In this document: piece after piece, positions 1-64,000 of the stretch
Position numbering within the stretch: the first letter of the stretch is position 1
Layout: each line of letters starts with the position of its first letter
Assembly (NCBI RefSeq): GCF_009914755.1
Contig: NC_060946.1
Direction: 5' to 3' (one strand)
Length of the DNA stretch: 64,000 nt
Origin: the human T2T-CHM13v2.0 reference genome, Homo sapiens
Notes under the pieces: generated by a model
Database searches by the model: none
Seen by the model: the letters and a program-made list of their open reading frames with translations, nothing else
Told to the model about the DNA's origin: nothing
Made by a program: the position numbers and the translations under genes

Positions 1-27
1 GTCTGCCGTGGTCTCCATGAGAGTGCG

Positions 28-362
28 CCACATAAGATTCCCCCATTAAAAGTCATGAATTGAGTGGCTTTTAGTATACCTGTGGTTGTGCACATTCAAA
101 TTTAATTCGCAATTCATTGTAGAACGTCTTATCACTCCCGGCCAGAGAAAAACCCTGTAGACATTAGTCACTCCTCATTCTGTCTCAAACCCTCTCCCTG
201 ACCCTCAGCCCTAGGTAGCAACTACCTAGTGCGATCAATCCCATATGCATAGATTATCATATTGTGGACATTTCCTATAAGCGGAATTACACAATAGGTG
301 AGCTGTTATGACTGACATAACACGTAGCACAATATTTTCAAGATTCGTCCACATTGTAGGCT
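28..362 (-). mobile_element. Old L1M (L1MB-like) 3' UTR fragment; repeated in each unit
   Basis: Resembles the antisense L1MB 3' end as recalled: 'agtggcttttagtata', 'cattagtcactcctcattc', 'ggacatttcctataagcggaattacacaata', 'ttttcaagattcgtccacattgtag'. Boundaries approximate. Confidence 0.7.
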
Positions 363-410
363 TACCCACAGGGGGAAACCATTTTATTGGGGGCTTTTAG
401 TAACACCGGT

Positions 411-530
411 GTTTTCTCCTTCCTTACATCCTTCTTTCCATCCTTCCTTCCTTCCTTCCTTCCTGACTTCCTTCTTTCCTTCCCTCCTTCCTCCTATTTC
501 TCTCTTACTCCTTCTGCCCTCTCTCTTTCC
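411..530 (+). repeat. (TTCC)n / pyrimidine-rich simple repeat, variable in length between units
   Basis: Directly visible; longer at ~6720-6770, 38600, 51920 and 58365, shorter at ~13170 and 19600. Confidence 0.9.
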
Positions 531-718
531 TATGCCTTAGGTGCATCCCACATTCTGCGTTTTTTTGGGGGAAATCCTCGACAGGTGCAGGAAAATTGTG
601 TTATTGTAACTATTTACCGTTATCTCTCTTTCACGGCTCTCCATCAGTTGTGAACATCTATTGGTTTATCCCAAGTCACTAAGCATATTTTCATTAGGTA
701 AACCTGTTTTTCCTTATA

Positions 719-850
719 CAGCTGTTTCTGGAGTATAGGGTCGCATACTCATAAACCCAGTGTAACTCAGAAACGCATCTAATATTCCAGTAAACCCATC
801 ATAACGTTGAAAAATCGTAAATCAAACCATCATAAGTCACGGTTTGTCCG
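719..850. mobile_element. MER47/Tigger5-type non-autonomous DNA transposon remnant; repeated in each unit
   Basis: TA followed by CAG..., two 'taaaccca' sub-repeats, and 'gttgaaaaatcgtaaatcaaaccatcataagtc' match the recalled MER47 termini. Confidence 0.6.
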
Positions 851-1239
851 TGGATATGGGCGTCATCAATTCCATTGTATTCAGTAATGCTGTACACCAT
901 TAACAATGGCAGACTGATTGGGAGTGGATATTGATAGCATTATAAAAGTCAGTTATTAGAGGGATACTTCTTTAACCTGACTGAAGAACTGATCTAATGG
1001 CTTTAGTACAGTGCATGATTATGTGCGATGTTTTGAGACAGAGTAGTACATTTGTGAATGAAATTTTATGGCTTTTTTTTCACTTAGTAGGAACCATTGT
1101 GTGTGGAAAAGTGAGAAAATGGCTTTATGCTGTAGGGTCTGGCATTCATTGTAGATGTAAGCTTATTTTTCTGTGAGCAAATCTTATTCAATAAAATACT
1201 ACTCTTTATACTAAAAAACAAAAACAGTGGTGATGTGTG

Positions 1240-1565
1240 GTCATTACCCTCAGCAAACTTATCCAGGGAAAAGAAAACCAAACGCCACAACTCACTTATA
1301 ATGGGAGCTGAAAAATGAGATCCCATGGACACAGGAAGGGGAACAACACACACTGGGGCCTTCCGGGAGACAGAGCGTTAAGAAAAACAGCTACTGCATG
1401 CTGGGCCTAATACCTAGGTGATGGGTTGACAGGTGCAGCAAACCACCATGGCACACGTTAACCTTAGTAACAAATCTGCACATCCTGCACATATACCCCA
1501 GAACTTAGGAACGAAACGAAACAAAAGACAACGAAAAAGCAACAGCAAAACGCTAAAGGCAAAAT
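1240..1565 (+). mobile_element. L1PA (approximately L1PA8-13) 3' end with a decayed poly(A) tail; copies at offsets of about +6301, +12730, +19159, +25447, +31882, +38175, +45198, +51495, +57939
   Basis: 'ctcagcaaact...catggacacaggaaggggaacaacacacactggggcc...taatacctaggtgatgggttgacaggtgcagcaaaccaccatggcacacg...ctgcacatcctgcacat..ccccagaactta' followed by an A-rich tract. Confidence 0.9.
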
Positions 1566-1739
1566 AGAGTTTCAAACTGAGAAAGTGACAGACCAACGTC
1601 TGGTTCAAATCATGGTTCTCAACCCAGGTGCCATAAGGTCGGGATAAAGGATGTGGTTACATATTTTCAATAAGACATGCAGCAAATGACCAGAATGATT
1701 ATTCTCAACATATGTGTGTCTTCTAATTCAATGGTGACG

Positions 1740-2175
1740 CTATCTACCGGGACATAGCATTAGATTCCAAAGGGCCGAGTCCCGCCAGACAGGCCTCCCA
1801 CACTAATAACAATGGGAAGCCCTACGTTGCTTTACCTGTGCTTCTCAGCCACTGGCTATAAATCAGGTTGCCACCACTCCCAGATTTAGTTGCATTCATT
1901 TGCTGGAAGAGCTCACAGCACGCAGGGAAACACTTACATTTGCCGTTGTATTTTAGCGGACATTGCACAAAGTTCAGAAAAAAATGTGGGGCCCGGCATG
2001 TGGGGAGGGGCGCACTACCTTCCAGGAAGTGCTATCCAGAAGCTCTCTGAACCCAGTCCTTTTGGGTTTTGATGGAGACCTCATTCTATAGGCATGATGG
2101 GTTAAACCATAGGCTATTGGTGATCAACTCCACCTGGGGCTCTCCACCCTCCCTGGAAATTGGGGTTGAGGCTTT
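1740..2175 (-). mobile_element. MER21-family LTR fragment; repeated in each unit
   Basis: 'ggctataaat', 'gctcacagcacgcagggaaacacttac', 'gaagctctctgaacccagtccttttgggtttt.atggag', 'taggcatgat' and 'attggtgatcaactc' match the recalled antisense MER21 consensus. Boundaries approximate. Confidence 0.72.
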
Positions 2176-2253
2176 GCCATCCTCAGTCTGACTAAAAGAA
2201 TTTACCCAAACGGAATTTTAAAACAGATGAGCATAACTGGAATCTTAATTAGA

Positions 2254-2264
2254 TGATTGGATTA
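2254..2264 (-). promoter_or_regulatory. DUX4-type double-homeodomain motif TAATCCAATCA, 871 bp upstream of the ATG in every unit
   Basis: TGATTGGATTA on the + strand is TAATCCAATCA on the - strand, matching the TAAYBBAATCA consensus. An adjacent TAATTAGATGA is a partial second site. Confidence 0.55.
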
Positions 2265-2726
2265 TCTGGAGCCACACCTTGATATTCCTAACCCGAGCAC
2301 CCTCATCCAACGAATGCTCCACCCAACTGGCTCCCAAGTCTCTACGTGGTTCCAGAGCAAAAGGATGTTGATACAACGCATATCTCCACCTTTTCTTCAA
2401 AGTCTTTTCGCTTACACGGAAAGACTTCTTCAACTGCCATGCATCAGGGTCAGGGGATTGTCTTGTTATAACACAGATCTGCGGATCTCCGGCGTTTGAC
2501 TGTGGCAAGGATGCTGCTGGTGTCAAAACCACAACGTGGGAACCACAGAACCACTAGTGGGTTTTCAGTGTTTCAGTGCATACAATTCCTAATATATCTG
2601 GCCAAGAAAACTTGTAAGTTCTTAGATTGTCCCAAAGGTGGCGCATGAAATCAAAGCAGGAGAACAGTTTCCTACGAGGTGTAGCCTGGGAAAGTTGGGG
2701 GTGACTGATGGAAAGGAGGAGTGAAG

Positions 2727-2797
2727 CTCCGCCCTTTCCGCTGCTAGGCTGCGCCCGAGGCTATTTAAACCCACCCTGGCTGGCCTGTACTCAGATC
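2727..2797 (+). promoter_or_regulatory. Pol II core promoter: GC box, TATA box and Inr; repeated in each unit
   Basis: CTCCGCCC at 2727-2734, TATTTAAA at 2762-2769 and TCAGATC (YYANWYY) at 2791-2797. The Inr A at 2793 is 31 nt after the TATA start. The region is locally CpG-rich. Confidence 0.65.
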
Positions 2798-2917
2798 TTC
2801 GCGGAGCGGATCAGCGGCCGGAGCGTTTGGCGGACTCTGCGTGGACTTGGAGCTCACAGCGTCTTGCGACTTGGAAGCGGATTCAGAGGACAGGACAGAA
2901 CACTTGGGCAAGTGAAT

Positions 2918-2918
2918 C

Positions 2919-2949
<31 letters not shown>

Positions 2950-3063
2950 CATTGGTTGGTTGATTTCCATTTTCTTAAGGGGCACATACCTCACACCGCA
3001 CACACACAAACACACACACGCACACACACACGCACACGCACACGCACACACACGCACACACAC
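2918..3063 (+). repeat. (TCTG)n at ~2918-2948 and compound (CA)n/(CACG)n at ~2992-3063
   Basis: Directly visible between the promoter and the ATG in every unit. Confidence 0.92.
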
Positions 3064-3124
3064 TCCTTCCTTCTGCGAGTTAGAACATTAGTAGGGGCCC
3101 CTGGGAGCTGCAGGTTTCCTAATC

Positions 3125-6103
3125 ATGTCTGCACCTAAGAACGGTAGGGTCTTGTCTGGCTCTTCTTATGAACGGTCCCCCAGCCCGGACTCCCCAAGGT
3201 CCATGCGAACCTCACCCAGCTTCCCCCTCTCCCCTCTCAGAAACTCAGGCTTAAGGGGAAGCTCCTCACCAGGGATCCGGAGCTACCATTCACCATCCCC
3301 TAGGGCTTCACCACACTCACCTCTGTCATCACCAGAATCCCACAAGCTCCCATTTCCCTGTCCTCACCGTGATGGGCAATCAATGAAGCCATTGGGCTCT
3401 CCCGTGTCCTCCTCTGAGGATTCCTCAGAGTCCCCACGTTCATCAATAATATACCACATGTTCTTACTGCCATCACCCAGCAGCTCACCCCAGGCTCTCG
3501 GGGGGTCTCCCGTGTCTCCCAGCTACTCTCCAAACAACCCCAGATTTCAGCTGCAGTCAGCCCCCCACACCCAGGAATCACCTACAAACTCACGAGCCTC
3601 ACTTTGCTCCACCCCTGCGTCTTTCATCTCTTCACCCCAAGGCCTCAGGGACTCTCCTGTGGCTCCCAGTTACTCTCCAGCCATCCCCAGGTTCCTGCGG
3701 GAGTCAGCCCCATGCGCCCAGGAGTCCCCCAGAGACTCACAGGTCTCGGGAGATTATGAGCGGTCCCCCAGCCCTGACTCCTCAAGATTCATGCCTGCCT
3801 CACCCAGCTTCTCCCTCTCCCCTCCCAGAAACTCAGACCCAAGGGGCAGCTCCTCACCAGGGATGTGGAAGTCCTCTACATCATCCCGCAGGGCTTCACC
3901 ACTCTCACATCCGTCATCAACAGAATTCCACAACTTTACGTTTCCCATTCCTAACCAAGCAGGACAGTCACTCATGTCATTGTGTTCTCCCGTGACCTCC
4001 TCTGGAGATTCTTCACAGTCACCTCATTCATCAATAATATACCATATGTTCTTACTGCCATCATCCAGCAGCTCACCCCCAGCCACCCATGACTCTCCTG
4101 TCTGTCCCAGCTACTCTCCAACTACGCCCAGATTTCAGCGGGAGTCTGTACCCCACACCCCAGAAACACCTACAAACTCACAGACCTCAGTGAGATCCTC
4201 GCCAGTCTCTCTCACGTCTTCACCCCCAGCCCTTACGGACCCTCCAGTCTGTTCCAGCTACTCTCCAACCACGCCCACATTTCAGCGCGGGTCAGTTCCA
4301 GGAACCCAGGGATCACCACCAAGCCCACCGCTTTCACTGAGTTACTCCCCAGTCTCTAGCACGTCTTTATCTCCAACCCTCAGGGACTCGCCTGTCTGTC
4401 CCAGCTACTCTCCAAACACGCCCACACTTCAGCGGGAGTCCGTTGCAGGCACCCAGAAGTCACCACCAAACTCACCAATTTCACTGCGTTATTCCCCAGT
4501 CTCTCTCATGTCTTCACCATCCCTCAGGGACTCTCCCGTCTGTCCCAGCTACTCTCCAACCACGCCCACATTTCAGCTGGAGTCAGTTCCAGGCACCCCG
4601 GAATCACCACCAAACTCACCAATTTCACTCAGTTACTCCCCAGTCTCTAGCACGTCTCTATCTCCAACCCTCAGGGACTCTCCTGTGTGTCCCAGCTACT
4701 CTCCAACCACGCCCACACTTCAGCGGGAGTCAGTTCCAGGCACCCAGGAATCACCACCAAACTCACCAATTTCACTCAATTACTCTCCAGTCTCTCTCGT
4801 GTCTTCACCAGCCCTCAGGGACTCTCCTGTCTGTCCCAGCTACTCTCCAACCACCCCCACATTTCAGCTGGAGTCAGTTCCAGGCACCCCGGAGTCACCA
4901 CCAAACTCAACAGTTTCACTCAGTTACTCCTCGGTCTCTCTCATGTCTTCACCCCCAGCCCTCAGGGACTCTCCTGTGCGTCCCAGCTACTCTCCAACCA
5001 TGCCCAGATTCCAGCGGGAGTCAGTTCCAGGCACCCATGTATCACCACCAAACTCAGCAGTTTCACTGAGTTACTCCCCAGTCTCTCTCATGTCTTCACC
5101 CCCAGACCCCTGGGACTCTCCTGTCTGTCCCAGCTACTCTCCCACCACGCCCAGATTTCAGCGGCAGTCAGCCTCCCACACTCCGGAATCAGATACAGAC
5201 TCACAGACTTCACTGAACTCTTCCCTGGTCTCTCTCAGGTCTTTGCCCTCATCCCACAGGGACTCTTGTGTCTCTTTCAGCTACTCTCAAAACTTCTCTA
5301 GATTCCAGCTGGAGTCAGTTCCAGGCACCCACGATACACCACCGAACTCACGAATTTCACTGACTTACGCCCCAGTCTCCCTCATGTTCTCACCCCCAGC
5401 CCTCAGGGACTCTTCTGGCTCTCTCAGCTACTCTCCAACCATCTCCAGATTTCACCTGGAGTCAGCTTCCCACACCCTGGAATCACCTGCAAATTCACGG
5501 ACCTTACTGCAACCATCCCCCATTTCTTTCACCTCTTCACCCCCTGCCTTCAGGGACTCTCCTGGGTCTCCCAGCTTCTCTCCAGCCTTCCCCAGATTTC
5601 TGCCACAGTCAGCCCCAGGCACCCAGGACAACCCTAGACACTCACAGGCCTCACCAGACTATCTCCCTATGACCTGTACCTATACAGGGATGGCTCCCAC
5701 GCATCCCTCAGTGACCCCAAACCCATCTCCACTTACACTCAGGCACTCCCAGGGCCTGACAGCTACTCCCCGTTATTGTCCTTCAGTTCGAAGCCCTGGC
5801 CAATCTACTAGCCCACATGACGCAGTTACCTGGCCATTTCTCCACGGTTCCCGGGAGGGCCCCACACCCAGCCGCACAAGAGCCCCTCCTGCATTCCGTC
5901 CTCACACGCAGGCCTGTCCATCTACTTGCTACTGTCACACTCTTGCCAGCAGAAGAGGCCCCTGTAATGGCCGATATCACCACCCAGGCTATCCTCACCC
6001 CACAGCTGTGCAGCGGGACCCCCCTGCTGGCCCACGTGGCTGCCACAGCCCATGCTGGCACGACGCTCCAGCAGGTCGGTGTCCCTGCGGACCAAACTAC
6101 TGA
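3125..6103 (+). CDS. Copy 1: Ser/Pro/Thr-rich, RPB1-CTD-like repeat protein, 992 aa (putative)
   Basis: Uninterrupted 2979-nt ORF; ATG has A at -3; TATA/Inr upstream; 16 YSP motifs, 6 of them YSPTTP; ends CGPNY*. Confidence 0.62.
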   Translation: MSAPKNGRVLSGSSYERSPSPDSPRSMRTSPSFPLSPLRNSGLRGSSSPGIRSYHSPSPRASPHSPLSSPESHKLPFPCPHRDGQSMKPLGSPVSSSEDSSESPRSSIIYHMFLLPSPSSSPQALGGSPVSPSYSPNNPRFQLQSAPHTQESPTNSRASLCSTPASFISSPQGLRDSPVAPSYSPAIPRFLRESAPCAQESPRDSQVSGDYERSPSPDSSRFMPASPSFSLSPPRNSDPRGSSSPGMWKSSTSSRRASPLSHPSSTEFHNFTFPIPNQAGQSLMSLCSPVTSSGDSSQSPHSSIIYHMFLLPSSSSSPPATHDSPVCPSYSPTTPRFQRESVPHTPETPTNSQTSVRSSPVSLTSSPPALTDPPVCSSYSPTTPTFQRGSVPGTQGSPPSPPLSLSYSPVSSTSLSPTLRDSPVCPSYSPNTPTLQRESVAGTQKSPPNSPISLRYSPVSLMSSPSLRDSPVCPSYSPTTPTFQLESVPGTPESPPNSPISLSYSPVSSTSLSPTLRDSPVCPSYSPTTPTLQRESVPGTQESPPNSPISLNYSPVSLVSSPALRDSPVCPSYSPTTPTFQLESVPGTPESPPNSTVSLSYSSVSLMSSPPALRDSPVRPSYSPTMPRFQRESVPGTHVSPPNSAVSLSYSPVSLMSSPPDPWDSPVCPSYSPTTPRFQRQSASHTPESDTDSQTSLNSSLVSLRSLPSSHRDSCVSFSYSQNFSRFQLESVPGTHDTPPNSRISLTYAPVSLMFSPPALRDSSGSLSYSPTISRFHLESASHTLESPANSRTLLQPSPISFTSSPPAFRDSPGSPSFSPAFPRFLPQSAPGTQDNPRHSQASPDYLPMTCTYTGMAPTHPSVTPNPSPLTLRHSQGLTATPRYCPSVRSPGQSTSPHDAVTWPFLHGSREGPTPSRTRAPPAFRPHTQACPSTCYCHTLASRRGPCNGRYHHPGYPHPTAVQRDPPAGPRGCHSPCWHDAPAGRCPCGPNY
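4091..5700 (+). repeat. 147-bp satellite monomer array (ACRO1-like) inside the ORF; present in every unit
   Basis: Monomer starts (GAC of the DSPV-type motif) at 4091, 4238, 4385, 4529, 4676, 4820, 4967, 5114, 5261, 5408 and 5555, spaced 147 or 144 bp. Two further monomers lie at ~3503 and 3650. Confidence 0.9.
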
Positions 6104-6332
6104 TGACATGTCTAGCGTGACCCTCCTTCCTGGCAGTGACACTGTTGATGTGAACCCCAATTTCACATCTGTCATTTGTAAATAGGACCATTTTCCCTTT
6201 TCGCTCTCCCTTCCATTCACAGGGCTTTTCATTCTCTCTGTTACTGCCTCCGTTTCAGATATTTACTCACCTTTTTCTCTCTCACTATGTCTGCCGTGGT
6301 CTCCATGAGAGTGCGCCACATAAGATTCCCCC

Positions 6333-6338
6333 ATTAAA
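6333..6338 (+). terminator. Candidate polyadenylation signal ATTAAA, ~230 nt after the stop codon (equivalent site at 45-50)
   Basis: First A(A/T)TAAA hexamer downstream of the ORF, followed by GT/T-rich sequence (gagtggcttttag...tgtggttgtg). Confidence 0.45.
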
Positions 6339-9219
6339 AGTCATGAATTGAGTGGCTTTTAGTATACCTGTGGTTGTGCACATTCAAATTTAATTCGCAA
6401 TTCATTGTAGAACGTCTTATCACTCCCGACCAGAGAAAAACCCTGTAGACATTAGTCACTCCTCATTCTGTCTCAAACCCTCTCCCTGACCCGCAGCCCT
6501 AGGTAGCAACTACCTAGTGCGATCAATCCCATATGCATAGATTACCATATTGTGGACATTTCCTATAAGCGGAATTGCACAATAGGGGAGCTGTTATGAC
6601 TGACATAACACGTAGCACAATATTTTCAAGATTCGTACACATTGTAGGCTTACCCACAGGGGGAAACCATTTTTTTGGGGGCTTTTAGTAACACCGGTGT
6701 TTTCTCCTTCCTTACGTCGTTCTTTCCTTCCTTCCTTCCTTCCTTCCTTCCTTCCTTCCTTCCTTCCTGACTTCCTTCTTTCCTTCCCTCCTTTCTCCTA
6801 TTTCTCTCTTACTCCTTCTGCCCTCTCTCTTTCCTATGCCTTAGGTGCATCCCACATTCTGCATTTTTTGGGGAAATCCTCGACAGGTGCAGGAAAATTG
6901 TGTTATTGTAACTATTTACCGTTATCTCTCTTTCACGGCTCTCCATCAGTTGTGAACATCTATTGGTTTATCCCAAGTCACTAAGCATATTTTCATTAGG
7001 TAAACCTGTTTTTCCTTATACAGCTGTTTCTGGAGTATAGGGTCGCATACTCATAAACCCAGTGTAACTCAGAAACGCATCTAATATTCCAGTAAACCCA
7101 TCATAACGTTGAAAAATCGTAAATCAAACCATCATAAGTCACGGTTTGTCCGTGGATATGGGCGTCATCAATTCCATTGTATTCAGTAATGCTGTACACC
7201 ATTAACAATGGCAGACTGATTGGGAGTGGATATTGATAGCATTATAAAAGTCAGTTATTAGAGGGATACTTCTTTAACCTGACTGAAGAACTGATCTAAT
7301 GGCTTTAGTACAGTGCATGATTATGTGCGATGTTTTGAGACAGAGTAGTACATTTGTGAATGAAATTTTATGGCTTTTTTTTCACTTAGTAGGAACCATT
7401 GTGTGTGGAAAAGTGAGAAAATGGCTTTCTGCTGTAGGGTCTGGCATTCATTGTAGATGTAAGCTTATTTTTCTGTGAGCAAATCTTATTCAATAAAATA
7501 CTACTCTTTATACTAAAAAACAAAAACAGTGGTGATGTGTGGTCATTATCCTCAACAAACTTATCCAGGGAAAGAAAACCAAACGCCACAACTCACTTAT
7601 AATGGGAGCTGAAAAATGAGATCCCATGGACACAGGAAGGGGAACAACACACACTGGGGCCTTCCGGGAGACAGAGCGTTAAGAAAAACAGCTACTGCAT
7701 GCTGGGCTTAATACCTAGGTGATGGGTTGACAGGTGCAGCAAACCACCATGGCACACGTTTACCTTAGTAACAAATCTGCACATCCTGCACATATACCCC
7801 AGAACTTAGGAACGAAATGAAACAAAAGACAACGAAAAAGCAACAGCAAAACGCTAAAGGCAAAATAAAGTTTCAAACTGAGAAAGTGACAGACCAACGT
7901 CTGGTTCAAATCATGGTTCTCAACCCAGGTGCCATAAGGTCGGGATAAAGGATGTGATTACATATTGTCAATAAGACATGCAGCAAATGACCAGAATGAT
8001 TATTCTCAACATATATGTGTCTTCTAATTCAATGGTGACGCTATGTACCGGGACATAGCATTAGATTCCAAAGGGCCGAGTCCCGCCAGACAGGCCTCCC
8101 ACACTAATAACAATGGGAAGCCCTACGTTGCTTTACCTGTGCTTCTCAGCCACTGGCTATAAATCAGGTTGCCACCACTCCCAGATTTAGTTGCATTCAT
8201 TTGCTGGAAGAGCTCACAGCACGCAGGGAAACACTTACATTTGCCGTTGTATTTTAGCGGACATTGCACAAAGTTCAGAAAAAAATGTGGGGCCCGGCAT
8301 ATGGGGAGGGGCGCACTACCTTCCAGGAAGTGCTATCCAGAAGCTCTCTGAACCCAGTCCTTTTGGGTTTTGATGGAGACCTCATTCTATAGGCATGATG
8401 GGTTAAACCATAGGCTATTGGTGATCAACTCCACCTGGGGCTCTCCACCCTCCCTGGAAATTGGGGTTGAGGCTTTGCCATCCTCAGTCTGACTAAAAGA
8501 ATTTACCCAAACGGAATTTTAAAACAGATGAGCATAACTGGAATCTTAATTAGATGATTGGATTATCTGGAGCCACACCTTGATATTCCTAACCCGAGCA
8601 CCCTCATCCAACGAATGCTCCACCCAACTGGCTCCCAAGTCTCTACGTGGTTCCAGAGCAAAAGGATGTTGATACAACGCATATCTCCACCTTTTCTTCA
8701 AAGTCTTTTCGCTTACACGGAAAGACTTCTTCAACTGCCATGCATCAGGGTCAGGGGGAGGTCTTGTTACAACCCAGATCTGCGGATCTCCGGCGTTTGA
8801 CTGTGGCAAGGATGCTGCTGGTGTCAAAACCACAACGTGGGAACCACAGAACCACTAGTGGGTTTTCAGTGTTTCAGTGCATACAATTCCTAATATATCT
8901 GGCCAAGAAAACTTGTAAGTTCTTAGATTGTCCCAAAGGTGGCGCATGAAATCAAAGCAGGAGAACAGTTTCCTACGAGGTGTAGCCTGGGAAAGTTGGG
9001 GGTGACTGATGGAAAGGAGGAGTGAAGCTCCGCCCTTTCCGCTGCTAGGCTGCGCCCGAGGCTATTTAAACCCACCCTGGCTGGCCTGTACTCAGATCTT
9101 CGCGGAGCGGATCAGCGGCCGGAGCGTTTGGCGGACTCTGCGTGGACTTGGAGCTCACAGCGTCTTGCGACTTGGAAGCGGATTCAGAGGACAGGACAGA
9201 ACACTTGGGCAAGTGAATC

Positions 9220-9250
<31 letters not shown>

Positions 9251-9425
9251 CATTGGTTGGTTGATTTCCATTTTCTTAAGGGGCACATACCTCACACCGC
9301 ACACACACAAACACACACACGCACACACACACGCACACGCACACGCACACACACGCACACACACTCCTTCCTTCTGCGAGTTAGAACATTAGTAGGGGCC
9401 CCTGGGAGCTGCAGGTTTCCTAATC

Positions 9426-12400
9426 ATGTCTGCACCTAAGAACGGTAGGGTCTTGTCTGGCTCTTCTTATGAACGGTCCCCCAGCCCGGACTCCCCAAGG
9501 TCCATGCGAACCTCACCCAGCTTCCCCCTCTCCCCTCTCAGAAACTCAGGCTTAAGGGGAAGCTCCTCACCAGGGATCCGGAGCTACCATTCACCATCCC
9601 CTAGGGCTTCACCACACTCACCTCTGTCATCACCAGAATCCCACAAGCTCCCATTTCCCTGTCCTCACCGTGATGGGCAATCAATGAAGCCATTGGGCTC
9701 TCCCGTGTCCTCCTCTGAGGATTCCTCAGAGTCCCCACGTTCATCAATAATATACCACATGTTCTTACTGCCATCACCCAGCAGCTCACCCCAGGCTCTC
9801 GGGGGGTCTCCCGTGTCTCCCAGCTACTCTCCAAACAACCCCAGATTTCAGCTGCAGTCAGCCCCCCACACCCAGGAATCACCTACAAACTCACGAGCCT
9901 CACTTTGCTCCACCCCCGTGTCTTTCATCTCTTCACCCCCAGGCCTCAGGGACTCTCCTGTGGCTCCCAGTTACTCTCCAGCCATCCCCAGGTTCCTGCG
10001 GGAGTCAGCCCCATGCGCCCAGGAGTCCCCCAGAGACTCACAGGTCTCGGGAGATTATGAGCGGTCCCCCAGCCCTGACTCCTCAAGATTCATGCCTGCC
10101 TCACCCAGCTTCTCCCTCTCCCCTCCCAGAAACTCAGACCCAAGGGGCAGCTCCTCACCAGGGATGTGGAAGTCCTCTACATCATCCCGCAGGGCTTCAC
10201 CACTCTCACATCCGTCATCAACAGAATTCCACAACTTTACGTTTCCCTTTTCTAACCAAGCAGGACAGTCACTCATGTCATTGTGTTCTCCCGTGACCTC
10301 CTCTGGAGATTCTTCACAGTCACCTCCTTCATCAATAATATACCACATGTTCTTACTGCCATCATCCAGCAGCTCACCCCCAGCCACCCATGACTCTCCT
10401 GTCTGTCCCAGCTACTCTCCAACTACCCCCAGATTTCAGCGGGAGTCTGTACCCCACACCCCAGAAACACCTACAAACTCACAGACCTCAGTGAGATCCT
10501 CGCCAGTCTCTCTCACGTCTTCACCCCCAGCCCTTACGGACCCTCCAGTCTGTCCCAGCTACTCTCCAACCACGCCCACATTTCAGCGCGGGTCAGTTCC
10601 AGGAACCCAGGGATCACCACCAAGCCCACCGCTTTCACTGAGTTACTCCCCAGTCTCTAGCACGTCTTTATCTCCAACCCTCAGGGACTCGCCTGTCTGT
10701 CCCAGCTACTCTCCAAACACGCCCACACTTCAGCGGGAGTCCGTTGCAGGCACCCAGAAGTCACCACCAAACTCACCAATTTCACTGCGTTACTCCCCAG
10801 TCTCTCTCATGTCTTCACCATCCCTCAGGGACTCTCCCGTCTGTCCCAGCTACTCTCCAACCACGCCCACATTTCAGCTGGAGTCAGTTCCAGGCACTCC
10901 GGAATCACCACCAAACTCACCAATTTCACTCAGTTACTCCTCAGTCTCTAGCACGTCTCTATCTCCAACCCTCAGGGACTCTCCTGTGTGTCCCAGCTAC
11001 TCTCCAACCACGCCCACACTTCAGCGGGAGTCAGTTCCAGGCACCCAGGAATCACCACCAAACTCACCAATTTCACTCAGTTACTCCTCAGTCTCTAGCA
11101 CGTCTTTATCTCCAACCCTCAGGGACTCTCCTGTGTGTCCCAGCTACTCTCCAACCACGCCCACACTTCAGCGGGAGTCAGTTCCAGGCACCCAGGAATC
11201 ACCACCAAACTCACCAATTTCACTCAATTACTCTCCAGTCTCTCTCGTGTCTTCACCAGCCCTCAGGGACTCTCCTGTCTGTCCCAGCTACTCTCCAACC
11301 ACGCCCACATTTCAGCTGGAGTCAGTTCCAGGCACCCCGGAGTCACCACCAAACTCACCGGTTTCACTCAGTTACTCCTCGGTCTCTCTCATGTCTTCAC
11401 CCCCAGCCCTCAGGGACTCTCCTGTGTGTCCCAGCTACTCTCCAACCATGCCCAGATTTCAGCGGGAGTCAGTTCCAGGCACCCATGTATCACCACCAAA
11501 CTCAGCAGTTTCACTGAGTTACTCCCCAGTCTCTCTCATGTCTTCACCCCCAGACCCCTGGGACTCTCCTGTCTGTCCCAGCTACTCTCCCACCACGCCC
11601 AGATTTCAGCGGGAGTCAGCCTCCCACACTCCGGAATCAGATACAGACTCACAGACCTCACTGAACTCCTCCCTGGTCTCTCTCAGGTCTTTGCCCTCAT
11701 CCCACAGGGACTCTTGTGTCTCTTTCAGCTACTCTCAAAACTTCTCTAGATTCCAGCTGGAGTCAGTTCCAGGCACCCACGATACACCACCGAACTCACG
11801 AATTTCACTGACTTACTCCCCAGTCTCCCTCATGTTCTCACCCCCAGCCCTCAGGGACTCTTCTGTCTCTCTCAGCTACTCTCCAACCATCTCCAGATTT
11901 CACCTGGAGTCAGCTTCCCACACCCTGGAATCACCTGCAAACTCACGGACCTTACTGCAACCATCCCCCATTTCTTTCACCTCTTCACCCCCTGCCTTCA
12001 GGGACTCTCCTGGGTCTCCCAGCTTCTCTCCAGCCTTTCCCAGATTTCTGCCACAGTCAGCCCCAGGCACCCAGGACAACCCTAGACACTCACAGGCCTC
12101 ACCAGACTATCTCCCTATGACCTGTACCTATACAGGGATGGCTCCCACGCATAGCTCAGTGACCCCAAACCCATCTCCACTTACACTCAGGCACTCCCAG
12201 GGCCTGACAGCTACTCCCCGTTATTGTCCTTCAGTTCGAAGCCCTGGCCAATCTACTAGCCCACATGACGCAGTTACCTGGCCATTTCTCCACGGTTCCC
12301 AGGAGGGCCCCACACCCAGCCGCACAAGAGCCCCTCCTGCATTCCGTCCTCACACGCAGGCCTGTCCATCTACTTGCTACTGTCACACTCTTGCCAGCAG

Positions 12401-12554
12401 AAGAGGCCCCTGTAATGGCCGATATCACCACCCAGTCTATCCTCACCCCACAGCTGTGCAGCGGGAACCCCCTGCTGGCCCACGTGGCTGCCACAGCCCA
12501 TGCTGGCACGACGCTCCAGCAGGTCGGCGTCCCTGCGGGCCAAACTACCGGTGA
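9426..12554 (+). CDS. Copy 2: CTD-like repeat protein, 1042 aa (one extra 147-bp monomer)
   Basis: Intact ORF, paralog of copy 1, ends CGPNYR*. Confidence 0.62.
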   Translation: MSAPKNGRVLSGSSYERSPSPDSPRSMRTSPSFPLSPLRNSGLRGSSSPGIRSYHSPSPRASPHSPLSSPESHKLPFPCPHRDGQSMKPLGSPVSSSEDSSESPRSSIIYHMFLLPSPSSSPQALGGSPVSPSYSPNNPRFQLQSAPHTQESPTNSRASLCSTPVSFISSPPGLRDSPVAPSYSPAIPRFLRESAPCAQESPRDSQVSGDYERSPSPDSSRFMPASPSFSLSPPRNSDPRGSSSPGMWKSSTSSRRASPLSHPSSTEFHNFTFPFSNQAGQSLMSLCSPVTSSGDSSQSPPSSIIYHMFLLPSSSSSPPATHDSPVCPSYSPTTPRFQRESVPHTPETPTNSQTSVRSSPVSLTSSPPALTDPPVCPSYSPTTPTFQRGSVPGTQGSPPSPPLSLSYSPVSSTSLSPTLRDSPVCPSYSPNTPTLQRESVAGTQKSPPNSPISLRYSPVSLMSSPSLRDSPVCPSYSPTTPTFQLESVPGTPESPPNSPISLSYSSVSSTSLSPTLRDSPVCPSYSPTTPTLQRESVPGTQESPPNSPISLSYSSVSSTSLSPTLRDSPVCPSYSPTTPTLQRESVPGTQESPPNSPISLNYSPVSLVSSPALRDSPVCPSYSPTTPTFQLESVPGTPESPPNSPVSLSYSSVSLMSSPPALRDSPVCPSYSPTMPRFQRESVPGTHVSPPNSAVSLSYSPVSLMSSPPDPWDSPVCPSYSPTTPRFQRESASHTPESDTDSQTSLNSSLVSLRSLPSSHRDSCVSFSYSQNFSRFQLESVPGTHDTPPNSRISLTYSPVSLMFSPPALRDSSVSLSYSPTISRFHLESASHTLESPANSRTLLQPSPISFTSSPPAFRDSPGSPSFSPAFPRFLPQSAPGTQDNPRHSQASPDYLPMTCTYTGMAPTHSSVTPNPSPLTLRHSQGLTATPRYCPSVRSPGQSTSPHDAVTWPFLHGSQEGPTPSRTRAPPAFRPHTQACPSTCYCHTLASRRGPCNGRYHHPVYPHPTAVQREPPAGPRGCHSPCWHDAPAGRRPCGPNYR

Positions 12555-15500
12555 CATGTCTAGCGTGACCCTCCTTCCTGGCAGTGACACTGTTGATGTG
12601 AACCCCAATTTCACATCTGTCATTTGTAAATAGGACCATTTTCCCTTTTCGCTCTCCCTTCCATTCACAGGGCTTTTCATTCTCTCTGTTACTGCCTCCG
12701 TTTCAGATATTTACTCACCTTTTTCTCTCTCACTATGTCTGCCGTGGTCTCCATGAGAGTGCGCCACATAAGATTCCCCCATTAAAAGTCATGAATTGAG
12801 TGGCTTTTAGTATACCTGTGGTTGTGCACATTCAAATTTAATTCGCAATTCATTGTAGAACGTCTTATCACTCCCGGCCAGAGAAAAACCCTGTAGACAT
12901 TAGTCACTCCTCATTCTGTCTCAAACCCTCTCCCTGACCCGCAGCCCTAGGTAGCAACTACCTAGTGCGATCAATCCCATATGCATAGATTACCATATTG
13001 TGGACATTTCCTATAAGCGGAATTACACAATAGGTGAGCTGTTATGACTGACATAACACGTAGCACAATATTTTCAAGATTCGTCCACATTGTAGGCTTA
13101 CCCACAGGGGGAAACCATTTTATTGGGGGCTTTTAGTAACACCGGTGTTTTCTCCTTCCTTACGTCCTTCTTTCCTTCCTTCCTTCCTTCCTTCCTGACT
13201 TCCTTCTTTCCTTCCCTCCTTCCTCCTATTTCTCTCTAACTCCTTCTGCCCTCTCTCTTTCCTATGCCTTAGGTGCATCCCACATTCTGCGTTTTTTTGG
13301 GGAAATCCTCGACAGGTGCAGGAAAATTGTGTTATTGTAACTATTTACCGTTATCTCTCTTTCACGGCTCTCCATCAGTTGTGAACATCTATTGGTTTAT
13401 CCCAAGTCACTAAGCATATTTTCATTAGGTAAACCTGTTTTTCCTTATACAGCTGTTTCTGGAGTATAGGGTCGCATACTCATAAACCCAGTGTAACTCA
13501 GAAACGCATCTAATATTCCAGTAAACCCATCATAACGTTGAAAAATCGTAAATCAAACCATCATAAGTCACGGTTTGTCCGTGGATATGGGCGTCATCAA
13601 TTCCATTGTATTCAGTAATGCTGTACACCATTAACAATGGCAGACTGATTGGGAGTGGATATTGATAGCATTATAAAAGTCAGTTATTAGAGGGATACTT
13701 CTTTAACCTGACTGAAGAACTGATCTAATGGCTTTAGTACAGTGCATGATTATGTGCGATGTTTTGAGACAGAGTAGTACATCTGTGAATGAAATTTTAT
13801 GGCTTTTTTTTCACTTAGTAGGAACCATTGTGTGTGGAAAAGTGAGAAAATGGCTTTATGCTGTAGGGTCTGGCATTCATTGTAGATGTAAGCTGATTTT
13901 TCTGTGAGCAAATCTTATTCAATAAAATACTACTCTTTATACTAAAAAACAAAAACAGTGGTGATGTGTGGTCATTATCCTCAGCAAACTTATCCGGGGA
14001 AAGAAAACCAAACGCCACAACTCACTTATAATGGGAGCTGAAAAATGAGATCCCATGGACACAGGAAGGGGAAGAACACACACTGAGGCCTTCCGGGAGA
14101 CAGAGCGTTAAGAAAAACAGCTACTGCATGCTGGGCCTAATACCTAGGTGATGGGTTGACAGGTGCAGCAAACCACCATGGCACACGTTTACCTTAGTAA
14201 CAAATCTGCACATCCTGCACATATACCCCAGAACTTAGGAACGAAACGAAACAAAAGACAACGAAAAAACAATAGCAAAACGCTAAAGGCAAAATAAAGT
14301 TTCAAACTGAGAAAGTGACAGACCAACGTCTGGTTCAAATCATGGTTCTCAACCCAGGTGCCATAAGGTCGGGATAAAGGATGTGATTACATATTGTCAA
14401 TAAGACATGCAGCAAATGACCAGAATGATTATTCTCAACATATGTGTGTCTTCTAATTCAATGGTGACGCTATCTACCGGGACATAGCATTAGATTCCAA
14501 AGGGCCGAGTCCCGCCAGACAGGCCTCCCACACTAATAACAATGGGAAGCCCTACGTTGCTTTACCTGTGCTTCTCAGCCACTGGCTATAAATCAGGTTG
14601 CCACCACTCCCAGATTTAGTTGCATTCATTTGCTGGAAGAGCTCACAGCACGCAGGGAAACACTTACATCTGCCGTTGTATTTTAGCGGACATTGCACAA
14701 AGTTCAGAAATAAATGTGGGGCCCGGCACGTGGGGAGGGGCGCACTACCTTCCAGGAAGTGTTATCCGGAAGCTCTCTGAACCCAGTCCTTTTGGGTTTT
14801 GATGGAGACCTCATTCTATAGGCATGATGGGTTAAACCATAGGCTATTGGTGATCAACTCCACCTGGGGCTCTCCACCCTCCCTGGAAATTGGGGTTGAG
14901 GTTTTGCCATTCTCAGTCTGACTAAAAGAATTTACCCAAACGGAATTTTAAAACAGATGAGCATAACTGGAATCTTAATTAGATGATTGGATTATCTGGA
15001 GCCACACCTTGATATTCCTAACCCGAGCACCCTCATCCAACGAATGCTCCACCCAACTGGCTCCCAAGTCTCTACGTGGTTCCAGAGCAAAAGGATGTTG
15101 ATACAACGCATATCTCCACCTTTTCTTCAAAGTCTTTTCGCTTACACGGAAAGACTTCTTCAACTGCCATGCATCAGGGTCAGGGGGAGGTCTTGTTACA
15201 ACCCAGATCTGCGGATCTCCGGCGTTTGACTGTGGCAAGGATGCTGCTGGTGTCAAAACCACAACGTGGGAACCACAGAACCACTAGTGGGTTTTCAGTG
15301 TTTCAGTGCATACAATTCCTAATATTTCTGGCCAAGAAAACTTGTAAGTTCTTAGATTGTCCCAAAGGTGGCGCATGAAATCAAAGCAGGAGAACAGTTT
15401 CCTACGAGGTGTAGCCTGGGAAAGTTGGGGGTGACTGATGGAAAGGAGGAGTGAAGCTCCGCCCTTTCCGCTGCTAGGCTGCGCCCGAGGCTATTTAAAC

Positions 15501-15648
15501 CCACCCTGGCTGGCCTGTACTCAGATCTTCGCGGAGCGGATCAGCGGCCGGAGCGTTTGGCGGACTCTGCGTGGACTTGGAGCTCACAGCGTCTTGCGAC
15601 TTGGAAGCGGGTTCAGAGGACAGGACAGAACACTTGGGCAAGTGAATC

Positions 15649-15679
<31 letters not shown>

Positions 15680-15854
15680 CATTGGTTGGTTGATTTCCAT
15701 TTTCTTAAGGGGCACATACCTCACACCGCACACACACAAACACACACACGCACACACACACGCACACGCACACGCACACACACGCACACACACTCCTTCC
15801 TTCTGCGAGTTAGAACATTAGTAGGGGCCCCTGGGAGCTGCAGGTTTCCTAATC

Positions 15855-18800
15855 ATGTCTGCACCTAAGAACAGTAGGGTCTTGTCTGGCTCTTCTTATG
15901 AACGGTTCCCCAGCCCGGACTCCCCAAGGTCCATGCGAGCCTCACCCAGCTTCTCCCTCTCCCCTCTCAGAAACTCAGGCTTAAGGGGAAGCTCCTCACC
16001 AGGGATCCGGAGCTACCATTCACCATCCCCTAGGGCTTCACCACACTCACCTCTGTCGTCACCAGAATCCCACAAGCTCCCATTTCCCTGTCCTCACCGT
16101 GATGGGCAATCAATGAAGCCATTGGGCTCTCCCGTGTCCTCCACTGAGGATTCCTCAGAGTCCCCACGTTCATCAATAATATACCACATGTTCTTACTGC
16201 CATCACCCAGCAGCTCACCCCAGGCTCTCGGGGGGTCTCCTGTGTCTCCCAGCTACTCTCCAAACAACCCCAGATTTCAGCTGCAGTCAGCCCCCCACAC
16301 CCAGGAATCACCTACAAACTCACGAGCCTCACTTTGCTCCACCCCTGCGTCTTTCATCTCTTCACCCCAAGGCCTCAGGGACTCTCCTGTGGCTCCCAGT
16401 TACTCTCCAGCCATCCCCAGGTTCCTGCGGGAGTCAGCCCCATGCGCCCAGGAGTCCCCCAGAGACTCACAGGTCTCGGGAGATTATGAGCGGTCCCCCA
16501 GCCCTGACTCCTCAAGATTCATGCCTGCCTCACCCAGCTTCTCCCTCTCCCCTCCCAGAAACTCAGACCCAAGGGGCAGCTCCTCACCAGGGATGTGGAA
16601 GTCCTCTACATCATCCCGCAGGGCTTCACCACTCTCACATCCGTCATCAACAGAATTCCACAACTTTACGTTTCCCATTCCTAACCAAGCAGGACAGTCA
16701 CTCATGTCATTGTGTTCTCCCGTGACCTCCTCTGGAGATTCTTCACAGTCACCTCATTCATCAATAATATACCATATGTTCTTACTGCCATCATCCAGCA
16801 GCTCACCCCCAGCCACCCATGACTCTCCTGTCTGTCCCAGCTACTCTCCAACTACGCCCAGATTTCAGCGGGAGTCTGTACCCCACACCCCAGAAACACC
16901 TACAAACTCACAGACCTCAGTGAGATCCTCGCCAGTCTCTCTCACGTCTTCACCCCCAGCCCTTACGGACCCTCCAGTCTGTCCCAGCTACTCTCCAACC
17001 ACGCCCACATTTCAGCGCGGGTCAGTTCCAGGAACCCAGGGATCACCACCAAGCCCACCGCTTTCACTGAGTTACTCCCCAGTCTCTAGCACGTCTTTAT
17101 CTCCAACCCTCAGGGACTCGCCTGTCTGTCCCAGCTACTCTCCAAACACGCCCACACTTCAGCGGGAGTCCGTTGCAGGCACCCAGAAGTCACCACCAAA
17201 CTCACCAATTTCACTGCGTTACTCCCCAGTCTCTCTCATGTCTTCACCATCCCTCAGGGACTCTCCCGTCTGTCCCAGCTACTCTCCAACCACGCCCACA
17301 TTTCAGCTGGAGTCAGTTCCAGGCACTCCGGAATCACCACCAAACTCACCAATTTCACTCAGTTACTCCTCAGTCTCTAGCACGTCTCTATCTCCAACCC
17401 TCAGGGACTCTCCTGTGTGTCCCAGCTACTCTCCAACCACGCCCACACTTCAGCGGGAGTCAGTTCCAGGCACCCAGGAATCACCACCAAACTCACCAAT
17501 TTCACTCAGTTACTCCTCAGTCTCTAGCACGTCTTTATCTCCAACCCTCAGGGACTCTCCTGTGTGTCCCAGCTACTCTCCAACCACGCCCACACTTCAG
17601 CGGGAGTCAGTTCCAGGCACCCAGGAATCACCACCAAACTCACCAATTTCACTCAATTACTCTCCAGTCTCTCTCGTGTCTTCACCAGCCCTCAGGGACT
17701 CTCCTGTCTGTCCCAGCTACTCTCCAACCACGCCCACATTTCAGCTGGAGTCAGTTCCAGGCACCCCGGAGTCACCACCAAACTCACCGGTTTCACTCAG
17801 TTACTCCTCGGTCTCTCTCATGTCTTCACCCCCAGCCCTCAGGGACTCTCCTGTGTGTCCCAGCTACTCTCCAACCATGCCCAGATTTCAGCGGGAGTCA
17901 GTTCCAGGCACCCATGTATCACCACCAAACTCAGCAGTTTCACTGAGTTACTCCCCAGTCTCTCTCATGTCTTCACCCCCAGACCCCTGGGACTCTCCTG
18001 TCTGTCCCAGCTACTCTCCCACCACGCCCAGATTTCAGCGGGAGTCAGCCTCCCACACTCCGGAATCAGATACAGACTCACAGACCTCACTGAACTCCTC
18101 CCTGGTCTCTCTCAGGTCTTTGCCCTCATCCCACAGGGACTCTTGTGTCTCTTTCAGCTACTCTCAAAACTTCTCTAGATTCCAGCTGGAGTCAGTTCCA
18201 GGCACCCACGATACACCACCGAACTCACGAATTTCACTGACTTACTCCCCAGTCTCCCTCATGTTCTCACCCCCAGCCCTCAGGGACTCTTCTGTCTCTC
18301 TCAGCTACTCTCCAACCATCTCCAGATTTCACCTGGAGTCAGCTTCCCACACCCTGGAATCACCTGCAAACTCACGGACCTTACTGCAACCATCCCCCAT
18401 TTCTTTCACCTCTTCACCCCCTGCCTTCAGGGACTCTCCTGGGTCTCCCAGCTTCTCTCCAGCCTTCCCCAGATTTCTGCCACAGTCAGCCCCAGGCACC
18501 CAGGACAACCCTAGACACTCACAGGCCTCACCAGACTATCTCCCTATGACCTGTACCTATACAGGGATGGCTCCCACGCATAGCTCAGTGACCCCAAACC
18601 CATCTCCACTTACACTCAGGCACTCCCAGGGCCTGACAGCTACTCCCCGTTATTGTCCTTCAGTTCGAAGCCCTGGCCAATCTACTAGCCCACATGACGC
18701 AGTTACCTGGCCATTTCTCCACGGTTCCCAGGAGGGCCCCACACCCAGCCGCACAAGAGCCCCTCCTGCATTCCGTCCTCACACGCAGGCCTGTCCATCT

Positions 18801-18983
18801 ACTTGCTACTGTCACACTCTTGCCAGCAGAAGAGGCCCCTGTAATGGCCGATATCACCACCCAGTCTATCCTCACCCCACAGCTGTGCAGCGGGAACCCC
18901 CTGCTGGCCCACGTGGCTGCCACAGCCCATGCTGGCACGACGCTCCAGCAGGTCGGCGTCCCTGCGGGCCAAACTACCGGTGA
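15855..18983 (+). CDS. Copy 3: CTD-like repeat protein, 1042 aa
   Basis: Intact ORF; N-terminal variant MSAPKNSR...YERFP shared with copy 4. Confidence 0.62.
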   Translation: MSAPKNSRVLSGSSYERFPSPDSPRSMRASPSFSLSPLRNSGLRGSSSPGIRSYHSPSPRASPHSPLSSPESHKLPFPCPHRDGQSMKPLGSPVSSTEDSSESPRSSIIYHMFLLPSPSSSPQALGGSPVSPSYSPNNPRFQLQSAPHTQESPTNSRASLCSTPASFISSPQGLRDSPVAPSYSPAIPRFLRESAPCAQESPRDSQVSGDYERSPSPDSSRFMPASPSFSLSPPRNSDPRGSSSPGMWKSSTSSRRASPLSHPSSTEFHNFTFPIPNQAGQSLMSLCSPVTSSGDSSQSPHSSIIYHMFLLPSSSSSPPATHDSPVCPSYSPTTPRFQRESVPHTPETPTNSQTSVRSSPVSLTSSPPALTDPPVCPSYSPTTPTFQRGSVPGTQGSPPSPPLSLSYSPVSSTSLSPTLRDSPVCPSYSPNTPTLQRESVAGTQKSPPNSPISLRYSPVSLMSSPSLRDSPVCPSYSPTTPTFQLESVPGTPESPPNSPISLSYSSVSSTSLSPTLRDSPVCPSYSPTTPTLQRESVPGTQESPPNSPISLSYSSVSSTSLSPTLRDSPVCPSYSPTTPTLQRESVPGTQESPPNSPISLNYSPVSLVSSPALRDSPVCPSYSPTTPTFQLESVPGTPESPPNSPVSLSYSSVSLMSSPPALRDSPVCPSYSPTMPRFQRESVPGTHVSPPNSAVSLSYSPVSLMSSPPDPWDSPVCPSYSPTTPRFQRESASHTPESDTDSQTSLNSSLVSLRSLPSSHRDSCVSFSYSQNFSRFQLESVPGTHDTPPNSRISLTYSPVSLMFSPPALRDSSVSLSYSPTISRFHLESASHTLESPANSRTLLQPSPISFTSSPPAFRDSPGSPSFSPAFPRFLPQSAPGTQDNPRHSQASPDYLPMTCTYTGMAPTHSSVTPNPSPLTLRHSQGLTATPRYCPSVRSPGQSTSPHDAVTWPFLHGSQEGPTPSRTRAPPAFRPHTQACPSTCYCHTLASRRGPCNGRYHHPVYPHPTAVQREPPAGPRGCHSPCWHDAPAGRRPCGPNYR

Positions 18984-21900
18984 CATGTCTAGCGTGACCC
19001 TCCTTCCTGGCAGTGACACTGTTGATGTGAACCCCAATTTCACATCTGTCATTTGTAAATAGGACCATTTTCCCTTTTCGCTCTCCCTTCCATTCACAGG
19101 GCTTTTCATTCTCTCTGTTACTGCCTCCGTTTCAGATATTTACTCACCTTTTTCTCTCTCACTATGTCTGCCGTGGTCTCCATGAGAGTGCGCCACATAA
19201 GATTCCCCCATTAAAAGTCATGAATTGAGTGGCTTTTAGTATACCTGTGGTTGTGCACATTCAAATTTAATTCGCAATTCATTGTAGAACGTCTTATCAC
19301 TCCCGGCCAGAGAAAAACCCTGTAGACATTAGTCACTCCTCATTCTGTCTCAAACCCTCTCCCTGACCCGCAGCCCTAGGTAGCAACTACCTAGTGCGAT
19401 CAATCCCATATGCATAGATTACCATATTGTGGACATTTCCTATAAGCGGAATTACACAATAGGTGAGCTGTTATGACTGACATAACACGTAGCACAATAT
19501 TTTCAAGATTCGTCCACATTGTAGGCTTACCCACAGGGGGAAACCATTTTATTGGGGGCTTTTAGTAACACCGGTGTTTTCTCCTTCCTTACGTCCTTCT
19601 TTCCTTCCTTCCTTCCTTCCTTCCTGACTTCCTTCTTTCCTTCCCTCCTTCCTCCTATTTCTCTCTAACTCCTTCTGCCCTCTCTCTTTCCTATGCCTTA
19701 GGTGCATCCCACATTCTGCGTTTTTTTGGGGAAATCCTCGACAGGTGCAGGAAAATTGTGTTATTGTAACTATTTACCGTTATCTCTCTTTCACGGCTCT
19801 CCATCAGTTGTGAACATCTATTGGTTTATCCCAAGTCACTAAGCATATTTTCATTAGGTAAACCTGTTTTTCCTTATACAGCTGTTTCTGGAGTATAGGG
19901 TCGCATACTCATAAACCCAGTGTAACTCAGAAACGCATCTAATATTCCAGTAAACCCATCATAACGTTGAAAAATCGTAAATCAAACCATCATAAGTCAC
20001 GGTTTGTCCGTGGATATGGGCGTCATCAATTCCATTGTATTCAGTAATGCTGTACACCATTAACAATGGCAGACTGATTGGGAGTGGATATTGATAGCAT
20101 TATAAAAGTCAGTTATTAGAGGGATACTTCTTTAACCTGACTGAAGAACTGATCTAATGGCTTTAGTACAGTGCATGATTATGTGCGATGTTTTGAGACA
20201 GAGTAGTACATCTGTGAATGAAATTTTATGGCTTTTTTTTCACTTAGTAGGAACCATTGTGTGTGGAAAAGTGAGAAAATGGCTTTATGCTGTAGGGTCT
20301 GGCATTCATTGTAGATGTAAGCTGATTTTTCTGTGAGCAAATCTTATTCAATAAAATACTACTCTTTATACTAAAAAACAAAAACAGTGGTGATGTGTGG
20401 TCATTATCCTCAGCAAACTTATCCGGGGAAAGAAAACCAAACGCCACAACTCACTTATAATGGGAGCTGAAAAATGAGATCCCATGGACACAGGAAGGGG
20501 AAGAACACACACTGAGGCCTTCCGGGAGACAGAGCGTTAAGAAAAACAGCTACTGCATGCTGGGCCTAATACCTAGGTGATGGGTTGACAGGTGCAGCAA
20601 ACCACCATGGCACACGTTTACCTTAGTAACAAATCTGCACATCCTGCACATATACCCCAGAACTTAGGAACGAAACGAAACAAAAGACAACGAAAAAACA
20701 ATAGCAAAACGCTAAAGGCAAAATAAAGTTTCAAACTGAGAAAGTGACAGACCAACGTCTGGTTCAAATCATGGTTCTCAACCCAGGTGCCATAAGGTCG
20801 GGATAAAGGATGTGATTACATATTGTCAATAAGACATGCAGCAAATGACCAGAATGATTATTCTCAACATATGTGTGTCTTCTAATTCAATGGTGACGCT
20901 ATCTACCGGGACATAGCATTAGATTCCAAAGGGCCGAGTCCCGCCAGACAGGCCTCCCACACTAATAACAATGGGAAGCCCTACGTTGCTTTACCTGTGC
21001 TTCTCAGCCACTGGCTATAAATCAGGTTGCCACCACTCCCAGATTTAGTTGCATTCATTTGCTGGAAGAGCTCACAGCACGCAGGGAAACACTTACATCT
21101 GCCGTTGTATTTTAGCGGACATTGCACAAAGTTCAGAAATAAATGTGGGGCCCGGCACGTGGGGAGGGGCGCACTACCTTCCAGGAAGTGTTATCCGGAA
21201 GCTCTCTGAACCCAGTCCTTTTGGGTTTTGATGGAGACCTCATTCTATAGGCATGATGGGTTAAACCATAGGCTATTGGTGATCAACTCCACCTGGGGCT
21301 CTCCACCCTCCCTGGAAATTGGGGTTGAGGTTTTGCCATTCTCAGTCTGACTAAAAGAATTTACCCAAACGGAATTTTAAAACAGATGAGCATAACTGGA
21401 ATCTTAATTAGATGATTGGATTATCTGGAGCCACACCTTGATATTCCTAACCCGAGCACCCTCATCCAACGAATGCTCCACCCAACTGGCTCCCAAGTCT
21501 CTACGTGGTTCCAGAGCAAAAGGATGTTGATACAACGCATATCTCCACCTTTTCTTCAAAGTCTTTTCGCTTACACGGAAAGACTTCTTCAACTGCCATG
21601 CATCAGGGTCAGGGGGAGGTCTTGTTACAACCCAGATCTGCGGATCTCCGGCGTTTGACTGTGGCAAGGATGCTGCTGGTGTCAAAACCACAACGTGGGA
21701 ACCACAGAACCACTAGTGGGTTTTCAGTGTTTCAGTGCATACAATTCCTAATATTTCTGGCCAAGAAAACTTGTAAGTTCTTAGATTGTCCCAAAGGTGG
21801 CGCATGAAATCAAAGCAGGAGAACAGTTTCCTACGAGGTGTAGCCTGGGAAAGTTGGGGGTGACTGATGGAAAGGAGGAGTGAAGCTCCGCCCTTTCCGC

Positions 21901-22077
21901 TGCTAGGCTGCGCCCGAGGCTATTTAAACCCACCCTGGCTGGCCTGTACTCAGATCTTCGCGGAGCGGATCAGCGGCCGGAGCGTTTGGCGGACTCTGCG
22001 TGGACTTGGAGCTCACAGCGTCTTGCGACTTGGAAGCGGGTTCAGAGGACAGGACAGAACACTTGGGCAAGTGAATC

Positions 22078-22108
<31 letters not shown>

Positions 22109-22283
22109 CATTGGTTGGTTGATTTCCATTTTCTTAAGGGGCACATACCTCACACCGCACACACACAAACACACACACGCACACACACACGCACACGCAC
22201 ACGCACACACACGCACACACACTCCTTCCTTCTGCGAGTTAGAACATTAGTAGGGGCCCCTGGGAGCTGCAGGTTTCCTAATC

Positions 22284-25265
22284 ATGTCTGCACCTAAGAA
22301 CAGTAGGGTCTTGTCTGGCTCTTCTTATGAACGGTTCCCCAGCCCGGACTCCCCAAGGTCCATGCGAGCCTCACCCAGCTTCTCCCTCTCCCCTCTCAGA
22401 AACTCAGGCTTAAGGGGAAGCTCCTCACCAGGGATCCGGAGCTACCATTCACCATCCCCTAGGGCTTCACCACACTCACCTCTGTCGTCACCAGAATCCC
22501 ACAAGCTCCCATTTCCCTGTCCTCACCGTGATGGGCAATCAATGAAGCCATTGGGCTCTCCCGTGTCCTCTTCTGAGGATTCCTCAGAGTCCCCACGTTC
22601 ATCAATAATATACCACATGTTCTTACTGCCATCACCCAGCAGCTCACCCCCAGCTCTCGGGGGGTCTCCTGTGTCTCCCAGCTACTCTCCAAACAACCCC
22701 AGATTTCAGCTGCGGTCAGCCCCCCACACCCAGGAATCACCTACAAACTCACGAGCCTCACTTTGCTCCACCCCCGTGTCTTTCATCTCTTCACCCCCAG
22801 GCCTCAGGGACTCTCCTGTGGCTCCCAGTTACTCTCCAGCCATCCCCAGGTTCCTGCGGGAGTCAGCCCCATGCGCCCAGGAGTCCCCCAGAGACTCACA
22901 GGTCTCGGGAGATTATGAGCGGTCCCCCAGCCCTGACTCCTCAAGATTCATGTCTGTCTCACCCAGCTTCTCCCTCTCCCCTCCCAGAAACTCAGACCCA
23001 AGGGGCAGCTCCTCACCAGGGATGTGGAAGTCCTCTACATCATCCCGCAGGGCTTCACCACTCTCACATCCGTCATCAACAGAATTCCACAACTTTACGT
23101 TTCCCTTTCCTAACCAAGCAGGACAGTCACTCATGTCATTGTGTTCTCCCGTGACCTCCTCTGGAGATTCTTCACAGTCACCTCATTCATCAATAATATA
23201 CCATATGTTCTTACTGCCATCATCCAGCAGCTCACCCCCAGCCACCCATGACTCTCCTGTCTGTCCCAGCTACTCTCCAACTACGCCCAGATTTCAGCGG
23301 GAGTCTGTACCCCACACCACAGAAACACCTACAAACTCACAGACCTCAGTGAGATCCTCGCCAGTCTCTCTCACGTCTTCACCCCCAGCCCTTACGGACC
23401 CTCCAGTCTGTCCCAGCTACTCTCCAACCACGCCCACATTTCAGCGCGGGTCAGTTCCAGGAACCCAGGGATCACCACCAAGCCCACCGCTTTCACTGAG
23501 TTACTCCCCAGTCTCTAGCACGTCTTTATCTCCAACCCTCAGGGACTCGCCTGTCTGTCCCAGCTACTCTCCAAACACGCCCACACTTCAGCGGGAGTCC
23601 GTTGCAGGCACCCAGAAGTCACCATCAAACACACCAATTTCACTGCGTTACTCCCCAGTCTCTCTCATGTCTTCACCATCCCTCAGGGACTCTCCCGTCT
23701 GTCCCAGCTACTCTCCAACCACGCCCACATTTCAGCTGGAGTCAGTTCCAGGCACCCAGGAATCACCACCAAACTCACCAATTTCACTCAGTTACTCCTC
23801 AGTCTCTAGCACGTCTTTATCTCCAACCCTCAGGGACTCTCCTGTGTGTCCCAGCTACTCTCCAACCACGCCCACACTTCAGCGGGAGTCAGTTCCAGGC
23901 ACCCAGGAATCACCACCAAACTCACCAATTTCACTCAATTACTCTCCAGTCTCTCTCGTGTCTTCACCAGCCCTCAGGGACTCTCCTGTCTGTCCCAGCT
24001 ACTCTCCAACCACGCCCACATTTCAGCTGGAGTCAGTTCCAGGCACCCCGGAGTCACCACCAAACTCACCAGTTTCACTCAGTTACTCCCCGGTCTCTCT
24101 CATGTCTTCACCCCCAGCCCTCAGGGACTCTCCTGTGCGTCCCAGCTACTCTCCAACCATGCCCAGATTTCAGCGGGAGTCAGTTCCAGGCACCCATGTG
24201 TCATCACCAAACTCAGCAGTTTCACTGAGTTACTCCCCAGTCTCTCTCATGTCTTCACCCCCAGACCCCTGGGACTCTCCTGTCTGTCCCAGCTACTCTC
24301 CCACCACGCCCAGATTTCAGCGGGAGTCAGCCTCCCACACTCCGGAATCAGATACAGACTCACAGACTTCACTGAGCTCCTCCCTGGTCTCTCTCAGGTC
24401 TTTGCCCTCATCCCACAGGGACTCTTGTGTCTCTTTCAGCTACTCTCAAAACTTCTCTAGATTCCAGCTGGAGTCAGTTCCAGGCACCCACGATACACCA
24501 CCGAACTCACGAATTTCACTGACTTACTCCCCTGTCTCCCTCATGTTCTCACCCCCAGCCCTCAGGGACTCTTCTGTCTCTCTCAGCTACTCTCCAACCA
24601 TCTCCAGATTTCACCTGGAGTCAGCTTCCCACACCCTGGAATCACCTGCAAACTCACGGACCTTACTGCAACCATCCCCCATTTCTTTCACCTCTTCACC
24701 CCCTGCCTTCAGGGACTCTCCTGGGTCTCCCAGCTTCTCTCCAGCCTTCCCCAGATTTCTGCCACAGTCAGCCCCAGGCACCCAGGACAACCCTAGACAC
24801 TCACAGGCCTCACCAGACTATCTCCCTATGACCTGTACCTATACAGGGATGGCTCCCACGCATCCCTCAGTGACCCCAAACCCATCTCAACTTACACTCA
24901 GGCACTCCCAGGGCCTGACAGCTACACCCCGTTATTGTCCTTCAGTTCGAAGCCCTGGCCAATCTACTAGCCCACATGACGCAGTTACCTGGCCATTTCT
25001 CCACGGTTCCCGGGAGGGCCCCACACCCAGTCGCACAAGAGCCCCTCCTGCATTCCGTCCTCACACGCAGGCCTGTCCATCTACTTGCTACTGTCACACT
25101 CTTGCCAGCAGAAGAGGCCCCTGTAATGGCCGATATCACCACCCAGTCTATCCTCACCCCACAGCTGTGCAGCGGGAACCCCCTGCTGGCCCACGTGGCT
25201 GCCACAGCCCATGCTGGCACGACGCTCCAGCAGGTCGGCGTCCCTGCGGGCCAAACTACCGGTGA
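22284..25265 (+). CDS. Copy 4: CTD-like repeat protein, 993 aa
   Basis: Intact ORF; short monomer count with the NYR* end. Confidence 0.62.
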   Translation: MSAPKNSRVLSGSSYERFPSPDSPRSMRASPSFSLSPLRNSGLRGSSSPGIRSYHSPSPRASPHSPLSSPESHKLPFPCPHRDGQSMKPLGSPVSSSEDSSESPRSSIIYHMFLLPSPSSSPPALGGSPVSPSYSPNNPRFQLRSAPHTQESPTNSRASLCSTPVSFISSPPGLRDSPVAPSYSPAIPRFLRESAPCAQESPRDSQVSGDYERSPSPDSSRFMSVSPSFSLSPPRNSDPRGSSSPGMWKSSTSSRRASPLSHPSSTEFHNFTFPFPNQAGQSLMSLCSPVTSSGDSSQSPHSSIIYHMFLLPSSSSSPPATHDSPVCPSYSPTTPRFQRESVPHTTETPTNSQTSVRSSPVSLTSSPPALTDPPVCPSYSPTTPTFQRGSVPGTQGSPPSPPLSLSYSPVSSTSLSPTLRDSPVCPSYSPNTPTLQRESVAGTQKSPSNTPISLRYSPVSLMSSPSLRDSPVCPSYSPTTPTFQLESVPGTQESPPNSPISLSYSSVSSTSLSPTLRDSPVCPSYSPTTPTLQRESVPGTQESPPNSPISLNYSPVSLVSSPALRDSPVCPSYSPTTPTFQLESVPGTPESPPNSPVSLSYSPVSLMSSPPALRDSPVRPSYSPTMPRFQRESVPGTHVSSPNSAVSLSYSPVSLMSSPPDPWDSPVCPSYSPTTPRFQRESASHTPESDTDSQTSLSSSLVSLRSLPSSHRDSCVSFSYSQNFSRFQLESVPGTHDTPPNSRISLTYSPVSLMFSPPALRDSSVSLSYSPTISRFHLESASHTLESPANSRTLLQPSPISFTSSPPAFRDSPGSPSFSPAFPRFLPQSAPGTQDNPRHSQASPDYLPMTCTYTGMAPTHPSVTPNPSQLTLRHSQGLTATPRYCPSVRSPGQSTSPHDAVTWPFLHGSREGPTPSRTRAPPAFRPHTQACPSTCYCHTLASRRGPCNGRYHHPVYPHPTAVQREPPAGPRGCHSPCWHDAPAGRRPCGPNYR

Positions 25266-28200
25266 CATGTCTAGCGTGACCCTCCTTCCTGGCAGTGACA
25301 CTGTTGATGTGAACCCCAATTTCACATCTGTCATTTGTAAATAGGACCATTTTCCCTTTTCGCTCTCCCTTCCATTCACAGGGCTTTTCATTCTCTCTGT
25401 TACTGCCTCCGTTTCAGATATTTACTCACCTTTTTCTCTCTCACTATGTCTGCCGTGGTCTCCATGAGAGTGCGCCACATAAGATTCCCCCATTAAAAGT
25501 CATGAATTGAGTGGCTTTTAGTATACCTGTGGTTGTGCACATTCAAATTTAATTCGCAATTCATTGTAGAACGTCTTATCACTCCCGGCCAGAGAAAAAC
25601 CCTGTAGACATTAGTCACTCCTCATTCTGTCTCAAACCCTCTCCCTGACCCTCAGCCCTAGGTAGCAACTACCTAGTGCGATCAATCCCATATGCATAGA
25701 TTATCATATTGTGGACATTTCCTATAAGCGGAATTACACAATAGGTGAGCTGTTATGACTGACATAACACGTAGCACAATATTTTCAAGATTCGTCCACA
25801 TTGTAGGCTTACCCACAGGGGGAAACCATTTTATTGGGGGCTTTTAGTAACACCGGTGTTTTCTCCTTCCTTACATCCTTCTTTCCATCCTTCCTTCCTT
25901 CCTTCCTTCCTGACTTCCTTCTTTCCTTCCCTCCTTCCTCCTATTTCTCTCTTACTCCTTCTGCCCTCTCTCTTTCCTATGCCTTAGGTGCATCCCACAT
26001 TCTGCGTTTTTTTGGGGGAAATCCTCGACAGGTGCAGGAAAATTGTGTTATTGTAACTATTTACCGTTATCTCTCTTTCACGGCTCTCCATCAGTTGTGA
26101 ACATCTATTGGTTTATCCCAAGTCACTAAGCATATTTTCATTAGGTAAACCTGTTTTTCCTTATACAGCTGTTTCTGGAGTATAGGGTCGCATACTCATA
26201 AACCCAGTGTAACTCAGAAACGCATCTAATATTCCAGTAAACCCATCATAACGTTGAAAAATCGTAAATCAAACCATCATAAGTCACGGTTTGTCCGTGG
26301 ATATGGGCGTCATCAATTCCATTGTATTCAGTAATGCTGTACACCATTAACAATGGCAGACTGATTGGGAGTGGATATTGATAGCATTATAAAAGTCAGT
26401 TATTAGAGGGATACTTCTTTAACCTGACTGAAGAACTGATCTAATGGCTTTAGTACAGTGCATGATTATGTGCGATGTTTTGAGACAGAGTAGTACATTT
26501 GTGAATGAAATTTTATGGCTTTTTTTTCACTTAGTAGGAACCATTGTGTGTGGAAAAGTGAGAAAATGGCTTTATGCTGTAGGGTCTGGCATTCATTGTA
26601 GATGTAAGCTTATTTATCTGTGAGCAAATCTTATTCAATAAAATACTACTCTTTATACTAAAAAACAAAAACAGTGGTGATGTGTGGTCATTACCCTCAG
26701 CAAACTTATCCAGGGAAAAGAAAACCAAACGCCACAACTCACTTATAATGGGAGCTGAAAAATGAGATCCCATGGACACAGGAAGGGGAACAACACACAC
26801 TGGGGCCTTCCGGGAGACAGAGCGTTAAGAAAAACAGCTACTGCATGCTGGGCCTAATACCTAGGTGATGGGTTGACAGGTGCAGCAAACCACCATGGCA
26901 CACGTTAACCTTAGTAACAAATCTGCACATCCTGCACATATACCCCAGAACTTAGGAACGAAACGAAACAAAAGACAACGAAAAAGCAACAGCAAAACGC
27001 AAAAGGCAAAATAGAGTTTCAAACTGAGAAAGTGACAGACCAACGTCTGGTTCAAATCATGGTTCTCAACCCAGGTGCCATAAGGTCGGGATAAAGGATG
27101 TGGTTACATATTTTCAATAAGACATGCAGCAAATGACCAGAATGATTATTCTCAACATATGTGTGTCTTCTAATTCAATGGTGACGCTATCTACCGGGAC
27201 ATAGCATTAGATTCCAAAGGGCCGAGTCCCGCCAGACAGGCCTCCCACACTAATAACAATGGGAAGCCCTACGTTGCTTTACCTGTGCTTCTCAGCCACT
27301 GGCTATAAATCAGGTTGCCACCACTCCCAGATTTAGTTGCATTCATTTGCTGGAAGAGCTCACAGCACGCAGGGAAACACTTACATTTGCCGTTGTATTT
27401 TAGCGGACATTGCACAAAGTTCAGAAAAAAATGTGGGGCCCGGCATGTGGGGAGGGGCGCACTACCTTCCAGGAAGTGCTATCCAGAAGCTCTCTGAACC
27501 CAGTCCTTTTGGGTTTTGATGGAGACCTCATTCTATAGGCATGATGGGTTAAACCATAGGCTATTGGTGATCAACTCCACCTGGGGCTCTCCACCCTCCC
27601 TGGAAATTGGGGTTGAGGCTTTGCCATCCTCAGTCTGACTAAAAGAATTTACCCAAACGGAATTTTAAAACAGATGAGCATAACTGGAATCTTAATTAGA
27701 TGATTGGATTATCTGGAGCCACACCTTGATATTCCTAACCCGAGCACCCTCATCCAACGAATGCTCCACCCAACTGGCTCCCAAGTCTCTACGTGGTTCC
27801 AGAGCAAAAGGATGTTGATACAACGCATATCTCCACCTTTTCTTCAAAGTCTTTTCGCTTACACGGAAAGACTTCTTCAACTGCCATGCATCAGGGTCAG
27901 GGGGAGGTCTTGTTACAACACAGATCTGCGGATCTCCGGCGTTTGACTGTGGCAAGGATGCTGCTGGTGTCAAAACCACAACGTGGGAACCACAGAACCA
28001 CTAGTGGGTTTTCAGTGTTTCAGTGCATACAATTCCTAATATATCTGGCCAAGAAAACTTGTAAGTTCTTAGATTGTCCCAAAGGTGGCGCATGAAATCA
28101 AAGCAGGAGAACAGTTTCCTACGAGGTGTAGCCTGGGAAAGTTGGGGGTGACTGATGGAAAGGAGGAGTGAAGCTCCGCCCTTTCCGCTGCTAGGCTGCG

Positions 28201-28365
28201 CCCGAGGCTATTTAAACCCACCCTGGCTGGCCTGTACTCAGATCTTCGCGGAGCGGATCAGCGGCCGGAGCGTTTGGCGGACTCTGCGTGGACTTGGAGC
28301 TCACAGCGTCTTGCGACTTGGAAGCGGATTCAGAGGACAGGACAGAACACTTGGGCAAGTGAATC

Positions 28366-28396
<31 letters not shown>

Positions 28397-28571
28397 CATT
28401 GGTTGGTTGATTTCCATTTTCTTAAGGGGCACATACCTCACACCGCACACACACAAACACACACACGCACACACACACGCACACGCACACGCACACACAC
28501 GCACACACACTCCTTCCTTCTGCGAGTTAGAACATTAGTAGGGGCCCCTGGGAGCTGCAGGTTTCCTAATC

Positions 28572-31500
28572 ATGTCTGCACCTAAGAACGGTAGGGTCTT
28601 GTCTGGCTCTTCTTATGAACGGTCCCCCAGCCCGGACTCCCCAAGGTCCATGCGAACCTCACCCAGCTTCCCCCTCTCCCCTCTCAGAAACTCAGGCTTA
28701 AGGGGAAGCTCCTCACCAGGGATCCGGAGCTACCATTCACCATCCCCTAGGGCTTCACCACACTCACCTCTGTCATCACCAGAATCCCACAAGCTCCCAT
28801 TTCCCTGTCCTCACCGTGATGGGCAATCAATGAAGCCATTGGGCTCTCCCGTGTCCTCCTCTGAGGATTCCTCAGAGTCCCCACGTTCATCAATAATATA
28901 CCACATGTTCTTACTGCCATCACCCAGCAGCTCACCCCAGGCTCTCGGGGGGTCTCCCGTGTCTCCCAGCTACTCTCCAAACAACCCCAGATTTCAGCTG
29001 CAGTCAGCCCCCCACACCCAGGAATCACCTACAAACTCACGAGCCTCACTTTGCTCCACCCCTGCGTCTTTCATCTCTTCACCCCAAGGCCTCAGGGACT
29101 CTCCTGTGGCTCCCAGTTACTCTCCAGCCATCCCCAGGTTCCTGCGGGAGTCAGCCCCATGCGCCCAGGAGTCCCCCAGAGACTCACAGGTCTCGGGAGA
29201 TTATGAGCGGTCCCCCAGCCCTGACTCCTCAAGATTCATGCCTGCCTCACCCAGCTTCTCCCTCTCCCCTCCCAGAAACTCAGACCCAAGGGGCAGCTCC
29301 TCACCAGGGATGTGGAAGTCCTCTACATCATCCCGCAGGGCTTCACCACTCTCACATCCGTCATCAACAGAATTCCACAACTTTACGTTTCCGATTCCTA
29401 ACCAAGCAGGACAGTCACTCATGTCATTGTGTTCTCCCGTGACCTCCTCTGGAGATTCTTCACAGTCACCTCATTCATCAATAATATACCATATGTTCTT
29501 ACTGCCATCATCCAGCAGCTCACCCCCAGCCACCCATGACTCTCCTGTCTGTCCCAGCTACTCTCCAACTACGCCCAGATTTCAGCGGGAGTCTGTACCC
29601 CACACCCCAGAAACACCTACAAACTCACAGACCTCAGTGAGATCCTCGCCAGTCTCTCTCACGTCTTCACCCCCAGCCCTTACGGACCCTCCAGTCTGTC
29701 CCAGCTACTCTCCAACCACGCCCACATTTCAGCGCGGGTCAGTTCCAGGAACCCAGGGATCACCACCAAGCCCACCGCTTTCACTGAGTTACTCCCCAGT
29801 CTCTAGCACGTCTTTATCTCCAACCCTCAGGGACTCGCCTGTCTGTCCCAGCTACTCTCCAAACACGCCCACACTTCAGCGGGAGTCCGTTGCAGGCACC
29901 CAGAAGTCACCACCAAACTCACCAATTTCACTGCGTTACTCCCCAGTCTCTCTCATGTCTTCACCATCCCTCAGGGACTCTCCCGTCTGTCCCAGCTACT
30001 CTCCAACCACGCCCACATTTCAGCTGGAGTCAGTTCCAGGCACCCCGGAATCACCACCAAACTCACCAATTTCACTCAGTTACTCCTCAGTCTCTAGCAC
30101 GTCTCTATCTCCAACCCTCAGGGACTCTCCTGTGTGTCCCAGCTACTCTCCAACCACGCCCACACTTCAGCGGGAGTCAGTTCCAGGCACCCAGGAATCA
30201 CCACCAAACTCACCAATTTCACTCAGTTACTCCTCAGTCTCTAGCACGTCTTTATCTCCAACCCTCAGGGACTCTCCTGTGTGTCCCAGCTACTCTCCAA
30301 CCACGCCCACACTTCAGCGGGAGTCAGTTCCAGGCACCCAGGAATCACCACCAAACTCACCAATTTCACTCAATTACTCTCCAGTCTCTCTCGTGTCTTC
30401 ACCAGCCCTCAGGGACTCTCCTGTCTGTCCCAGCTACTCTCCAACCACGCCCACATTTCAGCTGGAGTCAGTTCCAGGCACCCCGGAGTCACCACCAAAC
30501 TCACCAGTTTCACTCAGTTACTCCCCGGTCTCTCTCATGTCTTCACCCCCAGCCCTCAGGGACTCTCCTGTGCGTCCCAGCTACTCTCCAACCATGCCCA
30601 GATTTCAGCGGGAGTCAGTTCCAGGCACCCATGTGTCATCACCAAACTCAGCAGTTTCACTGAGTTACTCCCCAGTCTCTCTCATGTCTTCACCCCCAGA
30701 CCCCTGGGACTCTCCTGTCTGTCCCAGCTACTCTCCCACCACGCCCAGATTTCAGCGGGAGTCAGCCTCCCACACTCCGGAATCAGATACAGACTCACAG
30801 ACTTCACTGAGCTCCTCCCTGGTCTCTCTCAGGTCTTTGCCCTCATCCCACAGGGACTCTTGTGTCTCTTTCAGCTACTCTCAAAACTTCTCTAGATTCC
30901 AGCTGGAGTCAGTTCCAGGCACCCACGATACACCACCGAACTCACGAATTTCACTGACTTACTCCCCTGTCTCCCTCATGTTCTCACCCCCAGCCCTCAG
31001 GGACTCTTCTGTCTCTCTCAGCTACTCTCCAACCATCTCCAGATTTCACCTGGAGTCAGCTTCCCACACCCTGGAATCACCTGCAAACTCACGGACCTTA
31101 CTGCAACCATCCCCCATTTCTTTCACCTCTTCACCCCCTGCCTTCAGGGACTCTCCTGGGTCTCCCAGCTTCTCTCCAGCCTTCCCCAGATTTCTGCCAC
31201 AGTCAGCCCCAGGCACCCAGGACAACCCTAGACACTCACAGGCCTCACCAGACTATCTCCCTATGACCTGTACCTATACAGGGATGGCTCCCACGCATAG
31301 CTCAGTGACCCCAAACCCATCTCAACTTACACTCAGGCACTCCCAGGGCCTGACAGCTACACCCCGTTATTGTCCTTCAGTTCGAAGCCCTGGCCAATCT
31401 ACTAGCCCACATGACGCAGTTACCTGGCCATTTCTCCACGGTTCCCGGGAGGGCCCCACACCCAGCCGCACAAGAGCCCCTCCTGCATTCCGTCCTCACA

Positions 31501-31700
31501 CGCAGGCCTGTCCATCTACTTGCTACTGTCACACTCTTGCCAGCAGAAGAGGCCCCTGTAATGGCCGATATCACCACCCAGTCTATCCTCACCCCACAGC
31601 TGTGCAGCGGGAACCCCCTGCTGGCCCACGTGGCTGCCACAGCCCATGCTGGCACGACGCTCCAGCAGGTCGGCGTCCCTGCGGGCCAAACTACCGGTGA
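28572..31700 (+). CDS. Copy 5: CTD-like repeat protein, 1042 aa
   Basis: Intact ORF. Confidence 0.62.
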   Translation: MSAPKNGRVLSGSSYERSPSPDSPRSMRTSPSFPLSPLRNSGLRGSSSPGIRSYHSPSPRASPHSPLSSPESHKLPFPCPHRDGQSMKPLGSPVSSSEDSSESPRSSIIYHMFLLPSPSSSPQALGGSPVSPSYSPNNPRFQLQSAPHTQESPTNSRASLCSTPASFISSPQGLRDSPVAPSYSPAIPRFLRESAPCAQESPRDSQVSGDYERSPSPDSSRFMPASPSFSLSPPRNSDPRGSSSPGMWKSSTSSRRASPLSHPSSTEFHNFTFPIPNQAGQSLMSLCSPVTSSGDSSQSPHSSIIYHMFLLPSSSSSPPATHDSPVCPSYSPTTPRFQRESVPHTPETPTNSQTSVRSSPVSLTSSPPALTDPPVCPSYSPTTPTFQRGSVPGTQGSPPSPPLSLSYSPVSSTSLSPTLRDSPVCPSYSPNTPTLQRESVAGTQKSPPNSPISLRYSPVSLMSSPSLRDSPVCPSYSPTTPTFQLESVPGTPESPPNSPISLSYSSVSSTSLSPTLRDSPVCPSYSPTTPTLQRESVPGTQESPPNSPISLSYSSVSSTSLSPTLRDSPVCPSYSPTTPTLQRESVPGTQESPPNSPISLNYSPVSLVSSPALRDSPVCPSYSPTTPTFQLESVPGTPESPPNSPVSLSYSPVSLMSSPPALRDSPVRPSYSPTMPRFQRESVPGTHVSSPNSAVSLSYSPVSLMSSPPDPWDSPVCPSYSPTTPRFQRESASHTPESDTDSQTSLSSSLVSLRSLPSSHRDSCVSFSYSQNFSRFQLESVPGTHDTPPNSRISLTYSPVSLMFSPPALRDSSVSLSYSPTISRFHLESASHTLESPANSRTLLQPSPISFTSSPPAFRDSPGSPSFSPAFPRFLPQSAPGTQDNPRHSQASPDYLPMTCTYTGMAPTHSSVTPNPSQLTLRHSQGLTATPRYCPSVRSPGQSTSPHDAVTWPFLHGSREGPTPSRTRAPPAFRPHTQACPSTCYCHTLASRRGPCNGRYHHPVYPHPTAVQREPPAGPRGCHSPCWHDAPAGRRPCGPNYR

Positions 31701-34700
31701 CATGTCTAGCGTGACCCTCCTTCCTGGCAGTGACACTGTTGATGTGAACCCCAATTTCACATCTGTCATTTGTAAATAGGACCATTTTCCCTTTTCGCTC
31801 TCCCTTCCATTCACAGGGCTTTTCATTCTCTCTGTTACTGCCTCCGTTTCAGATATTTACTCACCTTTTTCTCTCTCACTATGTCTGCCGTGGTCTCCAT
31901 GAGAGTGCGCCACATAAGATTCCCCCATTAAAAGTCATGAATTGAGTGGCTTTTAGTATACCTGTGGTTGTGCACATTCAAATTTAATTCGCAATTCATT
32001 GTAGAACGTCTTATCACTCCCGGCCAGAGAAAAACCCTGTAGACATTAGTCACTCCTCATTCTGTCTCAAACCCTCTCCCTGACCCTCAGCCCTAGGTAG
32101 CAACTACCTAGTGCGATCAATCCCATATGCATAGATTATCATATTGTGGACATTTCCTATAAGCGGAATTACACAATAGGTGAGCTGTTATGACTGACAT
32201 AACACGTAGCACAATATTTTCAAGATTCGTCCACATTGTAGGCTTACCCACAGGGGGAAACCATTTTATTGGGGGCTTTTAGTAACACCGGTGTTTTCTC
32301 CTTCCTTACATCCTTCTTTCCATCCTTCCTTCCTTCCTTCCTTCCTGACTTCCTTCTTTCCTTCCCTCCTTCCTCCTATTTCTCTCTTACTCCTTCTGCC
32401 CTCTCTCTTTCCTATGCCTTAGGTGCATCCCACATTCTGCGTTTTTTTGGGGGAAATCCTCGACAGGTGCAGGAAAATTGTGTTATTGTAACTATTTACC
32501 GTTATCTCTCTTTCACGGCTCTCCATCAGTTGTGAACATCTATTGGTTTATCCCAAGTCACTAAGCATATTTTCATTAGGTAAACCTGTTTTTCCTTATA
32601 CAGCTGTTTCTGGAGTATAGGGTCGCATACTCATAAACCCAGTGTAACTCAGAAACGCATCTAATATTCCAGTAAACCCATCATAACGTTGAAAAATCGT
32701 AAATCAAACCATCATAAGTCACGGTTTGTCCGTGGATATGGGCGTCATCAATTCCATTGTATTCAGTAATGCTGTACACCATTAACAATGGCAGACTGAT
32801 TGGGAGTGGATATTGATAGCATTATAAAAGTCAGTTATTAGAGGGATACTTCTTTAACCTGACTGAAGAACTGATCTAATGGCTTTAGTACAGTGCATGA
32901 TTATGTGCGATGTTTTGAGACAGAGTAGTACATTTGTGAATGAAATTTTATGGCTTTTTTTTCACTTAGTAGGAACCATTGTGTGTGGAAAAGTGAGAAA
33001 ATGGCTTTATGCTGTAGGGTCTGGCATTCATTGTAGATGTAAGCTTATTTTTCTGTGAGCAAATCTTATTCAATAAAATACTACTCTTTATACTAAAAAA
33101 CAAAAACAGTGGTGATGTGTGGTCATTACCCTCAGCAAACTTATCCAGGGAAAAGAAAACCAAACGCCACAACTCACTTATAATGGGAGCTGAAAAATGA
33201 GATCCCATGGACACAGGAAGGGGAACAACACACACTGGGGCCTTCCGGGAGACAGAGCGTTAAGAAAAACAGCTACTGCATGCTGGGCCTAATACCTAGG
33301 TGATGGGTTGACAGGTGCAGCAAACCACCATGGCACACGTTAACCTTAGTAACAAATCTGCACATCCTGCACATATACCCCAGAACTTAGGAACGAAACG
33401 AAACAAAAGACAACGAAAAAGCAACAGCAAAACGCTAAAGGCAAAATAGAGTTTCAAACTGAGAAAGTGACAGACCAACGTCTGGTTCAAATCATGGTTC
33501 TCAACCCAGGTGCCATAAGGTCGGGATAAAGGATGTGGTTACATATTTTCAATAAGACATGCAGCAAATGACCAGAATGATTATTCTCAACATATGTGTG
33601 TCTTCTAATTCAATGGTGACGCTATCTACCGGGACATAGCATTAGATTCCAAAGGGCCGAGTCCCGCCAGACAGGCCTCCCACACTAATAACAATGGGAA
33701 GCCCTACGTTGCTTTACCTGTGCTTCTCAGCCACTGGCTATAAATCAGGTTGCCACCACTCCCAGATTTAGTTGCATTCATTTGCTGGAAGAGCTCACAG
33801 CACGCAGGGAAACACTTACATTTGCCGTTGTATTTTAGCGGACATTGCACAAAGTTCAGAAAAAAATGTGGGGCCCGGCATGTGGGGAGGGGCGCACTAC
33901 CTTCCAGGAAGTGCTATCCAGAAGCTCTCTGAACCCAGTCCTTTTGGGTTTTGATGGAGACCTCATTCTATAGGCATGATGGGTTAAACCATAGGCTATT
34001 GGTGATCAACTCCACCTGGGGCTCTCCACCCTCCCTGGAAATTGGGGTTGAGGCTTTGCCATCCTCAGTCTGACTAAAAGAATTTACCCAAACGGAATTT
34101 TAAAACAGATGAGCATAACTGGAATCTTAATTAGATGATTGGATTATCTGGAGCCACACCTTGATATTCCTAACCCGAGCACCCTCATCCAACGAATGCT
34201 CCACCCAACTGGCTCCCAAGTCTCTACGTGGTTCCAGAGCAAAAGGATGTTGATACAACGCATATCTCCACCTTTTCTTCAAAGTCTTTTCGCTTACACG
34301 GAAAGACTTCTTCAACTGCCATGCATCAGGGTCAGGGGATTGTCTTGTTATAACACAGATCTGCGGATCTCCGGCGTTTGACTGTGGCAAGGATGCTGCT
34401 GGTGTCAAAACCACAACGTGGGAACCACAGAACCACTAGTGGGTTTTCAGTGTTTCAGTGCATACAATTCCTAATATATCTGGCCAAGAAAACTTGTAAG
34501 TTCTTAGATTGTCCCAAAGGTGGCGCATGAAATCAAAGCAGGAGAACAGTTTCCTACGAGGTGTAGCCTGGGAAAGTTGGGGGTGACTGATGGAAAGGAG
34601 GAGTGAAGCTCCGCCCTTTCCGCTGCTAGGCTGCGCCCGAGGCTATTTAAACCCACCCTGGCTGGCCTGTACTCAGATCTTCGCGGAGCGGATCAGCGGC

Positions 34701-34800
34701 CGGAGCGTTTGGCGGACTCTGCGTGGACTTGGAGCTCACAGCGTCTTGCGACTTGGAAGCGGATTCAGAGGACAGGACAGAACACTTGGGCAAGTGAATC

Positions 34801-34831
<31 letters not shown>

Positions 34832-35006
34832 CATTGGTTGGTTGATTTCCATTTTCTTAAGGGGCACATACCTCACACCGCACACACACAAACACACACA
34901 CGCACACACACACGCACACGCACACGCACACACACGCACACACACTCCTTCCTTCTGCGAGTTAGAACATTAGTAGGGGCCCCTGGGAGCTGCAGGTTTC
35001 CTAATC

Positions 35007-37981
35007 ATGTCTGCACCTAAGAACGGTAGGGTCTTGTCTGGCTCTTCTTATGAACGGTCCCCCAGCCCGGACTCCCCAAGGTCCATGCGAACCTCACCCA
35101 GCTTCCCCCTCTCCCCTCTCAGAAACTCAGGCTTAAGGGGAAGCTCCTCACCAGGGATCCGGAGCTACCATTCACCATCCCCTAGGGCTTCACCACACTC
35201 ACCTCTGTCATCACCAGAATCCCACAAGCTCCCATTTCCCTGTCCTCACCGTGATGGGCAATCAATGAAGCCATTGGGCTCTCCCGTGTCCTCCTCTGAG
35301 GATTCCTCAGAGTCCCCACGTTCATCAATAATATACCACATGTTCTTACTGCCATCACCCAGCAGCTCACCCCAGGCTCTCGGGGGGTCTCCCGTGTCTC
35401 CCAGCTACTCTCCAAACAACCCCAGATTTCAGCTGCAGTCAGCCCCCCACACCCAGGAATCACCTACAAACTCACGAGCCTCACTTTGCTCCACCCCTGC
35501 GTCTTTCATCTCTTCACCCCAAGGCCTCAGGGACTCTCCTGTGGCTCCCACTCTCCAGCCATCCCCAGGTTCCTGCGGGAGTCAGCCCCATGCGCCCAGG
35601 AGTCCCCCAGAGACTCACAGGTCTCGGGAGATTATGAGCGGTCCCCCAGCCCTGACTCCTCAAGATTCATGCCTGCCTCACCCAGCTTCTCCCTCTCCCC
35701 TCCCAGAAACTCAGACCCAAGGGGCAGCTCCTCACCAGGGATGTGGAAGTCCTCTACATCATCCCGCAGGGCTTCACCACTCTCACATCCGTCATCAACA
35801 GAATTCCACAACTTTACGTTTCCCATTCCTAACCAAGCAGGACAGTCACTCATGTCATTGTGTTCTCCCGTGACCTCCTCTGGAGATTCTTCACAGTCAC
35901 CTCATTCATCAATAATATACCATATGTTCTTACTGCCATCATCCAGCAGCTCACCCCCAGCCACCCATGACTCTCCTGTCTGTCCCAGCTACTCTCCAAC
36001 TACGCCCAGATTTCAGCGGGAGTCTGTACCCCACACCCCAGAAACACCTACAAACTCACAGACCTCAGTGAGATCCTCGCCAGTCTCTCTCACGTCTTCA
36101 CCCCCAGCCCTTACGGACCCTCCAGTCTGTTCCAGCTACTCTCCAACCACGCCCACATTTCAGCGCGGGTCAGTTCCAGGAACCCAGGGATCACCACCAA
36201 GCCCACCGCTTTCACTGAGTTACTCCCCAGTCTCTAGCACGTCTTTATCTCCAACCCTCAGGGACTCGCCTGTCTGTCCCAGCTACTCTCCAAACACGCC
36301 CACACTTCAGCGGGAGTCCGTTGCAGGCACCCAGAAGTCACCACCAAACTCACCAATTTCACTGCGTTATTCCCCAGTCTCTCTCATGTCTTCACCATCC
36401 CTCAGGGACTCTCCCGTCTGTCCCAGCTACTCTCCAACCACGCCCACATTTCAGCTGGAGTCAGTTCCAGGCACCCCGGAATCACCACCAAACTCACCAA
36501 TTTCACTCAGTTACTCCCCAGTCTCTAGCACGTCTCTATCTCCAACCCTCAGGGACTCTCCTGTGTGTCCCAGCTACTCTCCAACCACGCCCACACTTCA
36601 GCGGGAGTCAGTTCCAGGCACCCAGGAATCACCACCAAACTCACCAATTTCACTCAATTACTCTCCAGTCTCTCTCGTGTCTTCACCAGCCCTCAGGGAC
36701 TCTCCTGTCTGTCCCAGCTACTCTCCAACCACCCCCACATTTCAGCTGGAGTCAGTTCCAGGCACCCCGGAGTCACCACCAAACTCAACAGTTTCACTCA
36801 GTTACTCCTCGGTCTCTCTCATGTCTTCACCCCCAGCCCTCAGGGACTCTCCTGTGCGTCCCAGCTACTCTCCAACCATGCCCAGATTCCAGCGGGAGTC
36901 AGTTCCAGGCACCCATGTATCACCACCAAACTCAGCAGTTTCACTGAGTTACTCCCCAGTCTCTCTCATGTCTTCACCCCCAGACCCCTGGGACTCTCCT
37001 GTCTGTCCCAGCTACTCTCCCACCACGCCCAGATTTCAGCGGCAGTCAGCCTCCCACACTCCGGAATCAGATACAGACTCACAGACTTCACTGAACTCTT
37101 CCCTGGTCTCTCTCAGGTCTTTGCCCTCATCCCACAGGGACTCTTGTGTCTCTTTCAGCTACTCTCAAAACTTCTCTAGATTCCAGCTGGAGTCAGTTCC
37201 AGGCACCCACGATACACCACCGAACTCACGAATTTCACTGACTTACGCCCCAGTCTCCCTCATGTTCTCACCCCCAGCCCTCAGGGACTCTTCTGGCTCT
37301 CTCAGCTACTCTCCAACCATCTCCAGATTTCACCTGGAGTCAGCTTCCCACACCCTGGAATCACCTGCAAACTCACGGACCTTACTGCAACCATCCCCCA
37401 TTTCTTTCACCTCTTCACCCCCTGCCTTCAGGGACTCTCCTGGGTCTCCCAGCTTCTCTCCAGCCTTCCCCAGATTTCTGCCACAGTCAGCCCCAGGCAC
37501 CCAGGACAACCCTAGACACTCACAGGCCTCACCAGACTATCTCCCTATGACCTGTACCTATACAGGGATGGCTCCCACGCATCCCTCAGTGACCCCAAAC
37601 CCATCTCCACTTACACTCAGGCACTCCCAGGGCCTGACAGCTACTCCCCGTTATTGTCCTTCAGTTCGAAGCCCTGGCCAATCTACTAGCCCACATGACG
37701 CAGTTACCTGGCCATTTCTCCACGGTTCCCGGGAGGGCCCCACACCCAGCCGCACAAGAGCCCCTCCTGCATTCCGTCCTCACACGCAGGCCTGTCCATC
37801 TACTTGCTACTGTCACACTCTTGCCAGCAGAAGAGGCCCCTGTAATGGCCGATATCACCACCCAGGCTATCCTCACCCCACAGCTGTGCAGCGGGACCCC
37901 CCTGCTGGCCCACGTGGCTGCCACAGCCCATGCTGGCACGACGCTCCAGCAGGTCGGTGTCCCTGCGGACCAAACTACTGA
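35007..37981 (+). pseudogene. Copy 6: frameshifted copy (4-bp deletion), split into ORFs 35007-35873 and 35486-37981
   Basis: Reads GGCTCCCA|CTCTCCAG at 35550/35551, against GGCTCCCAGTTACTCTCCAG in all other copies. Span is 2975 nt versus 2979 nt in copy 1. Confidence 0.7.
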
Positions 37982-40900
37982 TGACATGTCTAGCGTGACC
38001 CTCCTTCCTGGCAGTGACACTGTTGATGTGAACCCCAATTTCACATCTGTCATTTGTAAATAGGACCATTTTCCCTTTTCGCTCTCCCTTCCATTCACAG
38101 GGCTTTTCATTCTCTCTGTTACTGCCTCCGTTTCAGATATTTACTCACCTTTTTCTCTCTCACTATGTCTGCCGTGGTCTCCATGAGAGTGCGCCACATA
38201 AGATTCCCCCATTAAAAGTCATGAATTGAGTGGCTTTTAGTATACCTGTGGTTGTGCACATTCAAATTTAATTCGCAATTCATTGTAGAACGTCTTATCA
38301 CTCCCGACCAGAGAAAAACCCTGTAGACATTAGTCACTCCTCATTCTGTCTCAAACCCTCTCCCTGACCCGCAGCCCTAGGTAGCAACTACCTAGTGCGA
38401 TCAATCCCATATGCATAGATTACCATATTGTGGACATTTCCTATAAGCGGAATTGCACAATAGGGGAGCTGTTATGACTGACATAACACGTAGCACAATA
38501 TTTTCAAGATTCGTACACATTGTAGGCTTACCCACAGGGGGAAACCATTTTTTTGGGGGCTTTTAGTAACACCGGTGTTTTCTCCTTCCTTACGTCGTTC
38601 TTTCCTTCCTTCCTTCCTTCCTTCCTTCCTTCCTTCCTTCCTGACTTCCTTCTTTCCTTCCCTCCTTCCTCCTATTTCTCTCTTACTCCTTCTGCCCTCT
38701 CTCTTTCCTATGCCTTAGGTGCATCCCACATTCTGCATTTTTTGGGGAAATCCTCGACAGGTGCAGGAAAATTGTGTTATTGTAACTATTTACCGTTATC
38801 TCTCTTTCACGGCTCTCCATCAGTTGTGAACATCTATTGGTTTATCCCAAGTCACTAAGCATATTTTCATTAGGTAAACCTGTTTTTCCTTATACAGCTG
38901 TTTCTGGAGTATAGGGTCGCATACTCATAAACCCAGTGTAACTCAGAAACGCATCTAATATTCCAGTAAACCCATCATAACGTTGAAAAATCGTAAATCA
39001 AACCATCATAAGTCACGGTTTGTCCGTGGATATGGGCGTCATCAATTCCATTGTATTCAGTAATGCTGTACACCATTAACAATGGCAGACTGATTGGGAG
39101 TGGATATTGATAGCATTATAAAAGTCAGTTATTAGAGGGATACTTCTTTAACCTGACTGAAGAACTGATCTAATGGCTTTAGTACAGTGCATGATTATGT
39201 GCGATGTTTTGAGACAGAGTAGTACATTTGTGAATGAAATTTTATGGCTTTTTTTTCACTTAGTAGGAACCATTGTGTGTGGAAAAGTGAGAAAATGGCT
39301 TTCTGCTGTAGGGTCTGGCATTCATTGTAGATGTAAGCTTATTTTTCTGTGAGCAAATCTTATTCAATAAAATACTACTCTTTATACTAAAAAACAAAAA
39401 CAGTGGTGATGTGTGGTCATTATCCTCAACAAACTTATCCAGGGAAAGAAAACCAAACGCCACAACTCACTTATAATGGGAGCTGAAAAATGAGATCCCA
39501 TGGACACAGGAAGGGGAACAACACACACTGGGGCCTTCCGGGAGACAGAGCGTTAAGAAAAACAGCTACTGCATGCTGGGCTTAATACCTAGGTGATGGG
39601 TTGACAGGTGCAGCAAACCACCATGGCACACGTTTACCTTAGTAACAAATCTGCACATCCTGCACATATACCCCAGAACTTAGGAACGAAATGAAACAAA
39701 AGACAACGAAAAAGCAACAGCAAAACGCTAAAGGCAAAATAAAGTTTCAAACTGAGAAAGTGACAGACCAACGTCTGGTTCAAATCATGGTTCTCAACCC
39801 AGGTGCCATAAGGTCGGGATAAAGGATGTGATTACATATTGTCAATAAGACATGCAGCAAATGACCAGAATGATTATTCTCAACATATATGTGTCTTCTA
39901 ATTCAATGGTGACGCTATCTACCGGGACATAGCATTAGATTCCAAAGGGCCGAGTCCCGCCAGACAGGACTCCCACACTAATAACAATGGGAAGCCCTAC
40001 GTTGCTTTACCTGTGCTTCTCAGCCACTGGCTATAAATCAGGTTGCCACCACTCCCAGATTTAGTTGCATTCATTTGCTGGAAGAGCTCACAGCACGCAG
40101 GGAAACACTTACATTTGCCGTTGTATTTTAGCGGACATTGCACAAAGTTCAGAAAAAAATGTGGGGCCCGGCATGTGGGGAGGGGCGCACTACCTTCCAG
40201 GAAGTGCTATCCGGAAGCTCTCTGAACCCAGTCCTTTTGGGTTTTGATGGAGACCTCATTCTATAGGCATGATGGGTTAAACCATAGGCTATTGGTGATC
40301 AACTCCACCTGGGGCTCTCCACCCTCCCTGGAAATTGGGGTTGAGGCTTTGCCATCCTCAGTCTGACTAAAAGAATTTACCCAAACGGAATTTTAAAACA
40401 GATGAGCATAACTGGAATCTTAATTAGATGATTGGATTATCTGGAGCCACACCTTGATATTCCTAACCCGAGCACCCTCATCCAACGAATGCTCCACCCA
40501 ACTGGCTCCCAAGTCTCTACGTGGTTCCAGAGCAAAAGGATGTTGATACAACGCATATCTCCACCTTTTCTTCAAAGTCTTTTCGCTTACACGGAAAGAC
40601 TTCTTCAACTGCCATGCATCAGGGTCAGGGGGAGGTCTTGTTACAACCCAGATCTGCGGATCTCCGGCGTTTGACTGTGGCAAGGATGCTGCTGGTGTCA
40701 AAACCACAACGTGGGAACCACAGAACCACTAGTGGGTTTTCAGTGTTTCAGTGCATACAATTCCTAATATATCTGGCCAAGAAAACTTGTAAGTTCTTAG
40801 ATTGTCCCAAAGGTGGCGCATGAAATCAAAGCAGGAGAACAGTTTCCTACGAGGTGTAGCCTGGGAAAGTTGGGGGTGACTGATGGAAAGGAGGAGTGAA

Positions 40901-41093
40901 GCTCCGCCCTTTCCGCTGCTAGGCTGCGCCCGAGGCTATTTAAACCCACCCTGGCTGGCCTGTACTCAGATCTTCGCGGAGCGGATCAGCGGCCGGAGCG
41001 TTTGGCGGACTCTGCGTGGACTTGGAGCTCACAGCGTCTTGCGACTTGGAAGCGGATTCAGAGGACAGGACAGAACACTTGGGCAAGTGAATC

Positions 41094-41124
<31 letters not shown>

Positions 41125-41299
41125 CATTGGTTGGTTGATTTCCATTTTCTTAAGGGGCACATACCTCACACCGCACACACACAAACACACACACGCACAC
41201 ACACACGCACACGCACACGCACACACACGCACACACACTCCTTCCTTCTGCGAGTTAGAACATTAGTAGGGGCCCCTGGGAGCTGCAGGTTTCCTAATC

Positions 41300-44200
41300 A
41301 TGTCTGCACCTAAGAACGGTAGGGTCTTGTCTGGCTCTTCTTATGAACGGTCCCCCAGCCCGGACTCCCCAAGGTCCATGCGAACCTCACCCAGCTTCCC
41401 CCTCTCCCCTCTCAGAAACTCAGGCTTAAGGGGAAGCTCCTCACCAGGGATCCGGAGCTACCATTCACCATCCCCTAGGGCTTCACCACACTCACCTCTG
41501 TCATCACCAGAATCCCACAAGCTCCCATTTCCCTGTCCTCACCGTGATGGGCAATCAATGAAGCCATTGGGCTCTCCCGTGTCCTCCTCTGAGGATTCCT
41601 CAGAGTCCCCACGTTCATCAATAATATACCACATGTTCTTACTGCCATCACCCAGCAGCTCACCCCAGGCTCTCGGGGGGTCTCCCGTGTCTCCCAGCTA
41701 CTCTCCAAACAACCCCAGATTTCAGCTGCAGTCAGCCCCCCACACCCAGGAATCACCTACAAACTCACGAGCCTCACTTTGCTCCACCCCCGTGTCTTTC
41801 ATCTCTTCACCCCCAGGCCTCAGGGACTCTCCTGTGGCTCCCAGTTACTCTCCAGCCATCCCCAGGTTCCTGCGGGAGTCAGCCCCATGCGCCCAGGAGT
41901 CCCCCAGAGACTCACAGGTCTCGGGAGATTATGAGCGGTCCCCCAGCCCTGACTCCTCAAGATTCATGTCTGTCTCACCCAGCTTCTCCCTCTCCCCTCC
42001 CAGAAACTCAGACCCAAGGGGCAGCTCCTCACCAGGGATGTGGAAGTCCTCTACATCATCCCGCAGGGCTTCACCACTCTCACATCCATCATCAACAGAA
42101 TTCCACAACTTTACGTTTCCCTTTTCTAACCAAGCAGGACAGTCACTCATGTCATTGTGTTCTCCCGTGACCTCCTCTGGAGATTCTTCACAGTCACCTC
42201 CTTCATCAATAATATACCACATGTTCTTACTGCCATCACCCAGCAGCTCACCCCAGGCTCTCGGGGGGTCTCCCGTGTCTCCCAGCTACTCTCCAAACAA
42301 CCCCAGATTTCAGCTGCAGTCAGCCCCCCACACCCAGGAATCACCTACAAACTCACGAGCCTCACTTTGCTCCACCCCTGCGTCTTTCATCTCTTCACCC
42401 CAAGGCCTCAGGGACTCTCCTGTGGCTCCCAGTTACTCTCCAGCCATCCCCAGGTTCCTGCGGGAGTCAGCCCCATGCGCCCAGGAGTCCCCCAGAGACT
42501 CACAGGTCTCGGGAGATTATGAGCGGTCCCCCAGCCCTGACTCCTCAAGATTCATGCCTGCCTCACCCAGCTTCTCCCTCTCCCCTCCCAGAAACTCAGA
42601 CCCAAGGGGCAGCTCCTCACCAGGGATGTGGAAGTCCTCTACATCATCCCGCAGGGCTTCACCACTCTCACATCCGTCATCAACAGAATTCCACAACTTT
42701 ACGTTTCCCATTCCTAACCAAGCAGGACAGTCACTCATGTCATTGTGTTCTCCCGTGACCTCCTCTGGAGATTCTTCACAGTCACCTCATTCATCAATAA
42801 TATACCATATGTTCTTACTGCCATCATCCAGCAGCTCACCCCCAGCCACCCATGACTCTCCTGTCTGTCCCAGCTACTCTCCAACTACGCCCAGATTTCA
42901 GCGGGAGTCTGTACCCCACACCCCAGAAACACCTACAAACTCACAGACCTCAGTGAGATCCTCGCCAGTCTCTCTCACGTCTTCACCCCCAGCCCTTACG
43001 GACCCTCCAGTCTGTCCCAGCTACTCTCCAACCACGCCCACATTTCAGCGCGGGTCAGTTCCAGGAACCCAGGGATCACCACCAAGCCCACCGCTTTCAC
43101 TGAGTTACTCCCCAGTCTCTAGCACGTCTTTATCTCCAACCCTCAGGGACTCGCCTGTCTGTCCCAGCTACTCTCCAAACACGCCCACACTTCAGCGGGA
43201 GTCCGTTGCAGGCACCCAGAAGTCACCACCAAACTCACCAATTTCACTGCGTTACTCCCCAGTCTCTCTCATGTCTTCACCATCCCTCAGGGACTCTCCC
43301 GTCTGTCCCAGCTACTCTCCAACCACGCCCACATTTCAGCTGGAGTCAGTTCCAGGCACCCCGGAATCACCACCAAACTCACCAATTTCACTCAGTTACT
43401 CCTCAGTCTCTAGCACGTCTCTATCTCCAACCCTCAGGGACTCTCCTGTGTGTCCCAGCTACTCTCCAACCACGCCCACACTTCAGCGGGAGTCAGTTCC
43501 AGGCACCCAGGAATCACCACCAAACTCACCAATTTCACTCAGTTACTCCTCAGTCTCTAGCACGTCTTTATCTCCAACCCTCAGGGACTCTCCTGTGTGT
43601 CCCAGCTACTCTCCAACCACGCCCACACTTCAGCGGGAGTCAGTTCCAGGCACCCAGGAATCACCACCAAACTCACCAATTTCACTCAATTACTCTCCAG
43701 TCTCTCTCGTGTCTTCACCAGCCCTCAGGGACTCTCCTGTCTGTCCCAGCTACTCTCCAACCACGCCCACATTTCAGCTGGAGTCAGTTCCAGGCACCCC
43801 GGAGTCACCACCAAACTCACCAGTTTCACTCAGTTACTCCCCGGTCTCTCTCATGTCTTCACCCCCAGCCCTCAGGGACTCTCCTGTGCGTCCCAGCTAC
43901 TCTCCAACCATGCCCAGATTTCAGCGGGAGTCAGTTCCAGGCACCCATGTGTCATCACCAAACTCAGCAGTTTCACTGAGTTACTCCCCAGTCTCTCTCA
44001 TGTCTTCACCCCCAGACCCCTGGGACTCTCCTGTCTGTCCCAGCTACTCTCCCACCACGCCCAGATTTCAGCGGGAGTCAGCCTCCCACACTCCGGAATC
44101 AGATACAGACTCACAGACTTCACTGAGCTCCTCCCTGGTCTCTCTCAGGTCTTTGCCCTCATCCCACAGGGACTCTTGTGTCTCTTTCAGCTACTCTCAA

Positions 44201-45016
44201 AACTTCTCTAGATTCCAGCTGGAGTCAGTTCCAGGCACCCACGATACACCACCGAACTCACGAATTTCACTGACTTACTCCCCTGTCTCCCTCATGTTCT
44301 CACCCCCAGCCCTCAGGGACTCTTCTGTCTCTCTCAGCTACTCTCCAACCATCTCCAGATTTCACCTGGAGTCAGCTTCCCACACCCTGGAATCACCTGC
44401 AAACTCACGGACCTTACTGCAACCATCCCCCATTTCTTTCACCTCTTCACCCCCTGCCTTCAGGGACTCTCCTGGGTCTCCCAGCTTCTCTCCAGCCTTC
44501 CCCAGATTTCTGCCACAGTCAGCCCCAGGCACCCAGGACAACCCTAGACACTCACAGGCCTCACCAGACTATCTCCCTATGACCTGTACCTATACAGGGA
44601 TGGCTCCCACGCATCCCTCAGTGACCCCAAACTCATCTCAACTTACACTCAGGCACTCCCAGGGCCTGACAGCTACACCCCGTTATTGTCCTTCAGTTCG
44701 AAGCCCTGGCCAATCTACTAGCCCACATGACGCAGTTACCTGGCCATTTCTCCACGGTTCCCGGGAGGGCCCCACACCCAGCCGCACAAGAGCCCCTCCT
44801 GCATTCCGTCCTCACACGCAGGCCTGTCCATCTACTTGCTACTGTCACACTCTTGCCAGCAGAAGAGGCCCCTGTAATGGCCGATATCACCACCCAGTCT
44901 ATCCTCACCCCACAGCTGTGCAGCGGGAACCCCCTGCTGGCCCACGTGGCTGCCACAGCCCATGCTGGCACGACGCTCCAGCAGGTCGGCGTCCCTGCGG
45001 GCCAAACTACCGGTGA
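41300..45016 (+). CDS. Copy 7: CTD-like repeat protein, 1238 aa, with an in-frame 588-bp duplication
   Basis: Intact ORF; SSIIYHMFLLPS occurs three times (near 41614, 42202, 42790) instead of twice. Confidence 0.62.
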   Translation: MSAPKNGRVLSGSSYERSPSPDSPRSMRTSPSFPLSPLRNSGLRGSSSPGIRSYHSPSPRASPHSPLSSPESHKLPFPCPHRDGQSMKPLGSPVSSSEDSSESPRSSIIYHMFLLPSPSSSPQALGGSPVSPSYSPNNPRFQLQSAPHTQESPTNSRASLCSTPVSFISSPPGLRDSPVAPSYSPAIPRFLRESAPCAQESPRDSQVSGDYERSPSPDSSRFMSVSPSFSLSPPRNSDPRGSSSPGMWKSSTSSRRASPLSHPSSTEFHNFTFPFSNQAGQSLMSLCSPVTSSGDSSQSPPSSIIYHMFLLPSPSSSPQALGGSPVSPSYSPNNPRFQLQSAPHTQESPTNSRASLCSTPASFISSPQGLRDSPVAPSYSPAIPRFLRESAPCAQESPRDSQVSGDYERSPSPDSSRFMPASPSFSLSPPRNSDPRGSSSPGMWKSSTSSRRASPLSHPSSTEFHNFTFPIPNQAGQSLMSLCSPVTSSGDSSQSPHSSIIYHMFLLPSSSSSPPATHDSPVCPSYSPTTPRFQRESVPHTPETPTNSQTSVRSSPVSLTSSPPALTDPPVCPSYSPTTPTFQRGSVPGTQGSPPSPPLSLSYSPVSSTSLSPTLRDSPVCPSYSPNTPTLQRESVAGTQKSPPNSPISLRYSPVSLMSSPSLRDSPVCPSYSPTTPTFQLESVPGTPESPPNSPISLSYSSVSSTSLSPTLRDSPVCPSYSPTTPTLQRESVPGTQESPPNSPISLSYSSVSSTSLSPTLRDSPVCPSYSPTTPTLQRESVPGTQESPPNSPISLNYSPVSLVSSPALRDSPVCPSYSPTTPTFQLESVPGTPESPPNSPVSLSYSPVSLMSSPPALRDSPVRPSYSPTMPRFQRESVPGTHVSSPNSAVSLSYSPVSLMSSPPDPWDSPVCPSYSPTTPRFQRESASHTPESDTDSQTSLSSSLVSLRSLPSSHRDSCVSFSYSQNFSRFQLESVPGTHDTPPNSRISLTYSPVSLMFSPPALRDSSVSLSYSPTISRFHLESASHTLESPANSRTLLQPSPISFTSSPPAFRDSPGSPSFSPAFPRFLPQSAPGTQDNPRHSQASPDYLPMTCTYTGMAPTHPSVTPNSSQLTLRHSQGLTATPRYCPSVRSPGQSTSPHDAVTWPFLHGSREGPTPSRTRAPPAFRPHTQACPSTCYCHTLASRRGPCNGRYHHPVYPHPTAVQREPPAGPRGCHSPCWHDAPAGRRPCGPNYR

Positions 45017-48000
45017 CATGTCTAGCGTGACCCTCCTTCCTGGCAGTGACACTGTTGATGTGAACCCCAATTTCACATCTGTCATTTGTAAATAGGACCA
45101 TTTTCCCTTTTCGCTCTCCCTTCCATTCACAGGGCTTTTCATTCTTTCTGTTACTGCCTCCGTTTCAGATATTTACTCACCTTTTTCTCTCTCACTATGT
45201 CTGCCGTGGTCTCCATGAGAGTGCGCCACATAAGATTCCCCCATTAAAAGTCATGAATTGAGTGGCTTTTAGTATACCTGTGGTTGTGCACATTCAAATT
45301 TAATTCGCAATTCATTGTAGAACGTCTTATCACTCCCGGCCAGAGAAAAACCCTGTAGACATTAGTCACTCCTCATTCTGTCTCAAACCCTCTCCCTGAC
45401 CCTCAGCCCTAGGTAGCAACTACCTAGTGCGATCAATCCCATATGCATAGATTATCATATTGTGGACATTTCCTATAAGCGGAATTACACAATAGGTGAG
45501 CTGTTATGACTGACATAACACGTAGCACAATATTTTCAAGATTCGTCCACATTGTAGGCTTACCCACAGGGGGAAACCATTTTATTGGGGGCTTTTAGTA
45601 ACACCGGTGTTTTCTCCTTCCTTACATCCTTCTTTCCATCCTTCCTTCCTTCCTTCCTTCCTGACTTCCTTCTTTCCTTCCCTCCTTCCTCCTATTTCTC
45701 TCTTACTCCTTCTGCCCTCTCTCTTTCCTATGCCTTAGGTGCATCCCACATTCTGCGTTTTTTTGGGGGAAATCCTCGACAGGTGCAGGAAAATTGTGTT
45801 ATTGTAACTATTTACCGTTATCTCTCTTTCACGGCTCTCCATCAGTTGTGAACATCTATTGGTTTATCCCAAGTCACTAAGCATATTTTCATTAGGTAAA
45901 CCTGTTTTTCCTTATACAGCTGTTTCTGGAGTATAGGGTCGCATACTCATAAACCCAGTGTAACTCAGAAACGCATCTAATATTCCAGTAAACCCATCAT
46001 AACGTTGAAAAATCGTAAATCAAACCATCATAAGTCACGGTTTGTCCGTGGATATGGGCGTCATCAATTCCATTGTATTCAGTAATGCTGTACACCATTA
46101 ACAATGGCAGACTGATTGGGAGTGGATATTGATAGCATTATAAAAGTCAGTTATTAGAGGGATACTTCTTTAACCTGACTGAAGAACTGATCTAATGGCT
46201 TTAGTACAGTGCATGATTATGTGCGATGTTTTGAGACAGAGTAGTACATTTGTGAATGAAATTTTATGGCTTTTTTTTCACTTAGTAGGAACCATTGTGT
46301 GTGGAAAAGTGAGAAAATGGCTTTATGCTGTAGGGTCTGGCATTCATTGTAGATGTAAGCTTATTTTTCTGTGAGCAAATCTTATTCAATAAAATACTAC
46401 TCTTTATACTAAAAAACAAAAACAGTGGTGATGTGTGGTCATTACCCTCAGCAAACTTATCCAGGGAAAAGAAAACCAAACGCCACAACTCACTTATAAT
46501 GGGAGCTGAAAAATGAGATCCCATGGACACAGGAAGGGGAACAACACACACTGGGGCCTTCCGGGAGACAGAGCGTTAAGAAAAACAGCTACTGCATGCT
46601 GGGCCTAATACCTAGGTGATGGGTTGACAGGTGCAGCAAACCACCATGGCACACGTTTACCTTAGTAACAAATCTGCACATCCTGCACATATACCCCAGA
46701 ACTTAGGAACGAAACGAAACAAAAGACAACGAAAAAGCAACAGCAAAACGCTAAAGGCAAAATAAAGTTTCAAACTGAGAAAGTGACAGACCAACGTCTG
46801 GTTCAAATCATGGTTCTCAACCCAGGTGCCATAAGGTCAGGATAAAGGATGTGGTTACATATTTTCAATAAGACATGCAGCAAATGACCAGAATGATTAT
46901 TCTCAACATATGTGTGTCTTCTAATTCAATGGTGACGCTATCTACCGGGACATAGCATTAGATTCCAAAGGGCCGAGTCCCGCCAGACAGGCCTCCCACA
47001 CTAATAACAATGGGAAGCCCTACGTTGCTTTACCTGTGCTTCTCAGCCACTGGCTATAAATCAGGTTGCCACCACTCCCAGATTTAGTTGCATTCATTTG
47101 CTGGAAGAGCTCACAGCACGCAGGGAAACACTTACATTTGCCGTTGTATTTTAGCGGACATTGCACAAAGTTCAGAAAAAAATGTGGGGCCCGGCATGTG
47201 GGGAGGGGCGCACTACCTTCCAGGAAGTGCTATCCAGAAGCTCTCTGAACCCAGTCCTTTTGGGTTTTGATGGAGACCTCATTCTATAGGCATGATGGGT
47301 TAAACCATAGGCTATTGGTGATCAACTCCACCTGGGGCTCTCCACCCTCCCTGGAAATTGGGGTTGAGGCTTTGCCATCCTCAGTCTGACTAAAAGAATT
47401 TACCCAAACGGAATTTTAAAACAGATGAGCATAACTGGAATCTTAATTAGATGATTGGATTATCTGGAGCCACACCTTGATATTCCTAACCCGAGCACCC
47501 TCATCCAACGAATGCTCCACCCAACTGGCTCCCAAGTCTCTACGTGGTTCCAGAGCAAAAGGATGTTGATACAACGCATATCTCCACCTTTTCTTCAAAG
47601 TCTTTTCGCTTACACGGAAAGACTTCTTCAACTGCCATGCATCAGGGTCAGGGGATTGTCTTGTTATAACACAGATCTGCGGATCTCCGGCGTTTGACTG
47701 TGGCAAGGATGCTGCTGGTGTCAAAACCACAACGTGGGAACCACAGAACCACTAGTGGGTTTTCAGTGTTTCAGTGCATACAATTCCTAATATATCTGGC
47801 CAAGAAAACTTGTAAGTTCTTAGATTGTCCCAAAGGTGGCGCATGAAATCAAAGCAGGAGAACAGTTTCCTACGAGGTGTAGCCTGGGAAAGTTGGGGGT
47901 GACTGATGGAAAGGAGGAGTGAAGCTCCGCCCTTTCCGCTGCTAGGCTGCGCCCGAGGCTATTTAAACCCACCCTGGCTGGCCTGTACTCAGATCTTCGC

Positions 48001-48116
48001 GGAGCGGATCAGCGGCCGGAGCGTTTGGCGGACTCTGCGTGGACTTGGAGCTCACAGCGTCTTGCGACTTGGAAGCGGATTCAGAGGACAGGACAGAACA
48101 CTTGGGCAAGTGAATC

Positions 48117-48147
<31 letters not shown>

Positions 48148-48322
48148 CATTGGTTGGTTGATTTCCATTTTCTTAAGGGGCACATACCTCACACCGCACA
48201 CACACAAACACACACACGCACACACACACGCACACGCACACGCACACACACGCACACACACTCCTTCCTTCTGCGAGTTAGAACATTAGTAGGGGCCCCT
48301 GGGAGCTGCAGGTTTCCTAATC

Positions 48323-51301
48323 ATGTCTGCACCTAAGAACGGTAGGGTCTTGTCTGGCTCTTCTTATGAACGGTCCCCCAGCCCGGACTCCCCAAGGTCC
48401 ATGCGAACCTCACCCAGCTTCCCCCTCTCCCCTCTCAGAAACTCAGGCTTAAGGGGAAGCTCCTCACCAGGGATCCGGAGCTACCATTCACCATCCCCTA
48501 GGGCTTCACCACACTCACCTCTGTCATCACCAGAATCCCACAAGCTCCCATTTCCCTGTCCTCACCGTGATGGGCAATCAATGAAGCCATTGGGCTCTCC
48601 CGTGTCCTCCTCTGAGGATTCCTCAGAGTCCCCACGTTCATCAATAATATACCACATGTTCTTACTGCCATCACCCAGCAGCTCACCCCAGGCTCTCGGG
48701 GGGTCTCCCGTGTCTCCCAGCTACTCTCCAAACAACCCCAGATTTCAGCTGCAGTCAGCCCCCCACACCCAGGAATCACCTACAAACTCACGAGCCTCAC
48801 TTTGCTCCACCCCTGCGTCTTTCATCTCTTCACCCCAAGGCCTCAGGGACTCTCCTGTGGCTCCCAGTTACTCTCCAGCCATCCCCAGGTTCCTGCGGGA
48901 GTCAGCCCCATGCGCCCAGGAGTCCCCCAGAGACTCACAGGTCTCGGGAGATTATGAGCGGTCCCCCAGCCCTGACTCCTCAAGATTCATGCCTGCCTCA
49001 CCCAGCTTCTCCCTCTCCCCTCCCAGAAACTCAGACCCAAGGGGCAGCTCCTCACCAGGGATGTGGAAGTCCTCTACATCATCCCGCAGGGCTTCACCAC
49101 TCTCACATCCGTCATCAACAGAATTCCACAACTTTACGTTTCCCATTCCTAACCAAGCAGGACAGTCACTCATGTCATTGTGTTCTCCCGTGACCTCCTC
49201 TGGAGATTCTTCACAGTCACCTCATTCATCAATAATATACCATATGTTCTTACTGCCATCATCCAGCAGCTCACCCCCAGCCACCCATGACTCTCCTGTC
49301 TGTCCCAGCTACTCTCCAACTACGCCCAGATTTCAGCGGGAGTCTGTACCCCACACCCCAGAAACACCTACAAACTCACAGACCTCAGTGAGATCCTCGC
49401 CAGTCTCTCTCACGTCTTCACCCCCAGCCCTTACGGACCCTCCAGTCTGTTCCAGCTACTCTCCAACCACGCCCACATTTCAGCGCGGGTCAGTTCCAGG
49501 AACCCAGGGATCACCACCAAGCCCACCGCTTTCACTGAGTTACTCCCCAGTCTCTAGCACGTCTTTATCTCCAACCCTCAGGGACTCGCCTGTCTGTCCC
49601 AGCTACTCTCCAAACACGCCCACACTTCAGCGGGAGTCCGTTGCAGGCACCCAGAAGTCACCACCAAACTCACCAATTTCACTGCGTTACTCCCCAGTCT
49701 CTCTCATGTCTTCACCATCCCTCAGGGACTCTCCCGTCTGTCCCAGCTACTCTCCAACCACGCCCACATTTCAGCTGGAGTCAGTTCCAGGCACCCCGGA
49801 ATCACCACCAAACTCACCAATTTCACTCAGTTACTCCCCAGTCTCTAGCACGTCTCTATCTCCAACCCTCAGGGACTCTCCTGTGTGTCCCAGCTACTCT
49901 CCAACCACGCCCACACTTCAGCGGGAGTCAGTTCCAGGCACCCAGGAATCACCACCAAACTCACCAATTTCACTCAATTACTCTCCAGTCTCTCTCGTGT
50001 CTTCACCAGCCCTCAGGGACTCTCCTGTCTGTCCCAGCTACTCTCCAACCACCCCCACATTTCAGCTGGAGTCAGTTCCAGGCACCCCGGAGTCACCACC
50101 AAACTCACCAGTTTCACTCAGTTACTCCTCGGTCTCTCTCATGTCTTCACCCCCAGCCCTCAGGGACTCTCCTGTGCGTCCCAGCTACTCTCCAACCATG
50201 CCCAGATTCCAGCGGGAGTCAGTTCCAGGCACCCATGTATCACCACCAAACTCAGCAGTTTCACTGAGTTACTCCCCAGTCTCTCTCATGTCTTCACCCC
50301 CAGACCCCTGGGACTCTCCTGTCTGTCCCAGCTACTCTCCCACCACGCCCAGATTTCAGCGGCAGTCAGCCTCCCACACTCCGGAATCAGATACAGACTC
50401 ACAGACTTCACTGAACTCTTCCCTGGTCTCTCTCAGGTCTTTGCCCTCATCCCACAGGGACTCTTGTGTCTCTTTCAGCTACTCTCAAAACTTCTCTAGA
50501 TTCCAGCTGGAGTCCGTTCCAGGCACCCACGATACACCACCGAACTCACGAATTTCACTGACTTACGCCCCAGTCTCCCTCATGTTCTCACCCCCAGCCC
50601 TCAGGGACTCTTCTGGCTCTCTCAGCTACTCTCCAACCATCTCCAGATTTCACCTGGAGTCAGCTTCCCACACCCTGGAATCACCTGCAAACTCACGGAC
50701 CTTACTGCAACCATCCCCCATTTCTTTCACCTCTTCACCCCCTGCCTTCAGGGACTCTCCTGGGTCTCCCAGCTTCTCTCCAGCCTTCCCCAGATTTCTG
50801 CCACAGTCAGCCCCAGGCACCCAGGACAACCCTAGACACTCACAGGCCTCACCAGACTATCTCCCTATGACCTGTACCTATACAGGGATGGCTCCCACGC
50901 ATCCCTCAGTGACCCCAAACCCATCTCCACTTACACTCAGGCACTCCCAGGGCCTGACAGCTACTCCCCGTTATTGTCCTTCAGTTCGAAGCCCTGGCCA
51001 ATCTACTAGCCCACATGACGCAGTTACCTGGCCATTTCTCCACGGTTCCCGGGAGGGCCCCACACCCAGCCGCACAAGAGCCCCTCCTGCATTCCGTCCT
51101 CACACGCAGGCCTGTCCATCTACTTGCTACTGTCACACTCTTGCCAGCAGAAGAGGCCCCTGTAATGGCCGATATCACCACCCAGGCTATCCTCACCCCA
51201 CAGCTGTGCAGCGGGACCCCCCTGCTGGCCCACGTGGCTGCCACAGCCCATGCTGGCACGACGCTCCAGCAGGTCGGTGTCCCTGCGGACCAAACTACTG
51301 A
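48323..51301 (+). CDS. Copy 8: CTD-like repeat protein, 992 aa
   Basis: Intact ORF, nearly identical to copy 1, ends NY*. Confidence 0.62.
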   Translation: MSAPKNGRVLSGSSYERSPSPDSPRSMRTSPSFPLSPLRNSGLRGSSSPGIRSYHSPSPRASPHSPLSSPESHKLPFPCPHRDGQSMKPLGSPVSSSEDSSESPRSSIIYHMFLLPSPSSSPQALGGSPVSPSYSPNNPRFQLQSAPHTQESPTNSRASLCSTPASFISSPQGLRDSPVAPSYSPAIPRFLRESAPCAQESPRDSQVSGDYERSPSPDSSRFMPASPSFSLSPPRNSDPRGSSSPGMWKSSTSSRRASPLSHPSSTEFHNFTFPIPNQAGQSLMSLCSPVTSSGDSSQSPHSSIIYHMFLLPSSSSSPPATHDSPVCPSYSPTTPRFQRESVPHTPETPTNSQTSVRSSPVSLTSSPPALTDPPVCSSYSPTTPTFQRGSVPGTQGSPPSPPLSLSYSPVSSTSLSPTLRDSPVCPSYSPNTPTLQRESVAGTQKSPPNSPISLRYSPVSLMSSPSLRDSPVCPSYSPTTPTFQLESVPGTPESPPNSPISLSYSPVSSTSLSPTLRDSPVCPSYSPTTPTLQRESVPGTQESPPNSPISLNYSPVSLVSSPALRDSPVCPSYSPTTPTFQLESVPGTPESPPNSPVSLSYSSVSLMSSPPALRDSPVRPSYSPTMPRFQRESVPGTHVSPPNSAVSLSYSPVSLMSSPPDPWDSPVCPSYSPTTPRFQRQSASHTPESDTDSQTSLNSSLVSLRSLPSSHRDSCVSFSYSQNFSRFQLESVPGTHDTPPNSRISLTYAPVSLMFSPPALRDSSGSLSYSPTISRFHLESASHTLESPANSRTLLQPSPISFTSSPPAFRDSPGSPSFSPAFPRFLPQSAPGTQDNPRHSQASPDYLPMTCTYTGMAPTHPSVTPNPSPLTLRHSQGLTATPRYCPSVRSPGQSTSPHDAVTWPFLHGSREGPTPSRTRAPPAFRPHTQACPSTCYCHTLASRRGPCNGRYHHPGYPHPTAVQRDPPAGPRGCHSPCWHDAPAGRCPCGPNY

Positions 51302-54300
51302 TGACATGTCTAGCGTGACCCTCCTTCCTGGCAGTGACACTGTTGATGTGAACCCCAATTTCACATCTGTCATTTGTAAATAGGACCATTTTCCCTTTTC
51401 GCTCTCCCTTCCATTCACAGGGCTTTTCATTCTCTCTGTTACTGCCTCCGTTTCAGATATTTACTCACCTTTTTCTCTCTCACTATGTCTGCCGTGGTCT
51501 CCATGAGAGTGCGCCACATAAGATTCCCACATTAAAAGTCATGAATTGAGTGGCTTTTAGTATACCTGTGGTTGTGCACATTCAAATTTAATTCGCAATT
51601 CATTGTAGAACGTCTTATCACTCCCGACCAGAGAAAAACCCTGTAGACATTAGTCACTCCTCATTCTGTCTCAAACCCTCTCCCTGACCCGCAGCCCTAG
51701 GTAGCAACTACCTAGTGCGATCAATCCCATATGCATAGATTACCATATTGTGGACATTTCCTATAAGCGGAATTGCACAATAGGGGAGCTGTTATGACTG
51801 ACATAACACGTAGCACAATATTTTCAAGATTCGTACACATTGTAGGCTTACCCACAGGGGGAAACCATTTTTTTGGGGGCTTTTAGTAACACCGGTGTTT
51901 TCTCCTTCCTTACGTCGTTCTTTCCTTCCTTCCTTCCTTCCTTCCTTCCTTCCTTCCTTCCTGACTTCCTTCTTTCCTTCCCTCCTTCCTCCTATTTCTC
52001 TCTTACTCCTTCTGCCCTCTCTCTTTCCTATGCCTTAGGTGCATCCCACATTCTGCATTTTTTGGGGAAATCCTCGACAGGTGCAGGAAAATTGTGTTAT
52101 TGTAACTATTTACCGTTATCTCTCTTTCACGGCTCTCCATCAGTTGTGAACATCTATTGGTTTATCCCAAGTCACTAAGCATATTTTCATTAGGTAAACC
52201 TGTTTTTCCTTATACAGCTGTTTCTGGAGTATAGGGTCGCATACTCATAAACCCAGTGTAACTCAGAAACGCATCTAATATTCCAGTAAACCCATCATAA
52301 CGTTGAAAAATCGTAAATCAAACCATCATAAGTCACGGTTTGTCCGTGGATATGGGCGTCATCAATTCCATTGTATTCAGTAATGCTGTACACCATTAAC
52401 AATGGCAGACTGATTGGGAGTGGATATTGATAGCATTATAAAAGTCAGTTATTAGAGGGATACTTCTTTAACCTGACTGAAGAACTGATCTAATGGCTTT
52501 AGTACAGTGCATGATTATGTGCGATGTTTTGAGACAGAGTAGTACATTTGTGAATGAAATTTTATGGCTTTTTTTTCACTTAGTAGGAACCATTGTGTGT
52601 GGAAAAGTGAGAAAATGGCTTTCTGCTGTAGGGTCTGGCATTCATTGTAGATGTAAGCTTATTTTTCTGTGAGCAAATCTTATTCAATAAAATACTACTC
52701 TTTATACTAAAAAACAAAAACAGTGGTGATGTGTGGTCATTATCCTCAACAAACTTATCCAGGGAAAGAAAACCAAACGCCACAACTCACTTATAATGGG
52801 AGCTGAAAAATGAGATCCCATGGACACAGGAAGGGGAACAACACACACTGGGGCCTTCCGGGAGACAGAGCGTTAAGAAAAACAGCTACTGCATGCTGGG
52901 CTTAATACCTAGGTGATGGGTTGACAGGTGCAGCAAACCACCATGGCACACGTTTACCTTAGTAACAAATCTGCACATCCTGCACATATACCCCAGAACT
53001 TAGGAACGAAATGAAACAAAAGACAACGAAAAAGCAACAGCAAAACGCTAAAGGCAAAATAAAGTTTCAAACTGAGAAAGTGACAGACCAACGTCTGGTT
53101 CAAATCATGGTTCTCAACCCAGGTGCCATAAGGTCGGGATAAAGGATGTGATTACATGTTGTCAATAAGACATGCAGCAAATGACCAGAATGATTATTCT
53201 CAACATATGTGTGTCTTCTAATTCAATGGTGACGCTATCTACCGGGACATAGCATTAGATTCCAAAGGGCCGAGTCCCGCCAGACAGGCCTCCCACACTA
53301 ATAAAAATGGGAAGCCCTACGTTGCTTTACCTGTGCTTCTCAGCCACTGGCTATAAATCAGGTTGCCACCACTCCCAGATTTAGTTGCATTCATTTGCTG
53401 GAAGAGCTCACAGCACGCAGGGAAACACTTACATTTGCCGTTGTATTTTAGCGGACATTGCACAAAGTTCAGAAATAAATGTGGGGCCCGGCATGTGGGG
53501 AGGGGCGCACTACCTTCCAGGAAGTGCTATCCGGAAGCTCTCTGAACCCAGTCCTTTTGGGTTTTGATGGAGACCTCATTCTATAGGCATGATGGGTTAA
53601 ACCATAGGCTATTGGTGATCAACTCCACCTGGGGCTCTCCACCCTCCCTGGAAATTGGGGTTGAGGCTTTGCCATCCTCAGTCTGACTAAAAGAATTTAC
53701 CCAAACGGAATTTTAAAACAGATGAGCATAACTGGAATCTTAATTAGATGATTGGATTATCTGGAGCCACACCTTGATATTCCTAACCCGAGCACCCTCA
53801 TCCAACGAATGCTCCACCCAACTGGCTCCCAAGTCTCTACGTGGTTCCAGAGCAAAAGGATGTTGATACAACGCATATCTCCACCTTTTCTTCAAAGTCT
53901 TTTCGCTTACACGGAAAGACTTCTTCAACTGCCATGCATCAGGGTCAGGGGGAGGTCTTGTTATAACACAGATCTGCGGATCTCCGGCGTTTGACTGTGG
54001 CAAGGATGCTGCTGGTGTCAAAACCACAACGTGGGAACCACAGAACCACTAGTGGGTTTTCAGTGTTTCAGTGCATACAATTCCTAATATATCTGGCCAA
54101 GAAAACTTGTAAGTTCTTAGATTGTCCCAAAGGTGGCGCATGAAATCAAAGCAGGAGAACAGTTTCCTACGAGGTGTAGCCTGGGAAAGTTGGGGGTGAC
54201 TGATGGAAAGGAGGAGTGAAGCTCCGCCCTTTCCGCTGCTAGGCTGCGCCCGAGGCTATTTAAACCCACCCTGGCTGGCCTGTACTCAGATCTTCGCGGA

Positions 54301-54413
54301 GCGGATCAGCGGCCGGAGCGTTTGGCGGACTCTGCGTGGACTTGGAGCTCACAGCGTCTTGCGACTTGGAAGCGGATTCAGAGGACAGGACAGAACACTT
54401 GGGCAAGTGAATC

Positions 54414-54444
<31 letters not shown>

Positions 54445-54619
54445 CATTGGTTGGTTGATTTCCATTTTCTTAAGGGGCACATACCTCACACCGCACACAC
54501 ACAAACACACACACGCACACACACACGCACACGCACACGCACACACACGCACACACACTCCTTCCTTCTGCGAGTTAGAACATTAGTAGGGGCCCCTGGG
54601 AGCTGCAGGTTTCCTAATC

Positions 54620-57600
54620 ATGTCTGCACCTAAGAACGGTAGGGTCTTGTCTGGCTCTTCTTATGAACGGTCCCCCAGCCCGGACTCCCCAAGGTCCATG
54701 CGAACCTCACCCAGCTTCCCCCTCTCCCCTCTCAGAAACTCAGGCTTAAGGGGAAGCTCCTCACCAGGGATCCGGAGCTACCATTCACCATCCCCTAGGG
54801 CTTCACCACACTCACCTCTGTCATCACCAGAATCCCACAAGCTCCCATTTCCCTGTCCTCACCGTGATGGGCAATCAATGAAGCCATTGGGCTCTCCCGT
54901 GTCCTCCTCTGAGGATTCCTCAGAGTCCCCACGTTCATCAATAATATACCACATGTTCTTACTGCCATCACCCAGCAGCTCACCCCAGGCTCTCGGGGGG
55001 TCTCCCGTGTCTCCCAGCTACTCTCCAAACAACCCCAGATTTCAGCTGCAGTCAGCCCCCCACACCCAGGAATCACCTACAAACTCACGAGCCTCACTTT
55101 GCTCCACCCCTGCGTCTTTCATCTCTTCACCCCAAGGCCTCAGGGACTCTCCTGTGGCTCCCAGTTACTCTCCAGCCATCCCCAGGTTCCTGCGGGAGTC
55201 AGCCCCATGCGCCCAGGAGTCCCCCAGAGACTCACAGGTCTCGGGAGATTATGAGCGGTCCCCCAGCCCTGACTCCTCAAGATTCATGCCTGCCTCACCC
55301 AGCTTCTCCCTCTCCCCTCCCAGAAACTCAGACCCAAGGGGCAGCTCCTCACCAGGGATGTGGAAGTCCTCTACATCATCCCGCAGGGCTTCACCACTCT
55401 CACATCCGTCATCAACAGAATTCCACAACTTTACGTTTCCCATTCCTAACCAAGCAGGACAGTCACTCATGTCATTGTGTTCTCCCGTGACCTCCTCTGG
55501 AGATTCTTCACAGTCACCTCATTCATCAATAATATACCATATGTTCTTACTGCCATCATCCAGCAGCTCACCCCCAGCCACCCATGACTCTCCTGTCTGT
55601 CCCAGCTACTCTCCAACTACGCCCAGATTTCAGCGGGAGTCTGTACCCCACACCCCAGAAACACCTACAAACTCACAGACCTCAGTGAGATCCTCGCCAG
55701 TCTCTCTCACGTCTTCACCCCCAGCCCTTACGGACCCTCCAGTCTGTCCCAGCTACTCTCCAACCACGCCCACATTTCAGCGCGGGTCAGTTCCAGGAAC
55801 CCAGGGATCACCACCAAGCCCACCGCTTTCACTGAGTTACTCCCCAGTCTCTAGCACGTCTTTATCTCCAACCCTCAGGGACTCGCCTGTCTGTCCCAGC
55901 TACTCTCCAAACACGCCCACACTTCAGCGGGAGTCCGTTGCAGGCACCCAGAAGTCACCACCAAACTCACCAATTTCACTGCGTTACTCCCCAGTCTCTC
56001 TCATGTCTTCACCATCCCTCAGGGACTCTCCCGTCTGTCCCAGCTACTCTCCAACCACGCCCACATTTCAGCTGGAGTCAGTTCCAGGCACCCCGGAATC
56101 ACCACCAAACTCACCAATTTCACTCAGTTACTCCCCAGTCTCTAGCACGTCTCTATCTCCAACCCTCAGGGACTCTCCTGTGTGTCCCAGCTACTCTCCA
56201 ACCACGCCCACACTTCAGCGGGAGTCAGTTCCAGGCACCCAGGAATCACCACCAAACTCACCAATTTCACTCAGTTACTCCTCAGTCTCTAGCACGTCTT
56301 TATCTCCAACCCTCAGGGACTCTCCTGTGTGTCCCAGCTACTCTCCAACCACGCCCACACTTCAGCGGGAGTCAGTTCCAGGCACCCAGGAATCACCACC
56401 AAACTCACCAATTTCACTCAATTACTCTCCAGTCTCTCTCGTGTCTTCACCAGCCCTCAGGGACTCTCCTGTCTGTCCCAGCTACTCTCCAACCACGCCC
56501 ACATTTCAGCTGGAGTCAGTTCCAGGCACCCCGGAGTCACCACCAAACTCACCAGTTTCACTCAGTTACTCCCCGGTCTCTCTCATGTCTTCACCCCCAG
56601 CCCTCAGGGACTCTCCTGTGCGTCCCAGCTACTCTCCAACCATGCCCAGATTTCAGCGGGAGTCAGTTCCAGGCACCCATGTGTCATCACCAAACTCAGC
56701 AGTTTCACTGAGTTACTCCCCAGTCTCTCTCATGTCTTCACCCCCAGACCCCTGGGACTCTCCTGTCTGTCCCAGCTACTCTCCCACCACGCCCAGATTT
56801 CAGCGGGAGTCAGCCTCCCACACTCCGGAATCAGATACAGACTCACAGACTTCACTGAGCTCCTCCCTGGTCTCTCTCAGGTCTTTGCCCTCATCCCACA
56901 GGGACTCTTGTGTCTCTTTCAGCTACTCTCAAAACTTCTCTAGATTCCAGCTGGAGTCAGTTCCAGGCACCCACGATACACCACCGAACTCACGAATTTC
57001 ACTGACTTACTCCCCTGTCTCCCTCATGTTCTCACCCCCAGCCCTCAGGGACTCTTCTGTCTCTCTCAGCTACTCTCCAACCATCTCCAGATTTCACCTG
57101 GAGTCAGCTTCCCACACCCTGGAATCACCTGCAAACTCACGGACCTTACTGCAACCATCCCCCATTTCTTTCACCTCTTCACCCCCTGCCTTCAGGGACT
57201 CTCCTGGGTCTCCCAGCTTCTCTCCAGCCTTCCCCAGATTTCTGCCACAGTCAGCCCCAGGCACCCAGGACAACCCTAGACACTCACAGGCCTCACCAGA
57301 CTATCTCCCTATGACCTGTACCTATACAGGGATGGCTCCCACGCATCCCTCAGTGACCCCAAACTCATCTCAACTTACACTCAGGCACTCCCAGGGCCTG
57401 ACAGCTACACCCCGTTATTGTCCTTCAGTTCGAAGCCCTGGCCAATCTACTAGCCCACATGACGCAGTTACCTGGCCATTTCTCCACGGTTCCCGGGAGG
57501 GCCCCACACCCAGCCGCACAAGAGCCCCTCCTGCATTCCGTCCTCACACGCAGGCCTGTCCATCTACTTGCTACTGTCACACTCTTGCCAGCAGAAGAGG

Positions 57601-57748
57601 CCCCTGTAATGGCCGATATCACCACCCAGTCTATCCTCACCCCACAGCTGTGCAGCGGGAACCCCCTGCTGGCCCACGTGGCTGCCACAGCCCATGCTGG
57701 CACGACGCTCCAGCAGGTCGGCGTCCCTGCGGGCCAAACTACCGGTGA
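54620..57748 (+). CDS. Copy 9: CTD-like repeat protein, 1042 aa
   Basis: Intact ORF. Confidence 0.62.
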   Translation: MSAPKNGRVLSGSSYERSPSPDSPRSMRTSPSFPLSPLRNSGLRGSSSPGIRSYHSPSPRASPHSPLSSPESHKLPFPCPHRDGQSMKPLGSPVSSSEDSSESPRSSIIYHMFLLPSPSSSPQALGGSPVSPSYSPNNPRFQLQSAPHTQESPTNSRASLCSTPASFISSPQGLRDSPVAPSYSPAIPRFLRESAPCAQESPRDSQVSGDYERSPSPDSSRFMPASPSFSLSPPRNSDPRGSSSPGMWKSSTSSRRASPLSHPSSTEFHNFTFPIPNQAGQSLMSLCSPVTSSGDSSQSPHSSIIYHMFLLPSSSSSPPATHDSPVCPSYSPTTPRFQRESVPHTPETPTNSQTSVRSSPVSLTSSPPALTDPPVCPSYSPTTPTFQRGSVPGTQGSPPSPPLSLSYSPVSSTSLSPTLRDSPVCPSYSPNTPTLQRESVAGTQKSPPNSPISLRYSPVSLMSSPSLRDSPVCPSYSPTTPTFQLESVPGTPESPPNSPISLSYSPVSSTSLSPTLRDSPVCPSYSPTTPTLQRESVPGTQESPPNSPISLSYSSVSSTSLSPTLRDSPVCPSYSPTTPTLQRESVPGTQESPPNSPISLNYSPVSLVSSPALRDSPVCPSYSPTTPTFQLESVPGTPESPPNSPVSLSYSPVSLMSSPPALRDSPVRPSYSPTMPRFQRESVPGTHVSSPNSAVSLSYSPVSLMSSPPDPWDSPVCPSYSPTTPRFQRESASHTPESDTDSQTSLSSSLVSLRSLPSSHRDSCVSFSYSQNFSRFQLESVPGTHDTPPNSRISLTYSPVSLMFSPPALRDSSVSLSYSPTISRFHLESASHTLESPANSRTLLQPSPISFTSSPPAFRDSPGSPSFSPAFPRFLPQSAPGTQDNPRHSQASPDYLPMTCTYTGMAPTHPSVTPNSSQLTLRHSQGLTATPRYCPSVRSPGQSTSPHDAVTWPFLHGSREGPTPSRTRAPPAFRPHTQACPSTCYCHTLASRRGPCNGRYHHPVYPHPTAVQREPPAGPRGCHSPCWHDAPAGRRPCGPNYR

Positions 57749-60700
57749 CATGTCTAGCGTGACCCTCCTTCCTGGCAGTGACACTGTTGATGTGAACCCC
57801 AATTTCACATCTGTCATTTGTAAATAGGACCATTTTCCCTTTTCGCTCTCCCTTCCATTCACAGGGCTTTTCATTCTCTCTGTTACTGCCTCCGTTTCAG
57901 ATATTTACTCACCTTTTTCTCTCTCACTATGTCTGCCGTGGTCTCCATGAGAGTGCGCCACATAAGATTCCCCCATTAAAAGTCATGAATTGAGTGGCTT
58001 TTAGTATACCTGTGGTTGTGCACATTCAAATTTAATTCGCAATTCATTGTAGAACGTCTTATCACTCCCGACCAGAGAAAAACCCTGTAGACATTAGTCA
58101 CTCCTCATTCTGTCTCAAACCCTCTCCCTGACCCGCAGCCCTAGGTAGCAACTACCTAGTGCGATCAATCCCATATGCATAGATTACCATATTGTGGACA
58201 TTTCCTATAAGCGGAATTGCACAATAGGGGAGCTGTTATGACTGACATAACACGTAGCACAATATTTTCAAGATTCGTACACATTGTAGGCTTACCCACA
58301 GGGGGAAACCATTTTTTTGGGGGCTTTTAGTAACACCGGTGTTTTCTCCTTCCTTACGTCGTTCTTTCCTTCCTTCCTTCCTTCCTTCCTTCCTTCCTTC
58401 CTTCCTGACTTCCTTCTTTCCTTCCCTCCTTCCTCCTATTTCTCTCTTACTCCTTCTGCCCTCTCTCTTTCCTATGCCTTAGGTGCATCCCACATTCTGC
58501 ATTTTTTGGGGAAATCCTCGACAGGTGCAGGAAAATTGTGTTATTGTAACTATTTACCGTTATCTCTCTTTCACGGCTCTCCATCAGTTGTGAACATCTA
58601 TTGGTTTATCCCAAGTCACTAAGCATATTTTCATTAGGTAAACCTGTTTTTCCTTATACAGCTGTTTCTGGAGTATAGGGTCGCATACTCATAAACCCAG
58701 TGTAACTCAGAAACGCATCTAATATTCCAGTAAACCCATCATAACGTTGAAAAATCGTAAATCAAACCATCATAAGTCACGGTTTGTCCGTGGATATGGG
58801 CGTCATCAATTCCATTGTATTCAGTAATGCTGTACACCATTAACAATGGCAGACTGATTGGGAGTGGATATTGATAGCATTATAAAAGTCAGTTATTAGA
58901 GGGATACTTCTTTAACCTGACTGAAGAACTGATCTAATGGCTTTAGTACAGTGCATGATTATGTGCGATGTTTTGAGACAGAGTAGTACATTTGTGAATG
59001 AAATTTTATGGCTTTTTTTTCACTTAGTAGGAACCATTGTGTGTGGAAAAGTGAGAAAATGGCTTTCTGCTGTAGGGTCTGGCATTCATTGTAGATGTAA
59101 GCTTATTTTTCTGTGAGCAAATCTTATTCAATAAAATACTACTCTTTATACTAAAAAACAAAAACAGTGGTGATGTGTGGTCATTATCCTCAACAAACTT
59201 ATCCAGGGAAAGAAAACCAAACGCCACAACTCACTTATAATGGGAGCTGAAAAATGAGATCCCATGGACACAGGAAGGGGAACAACACACACTGGGGCCT
59301 TCCGGGAGACAGAGCGTTAAGAAAAACAGCTACTGCATGCTGGGCTTAATACCTAGGTGATGGGTTGACAGGTGCAGCAAACCACCATGGCACACGTTTA
59401 CCTTAGTAACAAATCTGCACATCCTGCACATATACCCCAGAACTTAGGAACGAAATGAAACAAAAGACAACGAAAAAGCAACAGCAAAACGCTAAAGGCA
59501 AAATAAAGTTTCAAACTGAGAAAGTGACAGACCAACGTCTGGTTCAAATCATGGTTCTCAACCCAGGTGCCATAAGGTCGGGATAAAGGATGTGATTACA
59601 TGTTGTCAATAAGACATGCAGCAAATGACCAGAATGATTATTCTCAACATATGTGTGTCTTCTAATTCAATGGTGACGCTATCTACCGGGACATAGCATT
59701 AGATTCCAAAGGGCCGAGTCCCGCCAGACAGGCCTCCCACACTAATAACAATGGGAAGCCCTACGTTGCTTTACCTGTGCTTCTCAGCCACTGGCTATAA
59801 ATCAGGTTGCCACCACTCCCAGATTTAGTTGCATTCATTTGCTGGAAGAGCTCACAGCACGCAGGGAAACACTTACATTTGCCGTTGTATTTTAGCGGAC
59901 ATTGCACAAAGTTCAGAAATAAATGTGGGGCCCGGCATGTGGGGAGGGGCGCACTACCTTCCAGGAAGTGCTATCCGGAAGCTCTCTGAACCCAGTCCTT
60001 TTGGGTTTTGATGGAGACCTCATTCTATAGGCATGATGGGTTAAACCATAGGCTATTGGTGATCAACTCCACCTGGGGCTCTCCACCCTCCCTGGAAATT
60101 GGGGTTGAGGCTTTGCCATCCTCAGTCTGACTAAAAGAATTTACCCAAACGGAATTTTAAAACAGATGAGCATAACTGGAATCTTAATTAGATGATTGGA
60201 TTATCTGGAGCCACACCTTGATATTCCTAACCCGAGCACCCTCATCCAACGAATGCTCCACCCAACTGGCTCCCAAGTCTCTACGTGGTTCCAGAGCAAA
60301 AGGATGTTGATACAACGCATATCTCCACCTTTTCTTCAAAGTCTTTTCGCTTACACGGAAAGACTTCTTCAACTGCCATGCATCAGGGTCAGGGGGAGGT
60401 CTTGTTATAACACAGATCTGCGGATCTCCGGCGTTTGACTGTGGCAAGGATGCTGCTGGTGTCAAAACCACAACGTGGGAACCACAGAACCACTAGTGGG
60501 TTTTCAGTGTTTCAGTGCATACAATTCCTAATATATCTGGCCAAGAAAACTTGTAAGTTCTTAGATTGTCCCAAAGGTGGCGCATGAAATCAAAGCAGGA
60601 GAACAGTTTCCTACGAGGTGTAGCCTGGGAAAGTTGGGGGTGACTGATGGAAAGGAGGAGTGAAGCTCCGCCCTTTCCGCTGCTAGGCTGCGCCCGAGGC

Positions 60701-60857
60701 TATTTAAACCCACCCTGGCTGGCCTGTACTCAGATCTTCGCGGAGCGGATCAGCGGCCGGAGCGTTTGGCGGACTCTGCGTGGACTTGGAGCTCACAGCG
60801 TCTTGCGACTTGGAAGCGGATTCAGAGGACAGGACAGAACACTTGGGCAAGTGAATC

Positions 60858-60888
<31 letters not shown>

Positions 60889-61063
60889 CATTGGTTGGTT
60901 GATTTCCATTTTCTTAAGGGGCACATACCTCACACCGCACACACACAAACACACACACGCACACACACACGCACACGCACACGCACACACACGCACACAC
61001 ACTCCTTCCTTCTGCGAGTTAGAACATTAGTAGGGGCCCCTGGGAGCTGCAGGTTTCCTAATC

Positions 61064-64000
61064 ATGTCTGCACCTAAGAACGGTAGGGTCTTGTCTGGCT
61101 CTTCTTATGAACGGTCCCCCAGCCCGGACTCCCCAAGGTCCATGCGAACCTCACCCAGCTTCCCCCTCTCCCCTCTCAGAAACTCAGGCTTAAGGGGAAG
61201 CTCCTCACCAGGGATCCGGAGCTACCATTCACCATCCCCTAGGGCTTCACCACACTCACCTCTGTCATCACCAGAATCCCACAAGCTCCCATTTCCCTGT
61301 CCTCACCGTGATGGGCAATCAATGAAGCCATTGGGCTCTCCCGTGTCCTCCTCTGAGGATTCCTCAGAGTCCCCACGTTCATCAATAATATACCACATGT
61401 TCTTACTGCCATCACCCAGCAGCTCACCCCAGGCTCTCGGGGGGTCTCCCGTGTCTCCCAGCTACTCTCCAAACAACCCCAGATTTCAGCTGCAGTCAGC
61501 CCCCCACACCCAGGAATCACCTACAAACTCACGAGCCTCACTTTGCTCCACCCCTGCGTCTTTCATCTCTTCACCCCAAGGCCTCAGGGACTCTCCTGTG
61601 GCTCCCAGTTACTCTCCAGCCATCCCCAGGTTCCTGCGGGAGTCAGCCCCATGCGCCCAGGAGTCCCCCAGAGACTCACAGGTCTCGGGAGATTATGAGC
61701 GGTCCCCCAGCCCTGACTCCTCAAGATTCATGCCTGCCTCACCCAGCTTCTCCCTCTCCCCTCCCAGAAACTCAGACCCAAGGGGCAGCTCCTCACCAGG
61801 GATGTGGAAGTCCTCTACATCATCCCGCAGGGCTTCACCACTCTCACATCCGTCATCAACAGAATTCCACAACTTTACGTTTCCCATTCCTAACCAAGCA
61901 GGACAGTCACTCATGTCATTGTGTTCTCCCGTGACCTCCTCTGGAGATTCTTCACAGTCACCTCATTCATCAATAATATACCATATGTTCTTACTGCCAT
62001 CATCCAGCAGCTCACCCCCAGCCACCCATGACTCTCCTGTCTGTCCCAGCTACTCTCCAACTACGCCCAGATTTCAGCGGGAGTCTGTACCCCACACCCC
62101 AGAAACACCTACAAACTCACAGACCTCAGTGAGATCCTCGCCAGTCTCTCTCACGTCTTCACCCCCAGCCCTTACGGACCCTCCAGTCTGTCCCAGCTAC
62201 TCTCCAACCACGCCCACATTTCAGCGCGGGTCAGTTCCAGGAACCCAGGGATCACCACCAAGCCCACCGCTTTCACTGAGTTACTCCCCAGTCTCTAGCA
62301 CGTCTTTATCTCCAACCCTCAGGGACTCGCCTGTCTGTCCCAGCTACTCTCCAAACACGCCCACACTTCAGCGGGAGTCCGTTGCAGGCACCCAGAAGTC
62401 ACCACCAAACTCACCAATTTCACTGCGTTACTCCCCAGTCTCTCTCATGTCTTCACCATCCCTCAGGGACTCTCCCGTCTGTCCCAGCTACTCTCCAACC
62501 ACGCCCACATTTCAGCTGGAGTCAGTTCCAGGCACCCCGGAATCACCACCAAACTCACCAATTTCACTCAGTTACTCCCCAGTCTCTAGCACGTCTCTAT
62601 CTCCAACCCTCAGGGACTCTCCTGTGTGTCCCAGCTACTCTCCAACCACGCCCACACTTCAGCGGGAGTCAGTTCCAGGCACCCAGGAATCACCACCAAA
62701 CTCACCAATTTCACTCAGTTACTCCTCAGTCTCTAGCACGTCTTTATCTCCAACCCTCAGGGACTCTCCTGTGTGTCCCAGCTACTCTCCAACCACGCCC
62801 ACACTTCAGCGGGAGTCAGTTCCAGGCACCCAGGAATCACCACCAAACTCACCAATTTCACTCAATTACTCTCCAGTCTCTCTCGTGTCTTCACCAGCCC
62901 TCAGGGACTCTCCTGTCTGTCCCAGCTACTCTCCAACCACGCCCACATTTCAGCTGGAGTCAGTTCCAGGCACCCCGGAGTCACCACCAAACTCACCAGT
63001 TTCACTCAGTTACTCCCCGGTCTCTCTCATGTCTTCACCCCCAGCCCTCAGGGACTCTCCTGTGCGTCCCAGCTACTCTCCAACCATGCCCAGATTTCAG
63101 CGGGAGTCAGTTCCAGGCACCCATGTGTCATCACCAAACTCAGCAGTTTCACTGAGTTACTCCCCAGTCTCTCTCATGTCTTCACCCCCAGACCCCTGGG
63201 ACTCTCCTGTCTGTCCCAGCTACTCTCCCACCACGCCCAGATTTCAGCGGGAGTCAGCCTCCCACACTCCGGAATCAGATACAGACTCACAGACTTCACT
63301 GAGCTCCTCCCTGGTCTCTCTCAGGTCTTTGCCCTCATCCCACAGGGACTCTTGTGTCTCTTTCAGCTACTCTCAAAACTTCTCTAGATTCCAGCTGGAG
63401 TCAGTTCCAGGCACCCACGATACACCACCGAACTCACGAATTTCACTGACTTACTCCCCTGTCTCCCTCATGTTCTCACCCCCAGCCCTCAGGGACTCTT
63501 CTGTCTCTCTCAGCTACTCTCCAACCATCTCCAGATTTCACCTGGAGTCAGCTTCCCACACCCTGGAATCACCTGCAAACTCACGGACCTTACTGCAACC
63601 ATCCCCCATTTCTTTCACCTCTTCACCCCCTGCCTTCAGGGACTCTCCTGGGTCTCCCAGCTTCTCTCCAGCCTTCCCCAGATTTCTGCCACAGTCAGCC
63701 CCAGGCACCCAGGACAACCCTAGACACTCACAGGCCTCACCAGACTATCTCCCTATGACCTGTACCTATACAGGGATGGCTCCCACGCATCCCTCAGTGA
63801 CCCCAAACCCATCTCAACTTACACTCAGGCACTCCCAGGGCCTGACAGCTACACCCCGTTATTGTCCTTCAGTTCGAAGCCCTGGCCAATCTACTAGCCC
63901 ACATGACGCAGTTACCTGGCCATTTCTCCACGGTTCCCGGGAGGGCCCCACACCCAGCCGCACAAGAGCCCCTCCTGCATTCCGTCCTCACACGCAGGCC
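61064..64000 (+). CDS. Copy 10: CTD-like repeat protein, truncated by the window end (1042-aa type)
   Basis: ATG at 61064 (aatcATGtctgcacc), collinear with copy 9. It is absent from the ORF track because the stop lies outside the window. Confidence 0.58.
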   Translation, partial: MSAPKNGRVLSGSSYERSPSPDSPRSMRTSPSFPLSPLRNSGLRGSSSPGIRSYHSPSPRASPHSPLSSPESHKLPFPCPHRDGQSMKPLGSPVSSSEDSSESPRSSIIYHMFLLPSPSSSPQALGGSPVSPSYSPNNPRFQLQSAPHTQESPTNSRASLCSTPASFISSPQGLRDSPVAPSYSPAIPRFLRESAPCAQESPRDSQVSGDYERSPSPDSSRFMPASPSFSLSPPRNSDPRGSSSPGMWKSSTSSRRASPLSHPSSTEFHNFTFPIPNQAGQSLMSLCSPVTSSGDSSQSPHSSIIYHMFLLPSSSSSPPATHDSPVCPSYSPTTPRFQRESVPHTPETPTNSQTSVRSSPVSLTSSPPALTDPPVCPSYSPTTPTFQRGSVPGTQGSPPSPPLSLSYSPVSSTSLSPTLRDSPVCPSYSPNTPTLQRESVAGTQKSPPNSPISLRYSPVSLMSSPSLRDSPVCPSYSPTTPTFQLESVPGTPESPPNSPISLSYSPVSSTSLSPTLRDSPVCPSYSPTTPTLQRESVPGTQESPPNSPISLSYSSVSSTSLSPTLRDSPVCPSYSPTTPTLQRESVPGTQESPPNSPISLNYSPVSLVSSPALRDSPVCPSYSPTTPTFQLESVPGTPESPPNSPVSLSYSPVSLMSSPPALRDSPVRPSYSPTMPRFQRESVPGTHVSSPNSAVSLSYSPVSLMSSPPDPWDSPVCPSYSPTTPRFQRESASHTPESDTDSQTSLSSSLVSLRSLPSSHRDSCVSFSYSQNFSRFQLESVPGTHDTPPNSRISLTYSPVSLMFSPPALRDSSVSLSYSPTISRFHLESASHTLESPANSRTLLQPSPISFTSSPPAFRDSPGSPSFSPAFPRFLPQSAPGTQDNPRHSQASPDYLPMTCTYTGMAPTHPSVTPNPSQLTLRHSQGLTATPRYCPSVRSPGQSTSPHDAVTWPFLHGSREGPTPSRTRAPPAFRPHTQA

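What the first reader, a model, noticed from the sequence alone, without database searches (positions are those of the whole stretch)
2241..2270. Consensus DUX4 site ~530 bp upstream of the predicted TSS in all ten units
Seen: an invariant TAATCCAATCA on the minus strand (2254, 8555 and the other copies) plus an adjacent TAATTA half-site, just beyond the MER21 fragment. Established: DUX4 binds TAAYBBAATCA and activates cleavage-stage, often multi-copy genes (ZSCAN4, PRAMEF, TRIM43, MBD3L) and some satellites and LTRs. Inference: the array may be a zygotic-genome-activation or FSHD-induced locus that yields a burst of CTD-like protein. One 11-mer in 6 kb could also arise by chance.
Basis: partly seen in the sequence, partly recalled or inferred. 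Interest (0 to 1): 0.72.

Follow-up and report, generated by a model that had tools for sequence, protein, structure and literature searches.

The report
DUX4 site heading ACRO macrosatellite units
Each 6.3-kb unit of this human ACRO repeat array carries a perfect binding site for the early-embryo activator DUX4, the same site lies under published DUX4 binding peaks in sister copies on other chromosomes, and it likely explains why DUX4 switches on ACRO1 RNA, which is predicted to encode a 1,000-residue protein resembling the tail of RNA polymerase II.

Summary
The motif is real: TAATCCAATCA, minus strand, in 10 of 10 units. Invariance proves nothing, because units are 99-100% identical and 84% of upstream 11-mers are invariant. 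The window is the known ACRO composite (ACRO1 macrosatellite). DUX4 induction of ACRO1 RNA and its likeness to the Pol II CTD are both published. What this check adds is the cis link. The site lies about 1.8 kb upstream of the ACRO1 satellite, in spacer DNA about 530 bp before a predicted promoter and a ~1,000-codon ORF. In a published DUX4 ChIP-seq table (Young 2013) the equivalent site is the best motif of a peak at 3 of 3 chr2 copies and 2 of 5 intact chr4 copies, while ACRO1 itself has 0 peaks but 15.8x RNA induction. All 8 old dispersed copies keep a consensus site; one has a second. Against: about half of perfect sites are bound anyway, constraint is not significant (13% of windows are as conserved), 27 copies lost the site, the peaks show no significant local RNA activation, the TAATTA half-site type is inactive in published assays, and no protein is shown. 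Verdict: likely direct DUX4 target; protein burst untested.

The parts
2254..2264 (-). DUX4 consensus site TAATCCAATCA (CC flavour), unit 1; also holds the unit's only TAATCC hexamer
   Evidence: paralogous site under published DUX4 peaks
8555..8565 (-). DUX4 site, unit 2
14984..14994 (-). DUX4 site, unit 3
21413..21423 (-). DUX4 site, unit 4
27701..27711 (-). DUX4 site, unit 5
34136..34146 (-). DUX4 site, unit 6
40429..40439 (-). DUX4 site, unit 7
47452..47462 (-). DUX4 site, unit 8
53749..53759 (-). DUX4 site, unit 9
60193..60203 (-). DUX4 site, unit 10
2246..2251 (.). TAATTA palindrome; probably not a DUX4 element
   Evidence: this element type inactive in reporters; changed in 6 of 16 other copies aligned
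2289..2299 (+). Degenerate second site (two mismatches); a perfect DUX4 site in one chr19 copy
2729..2797 (+). Predicted core promoter: GC box 2729, TATTTAAA 2762, initiator 2791-2797; CpG observed/expected 0.80 over 2700-2910
   Evidence: prediction only
3125..6103 (+). 992-codon Ser/Pro/Thr-rich ORF with CTD-like YSPT repeats, first ATG after the predicted start; marmoset homologue of 832 aa
4073..5628 (+). 147-bp tandem array (ACRO1-type satellite, 10.6 copies) inside the ORF
   Evidence: period and arrangement as described
6333..6338 (+). ATTAAA, candidate polyadenylation signal 230 bp after the stop
   Evidence: prediction only
1..6288 (+). One ACRO composite unit; ten head-to-tail units of 6.3-7.0 kb fill the window

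Best explanation
The 11-mer is a DUX4 binding site in the spacer of the ACRO composite repeat that likely drives the known DUX4-dependent, cleavage-stage burst of ACRO1 RNA from a predicted promoter 530 bp downstream. Shown by sequence: one perfect site per unit, upstream of a promoter-like stretch and a ~1,000-codon ORF. Shown by published data re-mapped here: DUX4, when over-expressed in myoblasts, occupies the equivalent site in five paralogues and not the ACRO1 satellite itself, while ACRO1 RNA rises 15.8-fold. Inferred: DUX4 opens the site (p300/CBP recruitment, established for DUX4 in general), polymerase II starts near 2793 and reads sense through the satellite, in many of roughly 190 site-bearing units at once. 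Not shown: binding at these chr22 copies, the start site, dependence of the RNA on this motif, translation.
For: Perfect match to an active flavour. Peaks: hg19 chr2 best motifs 133,041,212 and 133,047,117 are 5,905 bp apart, exactly as the two T2T copies' motifs; hg19 chr2:162,137,203 maps onto the T2T 161,739,000 copy with offset 398,203, between offsets 398,261-398,266 and 398,184 at 4 of 4 flanking peaks checked; chr4 peaks 12,434 bp apart match two window-type motifs 12,435 bp apart. ACRO1: 61 annotated copies, 0 peaks, ChIP 1.1x, RNA 15.8x. 8 of 8 old dispersed copies (86-95% identical) keep a consensus site, differing only at a tolerated pyrimidine; one has a second perfect site. ACRO1 RNA peaks at the 4-cell stage. 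174 exact copies of the 20-mer genome-wide, control 0.
Against: About 17 of 31 perfect chr1 sites checked are also peaks, so occupancy is ordinary for a perfect site. The five peaks show no significant local RNA activation (two 'Not expressed', adjusted p 0.62, 0.87, 0.97). Constraint is not significant: 97 of 746 windows (13%) are equally invariant among old copies. 25 units on chr15/chr21 and 2 chr4 copies have lost the site, and the 25 expanded anyway. One site alone is a weak activator; two were about 20-fold stronger. ACRO1 is absent from the held supplements of a nanopore DUX4 study. ACRO1 RNA blocks its own elongation in reporters.
Confidence: 0.62

Rival explanations
1. Bound bystander: DUX4 occupies the site as it does about half of all perfect sites, but ACRO1 RNA rises indirectly, through loss of heterochromatin or methylation, downstream factors or read-through.
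For: About 17 of 31 control sites bound; no significant local activation at 5 of 5 peaks; constraint not significant; ACRO1 strongly hypomethylated in FSHD-mutant cells; a site-less subfamily expanded to 25 units.
Against: The unit's only perfect site sits 530 bp from a promoter-like stretch, a 0.54%-per-kb event; 8 of 8 old copies keep it and one has a second; the local RNA test is tied to the peak interval, which lies upstream of the predicted transcript, and to mappable reads.
Confidence: 0.22
2. Only a few dispersed or pericentromeric copies respond; the distal chr22 array in this window stays silent and its sites are passengers of concerted amplification.
For: All occupancy evidence comes from chr2 and chr4 positions of hg19; no gene or functional element is annotated in the window (hub note); units are homogenised to 99-100%.
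Against: The chr4 peaks are at window-type (CC) copies about 95% identical to the window, and the acrocentric arrays were missing from earlier references, so those reads may come from them; 9 of 10 window units keep the long frame open.
Confidence: 0.12
3. In the expanded acrocentric subfamily the site works mainly through K50 paired-like factors such as LEUTX, because the T-to-C change created TAATCC.
For: TAATCC occurs once per unit, inside this site; old copies read TAATTC; LEUTX is a TAATCC-targeting activator (abstract of PMC6258689 in the listing).
Against: A hexamer is weak evidence; the same change is the base DUX4 prefers at position 5; the young copies show a mild excess of A/T-to-G/C changes that could explain it neutrally (49:36 against 36:48, p=0.065).
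Confidence: 0.04

Closest known systems
ACRO composite / ACRE macrosatellite containing ACRO1 (Boots 2020 PMC7714431; Hoyt preprint 10.1101/2021.07.12.451456; bioRxiv 10.64898/2025.12.22.696095)
   Same: 147-bp array within a ~6-kb unit, homogenised arrays on distal acrocentric arms, CTD-like translation, 4-cell expression.
   Different: In the passages I saw it is treated as a non-coding satellite; none describes the upstream DUX4 site, the promoter anatomy or the full ~1,000-codon ORF.
DUX4-induced ACRO1 transcripts (Hendrickson 2017 as cited in PMC8990217, PMC11467316, PMC12776069; Young 2013 PMC3836709 Table S2)
   Same: Same repeat, same activator.
   Different: Reported as induction of a satellite with no peak on ACRO1; here the bound site is located 1.8 kb upstream in spacer DNA labelled 'Unique'.
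Multi-copy DUX4 target genes (ZSCAN4, PRAMEF, TRIM43/49, MBD3L; multi-copy organisation recalled, not from a call)
   Same: Consensus site upstream of a coding frame, tandem amplification, cleavage-stage timing.
   Different: Copy number about 190-220, single site per unit, no RefSeq gene in the window, no protein evidence, dN/dS about 1-1.5 among human copies.
DUX4-activated HSATII
   Same: Satellite whose RNA is induced by DUX4.
   Different: HSATII is itself bound and induced about 860-fold; ACRO1 is not bound within the satellite and rises 15.8-fold.

Membership tests
DUX4 binding site | Exact TAAT[T/C][T/C]AATCA with correct spacing | tested here: met
   consensus
DUX4 binding site | Occupancy by DUX4 in ChIP-seq at the equivalent site of paralogues | tested here: met
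   3 of 3 chr2 copies, 2 of 5 intact chr4 copies, 0 of 2 broken chr4 copies in the range searched; mappability confounds the absences
DUX4 binding site | Occupancy at the chr22 copies in this window | not testable with these tools
   needs raw reads on T2T; held table is hg19 and cut at 49,232 rows
DUX4 binding site | Evolutionary constraint above background | tested here: inconclusive
   0 changes at 9 fixed positions in 8 old copies, but 13% of windows do as well; two independent losses
DUX4 binding site | Second cooperating site (TAATTA half-site claimed) | tested here: not met
   no second site within one mismatch near the motif; half-sites and TAATTA inactive
ACRO composite macrosatellite | 147-bp satellite array within a ~6-kb unit | tested here: met
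ACRO composite macrosatellite | Homogenised arrays on acrocentric short arms plus chr3, chr4 and dispersed copies | tested here: met
   described
ACRO composite macrosatellite | MER21B, L1PA10 and L1MB8 subunits | not testable with these tools
   no repeat library; names
Direct DUX4 target protein-coding gene | RNA induced by DUX4 | tested here: inconclusive
   15.8x at family level; not significant at 5 of 5 bound copies
Direct DUX4 target protein-coding gene | Long ORF behind a promoter, kept across species | tested here: met
   9 of 10 window units open; 12 of 20 sampled units of at least 860 aa; collinear 832-aa marmoset protein
Direct DUX4 target protein-coding gene | Purifying selection on the protein | tested here: not met
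   omega 1.07 (transitions) and 1.55 (transversions) over distinct variants in 20 human copies
Direct DUX4 target protein-coding gene | Protein detected (ribosome profiling, mass spectrometry) | not testable with these tools
   no such data available here

The most novel reading that the evidence does not exclude
The ACRO 'satellite' is an unannotated, primate-specific, ~200-copy protein-coding gene family, kept open since the marmoset split, fired directly by DUX4 at genome activation and in FSHD muscle, that releases a disordered Pol II CTD mimic able to titrate CTD kinases, phosphatases or readers; arrays with and without the DUX4 site set the dose per person.
Probability: 0.25. Interest if true: 0.88.

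Novelty: new member of a known kind. Interest (0 to 1): 0.58.

Why it matters
A recent ape-genome preprint calls ACRO the repeat most specific to acrocentric arms and notes its 4-cell expression as little analysed. A located, occupied DUX4 site gives a direct mechanism and a built-in control: 25 units on chr15/chr21 lack the site. About 190 sites, roughly 1% of all perfect DUX4 sites in the genome, sit in these units and were largely invisible to hg19/hg38 mapping. If the ORF is translated, a CTD-like protein would join the embryo activation and FSHD programmes, with copy number as a possible modifier.

Tried and rejected
Invariance across ten units as evidence of function: rejected. TAATTA as a cooperating DUX4 half-site: rejected. 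Constraint on the motif: not significant. Purifying selection on the ORF: not found. The 127-aa ORF at 2708 starts upstream of the predicted start site and was set aside. Peaks at the chr19 copies: no rows found, but the held table is cut at 49,232 rows, the latest chromosome seen in it was chr13, and my hg19 search terms came from recalled offsets, so this is uninformative. A chr4 peak at hg19 49,316,533 (0 motifs) does not match a unit motif and was left out of the count. MER21 boundary by alignment to a 300-bp MER21A stretch: no hit. Hendrickson 2017 and the journal version of Hoyt 2022 were not held. Two long-read DUX4 papers do not mention ACRO1 in main text or, for one, in its two held supplements. 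The ORFs of the site-less chr15/chr21 subfamily and of most old copies were not examined.

Full report
Observation. TAATCCAATCA lies on the minus strand of 10 of 10 units, and these are the only TAAYBBAATCA matches in the window. The units are 6.3-7.0 kb and 98.9-100% identical over their first 3.2 kb; 2,600 of 3,109 11-mers there are invariant. The ten copies are therefore one event. The genome holds 16,955 perfect TAATYYAATCA sites, 5.4 per Mb, so one event has a chance of 3.4% per unit or 0.54% per kb. A GC box at 2729, TATTTAAA at 2762 and an initiator match with A at 2793 place the motif 529-539 bp upstream of a predicted start. The first ATG after it is 3125, which opens 992 codons; ATTAAA follows at 6333. 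The start site is a prediction.

Identity. Each unit holds a 147-bp tandem array within a ~6-kb repeat. This fits the ACRO composite: Boots 2020 (PMC7714431, parts 2 and 3 of 5 read) describes it and already notes that ACRO1 translates into a Pol II CTD-like peptide; an ape acrocentric preprint (passages) lists ACRO1, L1PA10, MER21B and L1MB8 as subunits; the Hoyt preprint (one passage) finds it on 12 chromosomes. The 20-mer around the site has 174 exact copies (control 0); the first 100 listed lie on chr3, 4, 13, 14, 15 and 21. A 17-mer allowing all four flavours has 207 matches, of which about 13 of the first 100 are outside ACRO loci, so roughly 190 units carry a site.

What is known. Three papers (passages) state that DUX4 induces ACRO1 transcripts; two cite Hendrickson 2017 by name, which was not held. 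ACRO1 RNA peaks at the 4-cell stage (PMC6545021, passages). Zhang 2016 (PMC4730607, parts 2 and 3 of 5) shows that all four TAAT[T/C][T/C]AATCA flavours are active and compete equally, CT being the strongest; half-sites and a TAATTA-containing element are inactive; two sites are about 20-fold stronger than one.

Occupancy. Young 2013 (PMC3836709; passages; Table S1 parts 1, 61, 67 and searches; one row set of Table S2) gives DUX4 peaks in hg19. Two peaks on chr2 have best motifs 5,905 bp apart, the exact spacing of the motifs of two T2T ACRO copies. A third, at chr2:162,137,203, maps onto the copy at T2T 161,739,000: its offset of 398,203 lies between 398,261-398,266 and 398,184 measured at 4 of 4 flanking peaks I fetched. 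On chr4, peaks 12,434 bp apart match two window-type motifs 12,435 bp apart; 3 other intact copies and 2 broken copies in the range searched (hg19 49.27-49.33 Mb) have no peak, one intact copy fell outside that range, and one motif-less peak was left out. All five are labelled 'Unique'. Table S2 gives ACRO1 61 copies, 0 peaks, 1.1x ChIP enrichment and 15.8x RNA activation. An upstream site outside the annotated satellite reconciles induction without binding. Limits: this is over-expression in myoblasts; about 17 of 31 perfect chr1 sites checked by coordinate offset are also peaks (11 by tightly paired offsets, 6 plausible), so 3 of 3 has a chance of 0.16; none of the five peaks shows significant local RNA activation; reads at chr4 may come from unassembled arrays.

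Evolution of the site. I aligned 16 copies to the window over 2130-2970. All 8 old dispersed copies (chr2 x3, chr19 x3, chr20 x2; 86-95% identical) read TAATTCAATCA; the large arrays read TAATCCAATCA. The change is at the tolerated position 5, towards the base DUX4 prefers, and creates the unit's only TAATCC, the LEUTX-type hexamer. One chr19 copy has a second perfect site 35 bp away, three substitutions from the window's sequence. But 97 of 746 windows (13%) are as invariant among old copies, so constraint is not established. The site is broken in 25 units on chr15 and chr21 and in 2 chr4 copies, each time by a two-base change that makes a CpG; a mild A/T-to-G/C excess in young copies (p=0.065) could account for this. 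The 20 loci were chosen for having the motif and the 4 for lacking the exact 20-mer, so neither set gives a rate.

The ORF. The long frame is open in 9 of 10 window units (eight complete at 992-1,238 aa, one running off the window, one stopping at 288) and reaches at least 860 aa in 12 of 20 sampled units elsewhere. Both site-less chr4 copies stop early (27 and 209 codons), against 3 of 20 site-bearing units stopping before 350; this is a hint only. One protein search (residues 1-330, 7,984 candidates scored) gave 4 hits, one a marmoset protein of 832 aa, 71% identical, auto-named after RPB1 and collinear at both ends. An open frame in both lineages suggests retention (inference), but human copies show omega 1.07 and 1.55, no purifying selection. 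ACRO1 RNA impairs its own elongation in reporters, and ACRO1 does not appear in two long-read DUX4 papers (main-text searches; two supplements). No protein evidence exists here.

Mechanism. Most likely (0.62) DUX4 binds this site at genome activation or in FSHD muscle and switches on the unit's promoter, giving sense RNA through the ACRO1 array from many units. Binding at paralogues and family-level induction are shown in published tables; the causal link, the start site, activity of the chr22 copies and translation are inferred. Rivals: bound bystander with indirect induction (0.22), silent distal arrays (0.12), LEUTX-type control (0.04).

Novelty. Induction and CTD likeness are known. I found no description of the upstream site or the gene-like unit in searches, but Hendrickson 2017, the cut part of Table S1 and preprint supplements were not seen and may bear on this. 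I rate it a new member of a known kind (a direct DUX4 target in a tandem array), interest 0.58; 0.88 if the CTD-like protein is made (probability 0.25).

Noticed in passing
G000 chr15:90,969-155,070 and chr21:106,382-210,311 (L062, L063): A subfamily of 25 longer units (6.7-8.9 kb spacing) in which the DUX4 site is broken by a two-base change creating a CpG; a natural control array.
   Followed up: partly
L061 (chr19:47,231,615-47,232,405): An old copy with two perfect DUX4 sites 35 bp apart; the second differs by three substitutions from the window's 2289-2299.
   Followed up: partly
window 41300-45016 and 35007-35873: Unit 7 has an in-frame internal duplication (1,238 aa); unit 6 has a frameshift (288 aa, then a 770-aa downstream ORF).
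   Followed up: no
window 3125-4072 against L031-L050: Variants among human ORF copies show more transversions than transitions (143 against 114 over both segments) and few synonymous transversions (p=0.055); unexplained.
   Followed up: no
window 2912-3113: Possible short intron in the 5' leader (weak GT donor, CA-rich body, pyrimidine tract and AG just before the ATG), seen by eye.
   Followed up: no
hub gene table, LOC124908428 (-73185..-47071): This predicted coding model ends inside an ACRO unit of the same array (unit match at chr22:74,975), so RefSeq may have partly modelled an ACRO transcript.
   Followed up: no
P0004: The marmoset homologue carries the name 'DNA-directed RNA polymerase II subunit RPB1' though it is the ACRO ORF; such names may hide this family in primate annotations.
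   Followed up: partly

What the first reader, a model, noticed from the sequence alone, without database searches (positions are those of the whole stretch)
4091..5700. The 147-bp monomer is 7 x 21 bp, encoding seven degenerate RNA Pol II CTD heptads that align with RPB1 repeats 1-5
Seen: the 49-aa monomer parses in register as DSPVCPS|YSPTTPT|FQLESVP|GTPESPP|NSPISLS|YSPVSLM|SSPPALR (consensus across monomers). Up to six of the seven heptads have S/T-P at positions 2-3. Established: the mammalian RPB1 CTD begins ...SPS|YSPTSPA|YEPRSPGG|YTPQSPS|YSPTSPS|YSPTSPS. The two non-consensus RPB1 repeats (YEPRSPGG, YTPQSPS) fall where the monomer has FQ(L/R)ESVP and GTPESPP. Inference: the satellite may descend from a POLR2A CTD-coding fragment. 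The product could be a polymerase-free CTD mimic, acting as a substrate or decoy for CDK7/9/12, Pin1, CTD phosphatases and CID/WW/SRI readers, or as a condensate component.
Basis: partly seen in the sequence, partly recalled or inferred. Interest (0 to 1): 0.9.

Follow-up and report, generated by a model that had tools for sequence, protein, structure and literature searches.

The report
ACRO1 satellite reads like Pol II tail
This is the known human ACRO1 satellite, whose published likeness to the tail of RNA polymerase II is real, and it sits inside a long unbroken reading frame repeated in every 6.4-kb unit, so a protein product is possible but unproven.

Summary
The 147-bp array at 4073-5647 is the ACRO1 satellite inside one unit of the ~6.4-kb ACRO/ACRE macrosatellite of distal chr22p. 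The monomer is seven 21-bp sub-repeats. In one frame it reads as S/P-rich heptads that resemble the POLR2A CTD in phase, above all shuffles, at protein level and DNA level.

This likeness, and the idea of descent from CTD mRNA, were published by Boots et al. 2020 (PMC7714431). The likeness is to the generic heptad. Placement on RPB1 repeats 1-5 wins by 2 BLOSUM points and ranks 145 of 308 at DNA level. No POLR2A flank is shared, and Pfam's CTD model does not see the translation.

It is intact in 8 of 9 complete units here and in 110 of 121 scored genome copies. A full-length marmoset counterpart exists. Substitutions look neutral in recent copies, and CTD-like motifs are not conserved in marmoset. 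A CTD-mimic protein is therefore possible but unsupported.

The parts
1..64000 (+). Ten tandem units of the ACRO/ACRE macrosatellite, with periods of 6288-6885 bp
   Evidence: Anchor spacing. TRF shows the same set of internal repeats ten times.
2254..2264 (-). TAATCCAATCA, a match to the DUX4 binding consensus (the motif is recalled, not from a tool). It occurs once per unit.
   Evidence: 10 matches in the window against 0.29 expected; effectively one site times ten units. Present in 30 of 30 distal loci on chr22, chr15 and chr21.
2762..2769 (+). TATA-like box TATTTAAA inside a short CpG-richer stretch (2650-2920, CpG o/e 0.73). Promoter function is inferred, not shown.
   Evidence: The 61-mer around it is exact in all ten units. 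Present in 30 of 30 loci.
3125..6103 (+). ATG-to-stop open frame of 992 codons plus TGA. It is the frame that reads as CTD-like heptads. The stop-to-stop frame starts at 3095.
   Evidence: 0 stops against 14 and 17 in the other + frames. 14.6-22.1 stops expected from one-step paths and 34.0 from position-specific base use, with 0 of 5000 shuffles stop-free. 3125 is the first ATG after the TATA-like box.
3167..4342 (+). Old internal duplication of 588 bp (4 x 147): 3167-3754 against 3755-4342. 76.2% identical, with no internal gap.
   Evidence: dN/dS is 0.62 in the open frame, against 1.25 and 0.88 in the other two frames.
3507..3747 (+). Short ACRO1 block of about 1.6 monomers
   Evidence: nhmmer hits at 3507-3651 and 3654-3747. 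Matches the '256 bp array' of Boots et al..
4091..5647 (+). Long ACRO1 array of 10.6 monomers of 147 bp (two are 144 bp), each made of seven 21-bp sub-repeats
5648..6100 (+). Non-satellite C-terminal part of the frame (151 codons), rich in Cys and His. No Pfam or PDB relative found.
   Evidence: The last 166 aligned residues of the frame are 76.5% identical to the marmoset protein.
6333..6338 (+). ATTAAA, a possible poly(A) signal 230 bp after the stop. There is no AATAAA between 2701 and 6500.
   Evidence: Function not tested.

Best explanation
The feature is the ACRO1 satellite block of one unit of the primate ACRO/ACRE macrosatellite. This is a ~6.4-kb unit repeated at the distal end of chr22p and in hundreds of copies on chr3, 13, 14, 15, 21 and 22.

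Its 147-bp monomer is a higher-order unit of seven diverged 21-bp sub-repeats. Read in one frame these give S/P-rich heptads that resemble the RNA polymerase II CTD, in phase, at both protein and DNA level. That is the published observation.

The same frame is not just an in-silico reading. It is a ~1000-codon ATG-to-stop frame that runs through both ACRO1 blocks and about 1.2 kb of non-satellite S/P-rich sequence. It has been kept free of stops and is full-length in a New World monkey.

Each unit also carries a DUX4-type site, a TATA-like box, the frame's ATG as the first ATG after that box, and an ATTAAA.

Most likely, therefore, the ACRO unit is, or recently was, a gene-like transcription unit for a fast-evolving, disordered S/P-rich polypeptide. 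It is transcribed in a DUX4-driven burst around the 4-cell stage (RNA evidence from the literature only).

The CTD likeness comes from the make-up of the ancestral 21-bp unit. This could be kinship with a CTD-type heptad code, or coincidence. It is not a maintained CTD-mimic function. The only experimentally shown activity of ACRO1 is at RNA level: the sense RNA binds Pol II and blocks elongation in cis (Boots et al. 2020).

Shown here: the repeat anatomy, the statistics of the likeness, the open frame and its spread. Inferred: the promoter, translation, and any function of the product.
For: Identity as ACRO1/ACRE:
- 147-bp monomer, arrays of about 1.6 kb and 241 bp in a ~6.4-kb unit, matching the description in PMC7714431 and the '6 kb composite' of preprint 10.64898/2025.12.22.696095.
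- 23 of 49 identical residues to the CTD are reproduced.

Likeness to the CTD:
- All 13 PDB sequences with E <= 10 are RPB1. The best is S. pombe at 5e-07; mammalian chains score 0.031-0.057.

Open frame:
- 0 stops against 14 and 17 in the other frames.
- 14.6-22.1 stops expected from one-step paths and 34.0 from position-specific base use.
- The longest frame in 1000 Markov simulations is 480 codons, against 1002 observed.
- Non-satellite parts alone: 0 observed against 5.7 + 5.5 + 3.5 expected.
- ATG-to-stop frames of 992-1238 codons in 8 of 9 complete units; the tenth runs off the window while still open.
- 120 of 121 and 148 of 150 scored genome copies have no stop inside the matched part. 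By my count of the table, 110 of 121 have open frames of 955 aa or more.
- All monomer length variants differ by 3 bp: 97 of 147 bp and 20 of 144 bp.

Marmoset protein P0003:
- 832 aa, with the same start and the same C-terminus.
- 71.0% identical over 321 N-terminal residues with one 1-residue gap, and 76.5% over 166 C-terminal residues.

Old internal duplication: dN/dS is 0.62 in this frame, against 1.25 and 0.88 in the others.

Unit signals.

RNA evidence, from passages read in the papers:
- DUX4 activates ACRO1 transcripts (PMC8990217; 10.64898/2025.12.22.696056).
- Expression peaks at the 4-cell stage (PMC6545021).
- ACRO1 is hypomethylated in spermatogonial stem cells and sperm and its expression rises in early embryos (PMC5832720).
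Against: There is no sign of purifying selection on the encoded residues in recent history.
- Pairwise dN/dS among diverged copies is mostly 0.65-1.8 (range 0.18-2.85). Variable sites by codon position are 17/17/13 and 15/12/19.
- Among 126 distinct variants in 30 loci, 36 are synonymous (33.9 expected) and 2 create stops (4.9 expected).
- Among 133 monomer variants, 41 are synonymous (37.8 expected). Stop-creating variants are as depleted in frame 2 as in frame 1.
- The frame varies as fast as its flanks: 100 variable states in 2496 bp, against 52 in 1500 bp.

Further points against:
- Human-marmoset identity of 71-77% is about what neutral drift would give. That expectation is my estimate from recalled divergence.
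- The marmoset model reads about 65 residues in another frame of the monomer. It is an automatic gene model whose DNA I could not see.
- 11 of 121 genome copies and 1 of 10 units here are broken.
- Boots et al. could not detect stable ACRO1 transcripts in HeLa, and found that ACRO1 inserts abolish their own transcript.
- No protein evidence of any kind was available.
- RefSeq annotates no gene in this window (hub note).
- The promoter reading rests on motifs only. The DUX4 motif is recalled.
Confidence: 0.6

Rival explanations
1. The satellite descends from a POLR2A CTD-coding fragment (repeats 1-5 and following). Its product is a polymerase-free CTD mimic that acts as substrate or decoy for CTD kinases, phosphatases and readers, or joins Pol II condensates.
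For: - In-phase likeness at protein and DNA level is above every null.
- DNA identity exceeds what the peptide alone would give: 0.501, against 0.43-0.44 +- 0.017 for synonymous redraws (0 of 400 reach it).
- AGY serine codons fall at heptad position 7 as in POLR2A.
- The placement on repeats 1-5 is the top one by BLOSUM.
- The frame is open and widespread.
- The predicted protein has 100 S/T-P sites, and one di-heptad-like stretch per monomer.
- A data source named the marmoset homologue RPB1.
Against: - The margin for repeats 1-5 is 2 BLOSUM points, and the DNA rank is 145 of 308.
- The order of heptads is uninformative.
- No POLR2A linker, tip or 3' UTR is shared: all blastn hits fall inside the heptad stretch.
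- Third-position identity is not significant (63 of 400).
- PF05001 is silent at E <= 10, while the true CTD gives 1.4e-70.
- About 50% nucleotide identity needs roughly 0.8 substitutions per site. That is far more than a primate-specific neutral history allows (inference).
- CTD-like motifs are not conserved: 7 against 1 full motifs and 16 against 5 YSP in human against marmoset.
- S/T-P sites are not preferentially kept: Fisher p = 1.0 and 0.79.
Confidence: 0.1
2. A non-coding satellite whose working product is RNA. The sense ACRO1 RNA is a Pol II-binding aptamer that stalls the polymerase in cis and keeps the arrays silent. The open frame is a relic of an extinct coding exon, or a by-product, and the protein reading has no present role.
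For: - Boots et al. 2020 (passages read): ACRO1 was among the most enriched genomic SELEX classes on Pol II (1029 sense against 1 antisense mappings). Inserts of 1.1-1.4 kb nearly abolished a reporter transcript co-transcriptionally, and the reverse complement did not.
- Neutral-looking substitution pattern in recent copies.
- No gene is annotated in the window (hub note).
- The acrocentric-evolution preprint names only TPTE as protein-coding on human short arms.
Against: - An RNA role does not explain frame-specific avoidance of stops: 0 against 15-34 expected, while the other two frames carry 14 and 17.
- It does not explain why the start and end of the frame are kept in marmoset.
- It does not explain dN/dS of 0.62 in that frame alone for the old duplication.
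- The two readings are not exclusive.
Confidence: 0.3
3. On origin only: the CTD likeness is coincidence. A pyrimidine-rich 21-bp minisatellite unit happened to resemble TAC-TCN-CCN-ACC-TCN-CCC-AGC, and amplification carried that resemblance into every sub-repeat. There is no kinship with POLR2A.
For: - All seven sub-repeats descend from one 21-mer, so the evidence is in effect one 21-mer comparison. Identities to the POLR2A 21-mer consensus are 15, 16, 4, 7, 13, 14 and 13 of 21.
- No shared flanks.
- Third positions are not significantly alike.
- The human genome holds very many 21-bp-period tandem repeats. That is my knowledge, not a count made here. A per-locus chance below 5e-5 is therefore not negligible genome-wide.
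Against: - 0 of 20000 column permutations reach the observed match, even when the best of 42 phases and strands is taken. The best phase and strand is exactly the open frame.
- Placement of serine codon classes agrees with POLR2A (15 of 2000).
- ACRO1 is one of a few dozen named satellite families, not a random minisatellite.
Confidence: 0.4

Closest known systems
ACRO1 satellite / ACRE (ACRO composite) as described by Boots et al. 2020, Transcription 11:217 (PMC7714431)
   Same: - 147-bp unit.
- A long and a roughly 250-bp array inside a ~6-kb higher-order unit.
- Location on acrocentric short arms.
- In-silico translation with 23 of 49 residues identical to the CTD, in heptad register.
- A suggested origin from CTD mRNA.
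   Different: That paper (passages read; 'open reading' occurs 0 times in its text) does not report several things found here:
- the ~1000-codon ATG-to-stop frame;
- its stop avoidance;
- its spread over copies;
- the marmoset counterpart;
- the per-unit promoter-like signals.

Its supplementary figures on primate conservation were not seen.
RNA polymerase II CTD (POLR2A; Pfam PF05001 RNA_pol_Rpb1_R)
   Same: - Heptad period with S/T-P at positions 2-3 and 5-6.
- Tyr-type codon at position 1.
- TCN serines at positions 2 and 5, and AGY at position 7.
- In-phase DNA identity of about 50%.
   Different: - Only about one near-consensus heptad and one di-heptad-like stretch per 49 residues.
- Lag-21 DNA identity is 0.45, against 0.72 in the CTD exon.
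- Not seen by PF05001.
- Not attached to a polymerase body.
- Evolves at a neutral-like rate, whereas the CTD is extremely conserved (the latter is established knowledge).
D4Z4 macrosatellite encoding DUX4, and other macrosatellites with one open frame per unit
   Same: - A kilobase-scale tandem unit on heterochromatic chromosome ends.
- Each unit carries a complete open frame and promoter-like sequence.
- RNA appears at the cleavage stage.
- Primate-specific.
   Different: - DUX4 has recognisable homeodomains and proven protein function.
- The ACRO frame has no known domain, no protein evidence and no residue-level constraint.
- ACRO appears to be a DUX4 target rather than a regulator.
Pol II-binding RNA aptamers (RAPs) that silence transcription in cis
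   Same: The sense strand of this very array is the RNA that was selected on Pol II, and it blocks elongation in reporters.
   Different: Nothing in my calls tests RNA binding. No Rfam family matches the unit.

Membership tests
ACRO1 satellite in the ACRO/ACRE composite | Tandem monomer of 147 bp | tested here: met
   TRF gives period 147, with 10.6-11.6 copies in each of ten arrays. 97 monomers of 147 bp and 20 of 144 bp.
ACRO1 satellite in the ACRO/ACRE composite | A long (1.3-2.4 kb) and a short (~256 bp) array inside a ~6-kb higher-order unit | tested here: met
   Arrays at 4073-5647 and 3507-3747. Unit periods of 6288-6885 bp. Description taken from PMC7714431.
ACRO1 satellite in the ACRO/ACRE composite | Found on acrocentric short arms, at the distal ends of rDNA-bearing arms | tested here: met
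   The window is chr22:124001-188000 (hub note). Copies lie on contigs 13, 14, 15, 21, 22 and 3.
ACRO1 satellite in the ACRO/ACRE composite | Match to the Dfam/Repbase ACRO1 consensus, with L1PA10, MER21B and L1MB8 pieces in the unit | not testable with these tools
   No repeat library was on hand. Indirect support: the published figure of 23 of 49 residues identical to the CTD is reproduced exactly.
Pol II CTD heptad repeat (PF05001) | Scores above the Pfam gathering cut-off for RNA_pol_Rpb1_R | tested here: not met
   No PF05001 hit at E <= 10 for the whole frame, the array alone or the marmoset protein. Control: the human CTD read from the genome gives 1.4e-70 with 49 stretches.
Pol II CTD heptad repeat (PF05001) | Uninterrupted tandem heptads close to YSPTSPS | tested here: not met
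   7 Y[ST]Px[ST]P motifs in 992 residues. Two of the seven heptads (FQLESVP, GTQESPP) match the POLR2A 21-mer at only 4 and 7 of 21 bases.
Pol II CTD heptad repeat (PF05001) | Common descent with POLR2A CTD exons | tested here: inconclusive
   For. Against: no shared flanks, third positions not significant, and divergence too deep for a primate-only history (inference).
Macrosatellite with one gene per unit (D4Z4/DUX4 type) | A complete ATG-to-stop frame in each tandem unit | tested here: met
   8 of 9 complete units carry 992-1238 codons, one is frameshifted, and the tenth runs off the window.
Macrosatellite with one gene per unit (D4Z4/DUX4 type) | The frame is kept open by selection | tested here: inconclusive
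   For: 0 stops against 15-34 expected; the marmoset counterpart; dN/dS of 0.62 for the old duplication. Against: neutral pattern in recent copies.
Macrosatellite with one gene per unit (D4Z4/DUX4 type) | The transcript and the protein are observed | not testable with these tools
   RNA evidence comes from the literature only. No protein data were found in searches.

The most novel reading that the evidence does not exclude
Each ACRO unit is a working, DUX4-responsive gene. Hundreds of copies at the tips of the rDNA-bearing short arms fire together around the 4-cell stage. They make a ~1000-residue disordered S/P-rich protein with about a dozen CTD-like di-heptads and about 100 proline-directed S/T sites. 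This protein acts as a bulk substrate or decoy for CTD kinases, phosphatases or readers, or partitions into Pol II condensates, at embryonic genome activation. The weaker form, that ACRO is a translated macrosatellite gene of any function, I put at about 0.35.
Probability: 0.1. Interest if true: 0.9.

Novelty: already known. Interest (0 to 1): 0.42.

Why it matters
What this check adds is that the CTD-like frame behaves like a real reading frame. It is stop-free far beyond chance. It has an ATG, promoter-like and poly(A)-like signals in every unit. It is intact in most of the hundreds of copies. It is full-length in a New World monkey.

Recent acrocentric surveys still treat human short arms as holding essentially one protein-coding gene, TPTE. 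One preprint calls the ACRO1 array a 'putative protein coding gene' only in passing.

If the frame is translated, ACRO would join D4Z4/DUX4 as a macrosatellite gene of the cleavage-stage programme. It would also be relevant to FSHD, where DUX4 induces ACRO1 RNA. The question is now directly testable with Ribo-seq or proteomics mapped to T2T assemblies.

Tried and rejected
- The Pfam PF05001 search of the whole genome rang nowhere, not even at POLR2A. I set it aside as uninformative and replaced it with PF04990 to locate POLR2A and with an hmmscan control.
- Absence of small indels as evidence for frame selection. The five diverged frames show only monomer-scale gaps, and the 588-bp duplication has none. 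However, the 1500-bp non-frame flank also has none outside microsatellites. I therefore do not count this argument.
- Set 1 gave a consensus of 2495 bases with 3 stops, which is an alignment artefact. I do not use its tallies (31 synonymous, 62 non-synonymous, 1 stop); I use only set 2. The downstream partition of set 2 (507 variable states, many gaps) is spoiled by divergent loci and was also not used.
- Search for a non-satellite ancestor or further paralogues. Only the best 121 of 2045 and 150 of 312 candidates were scored, all of them ACRO units. The copies on chr1, 2, 4 and 19 reported by Boots et al. were not reached.
Whole-unit comparison of diverged subfamilies was therefore not possible.
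- Nothing found: Rfam on the unit, PDB search with the C-terminal 151 residues, and Pfam on the whole frame.
- Paper searches for '6kbHsap' and 'LOC124908428' gave nothing relevant.
- No structure prediction or complex prediction was run.

Full report
WHAT IS THERE

The window is chr22:124001-188000 of T2T-CHM13 (hub note; confirmed as G000:C22). It consists of ten tandem units with periods of 6288-6885 bp. Each unit holds the same set of internal repeats:
- a (TCCT)n, a (TCTG)n and a (CA)n tract;
- a 147-bp array of 10.6 or 11.6 copies.

In the first unit TRF places the array at 4073-5628, with 79% matches. nhmmer with one monomer follows it to 5647. It also finds a short block of about 1.6 monomers at 3507-3747.

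This is the anatomy that Boots et al. 2020 (PMC7714431; abstract and passages read) describe for the ACRO1 satellite: a 147-bp unit, in arrays of 1.3-2.4 kb and 256 bp, within a 6-kb 'ACRE'. Preprint 10.64898/2025.12.22.696095 (passages read) describes the 6-kb 'ACRO' composite, found at the distal ends of rDNA-bearing short arms. No repeat library was on hand, so I could not run the formal match to the Dfam consensus.

CHECK OF THE OBSERVATION

- The window holds 117 full-length monomers: 97 of 147 bp and 20 of 144 bp. From them, 35 distinct sequences give the consensus DSPVCPS|YSPTTPR|FQLESVP|GTQESPP|NSPISLS|YSPVSLM|SSPPALR.
- The 21-bp sub-period is real at DNA level. In the circular consensus, lag 21 is the best of all lags (identity 0.449; all-lag mean 0.279, sd 0.056). 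Lags 63 and 42 are joint second (tied with lag 44) and fourth.
- The mean identity over lags 21, 42 and 63 (0.417) is reached by 0 of 5000 base shuffles and 0 of 5000 codon shuffles. In the raw array, lag 21 is the best lag below 147.
- S/T-P dipeptides number 59 in the array translation, against 32.9 in residue shuffles (0 of 2000 reach 59). Their phase modulo 7 is uneven (1 of 2000).

COMPARISON WITH POLR2A

I took the real sequence from the same genome. Pfam PF04990 located POLR2A on contig 17.

Protein level:
- The monomer consensus scores 102 by Smith-Waterman against the CTD.
- Residue shuffles give 49.1 +- 8.5 (0 of 2000 reach 102). Shuffles within each heptad give 51.0 +- 9.0 (0 of 2000).
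- Shuffles that keep each heptad column give 97.3 +- 3.5 (240 of 2000 reach 102).
- The likeness therefore lies in the heptad skeleton, not in the order of heptads.

DNA level:
- Ungapped in-phase identity averages 0.501 (maximum 0.571). The other 20 phases give 0.23-0.36, and the reverse complement gives 0.15-0.27.
- Local DNA alignment scores 47, against 24.5 +- 3.4 for codon-order shuffles and 22.7 +- 3.3 for base shuffles (0 of 500 each).
- A stricter null keeps the periodicity. It permutes the 21 columns of the ACRO1 sub-repeat profile and takes the best of 21 rotations and both strands. It gives 0.386 +- 0.019 with a maximum of 0.485. 0 of 20000 reach the observed 0.498.
- Holding the peptide fixed and redrawing synonymous codons gives 0.43-0.44 +- 0.017 (0 of 400 reach 0.501). 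The third-position identity alone (0.330) is not exceptional once base use is matched (63 of 400).
- Permuting the actual codons among positions of the same residue gives 0.472 +- 0.010 (15 of 2000). The gain comes mainly from the two AGY serines falling at heptad position 7, where POLR2A uses AGC in 20 of 49 repeats.

Database searches:
- A phmmer search of PDB sequences returns 13 sequences at E <= 10, all RPB1. The best is S. pombe (5e-07, with a very large bias correction). S. cerevisiae scores about 0.002, and mammalian chains 0.031-0.057.
- Pfam's CTD model PF05001 finds nothing at E <= 10 in the frame, the array or the marmoset homologue. It scores the true CTD at 1.4e-70.

THE CLAIM ABOUT REPEATS 1-5

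- There are 308 heptad-registered placements (7 rotations x 44 offsets). It ties with its own rotation for first place.
- The next distinct placement, on repeats 28-35 around YSPSSPR|YTPQSPT|YTPSSPS, scores 98. The mean is 84.4 with sd 6.3.
- The free local alignment picks CTD residues 205-249.
- blastn and tblastn of the whole unit against the last 10 kb of POLR2A hit only the heptad stretch. The best hit is 92 bp at 69.6%. Nothing in the linker, the acidic tip or the 3' UTR matches.

So there is no evidence that a particular piece of POLR2A was the donor.

About 50% identity corresponds to roughly 0.8 substitutions per site. ACRO1 is reported as primate-specific. A simple neutral descent from POLR2A within primates therefore does not fit (inference). 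Because all seven sub-repeats stem from one 21-mer, the statistics amount to one 21-mer comparison. I regard kinship with a CTD-type code and coincidence as both open.

PRIOR PUBLICATION

Boots et al. [quoted passage not shown] My reproduces 23 of 49.

That paper's experimental result is at RNA level:
- ACRO1 sense RNA was among the classes most enriched on Pol II by genomic SELEX.
- ACRO1 inserts of 1.1-1.4 kb nearly abolished a reporter transcript co-transcriptionally.
- The reverse complement did not.

The phrase 'open reading' does not occur in its text. Its supplements were not seen.

Extent:
- The CTD-like frame is open from 3095 to 6100 (1002 codons, stop to stop).
- From the ATG at 3125 it runs 992 codons to a TGA at 6101-6103.
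- It covers the short block, the long array and about 1.2 kb that nhmmer does not recognise as ACRO1.
- No other frame of 300 codons or more exists on either strand of the window.

Stop avoidance:
- The frame has 0 stops. The other two + frames have 14 and 17, and the minus-strand frames have 92, 44 and 46.
- First-order Markov simulations of the span give a longest frame of 238 codons on average and 480 at most in 1000 runs.
- The frame has as many one-step routes to a stop as the others. Scaling by the stops per route seen in frames 2 and 3 predicts 14.6-22.1 stops.
- Position-specific base use predicts 34.0. None of 5000 position-preserving shuffles has fewer than 18.
- The non-satellite parts alone predict 5.7 + 5.5 + 3.5 stops and have none.

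Internal structure:
- The region 3167-4342 is an old internal duplication of 588 bp (4 x 147). The two copies are 76.2% identical, with no internal gap.
- Its dN/dS is 0.62 in this frame, against 1.25 and 0.88 in the other two. Differences by codon position are 38, 45 and 54.

Spread within the window and the genome:
- In the window, 8 of 9 complete units have ATG-to-stop frames of 992-1238 codons. Unit 6 is frameshifted: it is open for 288 codons, and an 893-codon remainder runs in another phase. The tenth unit runs off the window while still open.
- Genome-wide, 120 of 121 scored matches (of 2045 candidates) to the N-terminal 332 residues have no stop inside the match. The same holds for 148 of 150 scored matches (of 312 candidates) to the C-terminal 151 residues. 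The copies lie on contigs 3, 13, 14, 15, 21 and 22, at 93-100% identity.
- By my count of the table, 110 of 121 lie in open frames of 955-1248 residues and 11 in frames of 389-672.

Marmoset counterpart:
- A search of the large protein collection returned an 832-residue Callithrix jacchus protein, P0003. Its source named it 'DNA-directed RNA polymerase II subunit RPB1'.
- It starts with the same MSA.KN... and ends in the same Cys/His-rich tail.
- It is 71.0% identical over 321 N-terminal residues, with a single one-residue gap, and 76.5% identical over 166 C-terminal residues.
- About 65 of its residues read in another frame of the monomer.
- I could not see its DNA, and it is an automatic model.

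EVIDENCE AGAINST A CONSTRAINED PROTEIN

Recent evolution looks neutral.
- Among five diverged human frames (0.6-4.3% apart), pairwise dN/dS in the alignable N- and C-terminal parts is mostly 0.65-1.8 (range 0.18-2.85). Variable sites fall 17/17/13 and 15/12/19 on codon positions.
- In 30 loci covering the last 1953 bp of the frame, 126 distinct variants split into 36 synonymous (33.9 expected), 88 non-synonymous and 2 stop-creating (4.9 expected) (set 2). Set 1 of that call is unusable because its consensus lost a base.
- Among the 133 distinct monomer variants, 41 are synonymous (37.8 +- 4.2 expected). Codon positions carry 44, 40 and 49. Stop-creating variants are depleted in frame 2 as much as in frame 1.
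- The frame varies as fast as the 1500 bp upstream of it: 100 variable states in 2496 bp, against 52 in 1500 bp.
- Human-marmoset identity is close to my rough neutral expectation. That expectation is a recalled divergence, not a computed one.
- Between human and marmoset, S/T before P is kept in 35 of 43 cases, against 74 of 92 for other S/T. P after S/T is kept in 34 of 44, against 34 of 42 for other P (Fisher p = 1.0 and 0.79).
- YSP occurs 16 times in the human protein and 5 times in the marmoset protein. The full Y[ST]Px[ST]P motif occurs 7 times and once.

Whatever keeps the frame open, it is not the CTD-like motif.

SIGNALS AROUND THE FRAME

All are motif-level only.
- Each unit has one TAATCCAATCA on the minus strand at 2254-2264. 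The window has 10 matches against 0.29 expected. The DUX4 consensus used is recalled.
- A TATTTAAA lies at 2762, in a stretch with CpG o/e 0.73.
- There is no ATG between that box and 3125.
- An ATTAAA lies at 6333.
- In 30 distal loci from chr22, chr15 and chr21, the 11-mer and the box are present in 30 of 30. The frame's ATG is the first ATG after the box in 29 of 30.
- A good splice-donor-like AAG|GTGAAT lies at about 2906-2914. AG-type acceptors before the ATG could remove the two microsatellites. This is read by eye and is not tested.

EXPRESSION, FROM THE LITERATURE (PASSAGES READ)

- DUX4 activates transcription from ACRO1 (PMC8990217; 10.64898/2025.12.22.696056).
- ACRO1 RNA peaks at the 4-cell stage in poly(A)-based single-cell data (PMC6545021).
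- ACRO1 is hypomethylated in spermatogonial stem cells and sperm, and is expressed in early embryos (PMC5832720).
- Boots et al. found no stable transcripts in HeLa.
[quoted passage not shown] Its supplementary figure was not seen.
- The acrocentric-evolution preprint names only TPTE as protein-coding on human short arms.
- By the hub's coordinates, the RefSeq model LOC124908428 ends inside the second ACRO unit of this array (compare). I could not see the model. A paper search for its name found nothing.
- My searches found no paper that analyses the ACRO frame.

VERDICT

It is also published.
- The tie to RPB1 repeats 1-5 is not supported.
- Descent from POLR2A remains possible but unproven.
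- The CTD-mimic function has no support from conservation.
- The most useful result of this check is that the CTD-like frame is a long, stop-avoiding, widely intact frame with gene-like signals in every unit. This makes translation of ACRO a concrete and testable question.

Noticed in passing
window 34992-37978 (unit 6) and 41270-45013 (unit 7): Unit 6 carries a frameshift. From its ATG at 35007 the frame is open for only 288 codons, and an 893-codon remainder runs in another phase. Unit 7 is 6885 bp long and its frame has 1238 codons from the ATG. That is 196 codons (588 bp = 4 x 147) more than the common 1042, which suggests a third copy of the 588-bp internal segment.
   Followed up: partly
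window 3167-3754 against 3755-4342: The 'non-satellite' N-terminal part of the frame is itself an old duplication whose period is exactly four ACRO1 monomers (588 bp). The two copies are 76% identical without any gap. The whole frame up to about 5650 therefore keeps a strict 147-bp phase.
   Followed up: yes
window 2254-2264, and every unit (8555, 14984, ... 60193): One perfect DUX4-type 11-mer per unit lies about 500 bp upstream of a TATA-like box. It fits published DUX4 induction of ACRO1 RNA. The motif is recalled, and binding was not tested.
   Followed up: partly
window 2919-2949 and 2999-3063; 417-492: Three microsatellites, (TCTG)n, (CA)n and (TCCT)n. The first two lie between the TATA-like box and the ATG, and are the only sites of small length variation among 30 loci.
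   Followed up: partly
G000 contig 3, about 95.75-95.86 Mb: An ACRO array with mostly intact frames (1003-1101 residues, some of 462) lies on the non-acrocentric chromosome 3 near its centromere. It is 0.6% from a chr22 4.02-Mb copy.
   Followed up: no
P0003: A public database names the marmoset homologue of the ACRO frame 'DNA-directed RNA polymerase II subunit RPB1'. This is an automatic mis-naming caused by the heptad likeness. It has no polymerase domains (0 Pfam families).
   Followed up: yes
P0004, P0005, P0006: Unnamed proteins from other sources (95%, 79% and 34% identical) look like translations of ACRO1 arrays, partly in mixed frames. They may be human or primate DNA in other assemblies, as Breitwieser et al. 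describe for ACRO1 (PMC6581058).
   Followed up: no
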